Source: Rhodosorus marinus CCMP1338 (Eukaryota; Plantae; Rhodophyta). Taken from it: a stretch of DNA of 64,000 nucleotides. This document shows, one piece after another, positions 1-64,000 of this stretch (positions within the stretch are counted from its first letter, which is position 1; each line of letters opens with the position of its first letter). The stretch is taken from positions 2,728,001-2,792,000 of the forward strand of contig JAMWBK010000003.1 in the NCBI GenBank assembly GCA_029953675.1, read 5' to 3'. The position numbers and the translations under genes are program-made. The notes beneath the pieces were generated by a model. The model made no database searches, had not been told where the DNA came from, and saw only the letters and a list, made by a program, of their open reading frames with translations.

Positions 1-2639
1 TTGATGTAGGAGGTGAAATTGTTACTTTGAGGGGGTCCTTAGGCAGTAGAATGCTTATTTTTTATGTTTTGATGGGATTGGAAATTCTTCTTTCTTTTTT
101 ACGCGGCTGTGAATGAGATATGCGTTCCTTGGAAAGAGACTTTTCCTTCAATAGTATGATGTGTATTTAGTGTCGGCTCGTCGCGTGTGGTGGATGGATG
201 GGGGGATGGGGTGGGAGCTAAGGATGTGAGATGACAGAAGGAGAGTTGGTTGATGAAGAACGGGGCTTTGAGGTTTGTTTGGAACTGGAGTTAAGATGAT
301 GGAGTTTGAAGCTGGGGTGCATAAAGTGGAGCATTGCAGGGTGCGCCATCGAAGAACTGGGATGAATGGTACTGGGAGAGGCCGGCGGAAGCTGAAGGCG
401 ACGAAGAGGAATACGCACACGAGCCATCTTCTGGAGTACGAAATTTGGCCAGTTAAGAATGTTAGTATGCATAAACAGAAACGTTGCTCGATGAGCAAAA
501 TGTTCGAACTGAGCTGTACGCTGATCAATTGAGGGGATCGGACATCAGTTGGTCTTGTACATACTGCTGCTGCCATAAGAGTGATGTATCTATGAATCTG
601 ATAATCTAATGTGTATAATGGGTTCACCCTGCAAATAAACGACCGGATTATATTTCTGATTACAATTTAAGCGGAAGAAGCGCACAACTCAAACGAACTA
701 CGCTGTCCTACGGATGCATGTCCTACAGAAAGCAGGGATATCCCTGTCTGGTGAGGTTGGCAGTCACTTGGAAAAGCACCTCGACACCCGAGACTAGAGT
801 TCACCACTGATCGTAGACAACAATGTTGAGACTGGACCGCATAACAGTAGACGAAACTACTCTCACCAACTTGAGCAGATGAGACAATACCAGAGAAAAC
901 AGGAACTGCTCATTTCAAACATATTCATAGCTATCATGGCGAAAGGCATGCCAAGCGACTTTGCTCATGGATTGAACGCTGCTGGTAGTTGAGGAACAAG
1001 TCGCAGCGTGCACGGAAGCGGGTAAAGGGAACAGCCTCCACGGGTGCGCTCGCGAGCGCACAATTCCAATCTTCTGCCTCACCCTTTTCTACATCTTGTA
1101 TACTGGGAGCTGCGCATCCTGGCGGAACGCAAGGGCTTCCTCTGGCTGAAGGTGTATCTATCCCACAGAGCATCCAGCCCAAGGCGCAGAACCTCGTTTG
1201 CAATGACTTTCGACCTTTGGTTTACTGGCCTATCAAGGCCGCGCTATTGTTCGATTCGCGGACCCAGTGCGATTCGAGTACCTGCAATCTTCTCGGAGAA
1301 GGAAAGGGGAAAAGAGGCACGCTTCTAGATAATTCACCGCCAATAACGAACTTGTTAAAGACCGACCCTCCATCCAATCCCTTCAAACCCCTAAGAAAAG
1401 AAATACACTCCCGAATGAAGACCTAGCCATTTTTAAAATTAAATGATTGCAAGCCATTGGAAAGGTTTCCACAAAGTACCACCAACCCCCCCGCCAAAAA
1501 AAAATCCATGATCGTCCCCTTGCCTTGTTGTCATAAGAAACTAATCAACAACAGAAAACTCGGAGAAAAAAGAAGAAAAAGAGACCCCCCCCCCAAGGGT
1601 CATCCACACAAGCTCTCTCAATTGCGCAGAACTTGAGATGTTTCGGGATTGACGTCTGTCCTTACGACCAAAAGCTTCTGAAATTCAACTTCACGAACTA
1701 CCTAAAGGAGTCCTAAATAAGGTAAGTACCCCAAATCTATCCTTGTACTTGCTTACTTTTTGCACCTTTAGAGCTAAACCCCGACGTGCGCTCCGCTTAT
1801 AAACGTGTCTTGTCAGGACCTGAGAGTGGTTTGGACAACCTGTCGGAATTCTGCACAAGGACAAACTGTCCCCTTTCACCATACGAACGGCCTGTTCATC
1901 ACATAAAATTGATTGCGATATTGACTGAATATTACGAAGTTCAATTATTGCTGACCCATTGCGACGAGGTTCTCGTCCGATAGCTCGTGGAGTGCACGAG
2001 GTCCCTAAAGGCGGCAGCGGCCGCCCCGAAAATAGATCGGTCACAGTCATCCGCGGAGATACAGACTTTCTAAAGCATCTCGTGTACAAGTTTTCCACAT
2101 CTCCCCCCTGATTCCCGGCTTGTACGGGTACATCTCTACTTCGTCAGTGACGTCGAAGAAGCAGGTGGTCCGAAGCGTCTCCAGACAGAAAATCCATCGT
2201 CAGGATTACCATTGTGAGTCTCCTTCTCTTCTAAGTTATTTTTTTCTAGTTCGGTAACCGTTGTCGGGCGAACACGATTACTCAACGAATGCCGTACAAG
2301 CCGTGATTTGATCCGACCTTCATTCCAAACCTATGCTATAAGAAATACAAAATAAGTGTCCAAGAGCTTAAATGGAATCCTTTCGGCAACATCTAACGAA
2401 ACTTTCTCGTTCCAAAATCGCCGGAGAAAGAGGGTTCGACACGAACAATTCCGCTCTCGTGAACACCTCCCCGCTAACCATTCTATGCGATTAGATGGTT
2501 AAGCTCACACCGATACGCATTAGAAACAATCCACTTAAGATCTCACCTTTCTCAAGAACTTCAACCTTTACCTCTACAGCAAATCTCTCGGTCTCCCCCT
2601 CTCCTTCCTCCACCGCCTCCCATCACCAGTCTTGCTTAG

Positions 2640-3060
2640 GATAGTATCCAGAGTCCGGTTGTCGCTAGTCAACAGTGGGGGCGCGAAGAGTTGCGGATTT
2701 AGTGATTGAAGGTGCCAGCGGGCTCAGGAACACGTATGTGTACTTGAAGCTCCCTTGTCCCCTTGCGGCTCGGTTTCTGCGTGCTGCTTTCCGTCGTAGA
2801 GGAGCCAGGTGCGAATACGACGTGCAGGCACAAGGAGTCCGAGTATACGGAGGAGCTTACCAAACGCTGAGGCTTTGCGGTCTGAGGTTTCCCATCGGTT
2901 TGTCCCATTAGCTATAGAGGTCTTCGGATTCTTAGATAGCGCGGGGGGTGTTTGGCTGCGGGAGTGTTACCGTGACCGCGCTGATGCTCGTTCCGGACTG
3001 TAAGTTTCGGACTCTCTGGCGATGTCCTGCTGCCTTGGGGTTGGAGGCGCGCTCTCCACG
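2640..3060 (+). mobile_element. Degenerate 3' end (restriction-like endonuclease domain) of a CRE-like non-LTR retrotransposon
   Basis: Frameshifted translation gives RVADLVIEG...PLAARFLRAA...RHKESEY...RFVPLAIEVFGFLDSAGGVWLRE. This matches the RLE pattern (D-x-V...K..KY...F.PLA.E.FG). Stops and frameshifts are present. Confidence 0.55.
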
Positions 3061-4230
3061 CCCTCCCTAGGGTACCTCATTCATGGTCCTTCGCCTCCGA
3101 TTAAACCGATCCAATTCCAGGCACACGGTTGTTAACAAGCATCATGGCGTATAGAAAATCAGTAGATTGAGATTGACAGTCTGTCCACCTCAGAAATAAT
3201 CACTGTTCAATTCCAGCGAGAAAATTCCAAAAGAACCCAATTACATTTGGAGGGCACACGCTGCTAAGCGGGCAATTTTTTTGCCCCAAATAACCTCCGA
3301 GGCATCGTCAGGTAAACAGTAAGCGAATGTACGAGCCCAAGGAGGCGTCCAGACGTAATGAAAATTCAGCAGTAGTCTAGCGGCTCGATTCTTTAGGCTA
3401 GATGCAGGTCAAGTACAGACTTGGTTTTGGAGTAGAACTTGGCTTTCCTTCGTGTAGAAATGATCGTGCTAAGGAAAAGGAAGCAAGTCGGCGGAAAAAG
3501 TACAAGGATCTAAGGGGAAATACAGATTGGTGGTCAGAGCTCTTGTTCTGCAGTGATAATCCCAAAATCGGTGGATTTTGGGGGCTCAAGCAGCTGACCT
3601 CCTGAGTGGTTGAATCCAGGGGGAGGGCGGTGTCCCCATAGCCTTTATTCGTCCCGATGGAAGAGGAACCCCTGAGTCGGTGGATCCAGGGGGTGGCCTT
3701 CCCCACCCCTAGGACCGCCTGCAGCCCTTCCCAGGAGGAAGGCTGCTCTCCCGGAAGTCCACGATACCAATCTGTTACCGTCTTTGCTAGGCCCCTTCCT
3801 GATACGAAAAGACTGCTTGAGCTCGGGATATCCACGAATATATGGACAGTCAGCGATACCAATATGCAATGTGAGTGCCTTGATGATCCGTGCCGTCCAA
3901 TCTAGGCAATAACAGCTTGGAGGGTTTCCCAGGGCTGTCGGGATGCAGAAGAAAGTAGTTGCAAGTTGGGGATAAACGAGAGTTTAAAAAAGGGAAACCG
4001 AGAACCGAAAGCCGAACAATGGATACTCCGAAGAGGGTTCCAAATGTCTCGTCAGAGTGACGGAGGAGGTGAGGTGAATAAAACAGAAGTGGGCTGCGCG
4101 TTTGTGGGAAAAAAACACCACAAACGCTTCGTTGGACTCCCACGATTTTTCCCCATTCGCTTAACAATTTTGACTGTATCAATCAATATTTTCAATCAGT
4201 GTCGAAACCTCGTTCACGCCTGTTAGTCCG
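3040..4230 (-). mobile_element. Ty3/gypsy LTR-retrotransposon relic (gag fragment plus a short integrase-region fragment)
   Basis: Minus frame contains TDWYRGLPGEQPSSWEGLQAVL (gag A..WY..L.....SW..L pattern) with in-frame stops. 3059-3111 is about 83% identical to part of the gypsy integrase relic at 52773-52824. Confidence 0.5.
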
Positions 4231-7200
4231 TAACTCTCCTTCCTCACCTGAGTTGCGAAAGGTACCCCTCAACCTTTGAGATATCCTCCAGGGTTGGGCC
4301 AGCGATCAAGTCTCGCGGAGACCGATTTCCCCCTGTATCACCCTCTGAGGGACAGCGGGTGCCTTAGTCAATCACTTCCAGGAGCATCCGCACCGTCTGT
4401 GCCATCTACTTCGGGGTCCAGCTACCATCTCCCGGAATCGTTCTGTGTAACACCTCCTCTCGAGCCTCCCGCCGAGACTCGGCCTCCTCACCACGAATAG
4501 GACCATCCCACGAGGTGGGGACTGCTTTTCGCTCTCCTCTGTCCAGCCCACTTCTCTGTTCATCAACCGGCGGAACACGAATCTGCGATTAGGGCAACGT
4601 GAAAATGCAGTAATTCAAGGTCACATGAACATGATTTGCTTTCCCGTTGTTGTATGGCTGTTTGTGGAAGAGCCTCACGGTGGGAAGGTTGACTTAGTTC
4701 TTCCCGAGCTCCCCAGCAGATGCGGATGGATGTGACCAAGGGTGCTTGGTATGAACCCCGGCAAACAGGAGCCATATCAAAGCCCTAGCAAAGCCCTGAG
4801 CGCTTGCAAACCGTGCCGAGTGGATCAAAGTTCATATTTTGAGACTGTAACCTACTGCAAAAACGCCGAAGGACCAGAATTACCTAACGCCAGCTGCTGC
4901 CCATCTTCTCGAGCAAAACGTTTGTGGTTGGAGTCCGTACGCGCTTGTGAGTGTTTACGTGTAGGATTGTTGACTATCCCGCAAATTCTCGAATACGTAA
5001 AATTCATGATTGTGAACCTGTCACAATTCCATATTGCCTACGGCGGGACGTCTTTTTTAGAACTAATCCTCTGGAACTAGGAGCGGACGACTGATAGCTT
5101 CACGACGTTGAGCACACTAAGAACCACTGAGGACAGATTTCAAAAGGATGACGGAAAGAAAGGCTAATTGGTTTCGACTGCAGTTGGTACGAAAATAGCG
5201 AGGACTCGCATGGTGCATAGCACTTGCGTCAAGTGAGATCAATGGAACCAGCAACGGTGTGGACAGGGTTGAAGAGGTTTGTGCTCTAGGGATGTAGTGC
5301 CGAATCCGGCTGGTCGAGTTCTCTAGTAATGTTCTTGTGTAACAAAACACGCTCGAGTCTACTTAGCTGGATGTTGAGTACGAACCATTGGCAGAACTGC
5401 AGACCACCTCCTGACCACGCCACTTACCCAGACGGCAACTGTACTCGATTTACTGAGCACTATTCACTGCATGGGTTCCGCCACAATTCGGTCCCGCGAC
5501 TGCTCACACAGCGTAGTAGTCCATAACTTTTATCGAAGACAAACCGCATTCTCCCCACTCTGCACCCCCCCACCACCCAAACACGCAACTAGTTCTTTGT
5601 TGTTTTTTTTCGTTTGGAAGGCTGGTTGGGGAGACTTCACTGGATCTTATTGTATCCAATACATTGGATACAAAGTTTAGTTTTTTTTTCTCTCTCTCTC
5701 TTTCCATATTCTTATCGAATCGCCCCTGCATGGAAAAAAAAATTTCCATAACTTCTTAGTTAATCTGGAATTATTTCCAAGATCACCATCATCATCATCA
5801 GTGATTCAATTGGAAAATTCAAGAAATAGTCGGCTTCAAAATTGGTTTCCTTTAAATTGTTTTCTAGATAAATAATTGCCTAGTTGTACAGCAGTGCCTT
5901 TTTCTTTTCTTTTCGGAAATGTAGATTGAGCACCATTTCTTGGTGTTTGTCAGGAAGCGGGGTCGAGGCTCATCCTCTCAGAGGAGCGCTGGGGATGTAC
6001 AGAGTATATGATGTAGTAAGGGAGAATGAACTTACTGCAAGAGTTTTACGAGACAAAAATTGTTTCCGTTGCAACTAGCATATTCGAAAAGAAGCGGGGG
6101 AAGTACGCGATCAGGTCTGGATTCGAGGTTCAGCGAAGACGGACTTCGCTTCTCCACATGGGCGACTGTGACTTGCCGCTGTAAACAGCTCAACCCTCAA
6201 AACACGTTCAGTAGCTGCGACTTTTTCCAAAGTATTCCTGCGTTTGAGGGTGGTTGCGGTTCAGCCCAGAAAAGCTGGGGCACGAAAATGAACAGCGCGA
6301 GAGATTAGCCGTACGGGTAGAGCTGAGGACTTCTCCAATTGCTTAAAACCTGTCCATCTGTACTTACAAAGTTGACTGGAAAGAAGGAAAACCTAACGTG
6401 TGAATGTTCATTAAGCGCCGCGGAAGATAGCAGGTCTACAACATACTCCAGTAGCTGAGCACCTTTCCACAACCGAGGGAGGACACGAAGAAGTATCAGA
6501 ACTTGTTTCCTGGGGTCCGTTCAGTTGGTGCCCTATTCATTTATTAGTACTGAATCCTATGCCAGCTCAGAATCGTTTCCAATCAATCAATAGTACTGGT
6601 TCGTGTCCGAAATCTTTAAACTGTTCATCTACTTCACTTAATCAACAGTGATCGAAAAGGGTGGGGATCCGAATATCAGTTTCTAAAACTAAATGAATAA
6701 ATGAAGTCAATTGTCTCTCGATACGTGATGATATTAAAAAAGTCCGAGCATGCTGTGTATACCACATGAATGTTGCTAATATTTTTCATTAAAGATATTG
6801 TAACTTGCACGCATTGTTTGAGGTTGAGCGGAGCGGAGACCCCTTCAAAAGGTTACCTGTCCGATATCTTCAGAGTTCTGAAAAGGGGTAAGCGAGGCAC
6901 TAGGAAGTGGTGGGGTTCAAAGAAGCACGCGAACGATAAATAAAATCTAGATTTCTTAGCAAGTTGCTGAAGTAGGACTAGATCCTTGGACTTTGGGGTT
7001 TGGATTTGTTTAGAGCGCCATAGGAGTGTCAGTGGTGAGCTGCGGTAGGTAGAATAAAGGCTGACTCGAAAGAATTTATCTATTCTTTCTAGTATCGTTA
7101 GCTGCATCTTGGAATATTTCACTTTCCTCCCCGATTCCAGTACGTGACTCGACGAGTGAATGCAAGTGATGATTAGATTTAATCCTTTAGCTGAGTTTAC

Positions 7201-7558
7201 GAAAGACAGAACCAAACAACCCGTTGTAAAGCACTCCAATTCAATACTTAGTTGTGGAGAACCGATCAAATTCTCGGGGAGCAGAGCTTCCTTAAGAGTC
7301 TAAATGCGACAGAGTGGATTGAATGCTGGAGCGTTTTGACTGCATATTTTTCGTGCGTTTACTAGGGAGCAGGTGGTGCCATTCCTTCGAAAACCACGGA
7401 TCTGGAATTTGCGTAAAGAAACATAAGTTTCCACCCATCCATTTCCTACTGTTCTTGAAACTTTCATTACGAGAATGAATGTTTTGAACCTTTTGCGGAA
7501 ACGAAATACTAAAGAAGAACGATCCTACCTCTGATGTTCAGATGAATCTATGATGATC

Positions 7559-7848
7559 GGCACTCAGCAGGATCGCAACTTTAGAATTGCTCTGCTTCAG
7601 GTTGCGCGAAAGCTCGGAGAATGTGAACAATGGAAGTGGACAGCGCGTCTCCGCAAAACCATGAGCGGAGATCCAGTCCAAACTTCCCACCGGTAAACCT
7701 CTTTTCCGGATCCTCACAAGCCTCGCTCACTGTCCACGTTCACAATTCTCGCCGACTGGAAATTCCGACGAGAGTTCTCCCGCGCGCTCGGGATGTGCTG
7801 GGGGCTCAGCATTTCGAACGCACTCTATTTCCGATCTCCTGCCGTGCT
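7559..7848. ncRNA. Candidate ~290-nt structured non-coding RNA (family unassigned)
   Basis: The ends pair (GCAC/GTGC, GCAGGA/TCCTGC). There is a 20-bp arm (7617-7643 with 7730-7750) and several internal hairpins (cgcaac/gttgcg, tctccgc/gcggaga, tcccg/cggga, tgctg/cagca). No credible ORF. Confidence 0.45.
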
Positions 7849-10104
7849 AATATATCAATACAACCCGGAAAAGGCCTCAACAGAAAGGCAATAAAAAAAC
7901 CTCGATCAGCACTCTCCTAAAAATTAAAAAAAGAGGAAATTCCGTGCATTCCGGGAACGCGTCAAATGCGTTGAGTGCGTTCCGGAAAACAGGTCAAATT
8001 CATTCGCGCTCAACTCCCATCGGACAACCGGATTCAATTGCGAAAGGAATAGACCACCCAAAAAGTATATAAAAAGGGGATCCAATCCAGAGTTCCGCAT
8101 AGCACATTCGCAACCCTTGACTGAACACAATTTTTGATACTGGCTCGGCGCTCGGAAACCCCTCCCTCACCGCAAAAGCTCATGGATCCTACCTCGACTA
8201 AAATTTTATTTACTTCCCCGAGAAAACACTCAGTGGGAGCGACAAAAACAACCCAAAAACTTAAACACATTTATAGAGACTGAACTCGACAAAAATAGAA
8301 TTTTATGATAACACTTCCTCCCCCCCCCATTCCTGTAAGCGTGCGTGGTGTTACATAAGATTTTTCGTCTCCATTTTTTTTCTTTTTATATGATTGCAAT
8401 TCATTCCCCTTCGGCCCCCCTCAAACATTTTTTTTTAACCCCCGTCACTCACAGGCGCACACTCCGGATGCTTCTTCAAAATCGATCACGTTAATGTGCT
8501 CAGTAATCCTTTCTCCACGCCAATTCAACAGGTTTTAAGAAGAGGAGTATTATTAGAAATTAATACGCTGTTTATCCTAAAATTAAACTTGGACTTGTCC
8601 TATATAATCGGCACTAAGGCCCCCCCTCCATGATGTGATTTTACGCGTTTCCACTGTAATGAAAATAAATTTTAGTACTTATCCGGAAGAGGGTGTGTCG
8701 CTCGGGGGGCGTAGCGGAATGTGAACTTTCAGTAACAAAAGGATATATAGCAGGTAAGCAGCATTTATTGATATTATATATATGATGTATATTTTTATTA
8801 GATGGTCGATCTGAATGCATAATCCTCTTTTTCTTCGAAAGAGGAAAAAAGTGGAAAAGAGGAAGAAAAAAGGGACAAACCGGAGTTTAGATTTGCGCGA
8901 CTGAAAAATAGTGTAAGAAGCAATGCTGAGTCCTTATCCCAAGCCCCTTGTATTGCACGTATCCCGCTGACTTCATCGTTATATTTTCTTTCTCTAGAGG
9001 ACAAGTTGATATTTAACTCCCAATCCTAAGGGGGGTGGAGACATATTGTCAGCGTTTTTCTTTATTTCTAAAGAAAAGGTTTGGTCTTATTATATGGCGT
9101 TGTTGTGAGAAATGAAAATGCGCACAGATGATAAAACTATATTTAAAAAAACAGGATATCAATGTTTTATAGAACAAACAACCCCGAATTATCCCGCGAT
9201 AAAAAGGACCTTCGAAAATTCATAAAAAGTTGAATAATCAAGGATACTAATTATTGAATATTTATAGATGAGTGGAAGTACATGAGTATTTGATTGGTAA
9301 GAGGCCGAAAACTAAGCCCGGGGGACCCCAAGGTTGGACCGAAAAAAGGGCATCCCCCGTTGTTCACTACTATATATCTTTTTTAAACTGGATTTTCACG
9401 ATTGGACACTTTTTGTTTGCGTGCGTGTGTGAGAAGGGTAAGAAGAAAAGGGGGAGAGGATAGAATAAAGAGGGGGGAGGGGTTAGGGGAGTAAAGTATT
9501 GCTCAGTCGTCCGTTGGAGCTTTTTGGTATTTATTTATTTCGCATTTGTTTTTTGATGTATTTGTTGATATCCATTTCATTGAAGGGGGTGGGGAGGAGG
9601 GAACAGGGATTGAGATGAGCTTTTTGGAATTTTTTTTTTCCATGGGGAGAGGGGGGAAGGGGGTTGAAGGGAATGGTGGTTGATGCGGACTTGCGTATGT
9701 GCAGGTGGATACAGTTCGTATTGGTAGTACACTCTATTTGCATATGCGCAGGGGTGTAGTGAGCAACAGTGAAAGAGGGAGCAGGGTATAAAACTTTTTT
9801 TCGTGTGGCAGGCAAGGAGTGGTTTTCAGAGGTTGAGGCCCGCGGTGAAAGTAACTAGACGAACCGGGGACGGGGCCGACGGCTTGGCGGCGTGGGTGAT
9901 ATGGAGTTGTGAAGTTGTGATGGTACAGGGGTTTGTGGTAGCTTGAGGGGAGGGAAAGGGAGCAAAGCATTTATTTTTTCTTTTGCTTCTGTCTGAGGGG
10001 TTTGAGTCGGCCAAGCTAGGCGTTGCTGTAAAGAGAAGCCGCGACGGGAACCGGACCCTGTTAGAGGGTTGGTGTTGAGCTCGGATCCTTGCCCAGTTGA
10101 TGTT

Positions 10105-12277
10105 ATGTTGATGTGTATGAATAACAACCTGGACTTGACAACGGAAGTCTCTATAAAGGAATTTTCCTCTGAAAATTCCTTTTTGATGACACCTAGTGGA
10201 CACTCTCCTTCAGGGCTGGGTCCCGGGCCAGAGAATAGCTTTGGGTGGAAACCATATCGGTACGTTCTTTTAGCTGCTAAACACAGTCTGGTTTTCAATC
10301 CGTCAGTGGCCTGCCCGGACGCTGCTGGTCCGTTTGTTGTAACCTGTTTGCTAAATGTCACCGCTGTCCCACTCTTGTTTCTGGCGATGCAGGGGTGCCG
10401 TTCGGGTTGACTCCCCGAATGCAGCCTCAATGATGTGTACGGACAGGTGGCCTGAAGGTCTGAGCATCTCTGCTAGTTTGGAGAACGAGCTGTCCTGGGA
10501 TATCGTCAAAGAGGAGTGGAGATGGCACAAGACATGGCGTCTCCCAGAAGTGTATGTGCATGTCTCTGCGTTGGAAAAGGTGAACATGAACGTTGCGCGT
10601 TTGTCGATGGTGTATATGGATCCAAGAGCGGGAATGCGCGAGATCAAAATGTTAGGCTCTCAGGGGCACACATCTCCGTTCTATTCCACACTCGTAAATG
10701 GAAAGGCGACGTTCTCGCGTATTAGACTGACGGGGACCTCCAACAAATGTGGAGGGGAGAGGTTCCATCTCCTCGTCTCCTTGGTGCCCGATGTGGCAAA
10801 TTCGTCTAATGTGAGTACACCGTTCAAAATTGTATGCAAGCAAGTGGCATCGTAGAATAAAATTTCTACAGTGTAAATTGACCCGGTGATTTTCCCTGCG
10901 CACCGTTTACAGGAAATTTATTCGCTCATTTCGAGCCCATTTTGTGTATATTCTCGACGTGACGCTGACAAAACTAACAGAGGAAGAAATCAGGACGAGT
11001 CTTCAAAGTGGTCTACGTTCCCTCCCGTGATGCTCTCCAACAAGCTCGCTAAGAAAACTACTGATAAGAAGGGCTCAAGTACCACGGAGGAGATCACAGA
11101 TTCCTGGGTGGGAATCATTCGGTACTTCCAAGCGCCGAACATTAGAGGGAAGAACAGGTACCCGCTGCTAACGTGTCTCCGCTTTAGCTCGGTGTTGATG
11201 ATTCTACGGAACACCGACCTGTTTCCAGAAGCTGACGAGAGGGCGCTGCGGAATCTGTTCTGCGTCTCGGGATTCTCATTGAAGTGCGCACTTTCGGTTT
11301 GCACCAAGTGCAATCCAAGGACGCATAAGAAGGGCACTGCTCCTCTGTGGTTTGTGACCTTGAGAAACTTTCAAACCTACAAGCCAGCACACGTGAAGTG
11401 GTTGATAGATCACATGTACTACATGAAATCTCCCGAATTCAGGTTCATCGCCGATCCGAAGGTGCTACCGTCGAAATACGTTCCAACGGAGAACGTTGCG
11501 GAGATGGAGGCTCTGTACACAAGGCTGTATGAACTAGAGGCTAACGCCAAGTCCGCCCCGAAGAAGTCAGCTCCTTCAGCTCCTTCAGCACCACTGCCGA
11601 AAATTGCTGAACCGAGCAGTACGGAGACGGAGGGGAGCAGTCGACTTTCGCAGCAAACGCTGGTGCTCCGCTCAAAGTACGCGGATAAGGATGTCGGATC
11701 GTATGCTAAGCCACCTCTGAAATTCGATTCAGAGCAGGAGAGCAAGAGATTCGAACAGTTTTATAGCCAGATCCATCTCGAGACTGAGAGCCTGCTGGAC
11801 CGTGTCTCTGATGAGGTGGCTGGCTTGTTGACGAACAGTTCGGAGGGGAGAGTACACGGCATTCGGCAGCTAATTTTGAGGTGTGCGCAGAGCTTCGAAG
11901 TACACGCGTTTGCGGAGGAATCTGTGCTGTTTGCGGAAATGCAGAAGAGGAACCCTGGAATTTGCGAGTCATACAAAGTGGATCACGTTCGATTGAGAGA
12001 CAAGTTTAGGGGGCTATATGAGGTTGCTAGTCAACTCAGCGAACCCACACAGATTTTCCTCAAGGGTGTACAGTTTGCTGAAGTAATGCGAGAGCACCTG
12101 AGGAAGGAGAGAGACCACCTGTTCCCTTGCTTCCTGCAGACGTTTTCCGAGGAAGAGCTTGGTGCTCTCTGGAGAGCCGCCCAGATGGCAATGCAGATGA
12201 AAAGCTTCTCCCTCAGATCTCAGTCCAAGGACAGTGCCCAGAGTCAAACACCTCGGAGTAGCGACTCCGGTTTCTAA
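10105..12277 (+). CDS. Putative Ig-fold (NDT80/CudA/CBP60-like) DNA-binding protein with a C-terminal hemerythrin/HHE domain; 3 exons (10105-10259, 10393-10810, 10913-12277)
   Basis: GT-AG introns join three ORFs in frame. N-terminal GKATFSRIRLTGTSNKCGGERFHLLVSL...ISSPFCVYSRR. C-terminal four-helix pattern H...HAFAEE...DH...EHLRKE. Confidence 0.75.
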
Positions 12278-12545
12278 ATACTACCTGACTGCAGGCTCCT
12301 CGGTTGTTTAGTAGGTTCTCTTTACACGTAGTTCCTTGCTGTTTACTTTACACTACTTTCTAACTCTCTACTTGCGAAGGATAGGCGGATGATCATATAT
12401 TTTTGGAGCAATGATGATTAACAGCTCACTGCACATATGTAATGAATATAGTAAAGTTGATGGCAGCCAAGTGGGCATGTAAACCGCTCTGAATGTACAA
12501 GATTTTCCCGCCCTTCAGCTCGCGTTTGGGCTAGTTTTGTTGTCC

Positions 12546-14585
12546 TCATAGGCCAAGATCTTCAAGGTCCTCAGCGGCCTTTTTACCTTTCTTCACCTTG
12601 CGCACCAAGGCGGCATCTCTTGACAGATCGTCGATGTCATCCTGGTCGAACTGATGGGCACGGATATTCTTCCTCTTCTGTTTGTTCTTCAGCTTCTGTT
12701 TCATCTTTTTAACCTGCTCCTGCTCACGCTTACGCTGGTTAAATGTTGCTTCCCTCTCCTTCTTCTTCTCCAGTCGCTGATTCTCAAGGATCGGATCCGC
12801 GAAGGGAATTGCCCAGTAGTCAACCGACTTGTCTTCTTCAAAGTCAATCCTCGTTCGGAACTGTTTGAACTCTGACACCTTCGGCAGTCTTATCAACGAA
12901 AACGCCCTCGCCACCGGCCCAGCTTCCAGATTCTCAAATCTTAGGATCTGTGATGAATGGTGCTCCTTGTACGCCCTAATATAAGAAAGATAAGCCATCT
13001 CCGCGGACTCCAAAACCGCTCTGTCCTTCAGCATCAGCTTCCGCGCCCGCTCCGCGAGCTCCAACATCCGCTCCTTCACTTTCGACTGCTCGGCTTGGTC
13101 GCCAACGTCATCTAGACGCTGTACCTCACAGTTTCGAACTTTTAAAAACTCTACATAGTCCTCCTCAGAAGGATGAAGGTAAAGCAGTGAACGACCTTCC
13201 CGCCCTAGTCGAGCGGTCCTTCCCGCACGGTGGACGTAAGATTTCGGATTCTGTGGAGGATCAAACTGTACTATAAAGTCAACATCCGGTACGTCCAAGC
13301 CACGGGCAGCAACATCGGTGCCTACAAGATGAAATTCATAAGCGTGATCAGCAAAGCCGAGTTTCCATTCCACAGCTTGGGACAATGTGGAAGCGGGCAG
13401 GATAATCACAACAAGCGACGTTTAGGAGATCCGCGTGTAGAACGCAAGAAGAAAACGTACAGAGAAGTATTCCACTGGAGCTTGATCTGAACTCTTCCAT
13501 AATCCTGGTTCTCTTCTTCTGCCAGACCTTCCCACTGATTGCGAGGACGACTCGGCCTTGGAGCACCTCCGACAGCTCTAACCTTCGATAGTAGTCGACC
13601 ATGGCGCAGGTTAGGAAGTAGACGATAAACTTGTCGTCTGGTCTTGCCGCGATGACCCCCAGCAAATGTGCTAGTTTCTCCTCTTGGTTGGCGATGTGGT
13701 AAAGCCCAGTGAGCGACTCCGGGAGCGTGGAAGTAGAGCGCTTCTGCTCGTCGCTAATCACCTGCACCCTCACGCGGATAGGATCACGTAATCCGGCTTT
13801 CGTTATCTCGTCGACCTGGTGCGTTTGAGTTGCACTGTACAGTCCAGTCCTTCGTTGCTTCGGCAGTCGGTCAAAAATTGAGCTGAGCGTGAACTCAAAT
13901 CCGAGATCCAAAAGCTGATCTGCCTCATCCAGAATCAGGAGCTCCAGTGTCTGTGTGTGAAGTAGCTTTGCTTCAAGGACGGACTGTAGAATACCAGGAG
14001 TTGTAATTAAGACTTGAAAGCTCATTCCATCGGATTTGATGTCGTCCACCATCGCTTCGATTCCACCCTTCTTCTTCCTATGGTCTGCACCTCCGACGAG
14101 GAGGGCCGGCTTTTTCAATCTATTTTCACCTCCAATCGAGGCGAAGAGGTCGACAGCAACCTTGTGAACTTGCTGAGCTAGTTCTCTCGTTGGCTCAATT
14201 ACAATAGCGAAGACCTGCCGCTTTCTAAGCTCCTCAGTCTGTGGCACTGACAACAGCATCTGCACCATTGGAACGAGAAAGCTCAATGTCTTTCCAGATC
14301 CAGTTTGCGCTTCCTGCAAGGACACAAAGAAGAATTATAAAGACCTCGGTGAGTCAGAATTGGACCTGCCGGGCAACAAAAAGGCGCACAGGCTTGGTAA
14401 ACTTCCAACGCGAAGCAACTCGAAAGACTCCAGCTTACCACAACCACATCCTTGCGCTCTAAAATAGGTGCAATCGCCGCCGCTTGTACGGGGGTCATTG
14501 TCTTGAATCCATTTCCCTTCAAACCCTTCACGATGCGCTTGTCAATTTGGGGTCGAATCGATGACCACAGACCCGCTGTTGCCAT
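12546..14585 (-). CDS. DDX55: DEAD-box RNA helicase DDX55/Spb4 (60S biogenesis); 3 exons
   Basis: Q motif [52 protein letters not shown], and a Spb4-type C-terminal extension (SYIRAYKEH). Introns 14438-14314 and 13460-13322. Confidence 0.93.
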
Positions 14586-15574
14586 TTCGTCGCTTGCAAA
14601 TACTGAACCCAATAAGCCAGTTCGTATTCTTTAGAGCACAGAAAAGCACAGAAGCAGGACCTCTTTCTACCGGTCCATATCTATATGTCCCTCACATATA
14701 CACGCATAGACACACTACCAGCAGCATCAGTAGACGGTTTGTAGCCTGGCTTCTTCACATACGCCGTCCTTGTTCCTGCCATTCAGTACGTCAGGGAGAA
14801 GCGAGACGGGGCAGCTCTAAAAAAAAAACCTCGGAAAAAGGAAAGGAGGGATGGTTTCAAAAGCACAGATTCTTGCAGTGTATACGGAAAAGCTAGCAAC
14901 TAAGAAGAGCTGTGACGTCAACCTGCTTCAAACACGTCATGTTGGGTTGGCAACAGCCCCTGTGGACACGGCCTTGTTCCCCACTCCAGCGTTTGGTGGT
15001 ACTCGAAAGAAAACAGTCTTAAAGCTCAAATGTTTTGCAACTGATCTGGAGGTGAGAGTGCACTGAATCAATAGTAATCTGATTCTTAAGAGAAGGAACA
15101 GAGAGCAAACCAACCGTGTTGCTCACACTTCACTCTGCCAATTTGATTTCCCCAACCGGAAAACCGCACACGTCTCTAGGTCTTAACTACCTTTAATTAA
15201 GGATATTATTGTCCAGAATAAGACGCATATTCCTTTTTGCACTTTTTTAAAAGAAATTGGATCTAAATTATGATGAGTAGCATCTAGATATTGATCAATA
15301 ACTAGTGATTATAGGGTCCTTCTCTTTGTTGATTGGTTGATATTTCTTTTTTGATTGATATTGGCGTTACGGGACTTCGAAACTTTTGAAAATCAAGCCG
15401 CTGGGTGGAGAAGGGAGTTGGATAAGCTTCTGTGCTCTGGGTAGGAGGATGGTACTGGTAGAGATGCTCCGGACGATGAAGCCGTTCTTAGAAAAACCCT
15501 GAAGTATGAAGTGTAGAGGAACTAGTTGAAGAAAAGCGCTGGTTGTTTTGTGCCGGTATTCTTCATTTGTAGAG

Positions 15575-16411
15575 ATGAGTAAGCTCGTCGGACGTCGAAT
15601 CGGAGAGCCTCCTGAGCTGGTTGAGGCTCGAAAGGAATACTACCAAGCACAGGAAGCATTTCAACGTGCTGTTGAAGTGAGTCTGCCGGACCAACGGTTG
15701 CATCGCTCGCTGAGAATAGCGGAGGCTTTGGTTGAGCACGGTCCCGAGGTACTCGGTGTTAGCAACAAGGAAACATGTGAGCTGGGTTCTTCGGAGCTGA
15801 AAAAAGAGTATGGATCGGCGCAACTCATGAACGTGCAGGAGATGATGAAAAATCAGTCCTATAGCAGCTTCCAGGACACGGTGCAGTTCTGGGAGTTTCT
15901 TTCCGGGGATACGATTAGGAACGCAGAAGAATTTGAGAGATCTGTCAAAGCGGCAGTAGATCGAGCAGACGTACTGCAAAGCGAGCAGGAAGAAGTCAAA
16001 CGAATGGAATGGAACAGGCGCTGTGAGCTGACAAGCCTGCTCGTCGCTCAAGCGAACGAGCTTACCGAACTACTCAACGAATACGCTGTTGGGGTGCACC
16101 ATGAATCAACCAACGAGGAGATCAAATGGCTCCAGGAAATGGCAAGAACTGTTGCTGCGAAGCTACGGGCCCTGAAAGCGCAGGTGCTCGCCGATACCTA
16201 CAATCAGGACGCTGTGTCAGCCCTTCGAAAAGCGAGAGCCGAAGTGGAGGCCAGCTTGCGTGAAGCTCACAGCAAGCTCGAGGCCGCACAACTGAGGTCA
16301 AGGCAGTACGACAACCTCTCGAACACTGATTTCAAAGACATTGCTGAAGAATACGAGCAAGTCCTCGATCGAATCAAGCATCTGACGTGGTCAAAAACCA
16401 ATTTGCACTAA
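15575..16411 (+). CDS. HAUS4: Augmin/HAUS complex subunit 4 (a 5' exon may lie upstream)
   Basis: KWLQEMARTVAAKLRALKAQVLADTYNQDAVSAL...QYDNL...DFKDIAEEYEQV...W matches the HAUS4 C-terminal coiled-coil signature. Confidence 0.8.
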   Translation: MSKLVGRRIGEPPELVEARKEYYQAQEAFQRAVEVSLPDQRLHRSLRIAEALVEHGPEVLGVSNKETCELGSSELKKEYGSAQLMNVQEMMKNQSYSSFQDTVQFWEFLSGDTIRNAEEFERSVKAAVDRADVLQSEQEEVKRMEWNRRCELTSLLVAQANELTELLNEYAVGVHHESTNEEIKWLQEMARTVAAKLRALKAQVLADTYNQDAVSALRKARAEVEASLREAHSKLEAAQLRSRQYDNLSNTDFKDIAEEYEQVLDRIKHLTWSKTNLH

Positions 16412-16563
16412 CTAAACCAATTCTGAACATAAAGAAATGAGCTTGCTGAGATATCCAATTGGAATGAAGACAGCTGTTCCCGCAAAAGCTCCATGGCAAT
16501 CCGACACCGACTGTATCCTGAAAACAGACTCTTTCGCTTTTAAACCTCTCACCGTTCTCCAAA

Positions 16564-17712
16564 TCACAAGACAGCGTCAGTATCGTCTCGAATTCCAAGC
16601 TCAGAAATGAAACTTTTCCACCTATCTGAAGACTTTTCAAACACATACGTTACTGGCAATACGCATACGCCAGATCCACCAATTCGTCGAAGCTGCTCCA
16701 CAGCATTGTACATACGTTCTTTCGGAATAATAAGACCAACGGCATACATGCCCAGATCAGATCCACGCGGCGGGATCACGGTGGAAATGGTCGGCCCATC
16801 CATCCCACGTAGATCCGTTCCAGCTCCAAGACGTCGAGCTACATCACCTGGGGAAGATCCTCGCACGTTGGCGATTAGATTGCACTGGTCTGATCCAACG
16901 TTGTGTGCCTCTATTCTCTCCATGAGTTCTCGAGCCAAGATTCGAAGCCGTGTTCCTCGCTCGTCTTGTCTAGTCAGCGCACTGCGATTGCCTATTAGTT
17001 GCATCGTAGAGGTAAGCAGGGTTCCTCCTTCAATCTCCTTCAAGAGATTTTCTCGGAGCGTGACTCCAGAGGACACGAGGTCAACAATGCAATCCGCAGT
17101 CCCCATTTGTGTTGAAGCTTCCAGGGCTCCATCCATGTACACTATTTGGTAGTTCCTGATCCCCGATCTCGCAAAGAATTTCTTCGTTTGTGCGCTGTAT
17201 TTCGAAGCGACCCGCAGCGGACGCTCAGAGTTAGCTTTCAAATGCTTTGACAGGTCTTCCATCCCCGTAATATCGCCCCAATTCATCGGTACGCCCACGG
17301 CGAGCCGGCACTGGCCGTATCCAAGATCCTCGTGCACCGGCACGATCTCGTTGCTCTCCCCACCGTGCTCAACGACAAGATCGTAACCAGTAAATCCCAG
17401 CTCTACGGTTCCATCCCGAACTTTCCTCGCGATGTCCGGAGGTCTTTGCAACCAGACTTCCACATCTTCAAAACCCTTCAGAGCAGCGGTGTACTGCCGT
17501 GGGTTGGAGATCCTCAGCTCAGCCCCAATGTCACGGAGCAAATCCTTCGTATCATCAAGAATCCCTCCCTTGCTCGGCACAGCAATCCTTATCTTCTCCC
17601 GCGATATCGCATCCCCAAACCCATTCGGCCCTAGGCAAATTCTCACCCTCTCTCTCGACGCACTAAAGCGCACGTCAGTCACCACCTGCAAAAACCCCAA
17701 TCCCATTCCCAT
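16564..17712 (-). CDS. hisG: ATP phosphoribosyltransferase (long form, plastid-targeted; His biosynthesis)
   Basis: KIRIAVPSKG, RPPDI, GFTGYDL, GALEAS..MGTADCIVDLVSSGVTLRENLL, GMDGPTIS and a C-terminal regulatory domain. Confidence 0.96.
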   Translation of the reverse strand: MGMGLGFLQVVTDVRFSASRERVRICLGPNGFGDAISREKIRIAVPSKGGILDDTKDLLRDIGAELRISNPRQYTAALKGFEDVEVWLQRPPDIARKVRDGTVELGFTGYDLVVEHGGESNEIVPVHEDLGYGQCRLAVGVPMNWGDITGMEDLSKHLKANSERPLRVASKYSAQTKKFFARSGIRNYQIVYMDGALEASTQMGTADCIVDLVSSGVTLRENLLKEIEGGTLLTSTMQLIGNRSALTRQDERGTRLRILARELMERIEAHNVGSDQCNLIANVRGSSPGDVARRLGAGTDLRGMDGPTISTVIPPRGSDLGMYAVGLIIPKERMYNAVEQLRRIGGSGVCVLPVTYVFEKSSDRWKSFISELGIRDDTDAVL

Positions 17713-19178
17713 TCTTACTCAGGTTCCGCACGCCGACGTGCTCCACCCCCACCCCCAGGATCAGATCAATCACTCCCAGACACACCGTGCCAACCCCCCT
17801 CCCCCACCTCTGCCAACAAAATCTCTCTCAAGAAGTCGCCTTGACCCAGCTATCCCTAATCCAAAACCAATCCGCACAATCCCCTCCAACAGCCTGGTTC
17901 CGAAACTGAAAGTTCAGCGCTCGCTTCACTATCGGTGACTTCTCTTCACCACGCCCCATCAGCTCTTCATACCAAAGCTCCCTCACCAGACTTTACCAAC
18001 ACCAACACTTAAAGCCTTCCACCTCCACTCCGATCCCTACAACGGAGAGAGACAGCTATCCTGACAACAAACTTCTCGAAACAAGTCGAAGAGTTCTGGG
18101 TCTCCGGACAAAACCTCGCCCAATGTTACCTCTTACACAGAATAATCCTTTTCCTCTTCATCGTACTCCTTATGCAAATAATAACAATTTATCACGATCA
18201 CATCAATTTTCAGGGCTGAAATGTATTGTAAAATTATTTATTTTTCCGATACAGAATAACGGAGTATCCCGTCACCGGGCTCTGGTGTCCCGTAAAGTCT
18301 ATCAAAAAAACTGAATCGATCGAAAACACCGGAGATGGAGTTACCCACAGCAAAAATGAATAAAAACATGAGTCCAGAAAAAATTGGAAATTCTACCTTC
18401 TAGTTGTCATTTATTTTGTAAATAAATTAATGTATCTAGTCAATATGGTTGAGATTTCACCAATCAACATCCGATATTCACCTCCGTCAATAAGACCTTC
18501 GCATAAATTAATAAAATTGGATTCTCACAATCGAGATTCATGTTCACTTATCTTGATTGAGTCATTCTCTAATGCGAAATATTAACTCAATTCAGTCATT
18601 AAGAAGAAAATTAGCCATACATTGTTCAATATCCGTCACCAGTTTGCTGAAGTTTTCGAATTTCCATGACTGAAGAAAAAGTTTGATTGATGCTAGTATT
18701 TGTTTTTACTATTTGAATTTTCGCCAGAATGTTACTATATTGGGGGAGGGAAGGGGGGGTTGAGAAACCGGATACGCAAATGGGCTGGAGGATATCACAC
18801 GGAAATGGCATTTTTTTGGGTGATGGAACGACGCCGGCGGAAAAAACCTTGTTCGTTGGGTCGTTTTGAGGGGTTTCGATTTTGCTGGATCAGAGAAAGC
18901 AGTTTTCTGAACCTCTTGGCAGCGATTTGGAGTATATGAGGGTTTTGAGGTAAAAGTTACGGCTCGGGGGGAAGGGGGGCAGTTTGGAACGGGAGAGTTG
19001 GGTGGGAAAGTTTTCTCGTCGAAGTCTTGTGTTTGAGGAAGGTAAGTTTGTTGTCCTGAAATTTGCCCGGGCCTTTCTGTCTTGGTCGCTCCTACCTCTG
19101 ATTTTGCCGAGGTAGGAGAGGATTCTAGTTGTCGTGGGCTAAGTTTTTTTTTTGGTTGTTTTGTTTTTGGTGAATAGA

Positions 19179-19256
19179 ATGAGGGCGAAGTGGAAGAAGA
19201 AGAGGATGAGGCGGTTGAAGCGCAAGAGGAGGCAGATGAGGAAGAGGTCTACGTAA
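19179..19256 (+). CDS. RPL41: 60S ribosomal protein L41 (eL41), 25 aa
   Basis: Direct translation MRAKWKKKRMRRLKRKRRQMRKRST*; too short for the ORF track. Confidence 0.97.
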   Translation: MRAKWKKKRMRRLKRKRRQMRKRST

Positions 19257-20140
19257 TTGTAGGATGGGAAGCCTTGGAGTGTGAAGATTGACCAGTCGCT
19301 TGCACCCGGATTTCAATGAGGAGGACCTGTCTCTGGACGTTCGATCTTTTTATTTATTGGACGTCAGGCGTAGCATGTACGCTAGGAGGGGGACAACCTC
19401 ATGACTTGATTCTCAGGACATTTGATTGCGGGGCTTTCTTACTCTAAGTGACTGCCTATGGACGGCTAATCTCCGTCACCTGTCTCATCGATAATGTGAA
19501 TTCTCGGTACCTCGTCCGGATAAAATGAATTAGAAGCTTCTCTTGATACGTCAGCATGATTCTTAGAGACCCAATGCACTGTTTATCCCTATCCGACTAT
19601 CATGTCAGTGCACATGGACGAGGCACTTGCCAACCTCATCCGAAACATGACGACAGCATCCAAATCCACACCGCGGAGACGGACAGAAGGAGTCTGAGGG
19701 AGAACTCGTATTTGATGCGCGAAACTTCGATCTGTTTTTGTCCAGTGCTTGCTGGGTAAGGCCAGACCGCAGATGCTAAAATTCAAAGACAAGAAAACCC
19801 TAAATCAAATAGGCCAGTCTCAGAATATTTGGAGCAGAGGATGTATATTATTTCTTAAATTAAACAAATACGCCATTCTGGAAATTAAGATCATAATCTA
19901 GAGAGTTCAATACTAGTAAGTGGTTGCGAGGAAACGTTTTGCCATATCACCTCCAAGAGAGGCTTGAGGGGTAGGGGAGGGTTTGCTCGGTTTGCTTTGA
20001 GTAATTCCACGGAGGAGAAGTCGATTTAATGCGGGTTTTGTGAGCGATAGAGGTCTTGGGTGTGTTCGAAGTTACGATTCGAGGCTGGAAGGTGTTCGAA
20101 GTTATAGTTGTTGTTGTGTGTGTTCGCGGTGACTGGAAGG

Positions 20141-20605
20141 ATGCCTTATCTTGGACATCTCATCGGCTCGGATCATGGGTGCGTGGATTCTTAGCTAGCC
20201 TTGATCGTTCTGGTTCTTTCCACTTGTTTTAATTGTTCTCTCTGCTGACGTTTAATCGATTCGCATGCTTCAATCCTGGGCAGATTGTTTGTTCGTGCGC
20301 ACAAGATGGATAAGTTACGGCGTGAGCTTGTTCGGAGACATGAAGTGGAGAGACTTGTTCTCAAGAGTATCATTTCTAGCCAGTATCTCCCACAGGAGGT
20401 GAGGTCCGCGGCTGTTAGAAGGCTGGCGGACCAGCCTTCGAATTACAGCCCGGGTAAGCTTGTTTGGCATTGCATATATACCCGGAGAGCAATGGGCCAC
20501 GTTAAAGAGTTCAAAATGAGCAGGATCACCTTTCGGAGGATGGCAAGGCACAGCCTGCTGCCTGGACTGTGGCCGCAAATTCGAGGAAAGAGAGCAACTC
20601 CTTGA
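20141..20605 (+). CDS. RPS14: Mitochondrial-type ribosomal protein S14 (uS14m), nuclear-encoded; exons 20141-20178 and 20284-20605
   Basis: DKLRRELVRRHEVERLVLKSII...LP.EVR...HCIYTRRAMG...FKMSRITFRRMA...LLPG. The GT-AG intron joins a short leader exon in frame. Confidence 0.85.
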
Positions 20606-20952
20606 TTGTTGTTTTCTTGCGTGAACCAGATCTTGTTTTATTTTGCGTTATATCGGAAGTCCTCGCGTATGGCATGGCTACTATTCAGCCCTCAGTGCAG
20701 TTTAGAATGCTAGGTGGCTTGCCTTGGTGATGAATGCAATTGCGTTTAGCACTCCAAAGCGAGAAATTCCATCCTCGTTTTGGGCCAGGTTCGAGAAGTT
20801 GTAAAAAGTTATACTTCATTTATTGGATCGGTTCCTACAGCCAACGAAATTTCCGGGCCCTCAAAACCTTGCGAACGCAAAAGTCGAACTCCCAATGCAC
20901 CTCCGACGACCAATCTTTTAATGTGCGAGAATTCCGTTGTATTCGCTTTTCT

Positions 20953-21798
20953 CTAGTCTGAGTGGTCTACAAATTCCGTCACCCACTGCCCGTCTTTGAA
21001 TTTGGTTACCATCTGCTCCGGGATCGGGGTCTCAAACATATCGTCTGGATCATCCGGCTTTGGAGCGCACAGGTTCACTGCAGCACTCTTGGAAGTTATT
21101 ATCTGGGCATCTGCCAAGGCCTCTGCGCTCAAGTAGTAGGTCAAGGTGTTGCAATTGTCGACGGTCACCGCAGGGGAAGCGCCAGTTGATTGGATCTGTA
21201 TATCGTTGCTGTTAACAACCTCGCAGATAGACAGAGCACTCTCGAAAACGCAGTTAAACTTCTTGCAGCTATCGATTGCGATCGAATTGCACTTGCCCTT
21301 GATCTGGATGGTCGATTTGTTGCAACTATAGATATACACAGACTCCTTGATGCTGTTAACGTTCAAAATTATCTCATTATTGCCCTCAAAGAACTCTACC
21401 ACCCATTTCTTCTTCCCTTGCAGTTCCATTTTTGGAGCCTTTGCCGCCGGAGCTGGCTTCGTTGGTGCCGCAGCCGGTACTGCGGCCGGCGTCTGTGCTG
21501 GCTTCGGAACCGGTGCTGCTGCGTCCTCGTTCACCGGTCCACGAGTAGCCTTCTTCAGCCCAGATCTTACTCCTCCCTCCCCTAGATAATTTATCTCAGC
21601 AAACAGTGCGCCAGCTCCGGCACCCTCAGTCGCGCTCTGTTTCTGCAGCTCAGCAGTATTTGGTGGTGGCGGTGGAGGTGGTGGTGGCGGTGGTGGCGGT
21701 GCTGCCGCTGGAGGCGTGGGCGCAGCTGCAGCTGTATCAGCTGCTTTCCCATTCTCAACCGTCGCACCAGACTCAAACTTCTCAATCAACTTCTCCAT
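20953..21798 (-). CDS. CAP: Cyclase-associated protein, C-terminal half only (poly-Pro, WH2, CARP)
   Basis: Run of 12 Pro, WH2 GALFAEIN...GLKK, CARP KWVVEF...VYIYSC...IQIKGKCNSI.ID.C...E.PIPEQ. The helical folded domain is absent. Single exon with its own ATG. Confidence 0.92.
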   Translation of the reverse strand: MEKLIEKFESGATVENGKAADTAAAAPTPPAAAPPPPPPPPPPPPPNTAELQKQSATEGAGAGALFAEINYLGEGGVRSGLKKATRGPVNEDAAAPVPKPAQTPAAVPAAAPTKPAPAAKAPKMELQGKKKWVVEFFEGNNEIILNVNSIKESVYIYSCNKSTIQIKGKCNSIAIDSCKKFNCVFESALSICEVVNSNDIQIQSTGASPAVTVDNCNTLTYYLSAEALADAQIITSKSAAVNLCAPKPDDPDDMFETPIPEQMVTKFKDGQWVTEFVDHSD

Positions 21799-23616
21799 GG
21801 CAATACGACTACACAATCCGCACGCACACACACACACACACACACAGTCCCCGGACCCCCCTAGAAAAACCCACCTGCGCCTTACTAAACCTTAGGCTAG
21901 CAAGACCACGGAAGACAAAGAAAACAAAGCCCCGCACCTAAGAAAAAGCACAGAATTCCGTCGATCTGAGATTACCGCTCTTCCCACTTCCCAACGGATC
22001 AGACACTAATCCGCAGCCCCTTCCCGAAAAGACGTCTTTTCCACTGCTAAGTCATCCTTTGTCCAGAAAAGTCCCAAAACTCCTGGGTTTCTTGGCGCAT
22101 CCACAAATCACAAACTTTGGATAATAATAACGTGGACAGACTGTCTTACCTTTCCCGATAAGATTGGTTTGGGGGGGGAAGAGGGGGGTGGAGTGGAAGA
22201 GGAGAGAGGGTTAGACTCGAGTTTGATTGTGTATCAAAATTCGAATGTGTCATCCGTCACAATACGTGTCCCGGGGAAAGCTGTGGCCAATTTCTTTTTC
22301 TGAGGTTGGAAAAATATTTTGGATTAGAATATTGGACTGGAGTTGAAATTAAACCCCTTTTTTATTTTTTTAAATATGATTCTTATCTAATGATAACCTG
22401 GCACGCGTCCTTTTGATTCTTCTATTTAACGGTAGAATATTATCTAATCGATGTATGCCACGTGTCGTTGAATCCGGTTGGGTCCTTGAAGCGCTGTTTT
22501 CGGCGTATTTGGTGAGGGATGCGAGGGCAAGATGCAGGGGTTTGCGGACCTACGGCTTACGTCTCCGCGTGATGGCTTGATACACCACTCGGCTGAGCTT
22601 AGGAGTTACTAGCAGTTAGTAGCGCTCATTCGGAGTGGACGTCAGCTGGGTGTCCACCTCGGTTTGCGTCGGGCAGTCGAGGGAGTGGAGTGTGAGGTCA
22701 CGGGGATACGCCTGACTGCCACGGCAAAGAACAGCGCCGCGCTACCATGGCAGAGGTTCATAGGTGTTTCTTGTGGAAGTCGCTTGAACCAGTATCACAT
22801 TGATTCTGCCAATTTTGAGTGCTGCATCAGTTGGCAGCAGTTGACAGAAGCGCTACGCGCACCGCCAACACATCGGCTCAAGGGAGACAGCAGCAGCTGG
22901 ACCCGCATAAAACCGATGACCAAAAGAAGAAAATCGATACCCTGCACATGATGTTAACTGTTGCTGGAGGAATCATTTGATTGACGATTGGACTCGATGC
23001 TTGAAATGGTACGAAAAGATCTACACCGGGGCAGGACTGGGCAGCACGATCTCCTCAGCTACGAATACTTTCACATTTTTTGTTGATCATCACAATGAAA
23101 ATTCAGTTGCTTTGATGGGACCCCCGTTGAAGTATTTGTAGTTTTAGCTTGTTGATGGTAGCCTTGCACAACAAGATGTGGTGTGGAGGGCAAGCATTGA
23201 ATCAATCGTATATACCGATCACCGATCATGTCCTATGATTTACATGGTGGACCATATAGCTAGATCTTTATATTTATTTTTTCCCAGTCTTGTTTACAGC
23301 ATTAGACGGTCTGCGCCCTGCCTACCCAATAACCTTTCTAACAGGTTGTTCTTCGCCGACAGGAGGGCGATTCGACCAGGTGCTACAAGCACACGGTCGG
23401 AGACCTCATTGCTCAGCAGGATTGCAAATGGAAATAGATTGTCCTCCGTCGAATTCTTCTCTTCAGTGACTGCTAGAATCTAGTCCGCGGCCTCCAGGGG
23501 GTGCTCGAGGACTTCGGAGGTGGGAAAGAGGACGAACGGGGAACACGGATGGTTTGGCTTCTTGGAGTAGAAAAGGAGGAATTCAAGGTCGCAGTTTTGT
23601 GTGATCAACTTAAATA

Positions 23617-24078
23617 ATGGGTGATGAGGCCGAAGGTGGCGGAATTTCCGGCTTTGGAATCAGAGTCTCAAGTGCTCTGCTTTCAATGCTCACGAAGCCG
23701 GCAGCATCCGACGGCGATCGAGATGATAAAGAAGAGAACTCAGGAGCAGATGAGCGCTTGCCAGAGGAAGGAGCGATTGAAGCCGATGAAGAAGAAATCA
23801 TTGTACCTGTACACGGAGCTTCCCGGTCTAGCGATGAAATCGTGGAGATGGCTGAGAGCGCGAAAGTCACTGAGATGCTAGAGAGCTTTGACCGTTTGTT
23901 TGCTGAGCCACGACCTACTGCTAGGGACCCGGAATGCGCTTTGGCATATAAAAAGGCGAGGGAATGTAGCGCGAGGAATCCCGGCGACCCACTCTCATGC
24001 TCGAAGCTTTTGGCGGAGTTTTCTCAATGCTCCTCGAAAGGACAGTCAATCCCTGTTCCTCCTTCCCAAACTACCTAG
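23617..24078 (+). CDS. Twin CX9C (CHCH) protein, Mic19/DUF1690-like
   Basis: C-ALAYKKARE-C-X10-C-SKLLAEFSQ-C near the C-terminus; N-terminal G..FGIRVSSALLSML. Confidence 0.65.
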   Translation: MGDEAEGGGISGFGIRVSSALLSMLTKPAASDGDRDDKEENSGADERLPEEGAIEADEEEIIVPVHGASRSSDEIVEMAESAKVTEMLESFDRLFAEPRPTARDPECALAYKKARECSARNPGDPLSCSKLLAEFSQCSSKGQSIPVPPSQTT

Positions 24079-26314
24079 CAATAGTAATTTAAAGACCGAC
24101 ATTCTTAGCGGAGATCTATGTTCACACTACGAGGCGCTTTTTTCTACTGGAAATCTTGCGAGCATATCACATTTGTCACATCACGTGCTGCTACCCATCA
24201 GACTGTAGTCACTTTTTCCGGACTCTCATGCGAAGCGGGGAGGGTTACCAGCACCAAATACATCAGTGTTTTGGTAATATATCGAAGCGAGGGTAAGCTG
24301 ATCGCCTCGCATTACCGTCCTTGTCGGCGCGACGTTCGGCATGGATGAGGGGGAAGTAGCCTTCGCCGAAGTCGCCGGGAAAGCTTGGCAGAGAAAAGAT
24401 ATATTCCTCCCTCAGATTCTTGACAACTATAGATCGCCGAGCTCATGAGCATCATGCAGGGACTCATAGCCAGCACGAGTGCAGAGACTAGCCTCCACCT
24501 CTGCATCTCACACCTTTGCATGCCAAGCGAAAAATTACTCTAGTCTGGGGTTAATTTTTCCGAGACTGCTCAATGCACCGCAATGCGAAGCTGAGCTATG
24601 TGCGGGCTCAGATCTACCGGACGCTTTGGCAAGGAAACGCGGAGCTCGCGATAGGAGCTCAGGTGTGTGGACCTGTTGGCGAATCCACTGGCACCTGTTT
24701 TATCTTTGGACGTAGCATGAGACCCAGGTAGCCGCAAACGCAACACTAATCCTACTACATTAGATAGTAGTAGGATTAGTGTTGCGTTTGCAGTAGGCAG
24801 GGGTACCGAGTCAAGTTTACGGTTGCAGTTGGGTTTTGTACCCAACTGCACGGATATTCATTGGCCTTGGATTGATTTAGCCTGCGCGCCGAGTACCCTA
24901 AAATCTTTCGTACACTGTACTGTCCAATAAGCATCGACTCTTTCGATACTAGGCAGAGGTCACATCGAGACCATCGCATTCCCATAAAATCATAATTTTA
25001 ATCGATTCCTTCGTCTCCAGGATCGGCGACCAGATTCCATGTAGCACGAATCTCGAGCAAAAATTTAGCATCTTACCCCCTCCGAAATTACTTCATTCGA
25101 CAAAAGTATATCTAGCTCCCACCCCTTAGGACCCAATATAAAGCTATCCTCCCCCAAAACCTTCAATGAAACACGATCAACTGCACTCGTCCTGACATTC
25201 ATCGACTTGTATTCCCCCTCACCCACCCACCCCCGGCAAAGATTTACGATCAAAAGGTTTAGCGAAAGGCAAAGGACGGGGGGGTTACGAACAATTTTCT
25301 TACTGCAAGAAAAAGGAAACATATCCCCCCTTCCTTCCCCACACCCCCTCTCATCGCTCGTTTCAGATGGTATCAGGAACAGATAAAACTTTCGGGCAAA
25401 ATAATATCTAAATAAATGAAATAGGCATATAGATTTGGACGAGTAGATAACATGCGGACTTCGATCATTACTCTTGAGGAATTGTTTCGGTACTGATCTA
25501 TTAAAAATATATATCGCGATACAAACCACCATACAGTTCCTCTAAAGCCAACGATTTTAATGAACTGATTACAAAATAGACATCTCTTGTTTCATGGATC
25601 TCATGAAACAGATAATAAAAAATCGATCTTGGGCAGAGGATAGTTTGGTTATCTTATTTTCTTTAGGATTCAAGCAAATAAATCGAGCGAGACTAGCACT
25701 TAATAAAATATAAGAAATTCTAATGACCTCCCAGAGCTGCGAGGATCGGGGATGCATGCGATGGTGGTTTCGTGATCCTCGGAAGAGGGGGGTGAGTTGC
25801 GATTTGCGAATATGAGTTTTATTTGATAATATACATTTGGGTTTCGCGTGAAGGGGGGATGGGAGCGGCTCCGCATTTGTTTTCAATTAATGCCATTATG
25901 AGCGCTCATCATTTTTTTGCTGATTGAGATAGGGGGGGGGAGAGGTGGGGGAGGTAGGGTTCGAAATTAAGTTGGGTTAGGAGGGGGGTATTGTCGAGGA
26001 TCGCATGCTGAACCAAATGTGAGAGGCTTTTTTTTTTTTTTGAGGGGACTTTGTGAAATGGTGTGTTTTTTGCATGTTGGACAGGGTTTTCACGTTTTTT
26101 CGAATTTAGATTTTTTGGGAGGGGCTGAGTGGAGCACCCTCCGCGAAGAAGAAAAGAAATATATTAGGCTCATGTGATCAATGGGAAGGCAAGGTGGATG
26201 GTAGATGTACAGGAGTTCGGAAGGCTTTTGGGTGAGGGTGAAGGTCTGAATCGCGGTCGTTTGATTTTACTGGTGAGTTTTCGAAGTCAGAGAGAAAAAA
26301 AAAGAAGCAAAGAG

Positions 26315-27205
26315 ATGTTGGGTTTCGTGAATGGAGTTTCCCCTCTGGCACAGCGCCGCAGCGGTGCAGCTGTGAGTGTCCGCAAGGGCGTCGTCACAAT
26401 GCTGCAGTCCAAGGCAATGCCTTTCATGGAGGCCCCCCCTGCCCTTGACGGTACGTGCAGAACGTACGCAGGTTGATGCTTCTCCTTGGAAAGTGCATAT
26501 CAGGGTCTGATATTTTGGTGCTTGTTTTGTATCGATGGTAAACAGGAAGTATGGCTGGTGACAACGGATTTGATCCTCTGGGTCTCACCAACTACTTCGA
26601 CGTCAAGTGGTAAGTGACGGAGGCTTTCAACTTTGGCTTTGGAATGCTCTCTAAGTTTTTTCTTCCGTATCTATGCTTTTGTGAATCCTAGGATGCAGGA
26701 AGCTGAGATCAAGCACTGCAGAATTTGCATGCTTGCCTGCATGGGCTTCCTTATTCCGGAGATCTTCACTCTCCCATGGAGCTACTTCCCCAAGGACATG
26801 CTTGCAGTTGATGTTCACGGTAAGGCGAGAGGATGCATTCTCAATTCTGTGCATCATGTGCCTCGCGGAGGAGGACGATGCTAATAATCCTGTGCTTTTC
26901 AAACAACAGACTACTTTGTCAAGACCGGTGGACTCGCTCAGGTCAACCTTTTCGTCTCTGCCTGGGAAGCAATCATTGGTATTGCTGCTCTGCAAGCGAC
27001 AATGGAGGGAGACAGAGCCCCAGGAGATTATGGATTTGATCCGCTTGGTCTCGGCAAGGACCCGGCCACGATGAAGAGGAACCAGACAGTTGAGCTGATC
27101 AACGGACGTCTTGCCATGTGCGCCATCGGTGGATTCATTCACCAGCAATGGATCTACAAGCAGGGAATTATTGACCAGCTTATGCACTTCAAGCCCATGT
27201 ATTAG
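26315..27205 (+). CDS. Light-harvesting chlorophyll-binding protein (Lhcr type); 4 exons
   Basis: Transit peptide MLGFVNG, SKAMPFM..P..LDG...[39 protein letters not shown]. Confidence 0.96.
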
Positions 27206-27539
27206 ATGAGTGGATGGACGACCTCCTGTACCCATTGCACGCAGTTTAAAATTTCAGAATAAAATGACCTTCACGTGACGCGAAGAACTGACACGGCGGC
27301 GGAGTCTTTCCTTACGCACGACTACCGTTCTCGTGCAGTAGGGCTACATATTTGCATGCACACAGAGTTCCGTTGAACCTGCCATGTAGTTCCTTCGCGC
27401 CGAAAACACGGACCAGTTTCCGCGAACGAAAGCAACGCCATTGCCCCCCAGCAACTCCTGATCTATTCGTTAGTAGTTGATCTCATCACAGGGAATCTGA
27501 AAGAGTCCCAACGGGGTCCTCGGCTAGTCGAACATGACA

Positions 27540-28200
27540 ACTAGCGGAACCACTGTCGGACAATGATGATCTTATTTAGACGCTCAGTGCTGCGAGAAGG
27601 CTTACGAGTCCAATGCGCTGTGAACGAGCCCCGGAACATCGGGGCGGTAATCGGTAGTCTGAACATGAAACTAGAGGCAGAGATCAGGTCTGCCACAGAC
27701 TGATCGCATCGATGAGCAAATACAAGCCAAGTTGCCAAGCAAGCTGGCATTATCCGTTGAAAAAATCGTTTTTCACATTGCGCTACACCTTGCCTGGAAA
27801 CGAGTTCAGGATTCCTCATCAATTCAGGCCCTTCAAGCTGATGACGTTCTTCATCGGGGAATCTGTACACGAAATGGAATTTCGTAGGCTAGCCGACATC
27901 AGTCGATCATCTGCACAGGTGAAGACCATCCTCATCATCGTACCGTACAGAGCTTCGCCTCGCATGCAAACTCTGTGCACCAATTGCCGTTTTTCAGAGC
28001 CGAAGAGGGGGGGGTATCGCGATTTTCCGATGAGCTGCATGAGGGTGAGAAGGTTTTCTATCCGCTGCTGGAGTACGTCATCTCCACGAGGTAGCTCCCC
28101 GGAGTCCCCTTCCCAGTTCGAGGTCATAGGCTTCCTGAACTGGGCGAAGACTGACTTAGCACCGTTTGACATTCTTGCTGCCTTGCTGCGAATGCCAAGG
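27540..28200 (-). mobile_element. Ty3/gypsy integrase-region relic
   Basis: Frameshifted GEALY..., a degenerate HHCC region (SFPGKV*RNVKND...CQ) and KPSRSTERLNKII, resembling the integrase ER.N motif. Confidence 0.45.
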
Positions 28201-28346
28201 GGGAACTTTGTCAGAGCTCCCGGAGGAACCTGGGTGTATCTGTATTGTTAGAGTATTCCATAATCGCAACCTATGCTAGGGCTTTTGAGAACGGCTTCGT
28301 AGGGAACCTTTAATTCTGTGGTTTCTAGAGCGGGTAAGACGTTGAT

Positions 28347-29282
28347 ATGAACGCGACACGCCTGATTGCTCTCGCTGCCATTCCTCTTACGGCGATTCAA
28401 TTCTACCAAAGACCTGGGATGGCAAGTAGTGCGACTAAGAATGACAAGGAGGTTGATGATGCGATGAGCGATGTGACGACTGAGAGCAACGGTGGGAAGG
28501 AAGAGACTTGTCCCGAGCCGAACGAAAAGAGGCTGGTTCTGAAATGTGGCGCACATATGATCCCTGACTCGCGCAAAGGAGATCAAGGAGAGGATGCATG
28601 GTTCATCCAAGATAGCGCTGTAGGCGTTTTCGACGGCGTCGGCGGCTGGAGGAGGAAAGGTGTGGACCCTGGGAAGTATTCGAGAGCACTCAGGGACGGC
28701 TCTGTACAGTATATAAAAGAGCATGGAGTTGGTGACTTAAAATTGGCTCTAAAGCATGCAGTTGAAGGCAATCCTAACCTGGGAAGTTCCACTGCTTGTT
28801 TGGCAGCCATGCCTCAAAGCCCTTCGCTGCAGGTACTGAATTTGGGGGATTCTGGATTGATCCAGTTTCGGAAGGAGCAGATAAAGTTCTCTACACCCGA
28901 ACAACAGTTTCGGTTCAACTTTCCTTATCAATTAGGAACGAACTCGTTATGTACAGTTGATGACTCTGATGCGTACGTCCTAGAGATGCAGACGGGGGAT
29001 ACAGTAGTGCTGGCTACTGACGGTGCACTGGACAATCTTGGCGAAGGCGAGATGGAATCCCTGGCTAGGCTGACGAAGGACTTCAGCCCGAACAAAGCCG
29101 CGGAAGAATTTGCAAAAACAGCGAATCGAAACTCGCTGGACCGGGAGTACGATAGTCCGTTTGCTCAGAACGCAAGAAAGGTTGGAAAGAATTACTCCGG
29201 AGGGAAGCAGGATGATATCACGGTGGTCCTTTGCAGAGTATGTGAGCAGTCGAAGAGCTGGTTACCATGGTCCAAGCTCTAA
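28347..29282 (+). CDS. PTC7: PP2C-family protein phosphatase, PTC7 type
   Basis: GEDAWF, GVFDGVGGW, GSSTAC, NLGDSG, QQFRFNFPYQLG, LATDGALDNL, GGKQDDITVV. Confidence 0.93.
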   Translation: MNATRLIALAAIPLTAIQFYQRPGMASSATKNDKEVDDAMSDVTTESNGGKEETCPEPNEKRLVLKCGAHMIPDSRKGDQGEDAWFIQDSAVGVFDGVGGWRRKGVDPGKYSRALRDGSVQYIKEHGVGDLKLALKHAVEGNPNLGSSTACLAAMPQSPSLQVLNLGDSGLIQFRKEQIKFSTPEQQFRFNFPYQLGTNSLCTVDDSDAYVLEMQTGDTVVLATDGALDNLGEGEMESLARLTKDFSPNKAAEEFAKTANRNSLDREYDSPFAQNARKVGKNYSGGKQDDITVVLCRVCEQSKSWLPWSKL

Positions 29283-30729
29283 TTAGGAGTTCAGAAGGAG
29301 ATGCGGATGCGAGCCTTCTACATCGTCGGCAGTCGATCGTAAATGACGTTCACTCGCACCTACGGGAAACGATTTTTCAAATAAGAAGGTTCCTTGAGGT
29401 TTAAATAAGTTTCAAAAATGTTAGTGGTTGCCTACTATCGTACTCCGCAACTCGACAAAGGCCGCGCAGCCTACCATGTCTGTATAGGAGAAGTTCTTTC
29501 CTACGAGATACTTTCCTCCCTTCTCTTCAGCTCTTCTTGATTCTCTGTCAAGTGGTCGTCGGCTATCTCCACGATCATTTTACTGTTCTGCGAAGCGTAC
29601 CTACCTTGAACCCGGAAAAAAAAAAAAATAGGTTCGCTAGCGGAAATCTAATAGAACTGAGGGGGCGGGGCTACTCAAAAGCCCCGCCGTGTGTATCGCT
29701 TCAGAGGCCCGTCTTCTCGGTCAGTCTTATCAACCATCACCTTTCTATCATAGCACAGAATGGCGTCCGAACGATTTTTCGACTCTCCGAGTAAAGTGAC
29801 TGCTCCCTTCAGGGCAGCCCGGTCGCACACTCTCGATTTCAGCCGCCGACTTTGACAGGCGATCTTCGCTGTGGAGGAACGGCGCCTTTACCGCCTGTCC
29901 CGCTCCGAGTTTTCAGCTTAACAGGGATTTCCAATTCCAAGTACGAACGCGTTCTATGCCTATAATCCACTCTAGCGTGTGTCCGCTCAGCACGTAAGGA
30001 TCGTCACGACGACCTGAAAATATTAAAGATCCCCTTCAATCTTCTAAATGGCTGTGACCCACTGCTCTCTACTGGATTCCTCACGCACGCAGACTCCACT
30101 CTTGCAGCAAAAGGGCTTTATGTCCGTGCACTACAGTTTGCATCTTTGCGAGCAGTCGCTGGCGCAAATTCCAACTCTTCCCAGTTGAATCGCAACAGAT
30201 TTCTTGCTAGACTCAGTGATCGTGCGACAGCTGCTGAACTATACTCAAACGGTGTCCGCGAGGAGTCTGACTTGTTAACGGTGAACGAATGCTATTAACG
30301 AGTGAGTGAGCACACGGTGAGTGCTTTTTCGCATCTTACTCGGCTGAGCACGGTGCCCGATCCCACATTCACATGTGGGCTCTCAACCACAGCCACGTGA
30401 GAACAATGCGGCTCGTTCCTCACCTCCACAACGATCGTTGAGGAGTACTATTCGTAGCGGTGTTAGCAGCACAGGTAGAAGTAGCCATGGTTCACCGATA
30501 AACGAGTGATTTTCTTCCCCCTAACCACAGTCCCTCTACCTGGGAGTTTGTGAAAGGTTAAGGGCCCCAGCAGACTTTCTCGAGGAAACGCTTTTGAAGG
30601 GTTACGAGCAGATCAGATTCGCTGCTCGGTAATTGGGCACCGAGAGTTTGGGCTTCTGCAAGCCCTTTTTCTTCCCGCTGCCCAATGGGTTCTTGGTCTG
30701 TAGTACGTATTCTACTTTTCGTTTAATCT

Positions 30730-31594
30730 TCAGTTGTCGTAAGAACGGCATTCATCTGCCTCTGGTGATTCCTTGCAGTATTGGGCGAGTGGGTCGTTCT
30801 CATCCTCAAACTGGCTCAGCAAGTACTCGGCGGATGACTTTTCATATGCGCCGGTATCCACGTTGAGGGCAGCGACGACTCCGTCATTGGCGATCATGGA
30901 GTAGCGGGCCGAGCGGATCCCGCCAAAGGCTCCAGTATCTTTCTCCAATCCGATAGCCTTTGTGAACGCGGCATCACCGTCGGCGATCATCTTGACCTGT
31001 TTTCAGTTGGCGTAAACGCATCATTAGGGGTGATCCACAAGTCCACGCACTAAGGTATGCGCGCATGACTTCAGCCTTACCACGCCTTCTCCTGCGATCT
31101 GCTTCATGAAGGCCGTCATCACAAACCTATCATTCACAGAGAGCACGTAAAGGTCTTCGACACCCTTCTCCTTGAGCTTGTCCGCGTTCTTCACGAAGGA
31201 CGGGGCATGGGACTCGGTGCAAGTTGGGGTAAGCGCGCCCTGAGAATAAAAAAGACGTTTAAAATCCTGCCTTAGACCATCGCACAATTCGTCTTCCCCA
31301 GCCCTCTCCCCTCCTTTCCGTTTCAAAACCGTCAGTCCTCACAAACTAAAAAGCGTACAACCGATAGCAAGGCCAGCTACGCACCGGAACTGCGCATACC
31401 GCAACGGTCTTTCCCTTGAAAATATCCTCGACGGTCATAGATTCTCCATCAACAGTAAGGGAAAGCTCCATCGGCAGCTGATCTCCAACCTGCAGAGACA
31501 TCCTCATCGCCGATCGCTGCACCCTGCGGGACGCACGCTTCGCCCCAACGAAGGACGACCGACCCATCGACACCCCAGACACGAAACCAATCAT
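30730..31594 (-). CDS. Plastid type-II peroxiredoxin with a C-terminal CP12-like extension; exons 31594-31385, 31239-31081, 30996-30730
   Basis: Transit peptide MIGFVSG, VPGALTPTC..SH.P, SVNDRFVM, ADG...FTKAIG, RS.RYSMI..DG.V; ends DPLAQYCKESPEADECRSYDN*. Confidence 0.93.
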
Positions 31595-32930
31595 CGTGAC
31601 AAAACAGTAGTATCTTCCTCTTGCTTCAAAAAAAAAAGTCTTCCCTGCGTAAAAAAATTACCAAACCCTCCCCACAACAGCTCTTCTTCCCCCACCCCCT
31701 CCAACCCCTCAATCGAAGATTTCTTATATACACCTCAGATCGTGTCAACAGACCCAATCCAACCACAAAGAATTATTAACCCCCTTTATACGCGAAGCAA
31801 TATATCCTCCATGTATGTATCTTTTACTAATTTAATTCAACTATTGACCATTTGATTGAGATATATCTAAGGGGTATTTGTTATTTTTCTACCGCAGATT
31901 TTTCTCCTGTTGATCGCTGAGCACGATGGAGCGGAGTCTGTTGTCTGGCACTAAGACAGAAGACTCAGGTCCGTTGAAAAGCCAGGAGAAGTATCTTTAA
32001 GCGCATTTGTATATCGAATTAAGTTTAGTCACGTGTCTTTAGGTACCAATGAACGTACGTTAGTCAGTTAGGAGGCGAGCCGGTGTATTTTTGAGGCATT
32101 GATTTGCATCGAGATTTCAAAACTCGAAATATTCGTAGATATATAGAACGAGTACTCTTTGATTAGGTTTTATCTAGGTAGACTATGGACTTAAGTTTAG
32201 AACTTGTGGTGAGTTTTTTTAAAAAGAATTTTAGAAGGAAATTGCAAGGTTGAAGAATGGATGCTTTTGTTCTGGTTTTGCCGTTTTTGGATTCGGATCT
32301 TTCGGGCAGGAGAAGATTTTTTCTTCGAAGCTCTCAGCTGAGAGCTTTTGAGCTAGAAATGCGCAACCCAGCAGAGTATGTGATGGATGTTTTATCCATC
32401 GTAGGTCTTCAGTGTCCAACTGATGATCTGATGTGGGCTATGACTGACGTACAAGAAGGAATACGGTGAAACCCCCAAAAAGCGCCCAACGGCGTCCGTA
32501 TCTTTTCATTCTCGGCGCTGGTGAATGAGGGCTTTATACGAATCACTGACGGATTGGTCCCTTATCTTCCCTGAGTGGGATGACTTAAGCTGATGGAGCC
32601 ACACGATCTGAAGTTTCCTCCTGCCTGACTTGGATCAACTGCTCCGGGGCTCTTCAGAAGTTGTCAGCAACTTCCTCGGTGTTCGACGAATGAGGGGTCG
32701 GGAGTGGAAAATCACAGCGCAGCAGCAACGCCGGTTGATCTTGCATGTGGAATCCCCATAGACTTGATCAAGGACTAAGAGAGCATCGGAACGCCTTGTG
32801 TAAAGCAATGGGTTGCTTCATGGTGCAACGCGTTCTGCTTTACATTGTTAAAGATGGATTAGTAGGTTGGTTTCGCTGGATGCTCTGTACAGGTCGCTCC
32901 ACTGCATGCGGACTATCGGTCTTGAATTTT

Positions 32931-34142
32931 CTAGACCCAGTCTTCGTCGTCATCATCGTCATATTCGTCGTGAATCTCAGGAGCATTTGTTTCGTTCTGG
33001 CCATCCAAGGTTGACGCCATCTTGGTGCCAGCGGCTTCCAAATCCACAGCCGCTTCAGGGTTGTTGTGCCCGGAGCTTTCTTCATCTATGTCTTCCGTGT
33101 CACTCCATTTGAGTTCCTCCTCCTCGTGACTATGTGAGTTTTCAAGGAGAGCAGTTCGTCGCTCTTCCCCCTGCTCCAGCATAGCCAGGCCATAGAAGTA
33201 CCTTGACCAGAAAAGCTTTCGATCAAGGAGAGCTGGAACAGTCCTATTGTACAAGACCTAAAGCAAACAAGAAATTGCATATGAGCCATCGCAACTCGAA
33301 CTGTTCGAAACTCGAAAGTAATCTGCACGAGCCTGACTCACCTGGATTTCCGGGTTTTCCTTAAAGACCACGTCAATAGCGTCTTGGGTGTCGCTCATCT
33401 CAAAGTTATCCCTGAAGACCTGAAAAGCCTCCTGGTCCTCCGGCTCATGGCAATAAGTATCAGGATTCGCTTGCAATTCCCTGACCTTTCTCTCAAACCT
33501 TGACATCGGCATTGGGATCGCCTCGCGATGCACGATGGGAGCAGGGTTGTCAGAGTCAATGCCAGTCTGAATCCGAGAATTGAGTTCTGTTGCTGCAGTC
33601 TTGATGAAACCGCCGAACATTCCCAGAGTACCTGCTACTGTATCCTGCAGTTGAGTTATCTCCTTCTGAATATCAAGTTCTTGGTCGTCAGATCGGCTAG
33701 GCTCTGCTGGTGTGTAGGATGCTGCGCTCAGATTGCCAGCTTGTGGTTCTCTCTGAGCATCCTTTGGACCAAAATCCTGGGGCGCCTTTTCGCCCTCCCC
33801 TTCGATTTTCAATTTCATATCTTTGGCAGCTTCTGTAACCTTCCCCAGCGACAAAGATGCAAAACTCCAAAACTCCTCTGCTGCGACTTTTATTCGGTCC
33901 TCAATCTTCTCTTCTCCTTCAAGGTCATCCTCTTCATCTCCTCCCCCATCCGAAACTCCCTCAGCTTTCGCGTCATCCACCGGCTCAAGACTGGCATTCT
34001 CACGCTCAACGTCATCGCCCTCATCCAGCCCTTCTTGAGCCTCTCCCTCTACGCGCGAGGCTTCTTCTTGATCCTCTTCTCCTTTGAACGAAGTATCTTT
34101 TTCACCCCTATCCACTTCTGAAGAAACCGTTGGCGCTTCCAT
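32931..34142 (-). CDS. BSD-domain protein; 2 exons
   Basis: LQANPDTYCHEP...F...I...ENP...YNRTVPALLDRKLFWSRYFY...E..R..LL; acidic N-terminus. Confidence 0.88.
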
Positions 34143-34665
34143 TATACCACGTCCTCATCAACAAACAAATTTTCACACATGTAAATCGATTCTCGCTTAT
34201 ACTTGAATCAAAAATAGCAAAGGGTAGTTTTTCGTTCTATTCCATTGTCATAGCTGATAGCACCTTATACTCCAGGCATTGTACCTGCCCAACAGCATCT
34301 CACATCCGAAAAAACAGCTTCAAGTATTGATGCAGACTGACAGCTTTCAAAACAGTCCGAAAAAGAAAACTCTAGTGGGGGCCGTATAGGGAATTGATTT
34401 TCGACCATCCTCAGTTTTCGCTCAGCCATCTTCAAAGGATTCAATGGAGATGGTTAGGAGCAGTGCAAACAAGTTATTTCATCCAATATTGAGAAAGACT
34501 TGTAGGCGTTGGGAAGGAAACCTTTGCCCATGGAATACAAACTGTCACCTACAATTTTAGCTTCCTGCCCCCGTTGAGAACCGTTCCGAACTACACCGGC
34601 TTTCTGAAGAAAATCATTTTGTAGGTGTTTGAGAGTGAGTCATGGAATACAAGCAAAGGTCTCCA

Positions 34666-35039
34666 GGCAGAATCCTGGTGTTGAACGGGGAGCGCTCCTC
34701 CTCCATCCAGTTTTTAAGTGTAAACTAGGGACGGGTTGAACAGCTGGGAATTTCCATATGGCCTGAAGTGACGACAGCTTGTTGTTTTCATGTGAGCATA
34801 AAGCCAAGGACAATTTTTCCTGCCGAAGCGCGTGCCAATTCTTCGCTGTTCGATTAGCTCAATGAACCATGTATCGATCTTGTCGTCTCCGGAGAAATAA
34901 TCCGCTTTCGATCCTTTCATTGGACTAAAAGTTTCACTTGAAACTGGATGGAGGAGGAGCGCTCCCCGTTACCCCGGACTAAAAGTTTCACTTGAAACTG
35001 GATGGAGGAGGAGCGCTCCCCGCACACCAGGATTCTGCC
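34666..35039. repeat. Foldback/MITE-like element with ~60-bp inverted arms and a 54-bp tandem duplication in the right arm
   Basis: ggcagaatcctggtg (34666) pairs with caccaggattctgcc (to 35039). cggggagcgctcctcctccatccagttt at 34686 is inverted at 34922-34968 and 34976-35022, which are two identical 47-nt copies. Confidence 0.85.
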
Positions 35040-35658
35040 GGAAGCATACGTTTTCATATGGACAGGTGGAACGATTTAATTAGCTAATTAGTGCACGTGT
35101 CATCTTACTATTCACTGTAGTGCTCAATTGTCTCGAGATACTTCCATTAATAGATATCCACGTGTCCGAAAATTCGTTTTGGCCAGGCTATACCATTCAA
35201 AATAGTGCACGTGTCTAGATGAATAAATGATTGGTTTTTAGAATATGATAATGACTGAGATCAATTGTTTTTTTGTTTTTGAAGAAATTCAAATTTGGGG
35301 TTTTGCAAACTCCCTTGTAACGGCGAAGATCATCTCACGCTTGCACTGTTTGTTGGAGGTGCTGCCCGGTTGAACCCGGAGGAGGCGGAGGAGGCGGTTT
35401 CTTCATTGAAGCCAATTCGCTTTTCTCGTAAAACTAGACTGTGAGGTGAAGTACTGTGTATGTGTTTCGTAGTGATCTGCGGGGCTGAGCTTTTGGGAGA
35501 AACTGGTGAGGCCTGCTGTGACAAGTTTTGAACCCGGTCGCGTTGGAGACCTGACGGAATGCTAGAAGCGGGCTCTCGACAATGAGGAAAAGGAATTGAA
35601 TGCAGACCGTTTGGCTTGGGTTCAATATAACGTAGCTCGTACCTATTTATCTGAATAG

Positions 35659-38600
35659 ATGGCGGAACAATCCGAAACAGATCTGCTGCAGAATGCTTCA
35701 AAGCTGCCAGTCGCGGAAAGGCTTGCACACAAGCACTGGAAAGTGCGAGAAGCTGCCTGTGTTCGGATGGCAGAGAGATTCAGTGAAGCTGCTGAGGAAG
35801 ACCAAGTTTTTACCGAAACGCTAGCGTTCATCCCAAAAATTGTTCGCGATTCAAACGCAGCTGTACAATTGGCGGGCCTTGGAACTGCAGGAAGATATGC
35901 CGAACTCGCTCCGGAAATTCTTGTTAGGCAAATTGCGCCTGCTTGCGGTAAAGCAATCGCCGAGAAGACGTTTACGGGTCGACCTATCAACAGGAAAAAG
36001 GGAGCCGAAACTGTTCTGTCCTTTGTCTATGGGGAGGCTGGTGAGCTGGTAGTTGATGGACTGATCGCAGTCGGATTTTCCAGCAAGAATCCGAAAATAA
36101 CAGCCGCCTGCGTTGGGGCCGTGAAAGACGCTGTAGAGAACTTTGGAGTGAAAAGTGTCGGTGTCCAATCGATTGTTAAATCCCTTCCTGCCCTTCTCGA
36201 GCACGGCAACGGTGACGTTCGCAACGCGGCAAAATCGCTCACATTGGAGCTGCAAAGATGGCTAGGAGATGCGATATTTGGATCCCTGAAAGGTGTACGG
36301 GAGGTCACCTTGAAAGAGCTCCAAACTTTGGCGGACGAAAACCCGAAGAAAGGCAAGCCGGTTGCGTTGAAGGTAACGAAGAGTCTCGAGCAGAGGACGG
36401 CGACAGAGTCAAATTTTGGAGCAGCTGATGAACCGGATGGAGAGCTAAACTTTGGCGAGGACAATGAGCCCGCAGTTGATTTGCGGGAGACGATCGTCCT
36501 CGCTGATCAGTTGAAGACGCTCAAAGTAACAATTGGAGACGAAAAACCGTTAGACTGGGTAACAGCAGTGGAACACTCCAAGTGGAACTACAGAAAAGCT
36601 GGGCTGCAAGCCATATGCTTGGTGCTTGAGAACAGAAGCATGGAAACGGCTGATGGACTCGAGTCCATTGTTCCCAAGTTGAGAAAGATATTGGCGAAGG
36701 ATGCAAACATACATGTCGTTGCCGGAGCTGCAATGGTATCAGCGAGCCTGGCGAAAGCACTCTGGAACAAATTTCCTGTGGCGGCCTGCAAGGTGTTGGT
36801 GTCCTCTCTTCTCGGAAAATTCAAGGAGAAAAACAGACTTGTAATCGAGGCAATTTCAGGAGCACTTGATGCATTGTTTGAGTACAAGTGCGTCTCGATC
36901 AAAGATATTCTGGAAGACCTAGCCGAAGCTCTCGAGGCTAAAACTCCAAAATCGAAGATTGAGACTCTCAAGTGGTTGAATCGATGTCTCCTTCTGCGGT
37001 GTTCAGCGGCTGTTGATATTCTGAAGGATCTCATTCTCATTCTCCTAAAGAGCTGCGAAGATCCCGCTGCAGAAGTGCGGGACTTAGCGATAATGAACCT
37101 CGCAGAGCTCGTCTTCAGATTTGGGGATAAGAAAACTCAACCGTACCTGGCGAAACTTGACAAGATCAGAACAGACAGAATCTTAGAGCTCGTGGGAGAG
37201 AAAAAATCATCCTCTCAGGGTGCGAAGGTTCAGAAAGGTAAGAGCTTTGGTTCTGTGTTATGATCTGTTACATTGATCTAAAAAGTTTTCCCTCGTCCCC
37301 ATCGTGAAACATAGAAGAAGCACCAGCGACCACAGACAACGCAAGACAGTTGACTGGAGAGGCCAATGGTACAGATGGCACAGCGGAAAAGCAGAGCCCA
37401 GCAGTGCCTGATTTCGTATCAATTCAGCGCTTCTCTGAGGACGAGCTGGCCGCGAAGATGATGCCTTTGTTCCCCGGCCTGGACATCTCACAGCTGAGTG
37501 CGAAGAGTTCGTCGGCTCGTAAGGTCACCATTGATGCGATAAGGGATGTTTCCGAGGCCAAAGAACAGCTATCAGTTGAGCAAGCGTCGATTATCCTTTC
37601 GGCCATTACGACTAGTCCAGGATTCAACGACAGTCAGTTCACGTGCCTGAATTCGAGGATCGAGGTGGCAAGTGTGGTTCTCAAACTCTGTGAGAGCAAG
37701 CCCGTGGCCGGAGAAGTGATCGAGGAGATAGTTGCAGGCATAGTCGTAAAGCTGGGAGATTTTAAGAGTGGTAAACTTGCACACTGTTCGCTGCTCGAAA
37801 TCTCAGATTATTCGTCACCCGAGCTTGTCTATAAAGGGTGCCTCAAAGTGGCAAGTACTTCAACAAACCCTCGAACGCTTGGGGGTATCTGTGACATGTC
37901 CAGCGCAATCGTCAGCAAGTACGGAGCTTTTATGAGTTTGGAGGATGCTCAGCTGATTGTGTCGAAGGGGGCCGACTCCGCTGCTCCCGCGTTGAGGGGA
38001 TCTGGGATGGGATTCGCGGCGGTTTACGATTACCAATCTCGAAACGACGAGGTCAAGAGCTCAATCCGTGAGGATGATAAACTTCTGAACGCGTATGAGA
38101 AAGCATTTGCAAAGTTGGACGGAGAGGTCATTGTGGTCAAGAAGGCGTTGTCGGTGGTTAATAGTGAAGTCAAACCTGTTGAGGAAACATCCTTGGGACA
38201 CAGCACCGATTCCCATAAACGAAATTCCATCGATGTTAACCAGATTGCAGCGAGAACACCCGATCGAGCTCGATCTGGATCCAATCGTCATACGCCAGGG
38301 TCGTCCGCTCGCAAGAAAGCACGTGCGCGAGTGAACGCACCTAAGACAAGTGTTGCGGATGAGAACTTGAGCCCTGATCGGTCATTAGGAAGTGAACGAC
38401 TGGATGCAGCTATTGAATCGCTTCAAGCGCAAGGAGTGGATGGAGACTGTAGAGCATCGGCGCTAGCGGAGATCGAGCAAGTAGTGAAAACAGAAAAACT
38501 GTCGGATGATGCCTGGTTTACTATTCTGGAAGTGGCTTCAGCGCGACTTGCGGACGCCCACCGCGAGGCGTCATCAACCGCCTTCCGTATTTTTGTAAAA

Positions 38601-40769
38601 TGCGTGCAAAGAGGAACAGTACCGGAAGAACACTTGCACCTTGTATTCCAGTGTATGGTGAAGAAACCCTTGCGTGAATTGGCCCTCAATTGCATCGAGC
38701 TGGTCTGGGAAAATGCTGGTGTTGCCGTGGTATTCCGGTAACGACATTCCGTAACGAAGTGGAGATGTCTTCAATGAAGAGGATTGTGTTGATTCTAGTG
38801 CTAACTCCTTCTCCTACGGTTCTACGTTCAGGTCAATCAGGCGGGCCTTAGTTGAAGAAAAAGCTGTCGTGAAGAAAGAGCTACTTGACTGGACATTGGC
38901 CTGGGCAAAGCAAACGCAGTCTCCTGAAGATCTCGAGCATGCTCAGGTCTTGATGCCAGTTGTCAAGGATCTCCTAAAGGATAAGAGCGCTGGACTGAGG
39001 CTTGGTGCCAGCAAAGTTATCGACGCGCTTACAGTTGAGGACGCTCAGCAGACCGCACGCAAGCCAGCTCTGACGCGAGACGTAAGGACTGGTAATCGCG
39101 CTGGTATGATGAGAAACAAGGCGAGCTCTGATCACGGCCGCGGTCAGGGTGCTCCTCACCAAGGTGAAAGCGGACTTGGCACAAGAACTGGCCTCCGAAA
39201 GCCGAAGAGTTTTTCCAAGACATGGAAGGGTCCCCCACAGAGCAAAACTGTTGAGAATCGACAGGAAGGCAACCCATCAGCGCTTCGAAGTGGGATCAAG
39301 AAAGATTCAGCTCCTGAAAAGGAGAAGAGCTCCGTATCGTTCGCGGCGGTACCGAGCGTGGGAAGCGTCGCCCGGGAATCTGCTGAGAAAAGGAAACCAT
39401 TCGCTCCTGTTCGTACAAGTGCTGCGCCTCCAAGAAACATCGATGGAGAAAAGGACGGAATCTCAAGCGTTTTTCTCGCGGCTCCAAGCGTCTCAAGCAT
39501 TGCTCGAGAGTCAACAAGCAGGAGACAAGAGATTAGTACAAGAGAGTCAACTGAGCTCTCGTCACGGACCGATCTTGCTGGCCACCGGTCTACTAATTCA
39601 CCTTCGAGAGGCAACGAAGGACTTGCGGCGCCAGTTGCCGGCGTTGGATTCTTCCAGCGCTTCGCCAACGACTCCAACCTCTCGACTGTAATACCACTCA
39701 GTGGTCTGGGTGGAGTGCAGAGGGGTCGCTATACATATGGTGACGTCATTAGCACGCTTACTAAAGAAGAATCTCTAAAGCGAGGAGACTTCGACGTCGA
39801 TCTTCTACAACAGATTCTGAGCGTCAATTCGTACACGAGCGAGCAGGCGAAGAGGGTTCTGCTCACAATGGTCGGCATCGTTGCTTCGGGCGATGACCTT
39901 ATTTCAGGGCAGTGCCGAATGCTGCTGGAGGTATTTGACCGACGGGCTGGTTTGGTCGGATCACTTGAGACACATGCTTCAGAAATCCTCTCGACACTGG
40001 TGTCAGAGCTTGCGAAATCAAACAGCGAGCATGGCGATGAAACGAGTCACTACAGGTCCTTGCTTGAGGTTGTTCTTTGCAAGGTGAGAGGAATCTCTAA
40101 TCACAGACACGCTTTCCGGTTGCAGCCGAACTGAAGTGTACTTATCTCGCACCTTTTGTTTGAACTATGCCAATCTAAACAAAACAGTTTGTGAACGAGT
40201 GCAAAGCAAATCAGCTGGTGGTGGCGGCTCTGAATCTGGTGGAGCAACACTTCCAAAAGTCGGAACTGGAGCAAATCAAGCTACTGGAAAGCTGCCTGAA
40301 GACAAAAATAGAAGGCAGGCCGACATTGGAAGCTCTAGATGTGTTTAAACATCTCACACAAATCATTCGAGCGGCGGAGCATGCTACGAATTCGAGCTTT
40401 GTACAGCCCACAGCACGCATTGTCGCGGGCTTGCTGCGTTTCTTGATCGAGGCGAACGGACGATCCACGCTTTTGCAGCACCTTGAAGAAGACGACGTGA
40501 AGCTGTTGGAGGTTATCGATGGGTTTAGTTGGAGATCCGGCTTGGAGACCCCGCAGGAAAGTTTAAGGTCACAAGAAAGCCTCCCAAGTGAGCCCTCTTC
40601 ACTAGAAAAGAACGCACTTCGATCTAGTCCTGAAGATGACTCGTCCATGGACAAGGAGAACACTGACATCGTCGCTCCGCAAGTACAAGCAAAGTCTGTG
40701 TTGGACCTGGGAGCGCTCAAGAATCGCTTCCGGAGCATCGTATCAATTCGAAACTCAAGCCTTCTATAG
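35659..40769 (+). CDS. MOR1: XMAP215/Dis1/MOR1 TOG-domain microtubule polymerase; about 4 exons
   Basis: TOG1 LPVAERLAHKHWKVRE; TOG2 VEHSKWNYRKAGL...LAKDANIHVV...KFKEK; further HEAT-like blocks, a basic Ser-rich linker and a C-terminal helical domain. Confidence 0.9.
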
Positions 40770-41613
40770 GAAAGATCGCCTCGCGCTTGGACGCGATCTA
40801 CGTAGCCGATCAGACTGAGTCTCGATATAATAACTTCTTCGTAGATAAAAAAACAGAAACGACTTGTAAAGAAATACCGCTTCGATTCCGCTGCTACAGT
40901 CTGCTTCTTTGAAGATCTTCACTCGCAACGTGTTCGTTGACTGGGAACGTGGATGTTAGACGAGGGCTTAAACCAATTCCCTCTCCATCGACTCCGATGT
41001 ACTCCACACCAAGAACACTCAGTCAGGCCATACTCTCGACTGCCAAAGATGATTCCTGCCAACCGTCTGCAAAGATCAATCGGCGGAGGTGGATCGCTAT
41101 GTTTCGCGGTACACGGCCCAGCGCTTTGAAGCGAATTGCTTAAGAGTCAATACTGAACCATACCACGTGAAACATACCTCTAAGACAGATACGTACAGCG
41201 AAGTCCTCAAATCCCCCAAGACTGTGCGATTCGTTGTCTCTGAAATGATGGTGGTCTTACTGTCAGCAATCAGGCTTCCCCACACCAATAGCTTTCGTTC
41301 TTGAGCAAATGCGGCAAACGCTGCTCATGGCATCAGAATGTATCCTTCTCCACCTCCTCTACTGGTCTCTTTCATCCTGGTTGGAGGTCGAGTCCTGTTG
41401 GATTGTATCGTTCACGAAGCATGTTCGATGGCAAAAGTTGTCTCATCCGCTATTGTCATCGGGTGAATTTTGTCGTGCTCGCCAATTCGCGAGATCATGA
41501 TCCAAAAGGACAAACGTCTGATCGTACATTAAGAGGCCAAAAGGAGGACGGTTTCAAAATACCTGTGAAGGTCTTTCGAGAATCCAAATGCGCAGCAAAG
41601 TTTCAAGGTTGAT

Positions 41614-43382
41614 ATGTCCTTCAACGTTGTACAGAAGGCTGCCAAGCTATCAACACGAAGATCAAGAGGAACTGGATTGGAGAGTTTGACTCATCTTGCC
41701 CGAATAGGATTTGGAGGTGGAAAGAACAGCGCACTGGCGAGGAGGTAGAGAAGGCAACCCGTCAGATGCCGTGAGGATAGTTCTTGCGAAGATAAAAACG
41801 TTTCAGTCCGAACGCCTGAGCTAAGAGCTACTTCAAGGCAAAGCGTTGTACTGAATCAACATAGGGTGTGAATTCGTGGGTTGAAATTGGATTGTCCAGG
41901 AAGGATTGGAGGTGAGAAGACATCTCAGGAGGAAAGCTGCTCCACAGTCCGATGCCCTGTTCTTGTTCAAGGATTGCAAGTCGAGGTTCTGTGATCCTGC
42001 TTGGACGAAATTGATCGCGTTCTGGACACAGGAGCTTTTGAGTGTCTCTGTGTCGAGTTTTCATATGAGCTTTTGGGGAATAGCTTTTAGATTGAGAATC
42101 GATGGAAGATGGAGAACAGATTGATCGTGATGACATTTCCAGTCAATTGGTAAAGATTTTCCGTGATGTTGGATGGGATGGAGGAGCTCGATGGAGTGTA
42201 CTGATCGACCGATTGAGTTCACTGCTACAGCAATGTGAGGATGAGGAGAATGAGGAGGTTCGAAGAGAGCTGAATGCTTGGATTGAGATTTGCTCAGCAC
42301 AGCAGGCGATTAGCGAGATGCGGATGATGGAGGCTATGGGTCTGATCGTTCGGACGAAGAAGGTGGTCGACGAGATGTTGGAAGGGACCGTTTCGTCCAA
42401 CCTCAAGGTCAATAGGATCAGAGCTCTTGGCGACCTTGTACGTGTCACGAGACAGAAAGCAGCGCTGTACTTCATGCCAGCACTAGTCTCCCACGCCACT
42501 GGGTTTTGTGGACGGCCCAACTGCCAGAGCTGTACTGCGGCTTTCGCGCTAGCCAATGCTCCCCCGAATACCGGAAAGATATCAATGCCGGTGTCGGACG
42601 AAACCGAACGAATCGCCGCAAAACACCTCATCGATGAGTTCGTTTCACGATGTGGACTTTTCGCCTTTGGTGTGGTTCTAAATCGAGAGTCCGTAAATCA
42701 AAACAGAAGAGGGTTCAATCCTCCGACGAGCTTGTTCAACTCAACTTCCTCCGAATCGCCAGGGGAATCCTCACAAGGTAGGCAACCGAGGTCCACTTTC
42801 TTCCAAGGAAAACGGCTTTCGCTTGCATGGATTGGTCTACACTCAAAACGATCTGAGCGATACGCCACGCGGTTCTTCAGGTTTATGTCTATGGCCAGCT
42901 CTGGTTGTACGGCCATCCAAAGCCGTCGAAAACGTCCGCAGAATGTGGCCGACGGTGGTCTCATTCTTGCAAATGGTAGAGCGGAACAGCTCCTCCACGT
43001 CGTATGCTAGATTCCCAGATCCACTTATTCAAAAGGTACTATACAGCACCCACCTGGAGAGCGGATTCTATGCGGTTGCGATTCTTGAGTCCAGCTCAAT
43101 CAGAAAAGGTACACATATTCCACCCAGAATGAAAGCATGTTTGCCTGTTCAGCGGCATCGGAGAGCACTTTGACAACACTCGTTCACGCGCTTTGGCTCT
43201 AAAACCAACGATCCCATTGACATCTTGCTCATGCCTCAGATTCAGAGGAACTGATTCCGGAGTACCTCAGGTCGATAAAATCTATAGCAACAGCTTCTGA
43301 AGAGCTGAACAAGCTAACTGAGCCTGCACAGAGCAGAGGTTGGCTCTCGCAGCTGCTTCCACGGTTTACTGCTGATGGCTGA
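41614..43382 (+). CDS. KICS2: KICSTOR subunit 2 (C12orf66/DUF2003) homologue; multi-exon, 5' exon structure uncertain
   Basis: Colinear matches to the recalled human sequence: AQQAISEMRMMEA~AQAQVSEWKFLPS; QKAALYFMPAL~AKFSFYFHEAL; MWPTVVSFL~HWPNVIMIM (after intron 42881-42941); FPDPLIQKVLYSTHLESGFYAVAILES~[27 protein letters not shown]. Confidence 0.75.
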
Positions 43383-44441
43383 AGTCGGCTTCAACACCCA
43401 TCGAATTTCAGAGTGCCTTTTGAGGGAAGGGGCGAGCAACAGGCTCACATGCCGTACATGCAGATGTTATGACTGTAGCAGCTGTCGAAGCAGAGGTCTT
43501 GAGGTCTGAACCGATCGAAAATGGCCCTGATGAACCGTTCCGAAGAGATCGGTCAACCTTCCGCGCAACACGGATGCCGTGGCTTTGACAAGGGCACTAA
43601 AGCGGGTTACAACCTGATTCAACGATGCCCTTGTGATGATGATCGATTGCCTTTCCGTGGTTGAGAAATCCTGCTTATCGCAAGTCGTGGGTTGCTTTGA
43701 ACTTGGTCTGTTCTCTAGAATATCACGGATGGCGTGCTCCTTCCCCCCCCCACCCACCTCTGGCTTTTTGTCGCCAAGACATGGATATACTCGCAGAGCG
43801 GCAAGTCAGCGTCGTCCTGGAATTTTCGAAGACGCTTTCAAAGCTGCCTCAAGTTGAGTCGTCGTGGACGATATCTGACCTGATGATGCGAGTAGGTTGT
43901 GGCATGCTTTTGACCCTAGTCACACTACTGACTCCTCGCAGCAGCCTCTGCTATCAGCGGCATGAGTAGACGGAATTGACGACGAGGAGCTTGCAGAATT
44001 CACGGTTTGGCACGACAAGCGAACAGGGTCGAAGAATTCTCCTGATTACTGTGCAAGGAATGAATCGCGTTCTGATCGTACTTATTGCGAGATCACCCCG
44101 CTGGAGTGGTTCTCACTGCTCCCAATGGATCATCCATAGCAGATCTTGAGTGATCGGAATCACTAGAAACAGGTTTATAATACATAGATGGTACAACAAG
44201 TGAAGGTTCCTCATCGAGGAGAATTTTTATCCTGCTAGCTGAATGTTGGCTTCCATCAGGTGCCTTTGTTCGTTGTCTTGTGCTCGGGGTCCCTGGTATG
44301 GCTAATAGAAATCTCGTCTGGAAAAGATTTCTTTGTCGTGGTGCCCTGGTGACATTGAAACCTGCGTGTCTCTGAACACCTGAAACAGATTCTATCCCAA
44401 GCTACTTCGTCTCGACAGAGCCAGCTTTGAAGCTGATCGGA

Positions 44442-44981
44442 CTAGTCCTTCTTGGTAGCTTCAGTTGGCGTGAAGTTATATGCCCCTGGTTGTTGCTTTG
44501 AAAACAAATATTGAGCTTGATTGACGTATGGTTCAATTTTTGGATAGTGGTGCCTCGCAGTCCCCTCCAGCCGCCTCAGCATCTCATCAACAGTACTCTC
44601 ATTCTCTGCAACCTTCGGGGCGATCATGTTGAATATTTTCGGGGTCAAAGTGGACTGCGGCCAAGCCATACTGATGAAGATAGATGTGAAGAATAGGTTG
44701 TAGCCGGGTATCCGAAAGAGCACGATGCTGAGAAGAAACTCCAGAACTAGCAACACGCTCACCACGGCCCAGTACTGAAGCCAAGCCTTCTGAGCTTGTG
44801 GATGTTTTGTTCGTATGGACTTGAACGTCATGTAGCCAGGAAACGCGTAGCATATTGGCATCCTAACCGTTGAGACAGGGGCAAGAACACGGGCACAGGT
44901 TGTTGAGGCAAACAGGAAACCAGTGAAGTGATCAAATAGTCCCGGAACGTACCGTAGCAGGGTGGAGATCGTACTGCCCAT
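44442..44981 (-). CDS. HVA22/REEP/Yop1 (TB2/DP1) ER-shaping protein
   Basis: ICYAFPGYMTFKSI...KAWLQYWAVVSV..VLE...IPGY. Contains a probable in-frame intron after codon 10. Confidence 0.9.
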   Translation of the reverse strand: MGSTISTLLRYVPGLFDHFTGFLFASTTCARVLAPVSTVRMPICYAFPGYMTFKSIRTKHPQAQKAWLQYWAVVSVLLVLEFLLSIVLFRIPGYNLFFTSIFISMAWPQSTLTPKIFNMIAPKVAENESTVDEMLRRLEGTARHHYPKIEPYVNQAQYLFSKQQPGAYNFTPTEATKKD

Positions 44982-46328
44982 CTTTCAGCTCCAAATAAAA
45001 TTCTCGCGAGGTGAATACTCAAGTTCTTCGACTTCTTCAAACAGATCTTCCCCGCTTCTATTCTTCGGATCGGAAGCACCACACATCAAAGAAGCCGGGG
45101 CTGATCCTCTTCAATTCCGCACCCAGAGCAGCACTGCCAAAACTCGACTGATCAAAAGTTTGGAAGGGGGACTTTAGGAGGGATAATGCCCATGATTACT
45201 GTTTAAATCAGCGATTTGAAACCGATCATATTAGTCCATACAGAATCATAAAAAACTCACCAGCCCCAACAACCGTCTGTCCCTCTTCACCAACCAAGTC
45301 AACCACTTTTTCACTTTAATTGTCATATGAAAATAGACCTGATATCGATCAATAACTGCCGTAATATTGAATAGAATAAATATTTAAGTATCTCTTTCAG
45401 GAACATGGACTGAGTCTTAGATGACAGTTATCATTGATTTTCATCGAAGAACTGAAGCGTGCATCTTATTCACATCTTAAGTGTCGTATATGAAATAGAC
45501 TGATAATCAATCCAAACACTTGAATACTACAGAATTGTTGGGAAATTCCAACATTGAAAAGCACAAAGATGCGTGTGAGCAAGAGGCATAAGAGCATTAA
45601 GCCTGTACGCTTCAGTTATGGGCTGGGTAGTATCTGAAGAAGATCTGCACATATAAAAGGACGTGATATGTCAACCAGAGCAAGGATGGGTCAGATATTC
45701 CAGCTCCTCTCCGCCCCACTTCGGATGCCGCGATAAAAATGAGGACGGCCCAGGACTTGGTTCGACCCGATGCTTTCGAATCTGTGTCAAAAGTGACGGC
45801 CGTTGTGGAACCCATCTCCATGAGCGGCGGAAAATTTGAGAGATTTTGCAAAAGGACAAGTTACCTGCTTGGAATATCAAAGCTGGAGAAGACCCATGCA
45901 CGCCAGCAGCGGCGACGACCGAAGCGAAATCTTGGACGACTCAGAACAGATGACGGGACTGAACCGTATTTTTGAAGGGTACCTTCTGGAATTTGCTGAG
46001 GTAAGTAACCGCCACTGATCGCTTTATTGATTACTCTGTTCCGGAGGCGCGTCTCTGCGCCCTTCCTAGAGCCCCACATTCTGAAATAACAGGGCATTTC
46101 ATCGTTCTTCTTTTGATTGATGTATAGTGACAGTAATGGATATCTATTGGATTGGGGATTGGCTAAGAAGAGGTATTGACCGTGGCGGGTGAACGGGATG
46201 ATTAGGCGCTGGGGTCCGGTGGATTGCCGTGTGGGAGGATGGAAACCTTTTCTAATCTGTTTACTGCGTGATGTTGCATATGTATGTATAGCCGGGATAT
46301 AGAGAGTAGAATTTACTGGAGAAATACG

Positions 46329-47327
46329 ATGGACGGGTCGGGTTTTGGGCTGGGCTTTGTTGGGTCGTGGGCTCCGGTGGGGGGTAGGAAGGGAAGGATT
46401 ATGATGGTCTCGAGTGAAGGACAGGTTTTGGGAGGGTCTGTTGCCCCCAGACAGAGGCGTGGACCCCCCGTGTCTGTTCCAGAACCTGATTATTCTAAAT
46501 ATGATGAAAACATCCTGAACTTGTTTCTGATGGCGAGGTTTCAACGGGCACTGGAGAGGGAGCTGGATATGGCAACGGAGGACGTTGGATTTGATCAGAT
46601 TGTTAGTCTGTCCCACAAAATTCGTAGTCAATATAATCATGATCCTTTGGTGGTATGTAAATCCTGGTACCCTGGGAGATCGTGTCGGAGATTGTGATTT
46701 TGAAGCTTCGCCCGCTTTGTTCTGAGCAGGTGCGACGACGAGTCGAGGCGGTTTTTGATGATGTATTTGGCGGAGTTCTTCCTGTGCTTTACAAAAGCAT
46801 CTTCGCTGAAAGAGTTCCGAGAATTTCGGAACAGTTGGCAGCGATTGCGACTTCCATCGGTTCCCAGTGGCTTATGGGACCCAACCATCTAACCACTCAA
46901 ATGAGAACTGTGGAGATCGAGCGCTGTAGGTACGTCAGCGTCTTTGCTCAGTTTCTCACTTGCAGTTGCTTCCTGCTTGTTCACGTGATTCTCTAGAGCT
47001 GTGCGGGAACTGATCCGAGCTTTCACGTGAGGCAGGTTTCTCGAGTCATCTGGATGTGTAAATGCGTGTGTGAACGGATGCAAAAAACCTACTGAGGCGT
47101 TCATGAGCAACGCAATGGGTGTTGACTTGTACATTGAGCCCAACTACGAGGATTTTTCTTGCAAGTTTCAATTCGGCCAGAAACCACCGGCGGAGTCCGA
47201 TGATCCGGCGTTTGGAGAGCCATGCTTCCTACAATGTCCCACTGCAACGAGAGCGATGAAATCTGATGGATTTCTGCTCGGATCGAAGTGCGAGAACACA
47301 CCTTTCTCGCCTACGGGCGACTTCTAA
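46329..47327 (+). CDS. D27-family beta-carotene isomerase-like protein (plastid-targeted); 3 exons
   Basis: QWLMGP, VEIERCR-FLESSGCVNACVNGCKKPT..F...MG....IEPNYEDFSCKFQFGQKPP...DP....PC. Confidence 0.9.
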
Positions 47328-47734
47328 CACGAAATTTTTATAACTTTGTATTCGAAGCGGAAAGGCTTCTGTGCCTTTTAGTTTGGAGTGCCCAACGTCA
47401 GACCCCTCGGAGCTGTTACCATATTAATCTGACAGCTCCGGGAAGACCTGTCTATAGCATTGATCATTTTAGCTCGTAGTAGTTTTAGGAACATAGGAAT
47501 CCCCAGTCAAAAAGTACAACTAAACAAAAAGAAACCAGTCGTTCTCCAATAGAGAACCCAGCCAAAAAAGAATGAAGCAAGCAACGCGATGACTCGATTT
47601 GCTATTGATAATAAGATTCACGTCGCACAACAAAAAAAAAGATTAATTAGCGACGATCGTATGCGTGCAAATAACATGAGCAACAAATACAAGCGCCTCC
47701 ATCCCCCACCCGCCTGTCCACTAAGGCTACCGCC

Positions 47735-48483
47735 TCACGGTTCTGTGTCAATTTTCCAGACAACTCCCTCGGGACATTCTGTGATCACAAACCCTTCTAT
47801 CTTATCGTATATAGATTCCAATGCATTGGCCCAATCCACGTGAACCGGATCGCCTGTAACGCCTTTCTGCTTCAGCGGTCGCAGCATTTCCATCAAAGGC
47901 TCCTTTTCCTAAAATCGAAGATAGACCATGGAAAGCCTGTTCGATCACTCTGTGTTCTATCCTCCTTCCTCAGATGGTGAAAGCTCCTTTTCTTGCTCAC
48001 CTTCTTCATAGTAGACAGCGGGTCACTCGACAATAGCCAAACAAAGGTCTTGACCACCCCTTCAAGAGATCTGAGATGATGCTCGAGAGTATCTTCAGGT
48101 AAAACTCCGACGGAAAATTCTGATACAACCTCCATACTCTCTGCCACAGAATTCAACATCTTTTGGCGGTCATCTCTCTCCGCTGGCATGACAGTAACAC
48201 TCGCGAGATTTAGAAACTCCTCAACCTTCTCTATAGTATTCGTAAACGCTTTCAGTGGGGCTTTCATTCGGTTTCCAAGGATGAGACCACATCGTTGCAA
48301 TTCTTTCAGCTCAACAGCGACAGCTTCTGATAACTTTTTTCCCGGTTCTTCACTCCACAAACAAGAAAAACAACAAGTCTACATCAGCGCTGATTCAGCA
48401 AAGCCAAAGCAGAGAGGACAAAGCAAAAAAATACGACACATCAAAAGGATCAATCTAAAAACTAACACTTTACCTTCTTCCAT
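47735..48483 (-). CDS. Stand-alone CAP N-terminal helical folded domain protein; 3 exons (first exon junction uncertain)
   Basis: HHLRSLEGVVKTFVWL...P and, after intron 48000-47909, GDPVHVDWANALESIYDKIEGFVITECPEGVVW*. This corresponds to the CAP_N pattern NHL.A..E...A.GW...D..HV.W...L..YV......GL.W. Confidence 0.75.
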
Positions 48484-49933
48484 CGTCTCGCAGTAGCAAA
48501 GAAAGACTTTTCAAAGGACCTATCTATGAGCAAGAACTTGTTTTTTGTTTCCTGTGCCTCTCAGTGCTTGAGATGTCTTCTTCATCCCCTTCAGGCCGGC
48601 CGAGAGTCTAGTTCGTAAACCAACAAAATCCGTGAGGAAGACAAACCCAGAAAAGAAATTCCAATCACCATTTTGGATCGATGGAGGATGGAAAGTTAGT
48701 ACCACCTAGGCGTTGAGGATGTGTTACAGTCTTCACAGCGATTCAATGATGAGATGGAGAGCTCCGGTCAAAGAGTTTCAAAGGCTCACAGTTGGTAAAC
48801 AGGAGTGGAGATGGAACCGGTGCGGCTGAATCCGATCAGAAAGTAGTGCTGCCAACATCTCCGGTGGGGCTCCTATTCGGAGAAGGACAATTGTTGGAGG
48901 CGGACGCTGATCGGTGTAGGAATATCGAAAGGTTGACTGTAGGGTGACTTTCCGTCGTCTTCTCCTATCTTGGTTTATAAAACACCAAGATCGTCTACTG
49001 AGCAGCTGATACTGGCTCTTGCAGTTATTGATACAATCCGTGGAAGATGATCCGTAAACTTGGGATGTTCACGAGCTTTTTTCAGGGCGAGCAGTTGCCC
49101 CATGCTCACTGGAAGTGCTAGGCTGCTCAGGATTGAGAATTCTCTCAGCCCAAACCCACAGTTCCACATTTCACCCACAGCGAGCCTTGCGAAGTGTTCG
49201 TCGTTCCAGGTCAAAGAGGAAATTTGTTGATCGTCAGGCAACCGAAATTTTAATACTCAGTGTCTACAAGGGCAGCAGCTATGTCCTAGTCCTTGACGTC
49301 TAGTCGACAATTGGAAACAGGTAGAAGTAGTCAGCCACCGGCAAATAGAAAAGCTTTCAACCGAAACCCTTCGAAAAAAGCTCAGTTCAATGAAAAACTC
49401 ACCACCATCATCAGCGAGCTTGTCTATATTGAATATTAGTACAAAATAGTCACGATTTTGTGGATGGAGGAATTCCGGATTAAAAAATTGCCAAAGCCTC
49501 AATTCCAAAATTAGTATTTTCGGAGTAAAAACTGCTTGAAATCGATTTTCAGATTTCTTCGCGTTTGAATCGTTTTCTAATTGTTTCTTAATCATCAAAT
49601 AATCTTCTTTCGAATTGTTCATATTATTCCTGAAAACTACATTTCGAAACTGAGGGAAAAGGTTGCCTCGCTCATGAAGCCCAATTATTCCATCCGAGAG
49701 GCATCGTTACAACAATGTACATAGCATGGTTCGACCTGGAACAAGAGAGTCATTTCTGAACCCATCCATCAAGCCCAGGCGCGGAATCGACGCAGTGTGT
49801 ATTGGGGAACTTGTGTGGTAAACGCTTGCCACAATACGGGGTCCCCCCGAGCATTTGGAAAAGCTCGATGATCATTCAGCTTTGGTTCATAGTTGCACTC
49901 CAAGCGTCATCCAGGTCGCCATCCGCAGAAAAG

Positions 49934-51346
49934 TTACGGACAGAGCTTTCCGGCTGCGGCTTGCCGCTTTGTCACTTCCACGAGAAGCTCGTCCTTCTTA
50001 GTCAGCTCCTTCCCGTCCTGTAGCACCTCCTCCGCTGTTCTCAAACCAAGCACATATTTGTGATAGGCAAACTTATGCTTGCGCCCTATTGGGTAAACAG
50101 GCAGGTCCAGGACTTCGTTCAAGCTCTCCTGCACGTGCCGAGCAAATTCACGGGGATTCTGAATGTCCTCCTCCGTTGGCACATAAGTGGGACACTCTAC
50201 AAGCTGCGAGGAACGGCAATAAGAAAAAGCAAAGGAGAGGTTCAATCGAACTGTTCTCAATTCGTCGTACCAGCAATGCCGATTTAGTCGGGGACATTGG
50301 AAGTTGGTGGACGATGTCATCTATTTTTCGGCTTCCATTCGCTTACCTCCGCATAGTTTCGAAACTGGGTCATCGATCGCCATATGTGCTCCTTGAGGTA
50401 AATCGTTTCCCACGATAGATTGAAATGCCTGTGCGGAAATCTGAGGAAAAAAAAAGCAGGTTAGATTGACCATGTCGATTCTACCTCAAAACGAGCGTTA
50501 AATGATTGCCTACCTAACCGCTACAGGCTTAACGGGAAGTCCAGCTACGAAAACACCAGTTCTCATAGGCACCATTCCGTATCCATTTGTTGTAGTACCT
50601 TCGGGGAAGATAACTATATTTCTGAAGCATGTTGGACATCCAATACACCCCTTCTTTAGGTGGCACTCGTACGTGGAAACGATTCTTGCTTTCAGCGTCT
50701 CTGTGAGTGATGCACCCTCTACTACGAAAAGGCACTGAAGAGCTCTCGCAATAGTTCCCACCAGTCTGGCATTCTTCACCGAGCCCTTTGCAACGAATCC
50801 TCCTCTGTACATTGCACACAGGATCAATATGTCAATGTATCCAGTGTGGTTTGATACAATGACGTAAGCTGGTCTTTCATCTGATGAGTCGAACAGGGCA
50901 GAGGATTGAAGGTAAGAGTTCAGTATAGGTCGCAGGTGTGCTAGAAACGAACTCGTCGATATCTTCTCCATACCTTCCCGCTTGGTTTGCTCGATGTAGT
51001 AGACCCCAAGGCAACAAAAAAGAGCGGCCCGAATAAGCGGAGATATAGACCTGAGGAGGAACTTTTTCCACGTAGAGTAAGGGACAGGTCTTTCCTCGTC
51101 CTCGCCCAAGAGCGCGACCTTCGCTACCAAATAGGTAAGAATTGCGAAGAAGAATATCAGAACCACTCTAATAGGAAATACGAAGACCGTCATCAACGTA
51201 GTTTTTACGATCTCGTATATACTCCAGCTCGGGCTCTTCCGGACGAAGGGGTAGAAAACCTGCTCAACCTGCTTTTTCCAGTAATCATTAACGTCTCCAT
51301 TCTCTTCATCCACCACTTCCAGGTTATCCTCTTCCTTATCCGCCAT
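49934..51346 (-). CDS. Lysophospholipid acyltransferase (LPCAT/LPEAT-like, PlsC family); multi-exon
   Basis: SNHTGYID, FVAK, IFPEGTTTNG, GVFVAGLPVKPV; N-terminal transmembrane segment. Confidence 0.92.
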
Positions 51347-52219
51347 ACTTTCTCACTCGTCAGTCCACCAGTACTCCGGTACTCAACATCAAAACCAGCT
51401 TCAAAGCTTGAAGACAGAAGTGACAACAAAACGGGTTCAACAAACGAAAAAAACCTTCTCAAAAGAATCTACGCAGACTTGGCCTTCTCCATAGCAGCTT
51501 TCAGATCTTGCAAGCAGCGGAGAGACCCAGTCCAAGCATCCAAACCACGAAGCCAAGCAAACTCTCAAGAGCCAAAGAACAGGCTCAATCCATTACTCAG
51601 TATCTGTCTTTGCCATCTTCAATCGCTTTTGTTGAGAATATCTCAAACGCGAGGACTTACCAACCTCAAAAAAGCTCAAACGATCAGGACTACTCTCCAT
51701 GATCATCTCGGGTTTTTTTTTTACCTTTTTTCGCCCGGAAAACCCTTCCCCTTTCAACCCAATCCAGCTTATTCACCAGGTCTGGTCTTCAACCCCTCCG
51801 CTCAATCTCTGATACCCCTCTACATATTTCTCAGACTAAAAATAAATACCAATATGACTACTTCTAGTATCGATCCCTCTATATTCTACTTTTAAAAAAC
51901 TATCATCATAATTTAGATTCTAAAACCTCATAAATGTCTTAAATATAGAACTAATTGCCCCACTGTCAATCCGCTCAGTTAATTTTCTTTCACAATACTT
52001 ATTTTGTTTCCGAGGTTTCTACTATTTGGCGAAAACAAACGCTTCTCTGTACTCCGCATTTGTTCTGACCAATGGACGTATCGAAACAAGGCGAGCTCAG
52101 TAAAAAGTAAAGATTTATTTTTATTGATGGCCAATCATAGTCTGGTCAATTGATTGTTGGTCACGTTTTCCCGGATCTTGACTGTACTTTGTTTTCTTGA
52201 GTTTTTAATCGTATGCTAA

Positions 52220-53400
52220 ATCCGGCGAGTTGGAAAGACAACCCTGAAGCAGATATTCTGCGGATGTTTCGCAGTTGGGTTGACGATCGTGGTTGCCTGA
52301 ATGAATAATGATGAGAGATGATCGAGCAACCGTGGAGCGTGGTCCGCTCGCGGGATGCTAGCGGGAACGTCGTATAACGGCTCGAGCGGGGTCTTTCCCG
52401 CGATGCGGTTAAGACGCATAGCATACGTTGACTTGATGCGCTATATTGGTCCCAAAGTAGAGTCACTCCTCCAGGCTGGGGATCAGTATATCCTGGAATG
52501 TACGGTTCAATCGCTCAACTGCAACGTCCGTCCTTGGGTGGTACCAGGCGGAAGTCAACATTTATCGCGTCGGTAGGAGTTTCAAGTATTCCTCAACGGC
52601 GTGAACTCGGACCTCGCCCTTCGATGCTGATCTTCACTGGTACTCCATATTTCGTGCCGAGGGGCTTGTAGGCGAACTTAGCGACTGCCTCCTTCGTTGC
52701 GATGATGGTAGATTCAAGCTCCGAAGCCTCTTGTTTTCAAGTCTCATTATTTGCTTTGAGGGGTGGTTTCTGCGCCCTTCCTTGGGTACCTCATTCGCGG
52801 ACCTTAGCGTCCGATTAAACGATCAGTCCTTGGTCTCGGTGATGATGTGGTCTTCGTTGAGACCGCCCTGATACTCTTTCTCTACTGTATGCTTCTTTGA
52901 GTCTGAAGACTCTTTAAGGCGCTGCATCGCTGCCTTAGTCCTGAACGCGCACTCTCTGTGTCCTTCCTAAGGTCATTCGAGGACATCAGCCCCTGATTGA
53001 ACGGATCTGTTCTAGTCTGTTCTGTTCTGAGACGCGATGCAGGAGGAGCATGGGAGCAGTGCATAGCGATGAGACCAAATAGTCATCGAGACCAAATTGA
53101 GACCTGAAAACAAGCTCGAACCGAAAATTTAATCTCCAAACAAAATATCACTTTTGCTTGTTTCCACCGATTGTCCCTGGCTGCCTCTGGAGTGGTCCCT
53201 CTTGGCCATCCCAGAGCTACCTTCTTAAAGGCATTCTACAAAGTGAAAAGGCTTCTGACGTTAAGACCATCGATAATCAGGTTTGAACGATAACCCAGTA
53301 GTCCAGTATTGCCTCTGTGACTCCTTAGGCCGCATCCTCCTGAGGTACTCATAAAGAGTCCCGCTCCGCGATGATAAAGCCGGCGTTTGGGAATGGTGCA
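52220..53400 (-). mobile_element. Ty3/gypsy integrase relic
   Basis: Frameshifted KYGVPVKI..RGPEFT...YHPRTDVAVERLNRTFQDIL...WDQY...GKTPLEPLY, the typical integrase core; multiple stops. Confidence 0.7.
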
Positions 53401-53451
53401 TGGGAAGCGCTTAAGATTGCGATCGGAGTGAGAATTACTTAGTTGTACACG

Positions 53452-53881
53452 ATGGCCAGTGGATTAGATGTTGCAGGTACTACAGTGGAAGAGCCCTTGG
53501 ATTTGATTCGGTTGTCACTAGATGAGAGGGTGTACGTTAAGCTGCGAGGTGACCGGGAGCTGCGTGGGCGTTTGCATGTAAGTTGTTGTATTGGTTTTAA
53601 GCCTTGTGTCCCTTATTCGTGCCGAGATATTCTAGTTGCTGAAAACTATGCCGGATTCTTCCGACTTGTTGTTTTCTTATTGTATCGTTCTCGACCGCTA
53701 ACAGGCCTTTGATCAGCACATGAATCTAGTTCTTGGAGATGTTGAGGAAACGATTACGTACGTATCTGTTGACGAGGAGACTTTCGAGGAGATTGTTACC
53801 ACTTCCAAGAGAAAGAGTGAGATGCTCTTTGTGAGAGGCGATGGAGTAATCCTGATCGCACCTCCGCTCCGAACTTCGTAG
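53452..53881 (+). CDS. LSM3: U6 snRNA-associated Sm-like protein LSm3; 2 exons
   Basis: [47 protein letters not shown]...[17 protein letters not shown]. Confidence 0.97.
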
Positions 53882-54286
53882 AGGAACTTGTGAACTGTTT
53901 TGAGCCTCAATACATGCGGATCTGCAAGGATGAACAGATGTAGGTAGAAAGCTCCAATGAGAAGGAGCTCAACGTATAATATTAAAGGACCGTAGATCAA
54001 AGCGCCTGACTTGCCCGCTCAGTTCGTTTGCAAGTCAGCTTTGCAAACGAGTTGCGTGGGCACGGGAGTATTGTGATAATCAATACTCCAATCTCGAACG
54101 AACGCCAAGCAGAAGAGATCCGAAGTTAGTGAACAGGCTCATTTGATTCATTGGAACTGATCCCTTCTATATCTCTCCCGTGTCAGTCTGAAAGGAGCAG
54201 ATGTTTCTGACGACTCGTTGATATCAACGATGAGTAGGATGCATTTTATTCATAATCATTCAATGGGCGTTCTGGAAAATTTCAAA

Positions 54287-55256
54287 CTATTCCTTCTTCG
54301 ATTGGGACTTGCGCTTGCTCAGACTAGCACGTCGGCTCTCTCTCGCTTCACGGTGGCGCTTCGCGATGAGCTTCTCGTACTCAGCGGCCTCGGCCTTAGA
54401 CTTAAGTGCTGCTCTCCTTTTCAGAGCGCTCCTTCTCCTCTTGCGCTGCAGCGTCAGCGGGGTTACAAGCCTCTGGATCTTGGGAGCCTTGGAGTAGTCC
54501 TTGCCGCTCTTCTTGCTCTTAACCTCCCTCCTAATAACGTACTTGCGGACATCATCCTCCTTAGGAAGATTAAACAGCTTGCGAATATTGTTGGCACGCT
54601 TTGGTCCAAGCCGTCTAGGGATAATCTTTGTGGTAAGACCCTCGACTTCCTAACATTTAGAAAATAACAACCATTTTTCATTAGCACAAACCAAGCTCTG
54701 ACGACTCCACGAAACTACCCAATGACTTCCTCTTTGGATATGTGCATACCTCCTTGCCCTTCTTTACAATAGCGAGATGAAGCACAGAAATCTCATGTGA
54801 GACGATGCATCCCCTAACGCTTCGTCGCCTACGCTCTCCCTTCTTCATCAAGTTTCCCCTGCACCCAACAGACCCCTTCGAGAGGAGCAAACGAACTCGG
54901 TTGGGTGTCAAAACACCCTGCTTCATCGGGAATCCTTGCTTGTCCTGTCCTCCCATGATCTTGAAAACGTATCCTTCCCATTCCATGCCAATAACATCAC
55001 CATCGACCTCCTGAGCGAGCTTCTTGTCATAAAAGGCTTGAAGCTTCTGCTCGTCGTCGATTTCAATTGTCATCTGACATCCCGTCGCCGGGTTTGCGAC
55101 ATTCAACTAACAAAAAAAACAAAAAAACAAGCACACGCATAGGTAAGCACATCGAACGCATCACATCCAGCCTCCACATCTCCCAAACCAAAGAAACAAA
55201 AACTCCCCCCACAAAAAAAAGAGTTTTTCGCGAAACGAACAAATCCTTACCTTCAT
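54287..55256 (-). CDS. RPS6: 40S ribosomal protein S6 (eS6); exons 55256-55251, 55106-54750, 54649-54287
   Basis: [13 protein letters not shown]...[15 protein letters not shown]...[11 protein letters not shown]...[25 protein letters not shown]...APKIQRL. Confidence 0.98.
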
Positions 55257-57093
55257 TGTGTCAAACAACTAACACAATAAACACACTCAAAACAATCAGA
55301 CCCACCCCAACCCACTATACAAAGCTGTCGTCCTGCCCCAATCCCAACCAATCCATCCCTTGCCCTTCTCTAACCAATTCTCCTTCGTCCCAAAGCCAAA
55401 ACAAAAAAGAACAAAAAGCCCAAAAGCGCAGTTTTTCCCCGTCAACCCCAGCCGACGACCAAAAACTCATTAAAACCCCTTAAAAATCGTGTACATGATC
55501 AATTCGTTCATAAAACTAAATAAAAACATATAGAAGTTATCAATATATAACCCCCCCCTTGAGTATTATCATAATGCTCCACAACCTCCAATAAGGCTCA
55601 AATTCGACTTAATTTCCATTGGAAGGGAACAATATTACCCTCTGTTAGAATGGAACTAAGATATAGCGTTTCCAGTTTTTTTACTCAATTGAAAATATTG
55701 ATAGGAGAAAATTATATATATTTTTCCACCCCCGACGACGGCGTCGATTCTGCTGAACTGAGAAGAAAAAGACTGATCATGACATTGTAATGATTGATAG
55801 TTCCTGCATGTTGAATTTCTTTTGTTTTAGCCAGATGTCCATGTTTGGAGTTGAATGGTGTAAACAATTTTAACGATTTTTGCACGACATTTTGAGATTT
55901 ATATGTTTTTCTAGTTTCTCGAATTTGGTGGAAGTGGGTGGTCATGTCGGGGAGGAAGGATCTGGAGAGGGATGGACGGATGTGCTTTGGAGTCTTCTAC
56001 TTGGAATAGACATGTTTGTGTTCTCCGCCTTGTTTCAAGATAGGTCTTGTTTGATCCTGATCTGCTCCGTAGATAGTATGATTTGCTTTCTGGGTGTTTG
56101 TCGATGTGTGGCGGTGGTCGTGTTTCAGTTTCCGTGAAATGCCTCTGTGATCGGATCACCAATGGACACTGACATCTTGACCCATGTCCACGGTAGCAGA
56201 GCTGATTGTCTAATCGATGCGTTTGTTGCGTAGTACTTCCATTCCCAGCTTCTTTCAAAACGTATAGGGGCGGTTCGTGATTCGTCCTCGGGGCTCCTTA
56301 GCGCAAGCGCCGAGGGCGAATCACGACCGCGCTCTGATTAGTTTCTACTCCTGCTGACGGATCAAAGACAATCGTTCTAGAAAGCACGAAGGCATCATTG
56401 AGCTCGCCAATGCAAACCACATGGAGGCTGGGAAAATGCTGCAAGAAATGCAACACGACCGAGGACATGAACCTAGCGGTCCAAGCGCTTGGGTTTCCGT
56501 AGGTGGACGTTCGACCCATAGCACTAGACCCAAACGCTTAATGTTCAAACTCAGACTCGAAATTCCCGGGGGGTTTGATTCAACAAACATCGTGTCCGTC
56601 GTAGCCGACGAGCCCTTCCGTCTGTAAACCGACCCACCCACCAGGACACTTCAGTCGACATTGCCGTTCTGGTTGCGCAAATTGACCAGAAGCTTTCGTC
56701 CGATCTCAACCCAGTAGAAGAAAGAACTGGACTCCCTGGCTCCACTGGTAAACGGCTAAGGTGGGTCTTCACTGACGCTGTAACTGTGTCCTTCGTGATG
56801 CTACTGACGTATTATTCCAATAGTCAAGTTGGCCAATGAATTTAATTCACGCTAAAGACTTTCCAGTGCCAATCTTGGTCAGCCCTTTCGGCGAAGCTGC
56901 TTCCGGCCTTGGGTCAGATCCACACGTGACCTGTGGTATGAAGGCGAGGAGGGAGGACGGTCAGTTGGCTTCATGCCTTGAAGGGAAGCGGAGCGAAAAG
57001 GGAGTTTTTGTTGAGAATCGCTGTTTCCTGAGCTTCTGCTGGGGAGCTTAGGAACGGTGTTTCCAATGTTTTGTTCTTAATCTACAGACCAGA

Positions 57094-60000
57094 ATGGATC
57101 CCGATGAAACCTTGGTGGGCGGGTTGGATCCGCTTGTAAATGAGTCAGAGGACCTGATTCAGTTATGTTCTGGGATAGCAGGCCCTCCGCGCTCAGCGAA
57201 ACTCGACGATTTCAAGGAGATACAGACTATTCTTGAAAAGTACCAGGTGATATGATTTTAAAGACCACGAAGCCATGGCCGGAGAAGGGTTGCTTTTTTT
57301 ATTAACAACGGAGTGTTCTTGGATTTACAGGAAAAATCACAACTATTGGATCCTTTGCTACCGCGCGTTACCAGCTCGATTATTGAATTCTTGCTCGCCA
57401 ACGACGATGCTGGCTCCCAGGCAGCTTTTCGGGCCCTCTACACGCTGTTCAAAGTCCGAGGATTCAAGAACGTAGCTCGACATCTTCCGCACACAGTCAA
57501 CCTCTTCGAAACTGTCGCTTGCCGATTGCTTAATACGCCGGAAGAAAATGAGGCAAGTTAAGAACGACAGGATACATTCCTTGAAGACTCTTCAACTCTG
57601 TGAATCTTACCACAGCAAAGTCTGCTTCATGTTCTTCACCAAAAACCTACAGCTCTGGCATCAAGAATACTGCCTTTACGTTTGGCTAAACAAACTATGT
57701 CTTGTACCTTTCGATGTCTCGTCAATGGACTCCGGATCAAACCTGGTTGACAGCCTGGTAGATCGGGCAAAGCGCGGGGTGTGTAGAAGTGGTCGCCCCA
57801 GCGATGGAGCATCTGAATTCTTGGCGCATTTTCTGGCTCGAGAGGATATGTCTAGGCAGCTCGAGGAGGTTGTCTGTTGGTGTCTTGCCGAGAGTTTTGC
57901 GTCCAACCGCATCCGACTGCTTGCAAAGATGCTCAAGCATGGTTCGAGGAAAACCCTGCTAAATTTGATGAAACCTCGCCTCAAGCTCATGTCCCAGCTT
58001 CTCCGTTCGAGTATAGTAGGATCGTCCCTGGAGCGACTTCACCGGTCTAAACTTGTCCAGAGGTCATGCCTCCTACTACTGCCGCCCAAGCTCGCCGGCT
58101 GGCGCTACAAGCGAGGTGCTCGCATTATCTTTCAATCGACAACCTCAATTGCTCATGATAAGACTATTGGCGGGTCATCGCGGGCTAATCTTGCAGACGA
58201 TGGAGAAGAATGCTTGTCGTGGTCTTCTCTGACCAGTGCGGAGGTTGAGTACGTGGAGGATTCAGTTGATACGCTTCTCCATATGCTAGCAGATCATGAT
58301 ACAATCGTCCGATGGTCCGCAGCAAAAGGCCTCGGGAGAGTTACTGGGCGGCTTCCTCAAGTCTTGGCAAGCGAAATCTGCCAGGAGATACTGGCTATTC
58401 CGACGGAAAGCATGCGGGATGAATTCAGATGGCACGGATCGTGTCTTGCCCTGGCGGAGCTGGCTCGCCGTGGACTCGTGGTTCCAAGCGATGGCCTCCT
58501 CAACCCGCTCGTACAAACAACAACAAAGGCGCTACGTTTTGACGCGCAGAGAGGGTCCGCATCCGTTGGTTCACAGGTAGTGCCTGAATCCCTGACTATA
58601 TCCTTCTCATTTACAAACGTTCTTACGCGCTTCTCTTGTTCTCTTTGCCTTCAAGGTCCGAGATGCAGCTTGTTACGTGTGTTGGGCCGTAGCTAGGGCT
58701 TACGCAGCTGAGGACATCAGCTCCTTTGGCCGGACCTTGGCCGAAGTTCTTGTACCTGCAGCCCTGTTCGATCGAGAAATCAGCTGCCGCCGAGCCGCCA
58801 GTGCCGCCTTGCAGGAGTGTGTTGGTCGCGTAGGTAAAAACGTGATTCCATGTGGCCTCGAGCTTCTTCCGTTGTTGGATTTTTACACGCTCGCGGACCG
58901 GAGGGGGAGTTATTGCCATCTGGCACCCAAAGTAGCGCGTTTGAGCGGTGAAATATACCTCGGTCCACTCGTGGAGGAGCTGACAGAGCGCAAGTTATGT
59001 CACTGGGATGAAAACATTCGTGAACTTGCTGCGCAATCGTTAGGGAACCTGTGTGGTACAGTCAGCGATGATATCACGATCGAAAATGTTGTGAGCACAT
59101 TGGCCGCTCGTGCGACAGCAAAAACAGACCCACAGCGATACCATGGTGCACTGCATGGACTAGCGAGAACCGTGCAGCATACGAGAACTGAGGGGAAAGC
59201 CGTGGACGCTGCTCGTGAGATCGTCGCTACCGGTTATGTTAATAGAGTGGCAAAGGGCAACGCGAGAGCAGATGAGATCCTCGCGCTGTCTCTTCTCGTC
59301 GCAGCTCTTGCGAATTCTGGGTATTACAGCCCCGATCACACCGTTCTACGAGCACCACGGGCGATCGTTCTGGAGGCGCTGTCGTCGAGAGCAAAGCCCG
59401 TGTACAGTGCAGGAAGCACCGCAGCTCTTGCTCTGACCAGTGTATCTTCAGAAACTGAGGGAGACGTTGTACAGTGTATATGTGACGGGATGGAGCAGGA
59501 GGGCTTTGCGTTCGCGGCAATATCCTTGACCCACAAGAACCTGTCTGAACCTGTTCGTCTGGCAGCGGTGAACTCAGAGCGACCCGAGGCTCGGAAGAAT
59601 GCAACACGGGCGCTGGTTGAACTGGCGGGGAAGGGCCTCGTCGACGCAGATACGGCGTTGGAAACGTTAGTTGAGGCCGGCAATGACTATCAGCTGGACA
59701 ACAGAGGGGATGTAGGAAGCTGGGTGCGAGAGGAGGCAGTGGAAGGGATCTCGAAGCTCTTCGTTGCTTGCACAAGTGACACGCTAGCCAAAAGAGCGTT
59801 GGGCGTATTGGTTAGGCAAGTCCTGGAAAGGTTGGATCGGGTGCGCGCATTTGCAACGAGAGCGCTCCTCCATATAGCAAAGAGTGACGCAAGGTTCCCG
59901 GAGATAGCTGCCGTGATGCCTGGAAAGCGGAGTGACCTGGGAACGGGCCAGATACTTGATATTGCGCCTTTGCTCTTCGAAATCGACTATGTGATGAAAG

Positions 60001-60557
60001 ACGCCCTCTTAGGGGTCATTGCGAGTGCGACGGTTGCGGGAAGTCTTTCTTTGCTGGCCCGACAGGCTCTTGTCAAATTTTCAGATGTAGAAGTTGTTCT
60101 TGACCTTTATGTAGAGTTCCGAGGGGATAAGCGACTTTCACGTCCGATTCTCCAGGCTTTGGAGCTTCTTGTATCACATAACCTGCCGGATGATGGACCG
60201 TGGAGTCTGCGATGCGCACAGGAGATTTGCTCGGACTTGAAAGGATCCAGGGATATTGCTAGGCTAGCGTCGACCGTAAGTCTATTGTTGAGCTTACTCT
60301 CGTATCCGACCTCTGCCTGCAGAGCTTCAAGAGCTTTGTCGAACTTACTCTGCCATCCAATTCCCCGAGCGAGGCGGCTCGCAGCTGAGGGCATGTACTT
60401 CCATTTGATAAGCGGGGAGGGCGGTGAGGACGTCGCATGGGCCTGTGACGTCATTGGGCAAACCTTGTGGGAGTCCACCCCTGTCAGAGAATTGCAGCCA
60501 ATTAGAGATCGAATATCTGCAATAGTGTTAACTTCTTTGATACAAGAGGAGGCCTAG
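57094..60557 (+). CDS. TBCD: Tubulin-folding cofactor D; multi-exon
   Basis: ILEKYQE.SQLLDP.L, KVRGFK, DTIVRWSAAKGLGRVT, WHGSCLALAELARRG, VRDAACYVCWAVARAY, FDREISCRRAASAALQECVGR, DYQLDNRGDVGSWVRE. Confidence 0.96.
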
Positions 60558-61101
60558 TGAGAGAGAACTGGAGAGCCTTTGTTCAACTATGGAAAAGCTC
60601 GTGTTGATCGAACGGACTCCGTCTGAGTCCTTCCCGCGGTTCAAGTTTCGCCTCCTAGCATTGTGAAGAGAAGGGGTGAGGGACGATCCGCGTGCCGTGT
60701 AAATGCATACAATCAATTAATTTAGTATCAATGGGAAGTCAGTTGCGAGGTAAGGCTTCCGCAAAATCAGCAAACACCCACATCGCGGAAACCCAGATGT
60801 AAATCAGTCTTAACCTGCTGGTCCAGAGAAAAGCATCGGGCGTTCAAAGACGACGCCAATAGCTAGGGCTCGACGTTCGCCAGTGCGCTTTCCTTGAAAG
60901 CCGCAGAATCTAACTGCTGGATGCTGCTGACCCGTCCAGCATGGTGATGTCGGTAAGTCTTCACTGCACGCGGAGAGCATGTGAGTCTCTCCTACAGCAA
61001 AAGCTTCTATGTCGCCCGCATGAAGCTTTCTGATTCCGTTCGCGCCATGCGAGGTACTTTGAATAGTTTGTTCTTCCAGTACAGACCGCAGATGTACAAC
61101 A

Positions 61102-63750
61102 TCACCTCCCTTGTGACTGTCCGCCTCCAGGAGTAGGTGAGTTCCAGGCGCTTGGGTTCACCCTCCCTGAACGAGCGTTTCCCGTCCGCAGGCCACCGCC
61201 ACTACCCCAGGAATCTCCCCCCTTGTTGTCGTACCTATTCTTTGCGCCCTGTGAAGAATTATCCTGGTAGCGCGTGCCATCCTTCTTGAAAGCACGCGGA
61301 TCGGCACTAGTTCGTCCTCTGAACCCGTCGCCGTACGCCTCTCGCCCACTGTCCATCCGTCGCCCGTCTGGTCTTGGCGTTATAAGCTCCCTCAAATCCC
61401 TCGTCCCTCGAGAAGGTCCCCCACGGGCGATCTGCATTACCTCTCCACTAGGATCCCCGGCGAGTTTGATCTGTGGAAGCTTGTGACCCTGCGGCACCTG
61501 TTGTGGAGGTGGAGGACCTCCGTCCTCAGTTTTTAGTTTTTCATTCAACACATCGATACCTTCATATTCGTCTCCAGAGACATCGTCCTGTTGAAGAAAG
61601 ATTGAGCATGTTGAGTAAATCAGTTCAGTGAATTACTTATGCAGCCAAAGTATTACCTCGTCGGTGTCGTAGTCGGCCCAATCGGAACCGGAACCTTCAT
61701 CAATGGCAATAGATGAGACTTTCGTCGGTGTATTCTTGGACTCAGAAACTGTGAGTTTGACTTCCTCCGGCTTCGTTGGAGCTTTCACTTCCGGCGGTGG
61801 TGGCGGGGGTACAGTCTGTACAGAAACCGACGTTGTTTCTGGTAATGGTATGGGTTCCGTCTGAGTGTCTTTCTCAGCCGAAGGCGTAACCTCCTTCAGC
61901 TTTTCAATCTCGGCATTGAACTTTTCGATCTCATCCTTGTAGGTGACCACCTGCGCCTTCTCCATATCCAAGCCCTTCTTCAGTTCTGCAAGCTGCGACT
62001 TGAGCTGGCGAACCTCAACCTGGCTCAAACTCAAGGACTCTTTCAAAGGCTCGATCTCATGGTCTTGGTTGACAACCTGAGGCGCGGGTGTACTTTTCAC
62101 TTGATCGCGGTGGTGCGACTCCTTTTCTCTCCGGGTTCCTTTTGGAAAGCGCTTGGTAGCATGGTTTCCCGGTCGTCCTTCTCCGTACGCAGGTCCTTGA
62201 GCAGGTCCATGTCCTTTGTAGTGGTCAGACGGCTTCTCTTTTCCATGACGTTTGGTTGCAGCTGACTCCTTGGTTTCCGTTCCAGCTTGCGCCCTTTCAG
62301 CTGACTTCTCATCCCTTTTCTGCCATCTTTCCTCCTTCCTCGACGAGCCGTCCTCCCTTCGAACATGACTATCTCTTCTCCCAGGAGCATCCTCCCTCCT
62401 CGACGATTTATTTTCCTTTCTAACCGCAGTTTCCTCTCGCTTCTGACTGGAAACTTCCTTTTTAAGAGGAGGCTCCTCCCTCCTGGCCAGATGCTCTTCC
62501 TTTCTCACAGCACCAGCGTAACTCTCATCCTTTTTCACAAATACCCCTTCCTTTTTGCCTTGAGTATCGCCCCGTTTAGGATGAAACTGGGCGTCCTCCT
62601 TCCTTGCTGCTGGAGTATGCTGTGAAGACGGTTGCTGCGAAGTCGATGAGCTCGATGTTTGTTGCGCTGGCTGTGGTGGCTGTGCATGTGGTCTCTGGGC
62701 ATGCTGTGGTTGTGCCTGTGGTCTTTGTACTTGTAGCTGCTGCGCCTTCGGTTGTTGCGCCTGCGGTTGCTGCACCTGCGTTGGTTTGGCCTGAGTTGGT
62801 TTTCCCTGCGTTGGTTTTGCTTGCGTTGGTTTTGCTTGCGTTGGTTTTGCTTGCGTTGGTTTTGCTTGTGTTGATTTTGCCTGCGTTGTCTTTTCTGTCG
62901 ATGGCTGCTGCTGCGGTGGCTGCTGTTGCGGCGGTGGCTGCTGTTGCGATGGCTGCCGTGTCGGTGGCTGCTGTGGCGGTGGCTGCTGTGGCGGTGGCTG
63001 CTGTGGCGGTGGCTGCTGTTGCGGCGGTGGCTGCTGTGGTGGTGGCTGCTGTTGCGGTGGCTGCTGTGGCGGTGGCTGCTGTTGCGGTGGCTGCTGTTGC
63101 GGTGGCTGCTGTTGCGGTGGCTGCTGTTGCGGTGGCTGCTGTTGCGGTGGCTGCTGTTGCGGTGGCGGCTGTTGCGGTGGCGGCTGTTGCGGTGGCGGCT
63201 GTTGCGGTGGCTGCTGTTGCGGTGGCGGCTGTTGCGGTGGCTGCTGTTGCGGTGGCGGCTGTTGCGGTGGCGGCTGTTGCGGTGGCTGCTGTTGCGGTGG
63301 CGGCTGTTGCTGTGCCGGCCGATGCGGTGGCTGCTGTTGCTGCGCCGGCTGTTGCTGCGCCGGCTGTTGCTGCGCCGGCTGTTGCTGTACCTGCGGTGGA
63401 AGTACTTGCGCTTGCTGCACCTGATGTGCCATCTGCGCTTGGTGTGCCAGCTGCGCCAGCCTTGCTTGCCTTAGCTGCTCATGTTGCTGCATTTGCTGCA
63501 GTTGTTGCAGATGTTGCGGATGTTGCAGATGCGCAGCAAATTGAGGAGGATACGGCATGTGCTGCGGCTGTAGCGGATACTGCATTTCTGGCACTGGCAT
63601 TTGGGCCTGCGGTGGTGCCCGGAGCGCAGGAACCCCCGGATCCTCGGGGGCTACGGGCTTCTTCGGTATTGGCCTCCATTCCTCGGCACCGGCCCTTCCA
63701 GCAAACTTCGAATGCCCCTTTTGAGATTTTCTTGCATCCGACTCCGTCAT
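61102..63750 (-). CDS. Gln/Pro-rich low-complexity protein with a short coiled coil and an RG-rich C-terminus; at least 2 exons, 3' end uncertain
   Basis: 705-aa ORF joined in frame (donor after TDE, acceptor before 61587) to the 61102-61551 ORF; no family recognised. Confidence 0.65.
62770..63390. repeat. Coding tandem repeats (15/18-nt units encoding QQPPQ/QQPPPQ; 15-nt units encoding TQAKP)
   Basis: Visible arrays of gctgctgttgcggtg and gcgttggttttgctt. Confidence 0.95.
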
Positions 63751-64000
63751 TCCAAGTCTTTCGGAGCGAAACGAGAACAGACGAAAACCCGAAAAAAGCC
63801 TTGCCTACCCCGCACCCTCAAACTTGAGTAGAAAGAAACCCCTCCGAGGCAATCAACCCAAGTGGAACAACTCCTCCCCGTTTCCGTTTTTCCAAATCAG
63901 AAACAATACTCCTCCTTTCTTCAACGTCCAAGCAAGGACTGTAACTCCGTTCGAAACTCCTCAAACTCCCTTTTAGCCTTTAAAACGCTAATCTCTTGCA

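What the first reader, a model, noticed from the sequence alone, without database searches (positions are those of the whole stretch)
20953..21798. CAP gene lacking its helical folded domain: one half of a split cyclase-associated protein
Seen: a single-exon ORF, MEKLIEKFESG-linker-polyPro-WH2-CARP, with no HFD. Known: canonical CAP is coil(RLE)-HFD-PP1-WH2-CARP in one chain, and C-only CAPs occur in apicomplexans. The missing HFD is encoded separately at 47735-48483 on the same strand, about 26 kb upstream, with about ten genes in between. Inference: gene fission, with MEKLIEKFE possibly a remnant of the oligomerisation coil.
Basis: partly seen in the sequence, partly recalled or inferred. 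Interest (0 to 1): 0.7.

Follow-up and report, generated by a model that had tools for sequence, protein, structure and literature searches.

The report
Red-algal CAP split into separate genes
This red alga (Rhodosorus marinus) really does encode the actin regulator CAP without its N-terminal helical domain, but the split is ancient and shared across red algae, and the helical-domain gene 26 kb away is a divergent side-branch rather than the true missing half.

Summary
Window 21798..20953 (minus strand) is a single-exon 281-aa gene with polyPro, WH2 and CARP and no HFD. A three-exon 176-aa gene with an HFD fold lies at 48483..47735 on the same strand, 25.9 kb upstream, with ten genes in between.

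- **The split is old.** HFD-less C-CAPs occur in every red-algal lineage among the hits: Rhodosorus, Porphyridium, Madagascaria, Gracilaria, Chondrus and Palmaria. Transcript-derived complete ORFs support several of them.
- **The nearby HFD gene is divergent.** It belongs to an 'sHFD/D0' subfamily (99/100 bootstraps) that lacks the Phe-Tyr pair mouse CAP1 needs to bind actin.
- **The canonical HFDs sit elsewhere.** They lie in proteins of 3-6 tandem HFDs without CARP. R. marinus transcriptomes contain one (P0128/P0166).
- **Two assemblies show adjacency.** In two unidentified red-alga-like assemblies the multi-HFD gene lies directly upstream of C-CAP on the same strand. I read this as the footprint of the fission.
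- **D0 is fused in some taxa.** There it forms the N-terminus of the multi-HFD protein, so sHFD probably acts with that protein.

No paper describing this was found. I class it as a new variant of a known kind, of moderate to high interest.

The parts
20953..21798 (-). C-CAP gene: single-exon CDS of 281 aa plus stop, with the order N-terminal motif, P1, WH2, P2, CARP
   Evidence: ORF and translation. Pfam CAP_C E=9e-52. Aligns to human CAP1 residues 208-468. Called as a 281-aa gene in GCA_029953675.1.
21766..21798 (-). N-terminal motif MEKLIEKFESG (residues 1-11), specific to the Rhodosorus-like lineage
   Evidence: Conserved as MEKLIEKFESG, MNDLIAKFNGG and MNNLIAKFENG in P0001-P0003 only. Absent from Porphyridium, Gracilaria and the other red-algal C-CAPs.
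21661..21720 (-). Polyproline region P1 (residues 27-46, including a run of 13 Pro), the presumed profilin-binding site
   Evidence: Read directly from the sequence. Aligns with the CAP1 polyproline tract.
21541..21615 (-). WH2 motif (residues 62-86, ...LFAEINYLGEGGVRSGLKKAT...)
   Evidence: Mouse CAP1 L256, I260 and L270-K271 of LKHV are conserved as L65, I69 and L81-K82.
21442..21522 (-). Ala/Pro-rich P2-like linker (residues 93-119)
   Evidence: Read directly from the sequence. Occupies the position between WH2 and CARP in the alignment to CAP1.
20962..21441 (-). CARP domain (residues 120-279)
   Evidence: Pfam CAP_C covers profile positions 1-157 of 157. PDB CARP structures 6fm2, 1k8f and 1k4z match at E=5e-29 to 4e-24. 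All tested ADP-actin contact clusters are conserved: K347/Y351/Y353, K365/N367/D372 and D446/E449.
47735..48483 (-). sHFD gene: 176-aa stand-alone divergent HFD (D0 type), three exons at 48483-48474, 48347-48001 and 47908-47735
   Evidence: The spliced CDS equals P0111 exactly. Pfam CAP_N 34.9 bits. AF2 model has pLDDT 91.3 and six helices. Foldseek top hits are CAP1 HFD structures at TM 0.87. A spliced orthologous mRNA contig, L003, has an upstream in-frame stop.
21799..47734 (.). Intervening 25.9 kb holding ten unrelated genes on both strands
   Evidence: Public gene calls with Pfam hits and the ORF list. No HFD-like or CARP-like coding segment is present.

Best explanation
The window is from Rhodosorus marinus. 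In red algae the CAP machinery is spread over separately encoded proteins, and this window holds two of them.

1. **C-CAP (21798..20953).** This is an autonomous gene encoding P1, WH2, P2 and CARP. It most likely dimerises through CARP, binds ADP-G-actin, displaces cofilin, catalyses ADP-to-ATP exchange and hands the monomer to profilin. That is what the C-terminal half of canonical CAP does.
2. **sHFD (48483..47735).** This is a stand-alone six-helix HFD-fold protein of the divergent sHFD/D0 subfamily. It has lost the aromatic pair that canonical HFDs use to grip actin subdomain 2. In other red-alga-like genomes the same domain type forms the N-terminus of proteins with 3-5 further canonical-type HFDs. 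It therefore most likely works as a detached N-terminal module of the multi-HFD 'N-CAP' protein, which R. marinus encodes elsewhere. It is probably not the pointed-end depolymerase itself.

The tandem HFD array plausibly replaces the coiled-coil oligomerisation of canonical CAP with covalent multivalency.

**Shown:** gene structures, domain identities, residue conservation, phylogenetic distribution, synteny, and separate mRNAs in relatives.

**Inferred:** all biochemical activities, the partnership between sHFD and multi-HFD, and the order of evolutionary events.
For: **Source.** Both genes map to GCA_029953675.1 contig JAMWBK010000003.1 and are called there as separate genes.

**C-CAP.**
- Pfam CAP_C E=9e-52, and the protein aligns to CAP1 residues 208-468.
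- The WH2 and CARP actin-contact residues are conserved.

**The split is ancient.**
- The red-algal C-CAP homologues are about 200-330 aa and carry CAP_C only: Rhodosorus, Madagascaria, Porphyridium, Gracilaria and Palmaria, and Chondrus.
- Transcript L004 has a 5' in-frame stop and a poly(A) tail.

**sHFD has the HFD fold.**
- The AF2 model has pLDDT 91.3 and six helices.
- Foldseek matches CAP1 HFD structures at TM 0.87.
- The family profile matches the CAP1 HFD by sequence at E=6e-10.

**sHFD is divergent.**
- An exhaustive HMMER search finds only 27 relatives.
- The nearest are stand-alone HFDs of Erythrolobus, Porphyridium and two unnamed red-alga-like sources, then a D0 domain.
- sHFD plus D0 separates from all other HFDs in 99/100 bootstraps.
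- F162/Y163 is M-E in the Rhodosorus protein and absent from every sHFD and D0. It is conserved in canonical HFDs and in the red-algal multi-HFD repeats.

**Multi-HFD proteins.**
- Three to five Pfam CAP_N matches per protein and no CAP_C, in Porphyridium, Compsopogon, Pyropia and Logan assemblies.
- R. marinus P0128 (UniRef A0A7S3EAM7) and P0166 carry at least 2-3 HFDs.

**Fusion and adjacency.**
- D0 is fused to the N-terminus of the multi-HFD protein in P0115, P0117, P0118, P0120 and P0121.
- sHFD is adjacent and convergent to the multi-HFD gene in Porphyridium and in L007.
- The multi-HFD gene is directly followed by C-CAP on the same strand in L090 and L091.

**Published precedent.**
- The N and C halves of CAP can function separately (PMC7543520).
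- A monomeric HFD needs more than 20-fold higher concentration, and dimerisation restores activity (PMC6876575).
Against: - No biochemical or localisation data exist for any red-algal CAP piece.
- The R. marinus multi-HFD is known only from transcriptome fragments of other strains. I could not locate it in this genome assembly.
- A full-length CAP elsewhere in the genome was not excluded by a whole-genome tBLASTn.
- The sHFD family keeps a basic-acidic pair at the R118/E119 position in most members ([RK]D), though not in Rhodosorus (S-V). Some actin binding by the family therefore cannot be ruled out.
- The organisms behind L007, L090 and L091 are unidentified. They are red-alga-like by similarity only.
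- In L090 the C-CAP call lacks an ATG and appears to have introns. A fused or co-transcribed arrangement in that species cannot be fully excluded.
- The same-strand, N-to-C order of sHFD and C-CAP in the window could still reflect a real ancestral relationship between these two genes.
Confidence: 0.72

Rival explanations
1. A simple two-piece fission produced the 176-aa HFD gene as the missing N-half of this C-CAP, and the two products reconstitute a canonical CAP in trans.
For: - Both genes lie on the same strand in N-to-C order, 26 kb apart.
- The HFD fold is genuine.
- The halves of CAP can function separately (PMC7543520).
Against: - sHFD lacks the F162/Y163 actin-binding pair and other HFD signature motifs.
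- It groups with D0 domains of multi-HFD proteins in 99/100 bootstraps.
- Its Porphyridium orthologue sits next to the multi-HFD gene and on a different contig from C-CAP.
- R. marinus also has canonical-type tandem HFDs.
- A monomeric HFD without an oligomerisation domain is a poor depolymerase.
Confidence: 0.13
2. sHFD is a neofunctionalised HFD paralogue that no longer takes part in CAP or actin function. Its proximity to C-CAP is coincidental.
For: - The actin-contact residues are lost.
- The Pfam score is very low, 35 bits against about 170 bits per canonical-type repeat.
- Linkage to C-CAP is not conserved in Porphyridium.
Against: - The same domain type is fused to the N-terminus of multi-HFD proteins in several assemblies.
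- It lies next to the multi-HFD gene in Porphyridium and L007.
- Both points argue for a retained functional link to the N-CAP module.
Confidence: 0.12
3. The HFD and CARP coding regions belong to one gene. They would be joined by a 26-kb intron or by trans-splicing, or separated by an assembly error.
For: Same strand and correct N-to-C order.
Against: - The HFD CDS ends in TGA. In the orthologous mRNA contig it is followed by a 3' UTR that runs into the convergent D27-like gene, the same neighbour as in the window.
- That sHFD/D27-like arrangement recurs in an independent assembly.
- C-CAP orthologue mRNAs have their own 5' UTR with an in-frame stop.
- Ten genes on both strands lie in between.
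- C-only CAPs are universal among the red-algal hits.
Confidence: 0.02

Closest known systems
Canonical cyclase-associated protein (CAP/Srv2; OD-HFD-P1-WH2-P2-CARP in one chain)
   Same: The window C-CAP has the P1-WH2-P2-CARP order. All tested WH2 and CARP actin-contact residues are conserved. sHFD has the six-helix HFD fold.
   Different: The C-CAP chain has no OD and no HFD. The HFD-fold protein is a separate gene and lacks F162/Y163, R118/E119 and the HTTGLxWN motif. The canonical-type HFDs of red algae lie in tandem arrays in a third protein.
Apicomplexan C-only CAP (Plasmodium, Cryptosporidium; PDB 2b0r)
   Same: It is a naturally HFD-less CAP that still catalyses nucleotide exchange (PMC5951797). 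The 2b0r chain matches the window protein at E=1e-18.
   Different: The malaria-parasite CAP consists entirely of a CARP domain. The red-algal protein keeps polyPro and WH2, and red algae retain HFDs in separate genes.
Engineered split or oligomerised CAP constructs (N-Srv2 plus C-Srv2 in trans; GST-dimerised HFD; artificial ODs)
   Same: These experiments show that the halves can act separately and that HFD multivalency, not the OD sequence itself, drives activity (PMC7543520 and PMC6876575). The natural red-algal arrangement fits both points.
   Different: Those are laboratory constructs. Here the split and the covalent HFD multimerisation (3-6 tandem HFDs) are natural and conserved across the phylum, with an extra divergent D0/sHFD module.
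Tandem-HFD proteins outside red algae (Namystynia karyoxenos, Lithocolla globosa, Rhizamoeba saxonica)
   Same: Three or four tandem CAP_N-type domains in one chain.
   Different: The repeats group by species in the tree, which suggests independent duplications. I did not test whether these proteins carry CARP. No D0-type domain was seen in them.

Membership tests
CAP, C-terminal half (P1-WH2-P2-CARP) | CARP beta-helix domain (Pfam PF08603) above the curated threshold | tested here: met
   175.2 bits against a cut-off of 23.8, with full profile coverage. PDB CARP chains match at E=5e-29.
CAP, C-terminal half (P1-WH2-P2-CARP) | WH2 motif with the LKxV-type core and its N-terminal amphipathic helix | tested here: met
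   L65, I69 and L81-K82 (LKKA) align with mouse L256, I260 and L270-K271. R253 is not conserved (Ala).
CAP, C-terminal half (P1-WH2-P2-CARP) | ADP-actin contact clusters K347/Y351/Y353, K365/N367/D372 and D446/E449 (mouse CAP1) | tested here: met
   All eight residues are identical in the window protein (residue list from PMC5951797).
CAP, C-terminal half (P1-WH2-P2-CARP) | CARP-mediated dimerisation and nucleotide-exchange activity | not testable with these tools
   This needs biochemistry. I can only say that the C-terminal region is present and conserved among red-algal orthologues.
Canonical full-length CAP | OD and HFD in the same polypeptide as CARP | tested here: not met
   The 281-aa protein has no CAP_N match. 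The upstream 1.8 kb holds no HFD-like segment. Orthologous mRNAs start at the same Met or have 5' in-frame stops.
CAP helical folded domain (Pfam PF21938) | Six-helix bundle fold and a Pfam score above threshold | tested here: met
   34.9 bits against a cut-off of 27. The AF2 model has six helices and pLDDT 91.3. Foldseek TM is 0.85-0.87 to 9y9j, 6rsw, 6rsq and 1s0p.
CAP helical folded domain (functional, actin/cofilin-binding type) | Aromatic pair F162/Y163 and salt-bridge pair R118/E119 that contact actin subdomain 2 (mouse CAP1) | tested here: not met
   The window sHFD has M-E and S-V at these positions. FY is absent from all sHFD and D0 sequences but present in canonical HFDs and in red-algal multi-HFD repeats.
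Red-algal sHFD/D0 subfamily (defined here) | Forms a group with stand-alone red-algal HFDs and the N-terminal D0 domains of multi-HFD proteins; shared motifs DxLExHL and HxxFADAxE | tested here: met
   Profile scores rank the sHFDs and then a D0 domain first. The bipartition is recovered in 99/100 NJ bootstraps. The intron position and the D27-like neighbour are shared with P0123.
Apicomplexan-type C-only CAP | Protein consists of the CARP domain only (no polyPro, no WH2) | tested here: not met
   The window protein keeps P1, WH2 and P2. The definition comes from PMC5951797.

The most novel reading that the evidence does not exclude
Red algae have rebuilt CAP as a multi-gene machine. The coiled-coil-driven hexamer of HFDs is replaced by a single chain carrying 3-6 tandem HFDs, a covalent 'shuriken'. 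The monomer-recharging half (P1-WH2-CARP) is a separate gene that still lies directly downstream in some lineages. A degenerate HFD (D0/sHFD) serves as an N-terminal adaptor that is either fused or encoded separately. On this reading, the same-strand sHFD...C-CAP arrangement in the Rhodosorus window is a relic of an ancestral D0-(HFD)n then C-CAP locus from which the repeat array was moved away.
Probability: 0.4. Interest if true: 0.75.

Novelty: new variant of a known kind. Interest (0 to 1): 0.6.

Why it matters
CAP is treated as a universal single-chain machine that couples pointed-end depolymerisation (HFD oligomer) to monomer recharging (WH2-CARP).

A whole phylum that separates these activities into different genes, and that multimerises HFDs covalently instead of through a coiled coil, is a natural experiment on three open questions:
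- whether physical coupling of the two halves matters;
- how many HFDs are needed at a pointed end;
- what the oligomerisation domain really contributes.

It also corrects annotation. The NCBI names 'Adenylyl cyclase-associated protein 1' and 'Adenylyl cyclase-associated protein 2' in Porphyridium are not paralogues of vertebrate CAP1 and CAP2. They are the N and C parts of a split system.

The sHFD/D0 domain, an HFD that has lost its actin-binding residues yet is conserved, points to an unknown function for this fold.

Tried and rejected
- **First splice model.** My donor AAAGT|GTTAGT gave a 180-aa product. I replaced it with the GTAAAG...GAAG model, which reproduces the deposited protein P0111 exactly and matches transcript P0112.
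- **Word-indexed protein search with a profile of HFD repeats.** This was uninformative. The candidate filter saturated and did not return even the source proteins.
- **The search for related loci with five sequences.** It returned 80 loci with HFD-type matches of 28-52% identity. None came from the Rhodosorus transcriptome sample, so it could not place the R. marinus multi-HFD gene.
- **First bootstrap tree script.** It timed out. I re-implemented it.
- **Chaudhry 2014 and Makkonen 2013.** Neither is held in the library. I cite them only through the papers that discuss them.
- **Fused multi-HFD/C-CAP gene in L090 and L091.** I considered this and rejected it on present evidence. Stops occur in all frames across 595 and 1270 nt. 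I found no in-phase donor at the end of the multi-HFD ORF. The L091 C-CAP starts at ATG-polyPro like the independent genes elsewhere.
- **Hidden HFD exon upstream of the C-CAP ATG.** Considered and rejected. A TGTAG follows the (TG)n tract, but no HFD-like coding segment exists there. Orthologous transcript-derived ORFs start at the same Met.
- **tBLASTn of all retrieved CAPs against the window.** It found only the two loci.
Full report
**1. What is in the window**

The minus strand at 21798..20953 carries an uninterrupted ATG-to-TAA ORF of 281 aa. Pfam places a complete CAP_C/CARP domain at residues 120-279 (E=9e-52) and finds no CAP_N.

Against solved structures the protein aligns to human CAP1 residues 208-468, which is everything after the HFD, at E=2e-40. 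The aligned parts follow the canonical order: polyproline (P27-P46), WH2 (about residues 62-86, LFAEIN...GLKKAT), an Ala/Pro-rich linker, and CARP.

The residues that Kotila et al. 2018 showed to be needed for actin binding are conserved (PMC5951797). These are WH2 L256, I260 and L270-K271, and CARP K347/Y351/Y353, K365/N367/D372 and D446/E449. Only R253 differs. An in-frame stop lies 31 codons upstream of the ATG.

The second locus, 48483..47735 on the minus strand, is a three-exon gene.
- **Exons:** 48483-48474, 48347-48001 and 47908-47735.
- **Introns:** GT..AG, 126 and 92 nt.
- **Product:** identical to the deposited 176-aa protein P0111, 'hypothetical protein NDN08_003576 [Rhodosorus marinus]'.

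My first guess at the first intron was wrong by four residues and was corrected. Pfam CAP_N scores 34.9 bits against a cut-off of 27 and spans the whole profile.

An AlphaFold2 model built from a seven-sequence alignment is confident (pLDDT 91.3) and consists of six helices. Foldseek against the PDB returns only CAP HFD structures above noise, at TM 0.85-0.87: 9y9j, 9q7o, 6rsw, 6rsq, 1tjf and 1s0p.

The two genes are 25,936 nt apart on the same strand. Nine called genes and one further 294-aa ORF lie between them, on both strands. A six-frame HMM scan and a tBLASTn with all retrieved CAPs find no other CAP-like coding segment in the 64 kb.

**2. Source and transcript evidence**

Both genes map to Rhodosorus marinus assembly GCA_029953675.1, contig JAMWBK010000003.1, where they are called as separate genes.

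*C-CAP transcripts.*
- The closest C-CAP relative (P0001, 88% identity) comes from a Rhodosorus MMETSP transcriptome and starts at the same MEKLIEKFESG.
- A 71%-identical orthologue lies on a 1150-nt transcript contig (L004). That contig has an 89-nt 5' UTR containing an in-frame stop and ends in poly(A).

*sHFD transcripts.*
- The sHFD orthologue P0112 (78% identity) lies on a transcript contig (L003) in which both introns are spliced out.
- An in-frame TGA precedes its ATG.
- After the stop codon comes the antisense of a D27-like gene, the same convergent neighbour as in the window.
- An independent assembly of a related species shows the same sHFD/D27-like pair and the same intron position (L008).
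- An intron-retaining isoform (P0114) is also present in the transcriptome data.

This speaks against an upstream HFD exon for C-CAP, against a 26-kb intron, and against misassembly. It remains evidence from relatives, not from this strain.

**3. The split is phylum-wide and old**

Among the hits of the C-CAP search, every red-algal protein carries CAP_C only and is about 200-330 aa long. The named sources are Rhodosorus, Madagascaria, Porphyridium, Gracilaria and Palmaria and Chondrus. Many unnamed assemblies cluster with them. Hits with CAP_N plus CAP_C begin only at 42% identity or lower, and those that carry names come from other eukaryotes.

Most red-algal C-CAPs start directly with Met-polyPro. 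The MEKLIEKFE-type motif is confined to Rhodosorus-like sequences P0001-P0003. Its resemblance to the L-x-x-RLE of the CAP oligomerisation domain rests on about six residues and cannot be tested statistically.

**4. The nearby HFD gene is not the canonical HFD**

An exhaustive HMMER search of 1.84 billion representatives with the Rhodosorus HFD profile found only 27 proteins. They fall into two kinds.

(a) *Small stand-alone HFDs (155-176 aa).*
- Erythrolobus australicus (P0122).
- Porphyridium purpureum (P0124, KAA8499830.1).
- An MMETSP sample (P0125).
- A Rhodosorus-like assembly (P0123).

(b) *Proteins built from tandem HFDs with no CARP.* Pfam CAP_N matches 3-5 times per protein. My own broader profile also picks up the divergent N-terminal D0 domain, which brings the count to as many as six.
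- Porphyridium KAA8499829.1: 960 aa, 5 HFDs.
- Compsopogon: 768-813 aa, 4 HFDs.
- Pyropia yezoensis: 587 aa, 3 HFDs.
- Several roughly 1000-aa proteins from Logan assemblies.

R. marinus itself has such a protein. P0128 is UniRef A0A7S3EAM7, 'CAP N-terminal domain-containing protein, Rhodosorus marinus', a two-HFD fragment. Its cluster mate P0166 shows at least three near-identical repeats.

In an alignment anchored on human CAP1, the actin-contact residues behave as follows.
- **F162/Y163.** Their mutation abolishes binding of the HFD to cofilin-actin (PMC6876575). The pair is conserved as (E/M)FY in canonical CAPs and in every red-algal tandem repeat examined, including the Rhodosorus repeats. 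It is M-E in the window protein and absent from all sHFDs.
- **R118/E119.** S-V in Rhodosorus and [RK]-D in the other sHFDs.
- **Signature motifs.** The ES(V/I)xALGWV and HTTGLxWN motifs are also missing from sHFDs.

The N-terminal domain of five multi-HFD proteins (P0115, P0117, P0118, P0120, P0121) shares these losses and the sHFD-specific motifs. I call this domain D0.

A neighbour-joining tree of 61 HFD domains separates sHFD plus D0 from all other HFDs in 99 of 100 bootstraps. Profile scores give the same ranking.

**5. Synteny**

- **Porphyridium.** sHFD and the 5xHFD gene are adjacent and convergent, 212 bp apart. C-CAP is on another contig.
- **L007 (Logan assembly).** A D0-plus-4xHFD gene is followed by a convergent stand-alone sHFD that closely resembles its own D0, so it is probably a recent copy.
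- **L090 and L091.** The multi-HFD gene is followed on the same strand by a C-CAP gene, after 595 and 1270 nt that contain stops in all frames. The L091 C-CAP is 68% identical to that of Palmaria, so this assembly is florideophyte-like.
- **Gracilaria domingensis.** C-CAP has no HFD neighbour within 10 kb.

The tandem N-to-C adjacency in L090 and L091 is what an in-situ fission of an ancestral gene would leave behind. I could not name the organisms, and for L090 I cannot fully exclude co-transcription. The L090 C-CAP call lacks an ATG and seems to have introns. However, I found no in-phase donor at the end of the multi-HFD ORF.

**6. Most likely mechanism**

*Shown.* Red algae encode the C half of CAP, tandem arrays of canonical-type HFDs, and a degenerate HFD (sHFD/D0) as separate genes. 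The window holds the first and the third.

*Inferred.*
- **C-CAP** performs the CARP/WH2 monomer-recharging step and hands actin to profilin through P1, as mouse C-CAP(217-474) does.
- **The tandem HFD array** supplies the multivalent pointed-end binding that canonical CAP achieves through its oligomerisation domain.
  - A monomeric HFD needs more than 20-fold higher concentration than oligomeric N-CAP.
  - Artificial dimerisation restores activity.
  - Activity rises with oligomer order.
- **sHFD** has lost the actin-gripping residues. In some taxa the same domain type is fused to the N-terminus of the array (a Rosetta-stone relationship), and in others it sits next to the array gene. It therefore most probably acts with the multi-HFD protein as a detached N-terminal module. 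What that module does (capping the array, mediating association or localising it) is unknown.

**7. Comparison with what is known, and novelty**

The C-CAP passes the tested membership criteria for the CAP C-terminal half and fails the 'HFD in the same chain' criterion of canonical CAP. It is not an apicomplexan-type CAP, because that protein is CARP only.

sHFD is a member of the HFD fold family. It fails the functional-residue test.

Full-text searches combining cyclase-associated protein with red algae or red-algal genera found nothing that describes this arrangement. The Goodson et al. 2021 review of the red-algal cytoskeleton is not held in the library, so I could not check it.

The proteins are already in public databases under generic or misleading names. 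The novelty therefore lies in the interpretation: a natural, phylum-wide split of CAP with covalent HFD multimerisation and a degenerate HFD module. I rate it a new variant of a known kind.

**8. Verdict**

- 'Gene fission' is supported in the broad sense. It is ancient, it involves a tandem-HFD gene that is not in this window, and the 26-kb-upstream gene is a divergent paralogue rather than the missing half.
- The same-strand order of sHFD and C-CAP in Rhodosorus may be a relic of an ancestral cluster or may be chance. I cannot decide between these here.

Noticed in passing
Not in the window; P0116 (Porphyridium, L005 10744-13626), P0119 (Compsopogon), P0145 (Pyropia), P0128/P0166 (Rhodosorus marinus): Red algae encode proteins made of 3-6 tandem CAP HFD domains with no CARP domain. 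In Rhodosorus the repeats are almost identical to one another, which suggests recent homogenisation.
   Followed up: yes
L090 3974-8585 and L091 6001-11083: In two unidentified red-alga-like assemblies the multi-HFD gene is directly followed on the same strand by the C-CAP gene. An Inositol_P gene lies upstream in both loci, and a YchJ_M-like gene lies downstream in L090. A YchJ-like gene also lies near Porphyridium C-CAP (L006), and Spc7 lies upstream of C-CAP in both Porphyridium and Gracilaria.
   Followed up: partly
Window ~10953-12277 (+) and L007 15224-18232: A hemerythrin-domain gene lies about 9 kb downstream of C-CAP in the window. A hemerythrin/zf-CHY/RING gene (BRUTUS-like in my reading) lies next to the sHFD/multi-HFD pair in L007. 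This may be residual microsynteny or chance.
   Followed up: no
P0137 (Namystynia karyoxenos), P0140 (Lithocolla globosa), P0138 (Rhizamoeba saxonica): Tandem HFD repeats (3-4 per protein) also occur in a diplonemid, a nucleariid and an amoebozoan. The repeats group by species in the tree, which suggests independent duplications. I did not check whether these proteins carry CARP.
   Followed up: partly
P0005, P0007, P0008, P0010 (Porphyridium-like transcriptomes): Some red-algal C-CAPs carry a different conserved N-terminal extension (..EFVPEYANFRxKLKPSxN..ILxNPDKYTTxDLN..) ahead of the polyproline tract. It has no HFD similarity and its function is unknown.
   Followed up: no
Window ~21812-21845 (minus strand, just 5' of the C-CAP ATG): A (TG)n microsatellite of about 13 units followed by TGTAG lies immediately upstream of the start codon, in the presumed 5' UTR or promoter.
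   Followed up: no
Window 35659-40769 (+) and ~57094-58483 (+): Two other cytoskeleton genes lie in the same 64 kb. One is an XMAP215/CLASP-type TOG protein (1611 aa, several exons). The other is tubulin cofactor D, annotated as two separate models (917 aa plus 127 aa) that may be one gene.
   Followed up: no
P0114 (MMETSP transcript of the sHFD orthologue): This is an isoform that retains intron 2. It reads through ...MRKVSQKKEPASPDEGG and terminates early, at the position of the window intron 48000-47909.
   Followed up: partly
P0017 (eukprot GFKZ01007325.1.p2): This red-algal C-CAP ORF is labelled '.p2', meaning a longer ORF exists on the same assembled transcript. It may be a multi-HFD ORF, which would indicate adjacency or co-transcription in that species.
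   Followed up: no

Follow-up and report, generated by a model that had tools for sequence, protein, structure and literature searches.

In CP12 reviews and a 2026 survey, the contexts given for the CP12-type GAPDH-binding module are GapB, ADK3, argininosuccinate lyase, cyanophage CP12, and cyanobacterial CBS-CP12. In T. elongatus CP12, the last 21 residues (55 to 75) constitute the GAPDH-binding domain, in which a two-turn helix is followed by residues that enter the active site, and Glu69, located directly before the second cysteine, makes the binding of CP12 and that of NADP(H) mutually exclusive (McFarlane et al., PMC6800369). When the GapB tail is oxidized, its acidic end blocks the NADP site. 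The tail of Chlamydomonas reinhardtii ADK3 is reported to bind GAPDH and to inhibit the NADPH-dependent activity (Thieulin-Pardo 2016 and Zhang 2018, as cited in PMC13491260 and PMC9406205). Red algae have been reported to have only GapA plus CP12.

The oxidative shutdown of Calvin-cycle enzymes is still being worked out. In plants, it has been tied to 2-Cys peroxiredoxin (Prx) via thioredoxin-like intermediates, a pathway described in 2018. Formation of the GapB tail disulfide depends on the 2-Cys Prx pathway in vivo. In an Arabidopsis double mutant that lacks 2-Cys Prx, the tail cysteines of GapB are still reduced in darkness, so that Prx-dependent oxidation of such tails does take place in trans in plants.

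In the 64-kb stretch of Rhodosorus marinus DNA analyzed here (the window), a minus-strand gene encodes a Prx5-type peroxiredoxin that ends in a CP12-type tail. That this is a real, expressed, and selected fusion is hardly in doubt. The gene and its parts are located as follows.

30730 to 31594, minus strand: the Prx-CP12-tail gene, complete coding region (ATG at 31594, TGA at 30732 to 30730), 211 amino acids
31385 to 31594, minus strand: exon 1, amino acids 1 to 70, a presequence of ~33 amino acids and then the start of the Redoxin domain, including Cys67
31240 to 31384, minus strand: intron 1, 145 nt, GTGCGT...CAG, missing from transcript contig L002
31081 to 31239, minus strand: exon 2, amino acids 71 to 123, active-site motif P70-G-A-L-T74-P-T-C77 and V102-L-S-V-N-D
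30997 to 31080, minus strand: intron 2, 84 nt, GTAAGG...CAG, retained in some MMETSP transcripts (P0063)
30730 to 30996, minus strand: exon 3, amino acids 124 to 211 plus stop, C-terminal half of the Redoxin domain (catalytic Arg151 and Arg154) and the CP12-type tail
30733 to 30795, minus strand: predicted CP12-type GAPDH-binding module, amino acids 191 to 211, DPLAQYCKESPEADECRSYDN, placed by Pfam CP12 and PDB alignments

The full 211-amino-acid product (MIGFVSGVSMGRSSFVGAKRASRRVQRSAMRMSLQVGDQLPMELSLTVDGESMTVEDIFKGKTVAVCAVPGALTPTCTESHAPSFVKNADKLKEKGVEDLYVLSVNDRFVMTAFMKQIAGEGVVKMIADGDAAFTKAIGLEKDTGAFGGIRSARYSMIANDGVVAALNVDTGAYEKSSAEYLLSQFEDENDPLAQYCKESPEADECRSYDN) shows 100% identity to R. marinus KAJ8907088.1, an NCBI model from a 3.35-Mb contig that is labeled "hypothetical protein." All three exons are in phase 0, and both introns have GT..AG borders. 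The C-terminal half of the Prx domain and the tail lie together in one exon, as an uninterrupted ORF (30730 to 30990), so that the fusion is independent of any splice model. In a second R. marinus strain, a 2.8-kb transcript contig (L002) aligns to the gene in three blocks and skips exactly positions 31384 to 31240 and 31080 to 30997. In addition, a complete 211-amino-acid ORF that is 92% identical and has the tail was identified in the transcriptome MMETSP0011 of the same strain (P0064). Transcripts thus include the tail, and the retention of intron 2 in P0063 is as expected for unspliced RNA. A mis-assembly or a splice-model artifact is ruled out by the shared exon, the NCBI protein match, and the transcript contig lacking both introns. 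The flanking genes, encoding HisG, a PP2C/SpoIIE-like phosphatase, an XMAP215/TOG protein, and tubulin cofactor D, are ordinary nuclear genes; the window is R. marinus nuclear DNA, and the gene is a nuclear gene. A single copy of the CP12-tail motif was present across all six reading frames of the window, and no further CP12 or Prx pieces and no tRNAs were found there.

Residues 35 to 182 match the Pfam Redoxin family (PF08534) with 105.2 bits (cutoff, 26.6 bits; E value, 3.4e-30), and PGALTPTC and YVLSVND are both present in the translation, in line with the PrxII/Prx5-like domain described in the initial annotation. The closest solved relatives in a sequence search of the PDB were all of the Prx5 type: V. 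vulnificus Prx3 (7.7e-38), poplar type II Prx, and human PRDX5. The AlphaFold model (pLDDT, 86) superimposes on V. vulnificus Prx3 (5K2J) with a TM score of 0.93 and an rmsd of 1.2 Å, and the fold search covered the Prx domain only. In an alignment of 47 homologues, P70, T74, C77, R151, and R154 were invariant, and both the P-x3-T-x2-C motif and the active-site arginine are present. On these sequence grounds, the carrier of the tail is a Prx5-type (type II) peroxiredoxin with intact catalytic residues, and peroxidase function is predicted.

The Rhodosorus protein contains only four cysteines, at positions 67, 77 (peroxidatic; codon at 31221 to 31219 on the minus strand), 197, and 206. The second cysteine of the C-x-SVND motif was said to be replaced by leucine; the cysteine is absent, but the alignment places its site at Val102 of V-L-SVND and not at Leu103. 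No equivalent of the PRDX5-type resolving cysteine (C151) was found in the alignment, in which the region of residues 172 to 184 contains no cysteine, and the earlier observation that this residue is missing therefore holds, there being none besides the four listed. As judged from the alignment, the Rhodosorus Prx domain is 1-Cys by the resolving-Cys criterion, which separates mechanistic subclasses and does not decide Prx5 or type II subfamily membership. Cys67 (VAVCAVPG) is kept in only three red algal species.

The N-terminal ~33 amino acids (MIGFVSGVS...RRVQRSAMRM) are not present in bacterial homologues, and residues 1 to 27 have pLDDT values of <50 in the AlphaFold model. A phenylalanine-containing N terminus is the usual look of red algal plastid transit peptides, and the full-length red algal members all open with a presequence of this kind (MIGFV..., MVVGF..., and MAFVSS...). 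From this appearance and from the phenylalanine conserved in all red algal members, the protein is probably targeted to the plastid; the plastid location had been assumed earlier, and the N terminus is indeed of the red algal plastid type.

The tail was identified as a CP12-type module by profile, sequence, and structure comparisons. Residues 187 to 210 (30807 to 30736) match Pfam CP12 (PF02672) with 27.4 bits (gathering cutoff, 22.7 bits; E value, 6e-6), and the tail alone matches it with an E value of 6.5e-7; the CP12 profile is aligned only at its positions 47 to 70 of 70. The Redoxin and CP12 matches exceed chance expectation. The protein ends exactly in DPLAQYCKESPEADECRSYDN followed by the stop codon, which confirms the CP12/GapB-type C-X8-C tail that the initial annotation had recognized, and the CP12 profile match expected for such a tail is above the gathering cutoff. 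The segment C197-KES-P201-EADE-C206 forms the CxxxPxxxxC loop, after which only five residues precede the stop (codons: Cys197, 30777 to 30775; Glu205, 30753 to 30751; Cys206, 30750 to 30748). The tail is similar to the extreme C terminus of Arabidopsis CP12-2 (6KEZ and 3QV1; E value, 2e-6; 14 of 21 residues identical) and aligns end to end with the GAPDH-bound chain ends of CP12 in 6KEZ, 3QV1, 3B1J, and 6GFO, which include those of T. elongatus and Synechococcus. Weaker matches were obtained with the GapB extension and with CBS-CP12 (E value, 0.9). Residues 191 to 211 correspond one to one to T. elongatus CP12 residues 55 to 75, with Glu205 as the counterpart of Glu69, and the AlphaFold model has a two-turn helix (192 to 199) and a short helix (204 to 207) in the tail at a pLDDT of about 80.

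Across 14 fused tails, eight positions are invariant (D191, P192, C197, A203, E205, C206, R207, and Y209), and the C-terminal ends are YDN, YDS, YES, YED, YDE, or YSD. The central proline of CxxxPxxxxC is missing from both Porphyridium tails. In the 2026 survey, the loss of the same proline, together with a two-residue insertion, in a pedinophyte CP12 was counted as loss of the GAPDH-binding motif, and the Porphyridium tails are thus a point against an explanation by GAPDH docking. Between the two Rhodosorus strains, the 21 codons of the tail core differ by six synonymous and two conservative changes (Y196F and N211S). The dN/dS ratio for these two strains, which is based on small counts, is about 0.05 for the tail versus 0.11 for the Prx domain. 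Purifying selection acts on the tail, which is clearly not decaying.

The remainder of CP12 was not detected. A search of all frames of the window for the AWD_VEEL motif of the PRK-binding helix was negative, and the protein is entirely free of tryptophan. The N-terminal cysteine pair of CP12 was not found either, the remaining Cys67 and Cys77 both being located within the Prx fold, and this pair is also absent from some genuine CP12s, e.g., that of Galdieria (CP12 review). That the protein is itself a CP12 is ruled out by the absence of the PRK-binding half; as judged from its sequence, it is a carrier of a CP12-like C-terminal extension, in the class of GapB and ADK3.

The fusion was looked for among 1.84 billion representatives with a profile of the 62 C-terminal residues, which take in the end of the Prx domain and the tail, and the full-length matches fell into two groups. 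Lineage 1 is red algal and comprises the proteins of Rhodosorus (two strains), Bangiopsis sp. CCMP1999 (55% identical), Porphyridium purpureum (KAA8496642.1, labeled "Peroxiredoxin-2C" in the database), and P. aerugineum, as well as one MMETSP transcript and one SRA-derived fragment. It covers at least the Stylonematophyceae and Porphyridiophyceae, and the search for the fusion in other red algae that had been suggested at the outset has thus added Bangiopsis and two Porphyridium species to the carriers. Red-algal-looking CP12s were present among the tail-only matches. Lineage 2 consists of marine or other metagenome contigs (P0076, P0178-P0183, P0188, and P0082). One of them, 29 kb in length, is clearly eukaryotic, with densely packed, high-GC genes; its Dus neighbor gene is nearest to those of green algae and plants, at only 45% to 50% identity, which places the contig in the Archaeplastida, nearest to green algae but with no close reference, and the lineage 2 Prx domain is of the green algal PrxII/PRDX5 kind. 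The lineage 2 host is a picoeukaryote and probably a green one. Altogether, no fewer than five named taxa carry the fusion, along with many metagenome contigs. The Prx-CP12 proteins stand in public databases under generic names.

Each fused lineage is 49% to 59% identical to unfused Prx proteins versus 36% to 42% to the other fused lineage. In a neighbor-joining tree (simple distance; 154 columns), lineage 1 was monophyletic in 98 of 100 bootstrap replicates and lineage 2 likewise in 98 of 100, and joint monophyly was recovered in 0 of 100. Lineage 1 was placed beside bacterial-type Prx5 proteins and lineage 2 beside the PrxII proteins of Dunaliella, Haematococcus, and Coccomyxa. A single ancient fusion common to all carriers is rejected on this tree by the lack of joint monophyly (0/100). 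The separate monophyly of the two lineages, their distinct unfused sisters, and the absence of joint replicates together argue that a Prx5-type enzyme gained a CP12 tail at least twice, and on this sequence comparison the fusion has two independent origins.

The loss of alternative resolving cysteines does not follow the fusion. Lineage 2 keeps both the C-x-xxND cysteine and the PRDX5-type resolving cysteine, as do its unfused green sisters, and P. aerugineum keeps the second cysteine, whereas Rhodosorus, Bangiopsis, and P. purpureum have no alternative resolving cysteine. The initial annotation had pointed to the loss of the other cysteines in connection with the tail, an argument that stands for the last three taxa and fails for lineage 2 and P. 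aerugineum. Loss of the alternative cysteine as a general correlate of the fusion is ruled out by the same two exceptions, and Cys67 is not conserved. It follows that the tail is not just a substitute for a resolving cysteine.

The GAPDH-contact features are conserved everywhere, and ADK3 and GapB offer precedents, which makes redox-gated docking of the peroxiredoxin on plastid GAPDH the best-supported function and a likely one. As a whole, we favor, with a probability of roughly 0.6, a plastid Prx5-type enzyme whose tail docks on GAPDH when oxidized and which plausibly oxidizes that tail itself; GAPDH binding, the plastid location, and, above all, the self-oxidation relay are what we infer here. 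The Prx domain has a single catalytic cysteine (Cys77) and lacks a resolving one, and the protein has acquired at its C terminus the complete GAPDH-binding domain of CP12 without the PRK-binding half. Under oxidizing conditions, Cys197 and Cys206 would form the C-X8-C disulfide, and the flexible tail would fold into a short helix and a turn. The folded tail could then enter NAD-bound plastid GAPDH at the cleft of its cofactor and active site, with Glu205 occupying the position of the NADP(H) 2'-phosphate. The peroxiredoxin would in this way be reversibly tethered to GAPDH, and the NADPH-dependent GAPDH activity would be damped, as for CP12, the GapB extension, and Chlamydomonas ADK3, while thioredoxin would reverse the tail disulfide in the light.

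The likeliest oxidant of the tail may be the sulfenylated Cys77 of the protein itself, either in the same subunit or in the other subunit of a Prx dimer, which would amount to a built-in peroxide-to-disulfide relay. Tethered thiols react readily with Prx sulfenic acids, as is general in Prx relay chemistry. Self-oxidation by the Cys77 sulfenic acid is attractive in view of this chemistry, of the two gains of the tail by a peroxiredoxin, and of the result obtained with GapB and 2-Cys Prx. In lineage 2, the Prx domain has its own resolving cysteine, so the tail would be unneeded there for the peroxidase cycle, which weakens a self-relay as a general rule. More tentatively, and along the lines proposed in the initial annotation, the fusion could be a self-contained H2O2 switch, invented in two algal lineages, in which the Cys77 sulfenic acid leads to the Cys197/Cys206 disulfide and the tail plugs plastid GAPDH; we regard this as possible rather than likely. 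Two tails per Prx dimer might, in addition, cross-link GAPDH tetramers. If such a switch exists, peroxide would throttle the Calvin cycle directly through one polypeptide, without the thioredoxin or Trx-like intermediates needed in plants.

The conserved GAPDH-contact features would also be expected if the tail were only an address label, redox gated, by which the peroxiredoxin is held at GAPDH or Calvin-cycle assemblies and there shields the peroxide-sensitive catalytic cysteine of GAPDH, with the tail oxidized by general stromal pathways and not by Cys77, and with GAPDH inhibition being incidental. The peroxidase cycle of lineage 2, self-sufficient through its own resolving cysteine, agrees with such a label, ADK3 is a precedent of a non-redox enzyme tethered by the same tail, and a CP12 review cites studies on how CP12 protects Calvin-cycle enzymes against oxidative stress. 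However, docking alone does not account for the two gains of the tail by a Prx5-type enzyme in particular, and a thiol within a few nanometers of a sulfenic acid is generally expected to react, so that we consider this account rather unlikely. It is improbable that the C-X8-C pair serves solely to resolve the peroxidatic cysteine, making a 1-Cys Prx thioredoxin dependent without any binding to GAPDH. The Rhodosorus domain, which lacks both the second cysteine and the PRDX5-type resolving cysteine, would suit that role, and a C-terminally fused reductant is known from the H. influenzae Prx5-Grx hybrid (1NM3), which was among the structural neighbors. Yet one or two cysteines would be enough for it, and neither the invariant D-P, A-x-E-C-R, and Y at the positions of the CP12 contacts with GAPDH nor the location at the extreme C terminus would be needed; moreover, lineage 2 and P. 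aerugineum have other cysteines and still carry the full tail, and the bacterial sister proteins work without one.

[quoted passage not shown] Against this, the nearest sequence matches of the tail are residues seen inside GAPDH in crystal structures, and the known tail carriers tested so far bind GAPDH, which leaves a different partner very improbable. The chance that the fusion is an artifact, whether through misassembly, a chimeric gene model, or the decaying end of a pseudogene, is negligible given the single shared exon, the agreement of genome and transcriptome sources, the conservation of the fusion, and the tail dN/dS of 0.05. A plastid peroxiredoxin whose oxidized tail docks on GAPDH, plausibly by its own oxidation, thus remains the reading that we prefer.

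No description of a Prx-CP12 fusion was found in the openly accessible full-text literature on CP12 in connection with peroxiredoxins or red algae. This agrees with the initial annotation, to which no Prx fusion was known, in that the searchable CP12 literature contains no Prx carrier. The fusion is not as isolated as had been implied, since GapB, Chlamydomonas ADK3, and argininosuccinate lyase are precedents with the same tail. Prx is the fourth kind of enzyme with a CP12-like tail, after these three; of added interest are the recurrence of the fusion and the possibility that the switch is driven by the chemistry of its carrier. That a peroxiredoxin has naturally been joined to a GAPDH-gating peptide twice in evolution is an argument of the "Rosetta-stone" kind for peroxidase chemistry and the CP12-type switch acting together, and the recurrent fusion suggests a possible direct link between peroxide sensing and carbon fixation. 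The fusion protein and GapA would make up a compact two-component system in which a peroxide-to-disulfide-to-enzyme relay is directly measurable, with relevance for engineered peroxide sensors and for the redox control of algal carbon fixation.

Among the closest known systems, cyanobacterial CBS-CP12 (5NMU; PMC6142219) also has a CP12-derived segment fused to another domain, but the partner domain is different, and CBS-CP12 has been reported not to form a GAPDH/PRK complex. The fold and the catalytic P...T..C plus arginine are shared with the Prx5 subfamily (5K2J; 1TP9, plant type II; 1HD2, human PRDX5; and 1NM3), and 1NM3 illustrates that this subfamily tolerates a C-terminally fused redox partner. 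In contrast, no solved or named member carries a CP12 module, and the Rhodosorus domain lacks the C-x-SVND and PRDX5-type cysteines. With canonical CP12 (3QV1, 6KEZ, and 6GFO), the tail shares both cysteines, the central proline, the glutamate before the second cysteine, and the Y-D-N end, whereas the protein has no AWD_VEEL core, N-terminal cysteine pair, or tryptophan. Since the PRK-binding half is absent, the Prx fusion could not bridge to PRK as CP12 does.

The GapB extension of A2B2-GAPDH is likewise a CP12-derived tail of 20 to 30 residues with a C-X8-C disulfide and an acidic end. It is, however, located on its own target, as an autoinhibitor that drives oligomerization, whereas the Prx tail is located on another enzyme and would have to act in trans. 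ADK3 is a complete stromal enzyme that likewise has, at its very C terminus, just the C-terminal CxxxPxxxxC module of CP12. Unlike ADK3, which has no such chemistry, the carrier described here is by prediction a thiol peroxidase with a reactive sulfenic acid that could oxidize its own tail, and whereas ADK3 is known from Chlamydomonas, the Prx fusion occurs in red algae and a picoeukaryote and arose twice.

Among the transcripts of the second Rhodosorus strain (MMETSP), the protein call P0063 corresponds to a form of the peroxiredoxin (Prx) mRNA that keeps intron 2 (30997 to 31080) and ends C-terminally in ...GEGVVRLKSCLL, and the calls P0061 and P0065 are short downstream ORFs starting at Met126 or Met111. 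These forms probably stem from RNA not yet spliced, and not from a regulated isoform that consists of the tail only.

The Prx gene lies tail to tail with a gene for a PP2C/SpoIIE-like phosphatase, an arrangement also kept in the second Rhodosorus strain, where a single transcript contig (L002) spans both genes. Because L002 joins them, the 3' ends of the two genes probably overlap, with convergent transcription. The phosphatase gene and the other features identified in the window are as follows.

Features of the window outside the Prx gene
10886 to 12277, forward strand: ORF carrying a hemerythrin HHE cation-binding domain at its C-terminus (1.8e-9)
16564 to 17712, reverse strand: HisG
28347 to 29282, forward strand: PP2C/SpoIIE-like phosphatase (1517 to 2566 in L002)
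35659 to 37263, forward strand: XMAP215/TOG protein
57548 to 60557, forward strand: tubulin cofactor D
61633 to 63750, reverse strand: 705-aa ORF containing the 15-nt repeat
62902 to 63385: 15-nt repeat unit, about 32 copies with 90% matches, inside the 705-aa ORF

The hemerythrin HHE ORF, HisG, the XMAP215/TOG protein, and tubulin cofactor D are the remaining recognizable genes. A Pfam search with the 705-aa ORF gave no match, and the 15-nt repeat within it accounts for the strong AT skew seen over the window's final 2 kb.

The fused Prx proteins of Porphyridium (P0069 and P0174) have the tail sequences CQDNEAADEC and CKDDAAADEC, in which another residue takes the place of the central proline of CxxxPxxxxC. 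The C-X8-C spacing is unchanged, as is the E-C-R-x-Y end. The Porphyridium purpureum gene model seems to start ~35 residues too early, as judged from the presence of an internal MAFVSS... sequence. Among metagenome and other proteins, P0072 is a 74-aa ORF with two CP12-type tails in tandem, and P0172 looks like two CP12 units within one protein. The reading frame of P0084, a Prx of the separate fused group (lineage 2), continues for 80-odd residues beyond ...ADECR; an intron or a frameshift could explain this, as could genuine variation.

Cys67 (codon at 31396 to 31394) is an extra cysteine in the beta-strand preceding the active site (VAVCAVPG). In the alignment, it is common to Rhodosorus, Bangiopsis, and one MMETSP relative, and the position is occupied by Phe or Val in Porphyridium, lineage 2, and the unfused relatives.

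The nearest relatives of the red-algal fused Prx domain (31081 to 31594) among proteins P0003 to P0060 were proteobacterial stand-alone Prx5 proteins (~54 to 55% identity), which also formed its sister clade in the tree. Since these proteins, and not the type II Prx of green algae, plants, or animals, are the closest, the sequence comparison hints at a bacterial origin of the red-algal fused Prx gene.
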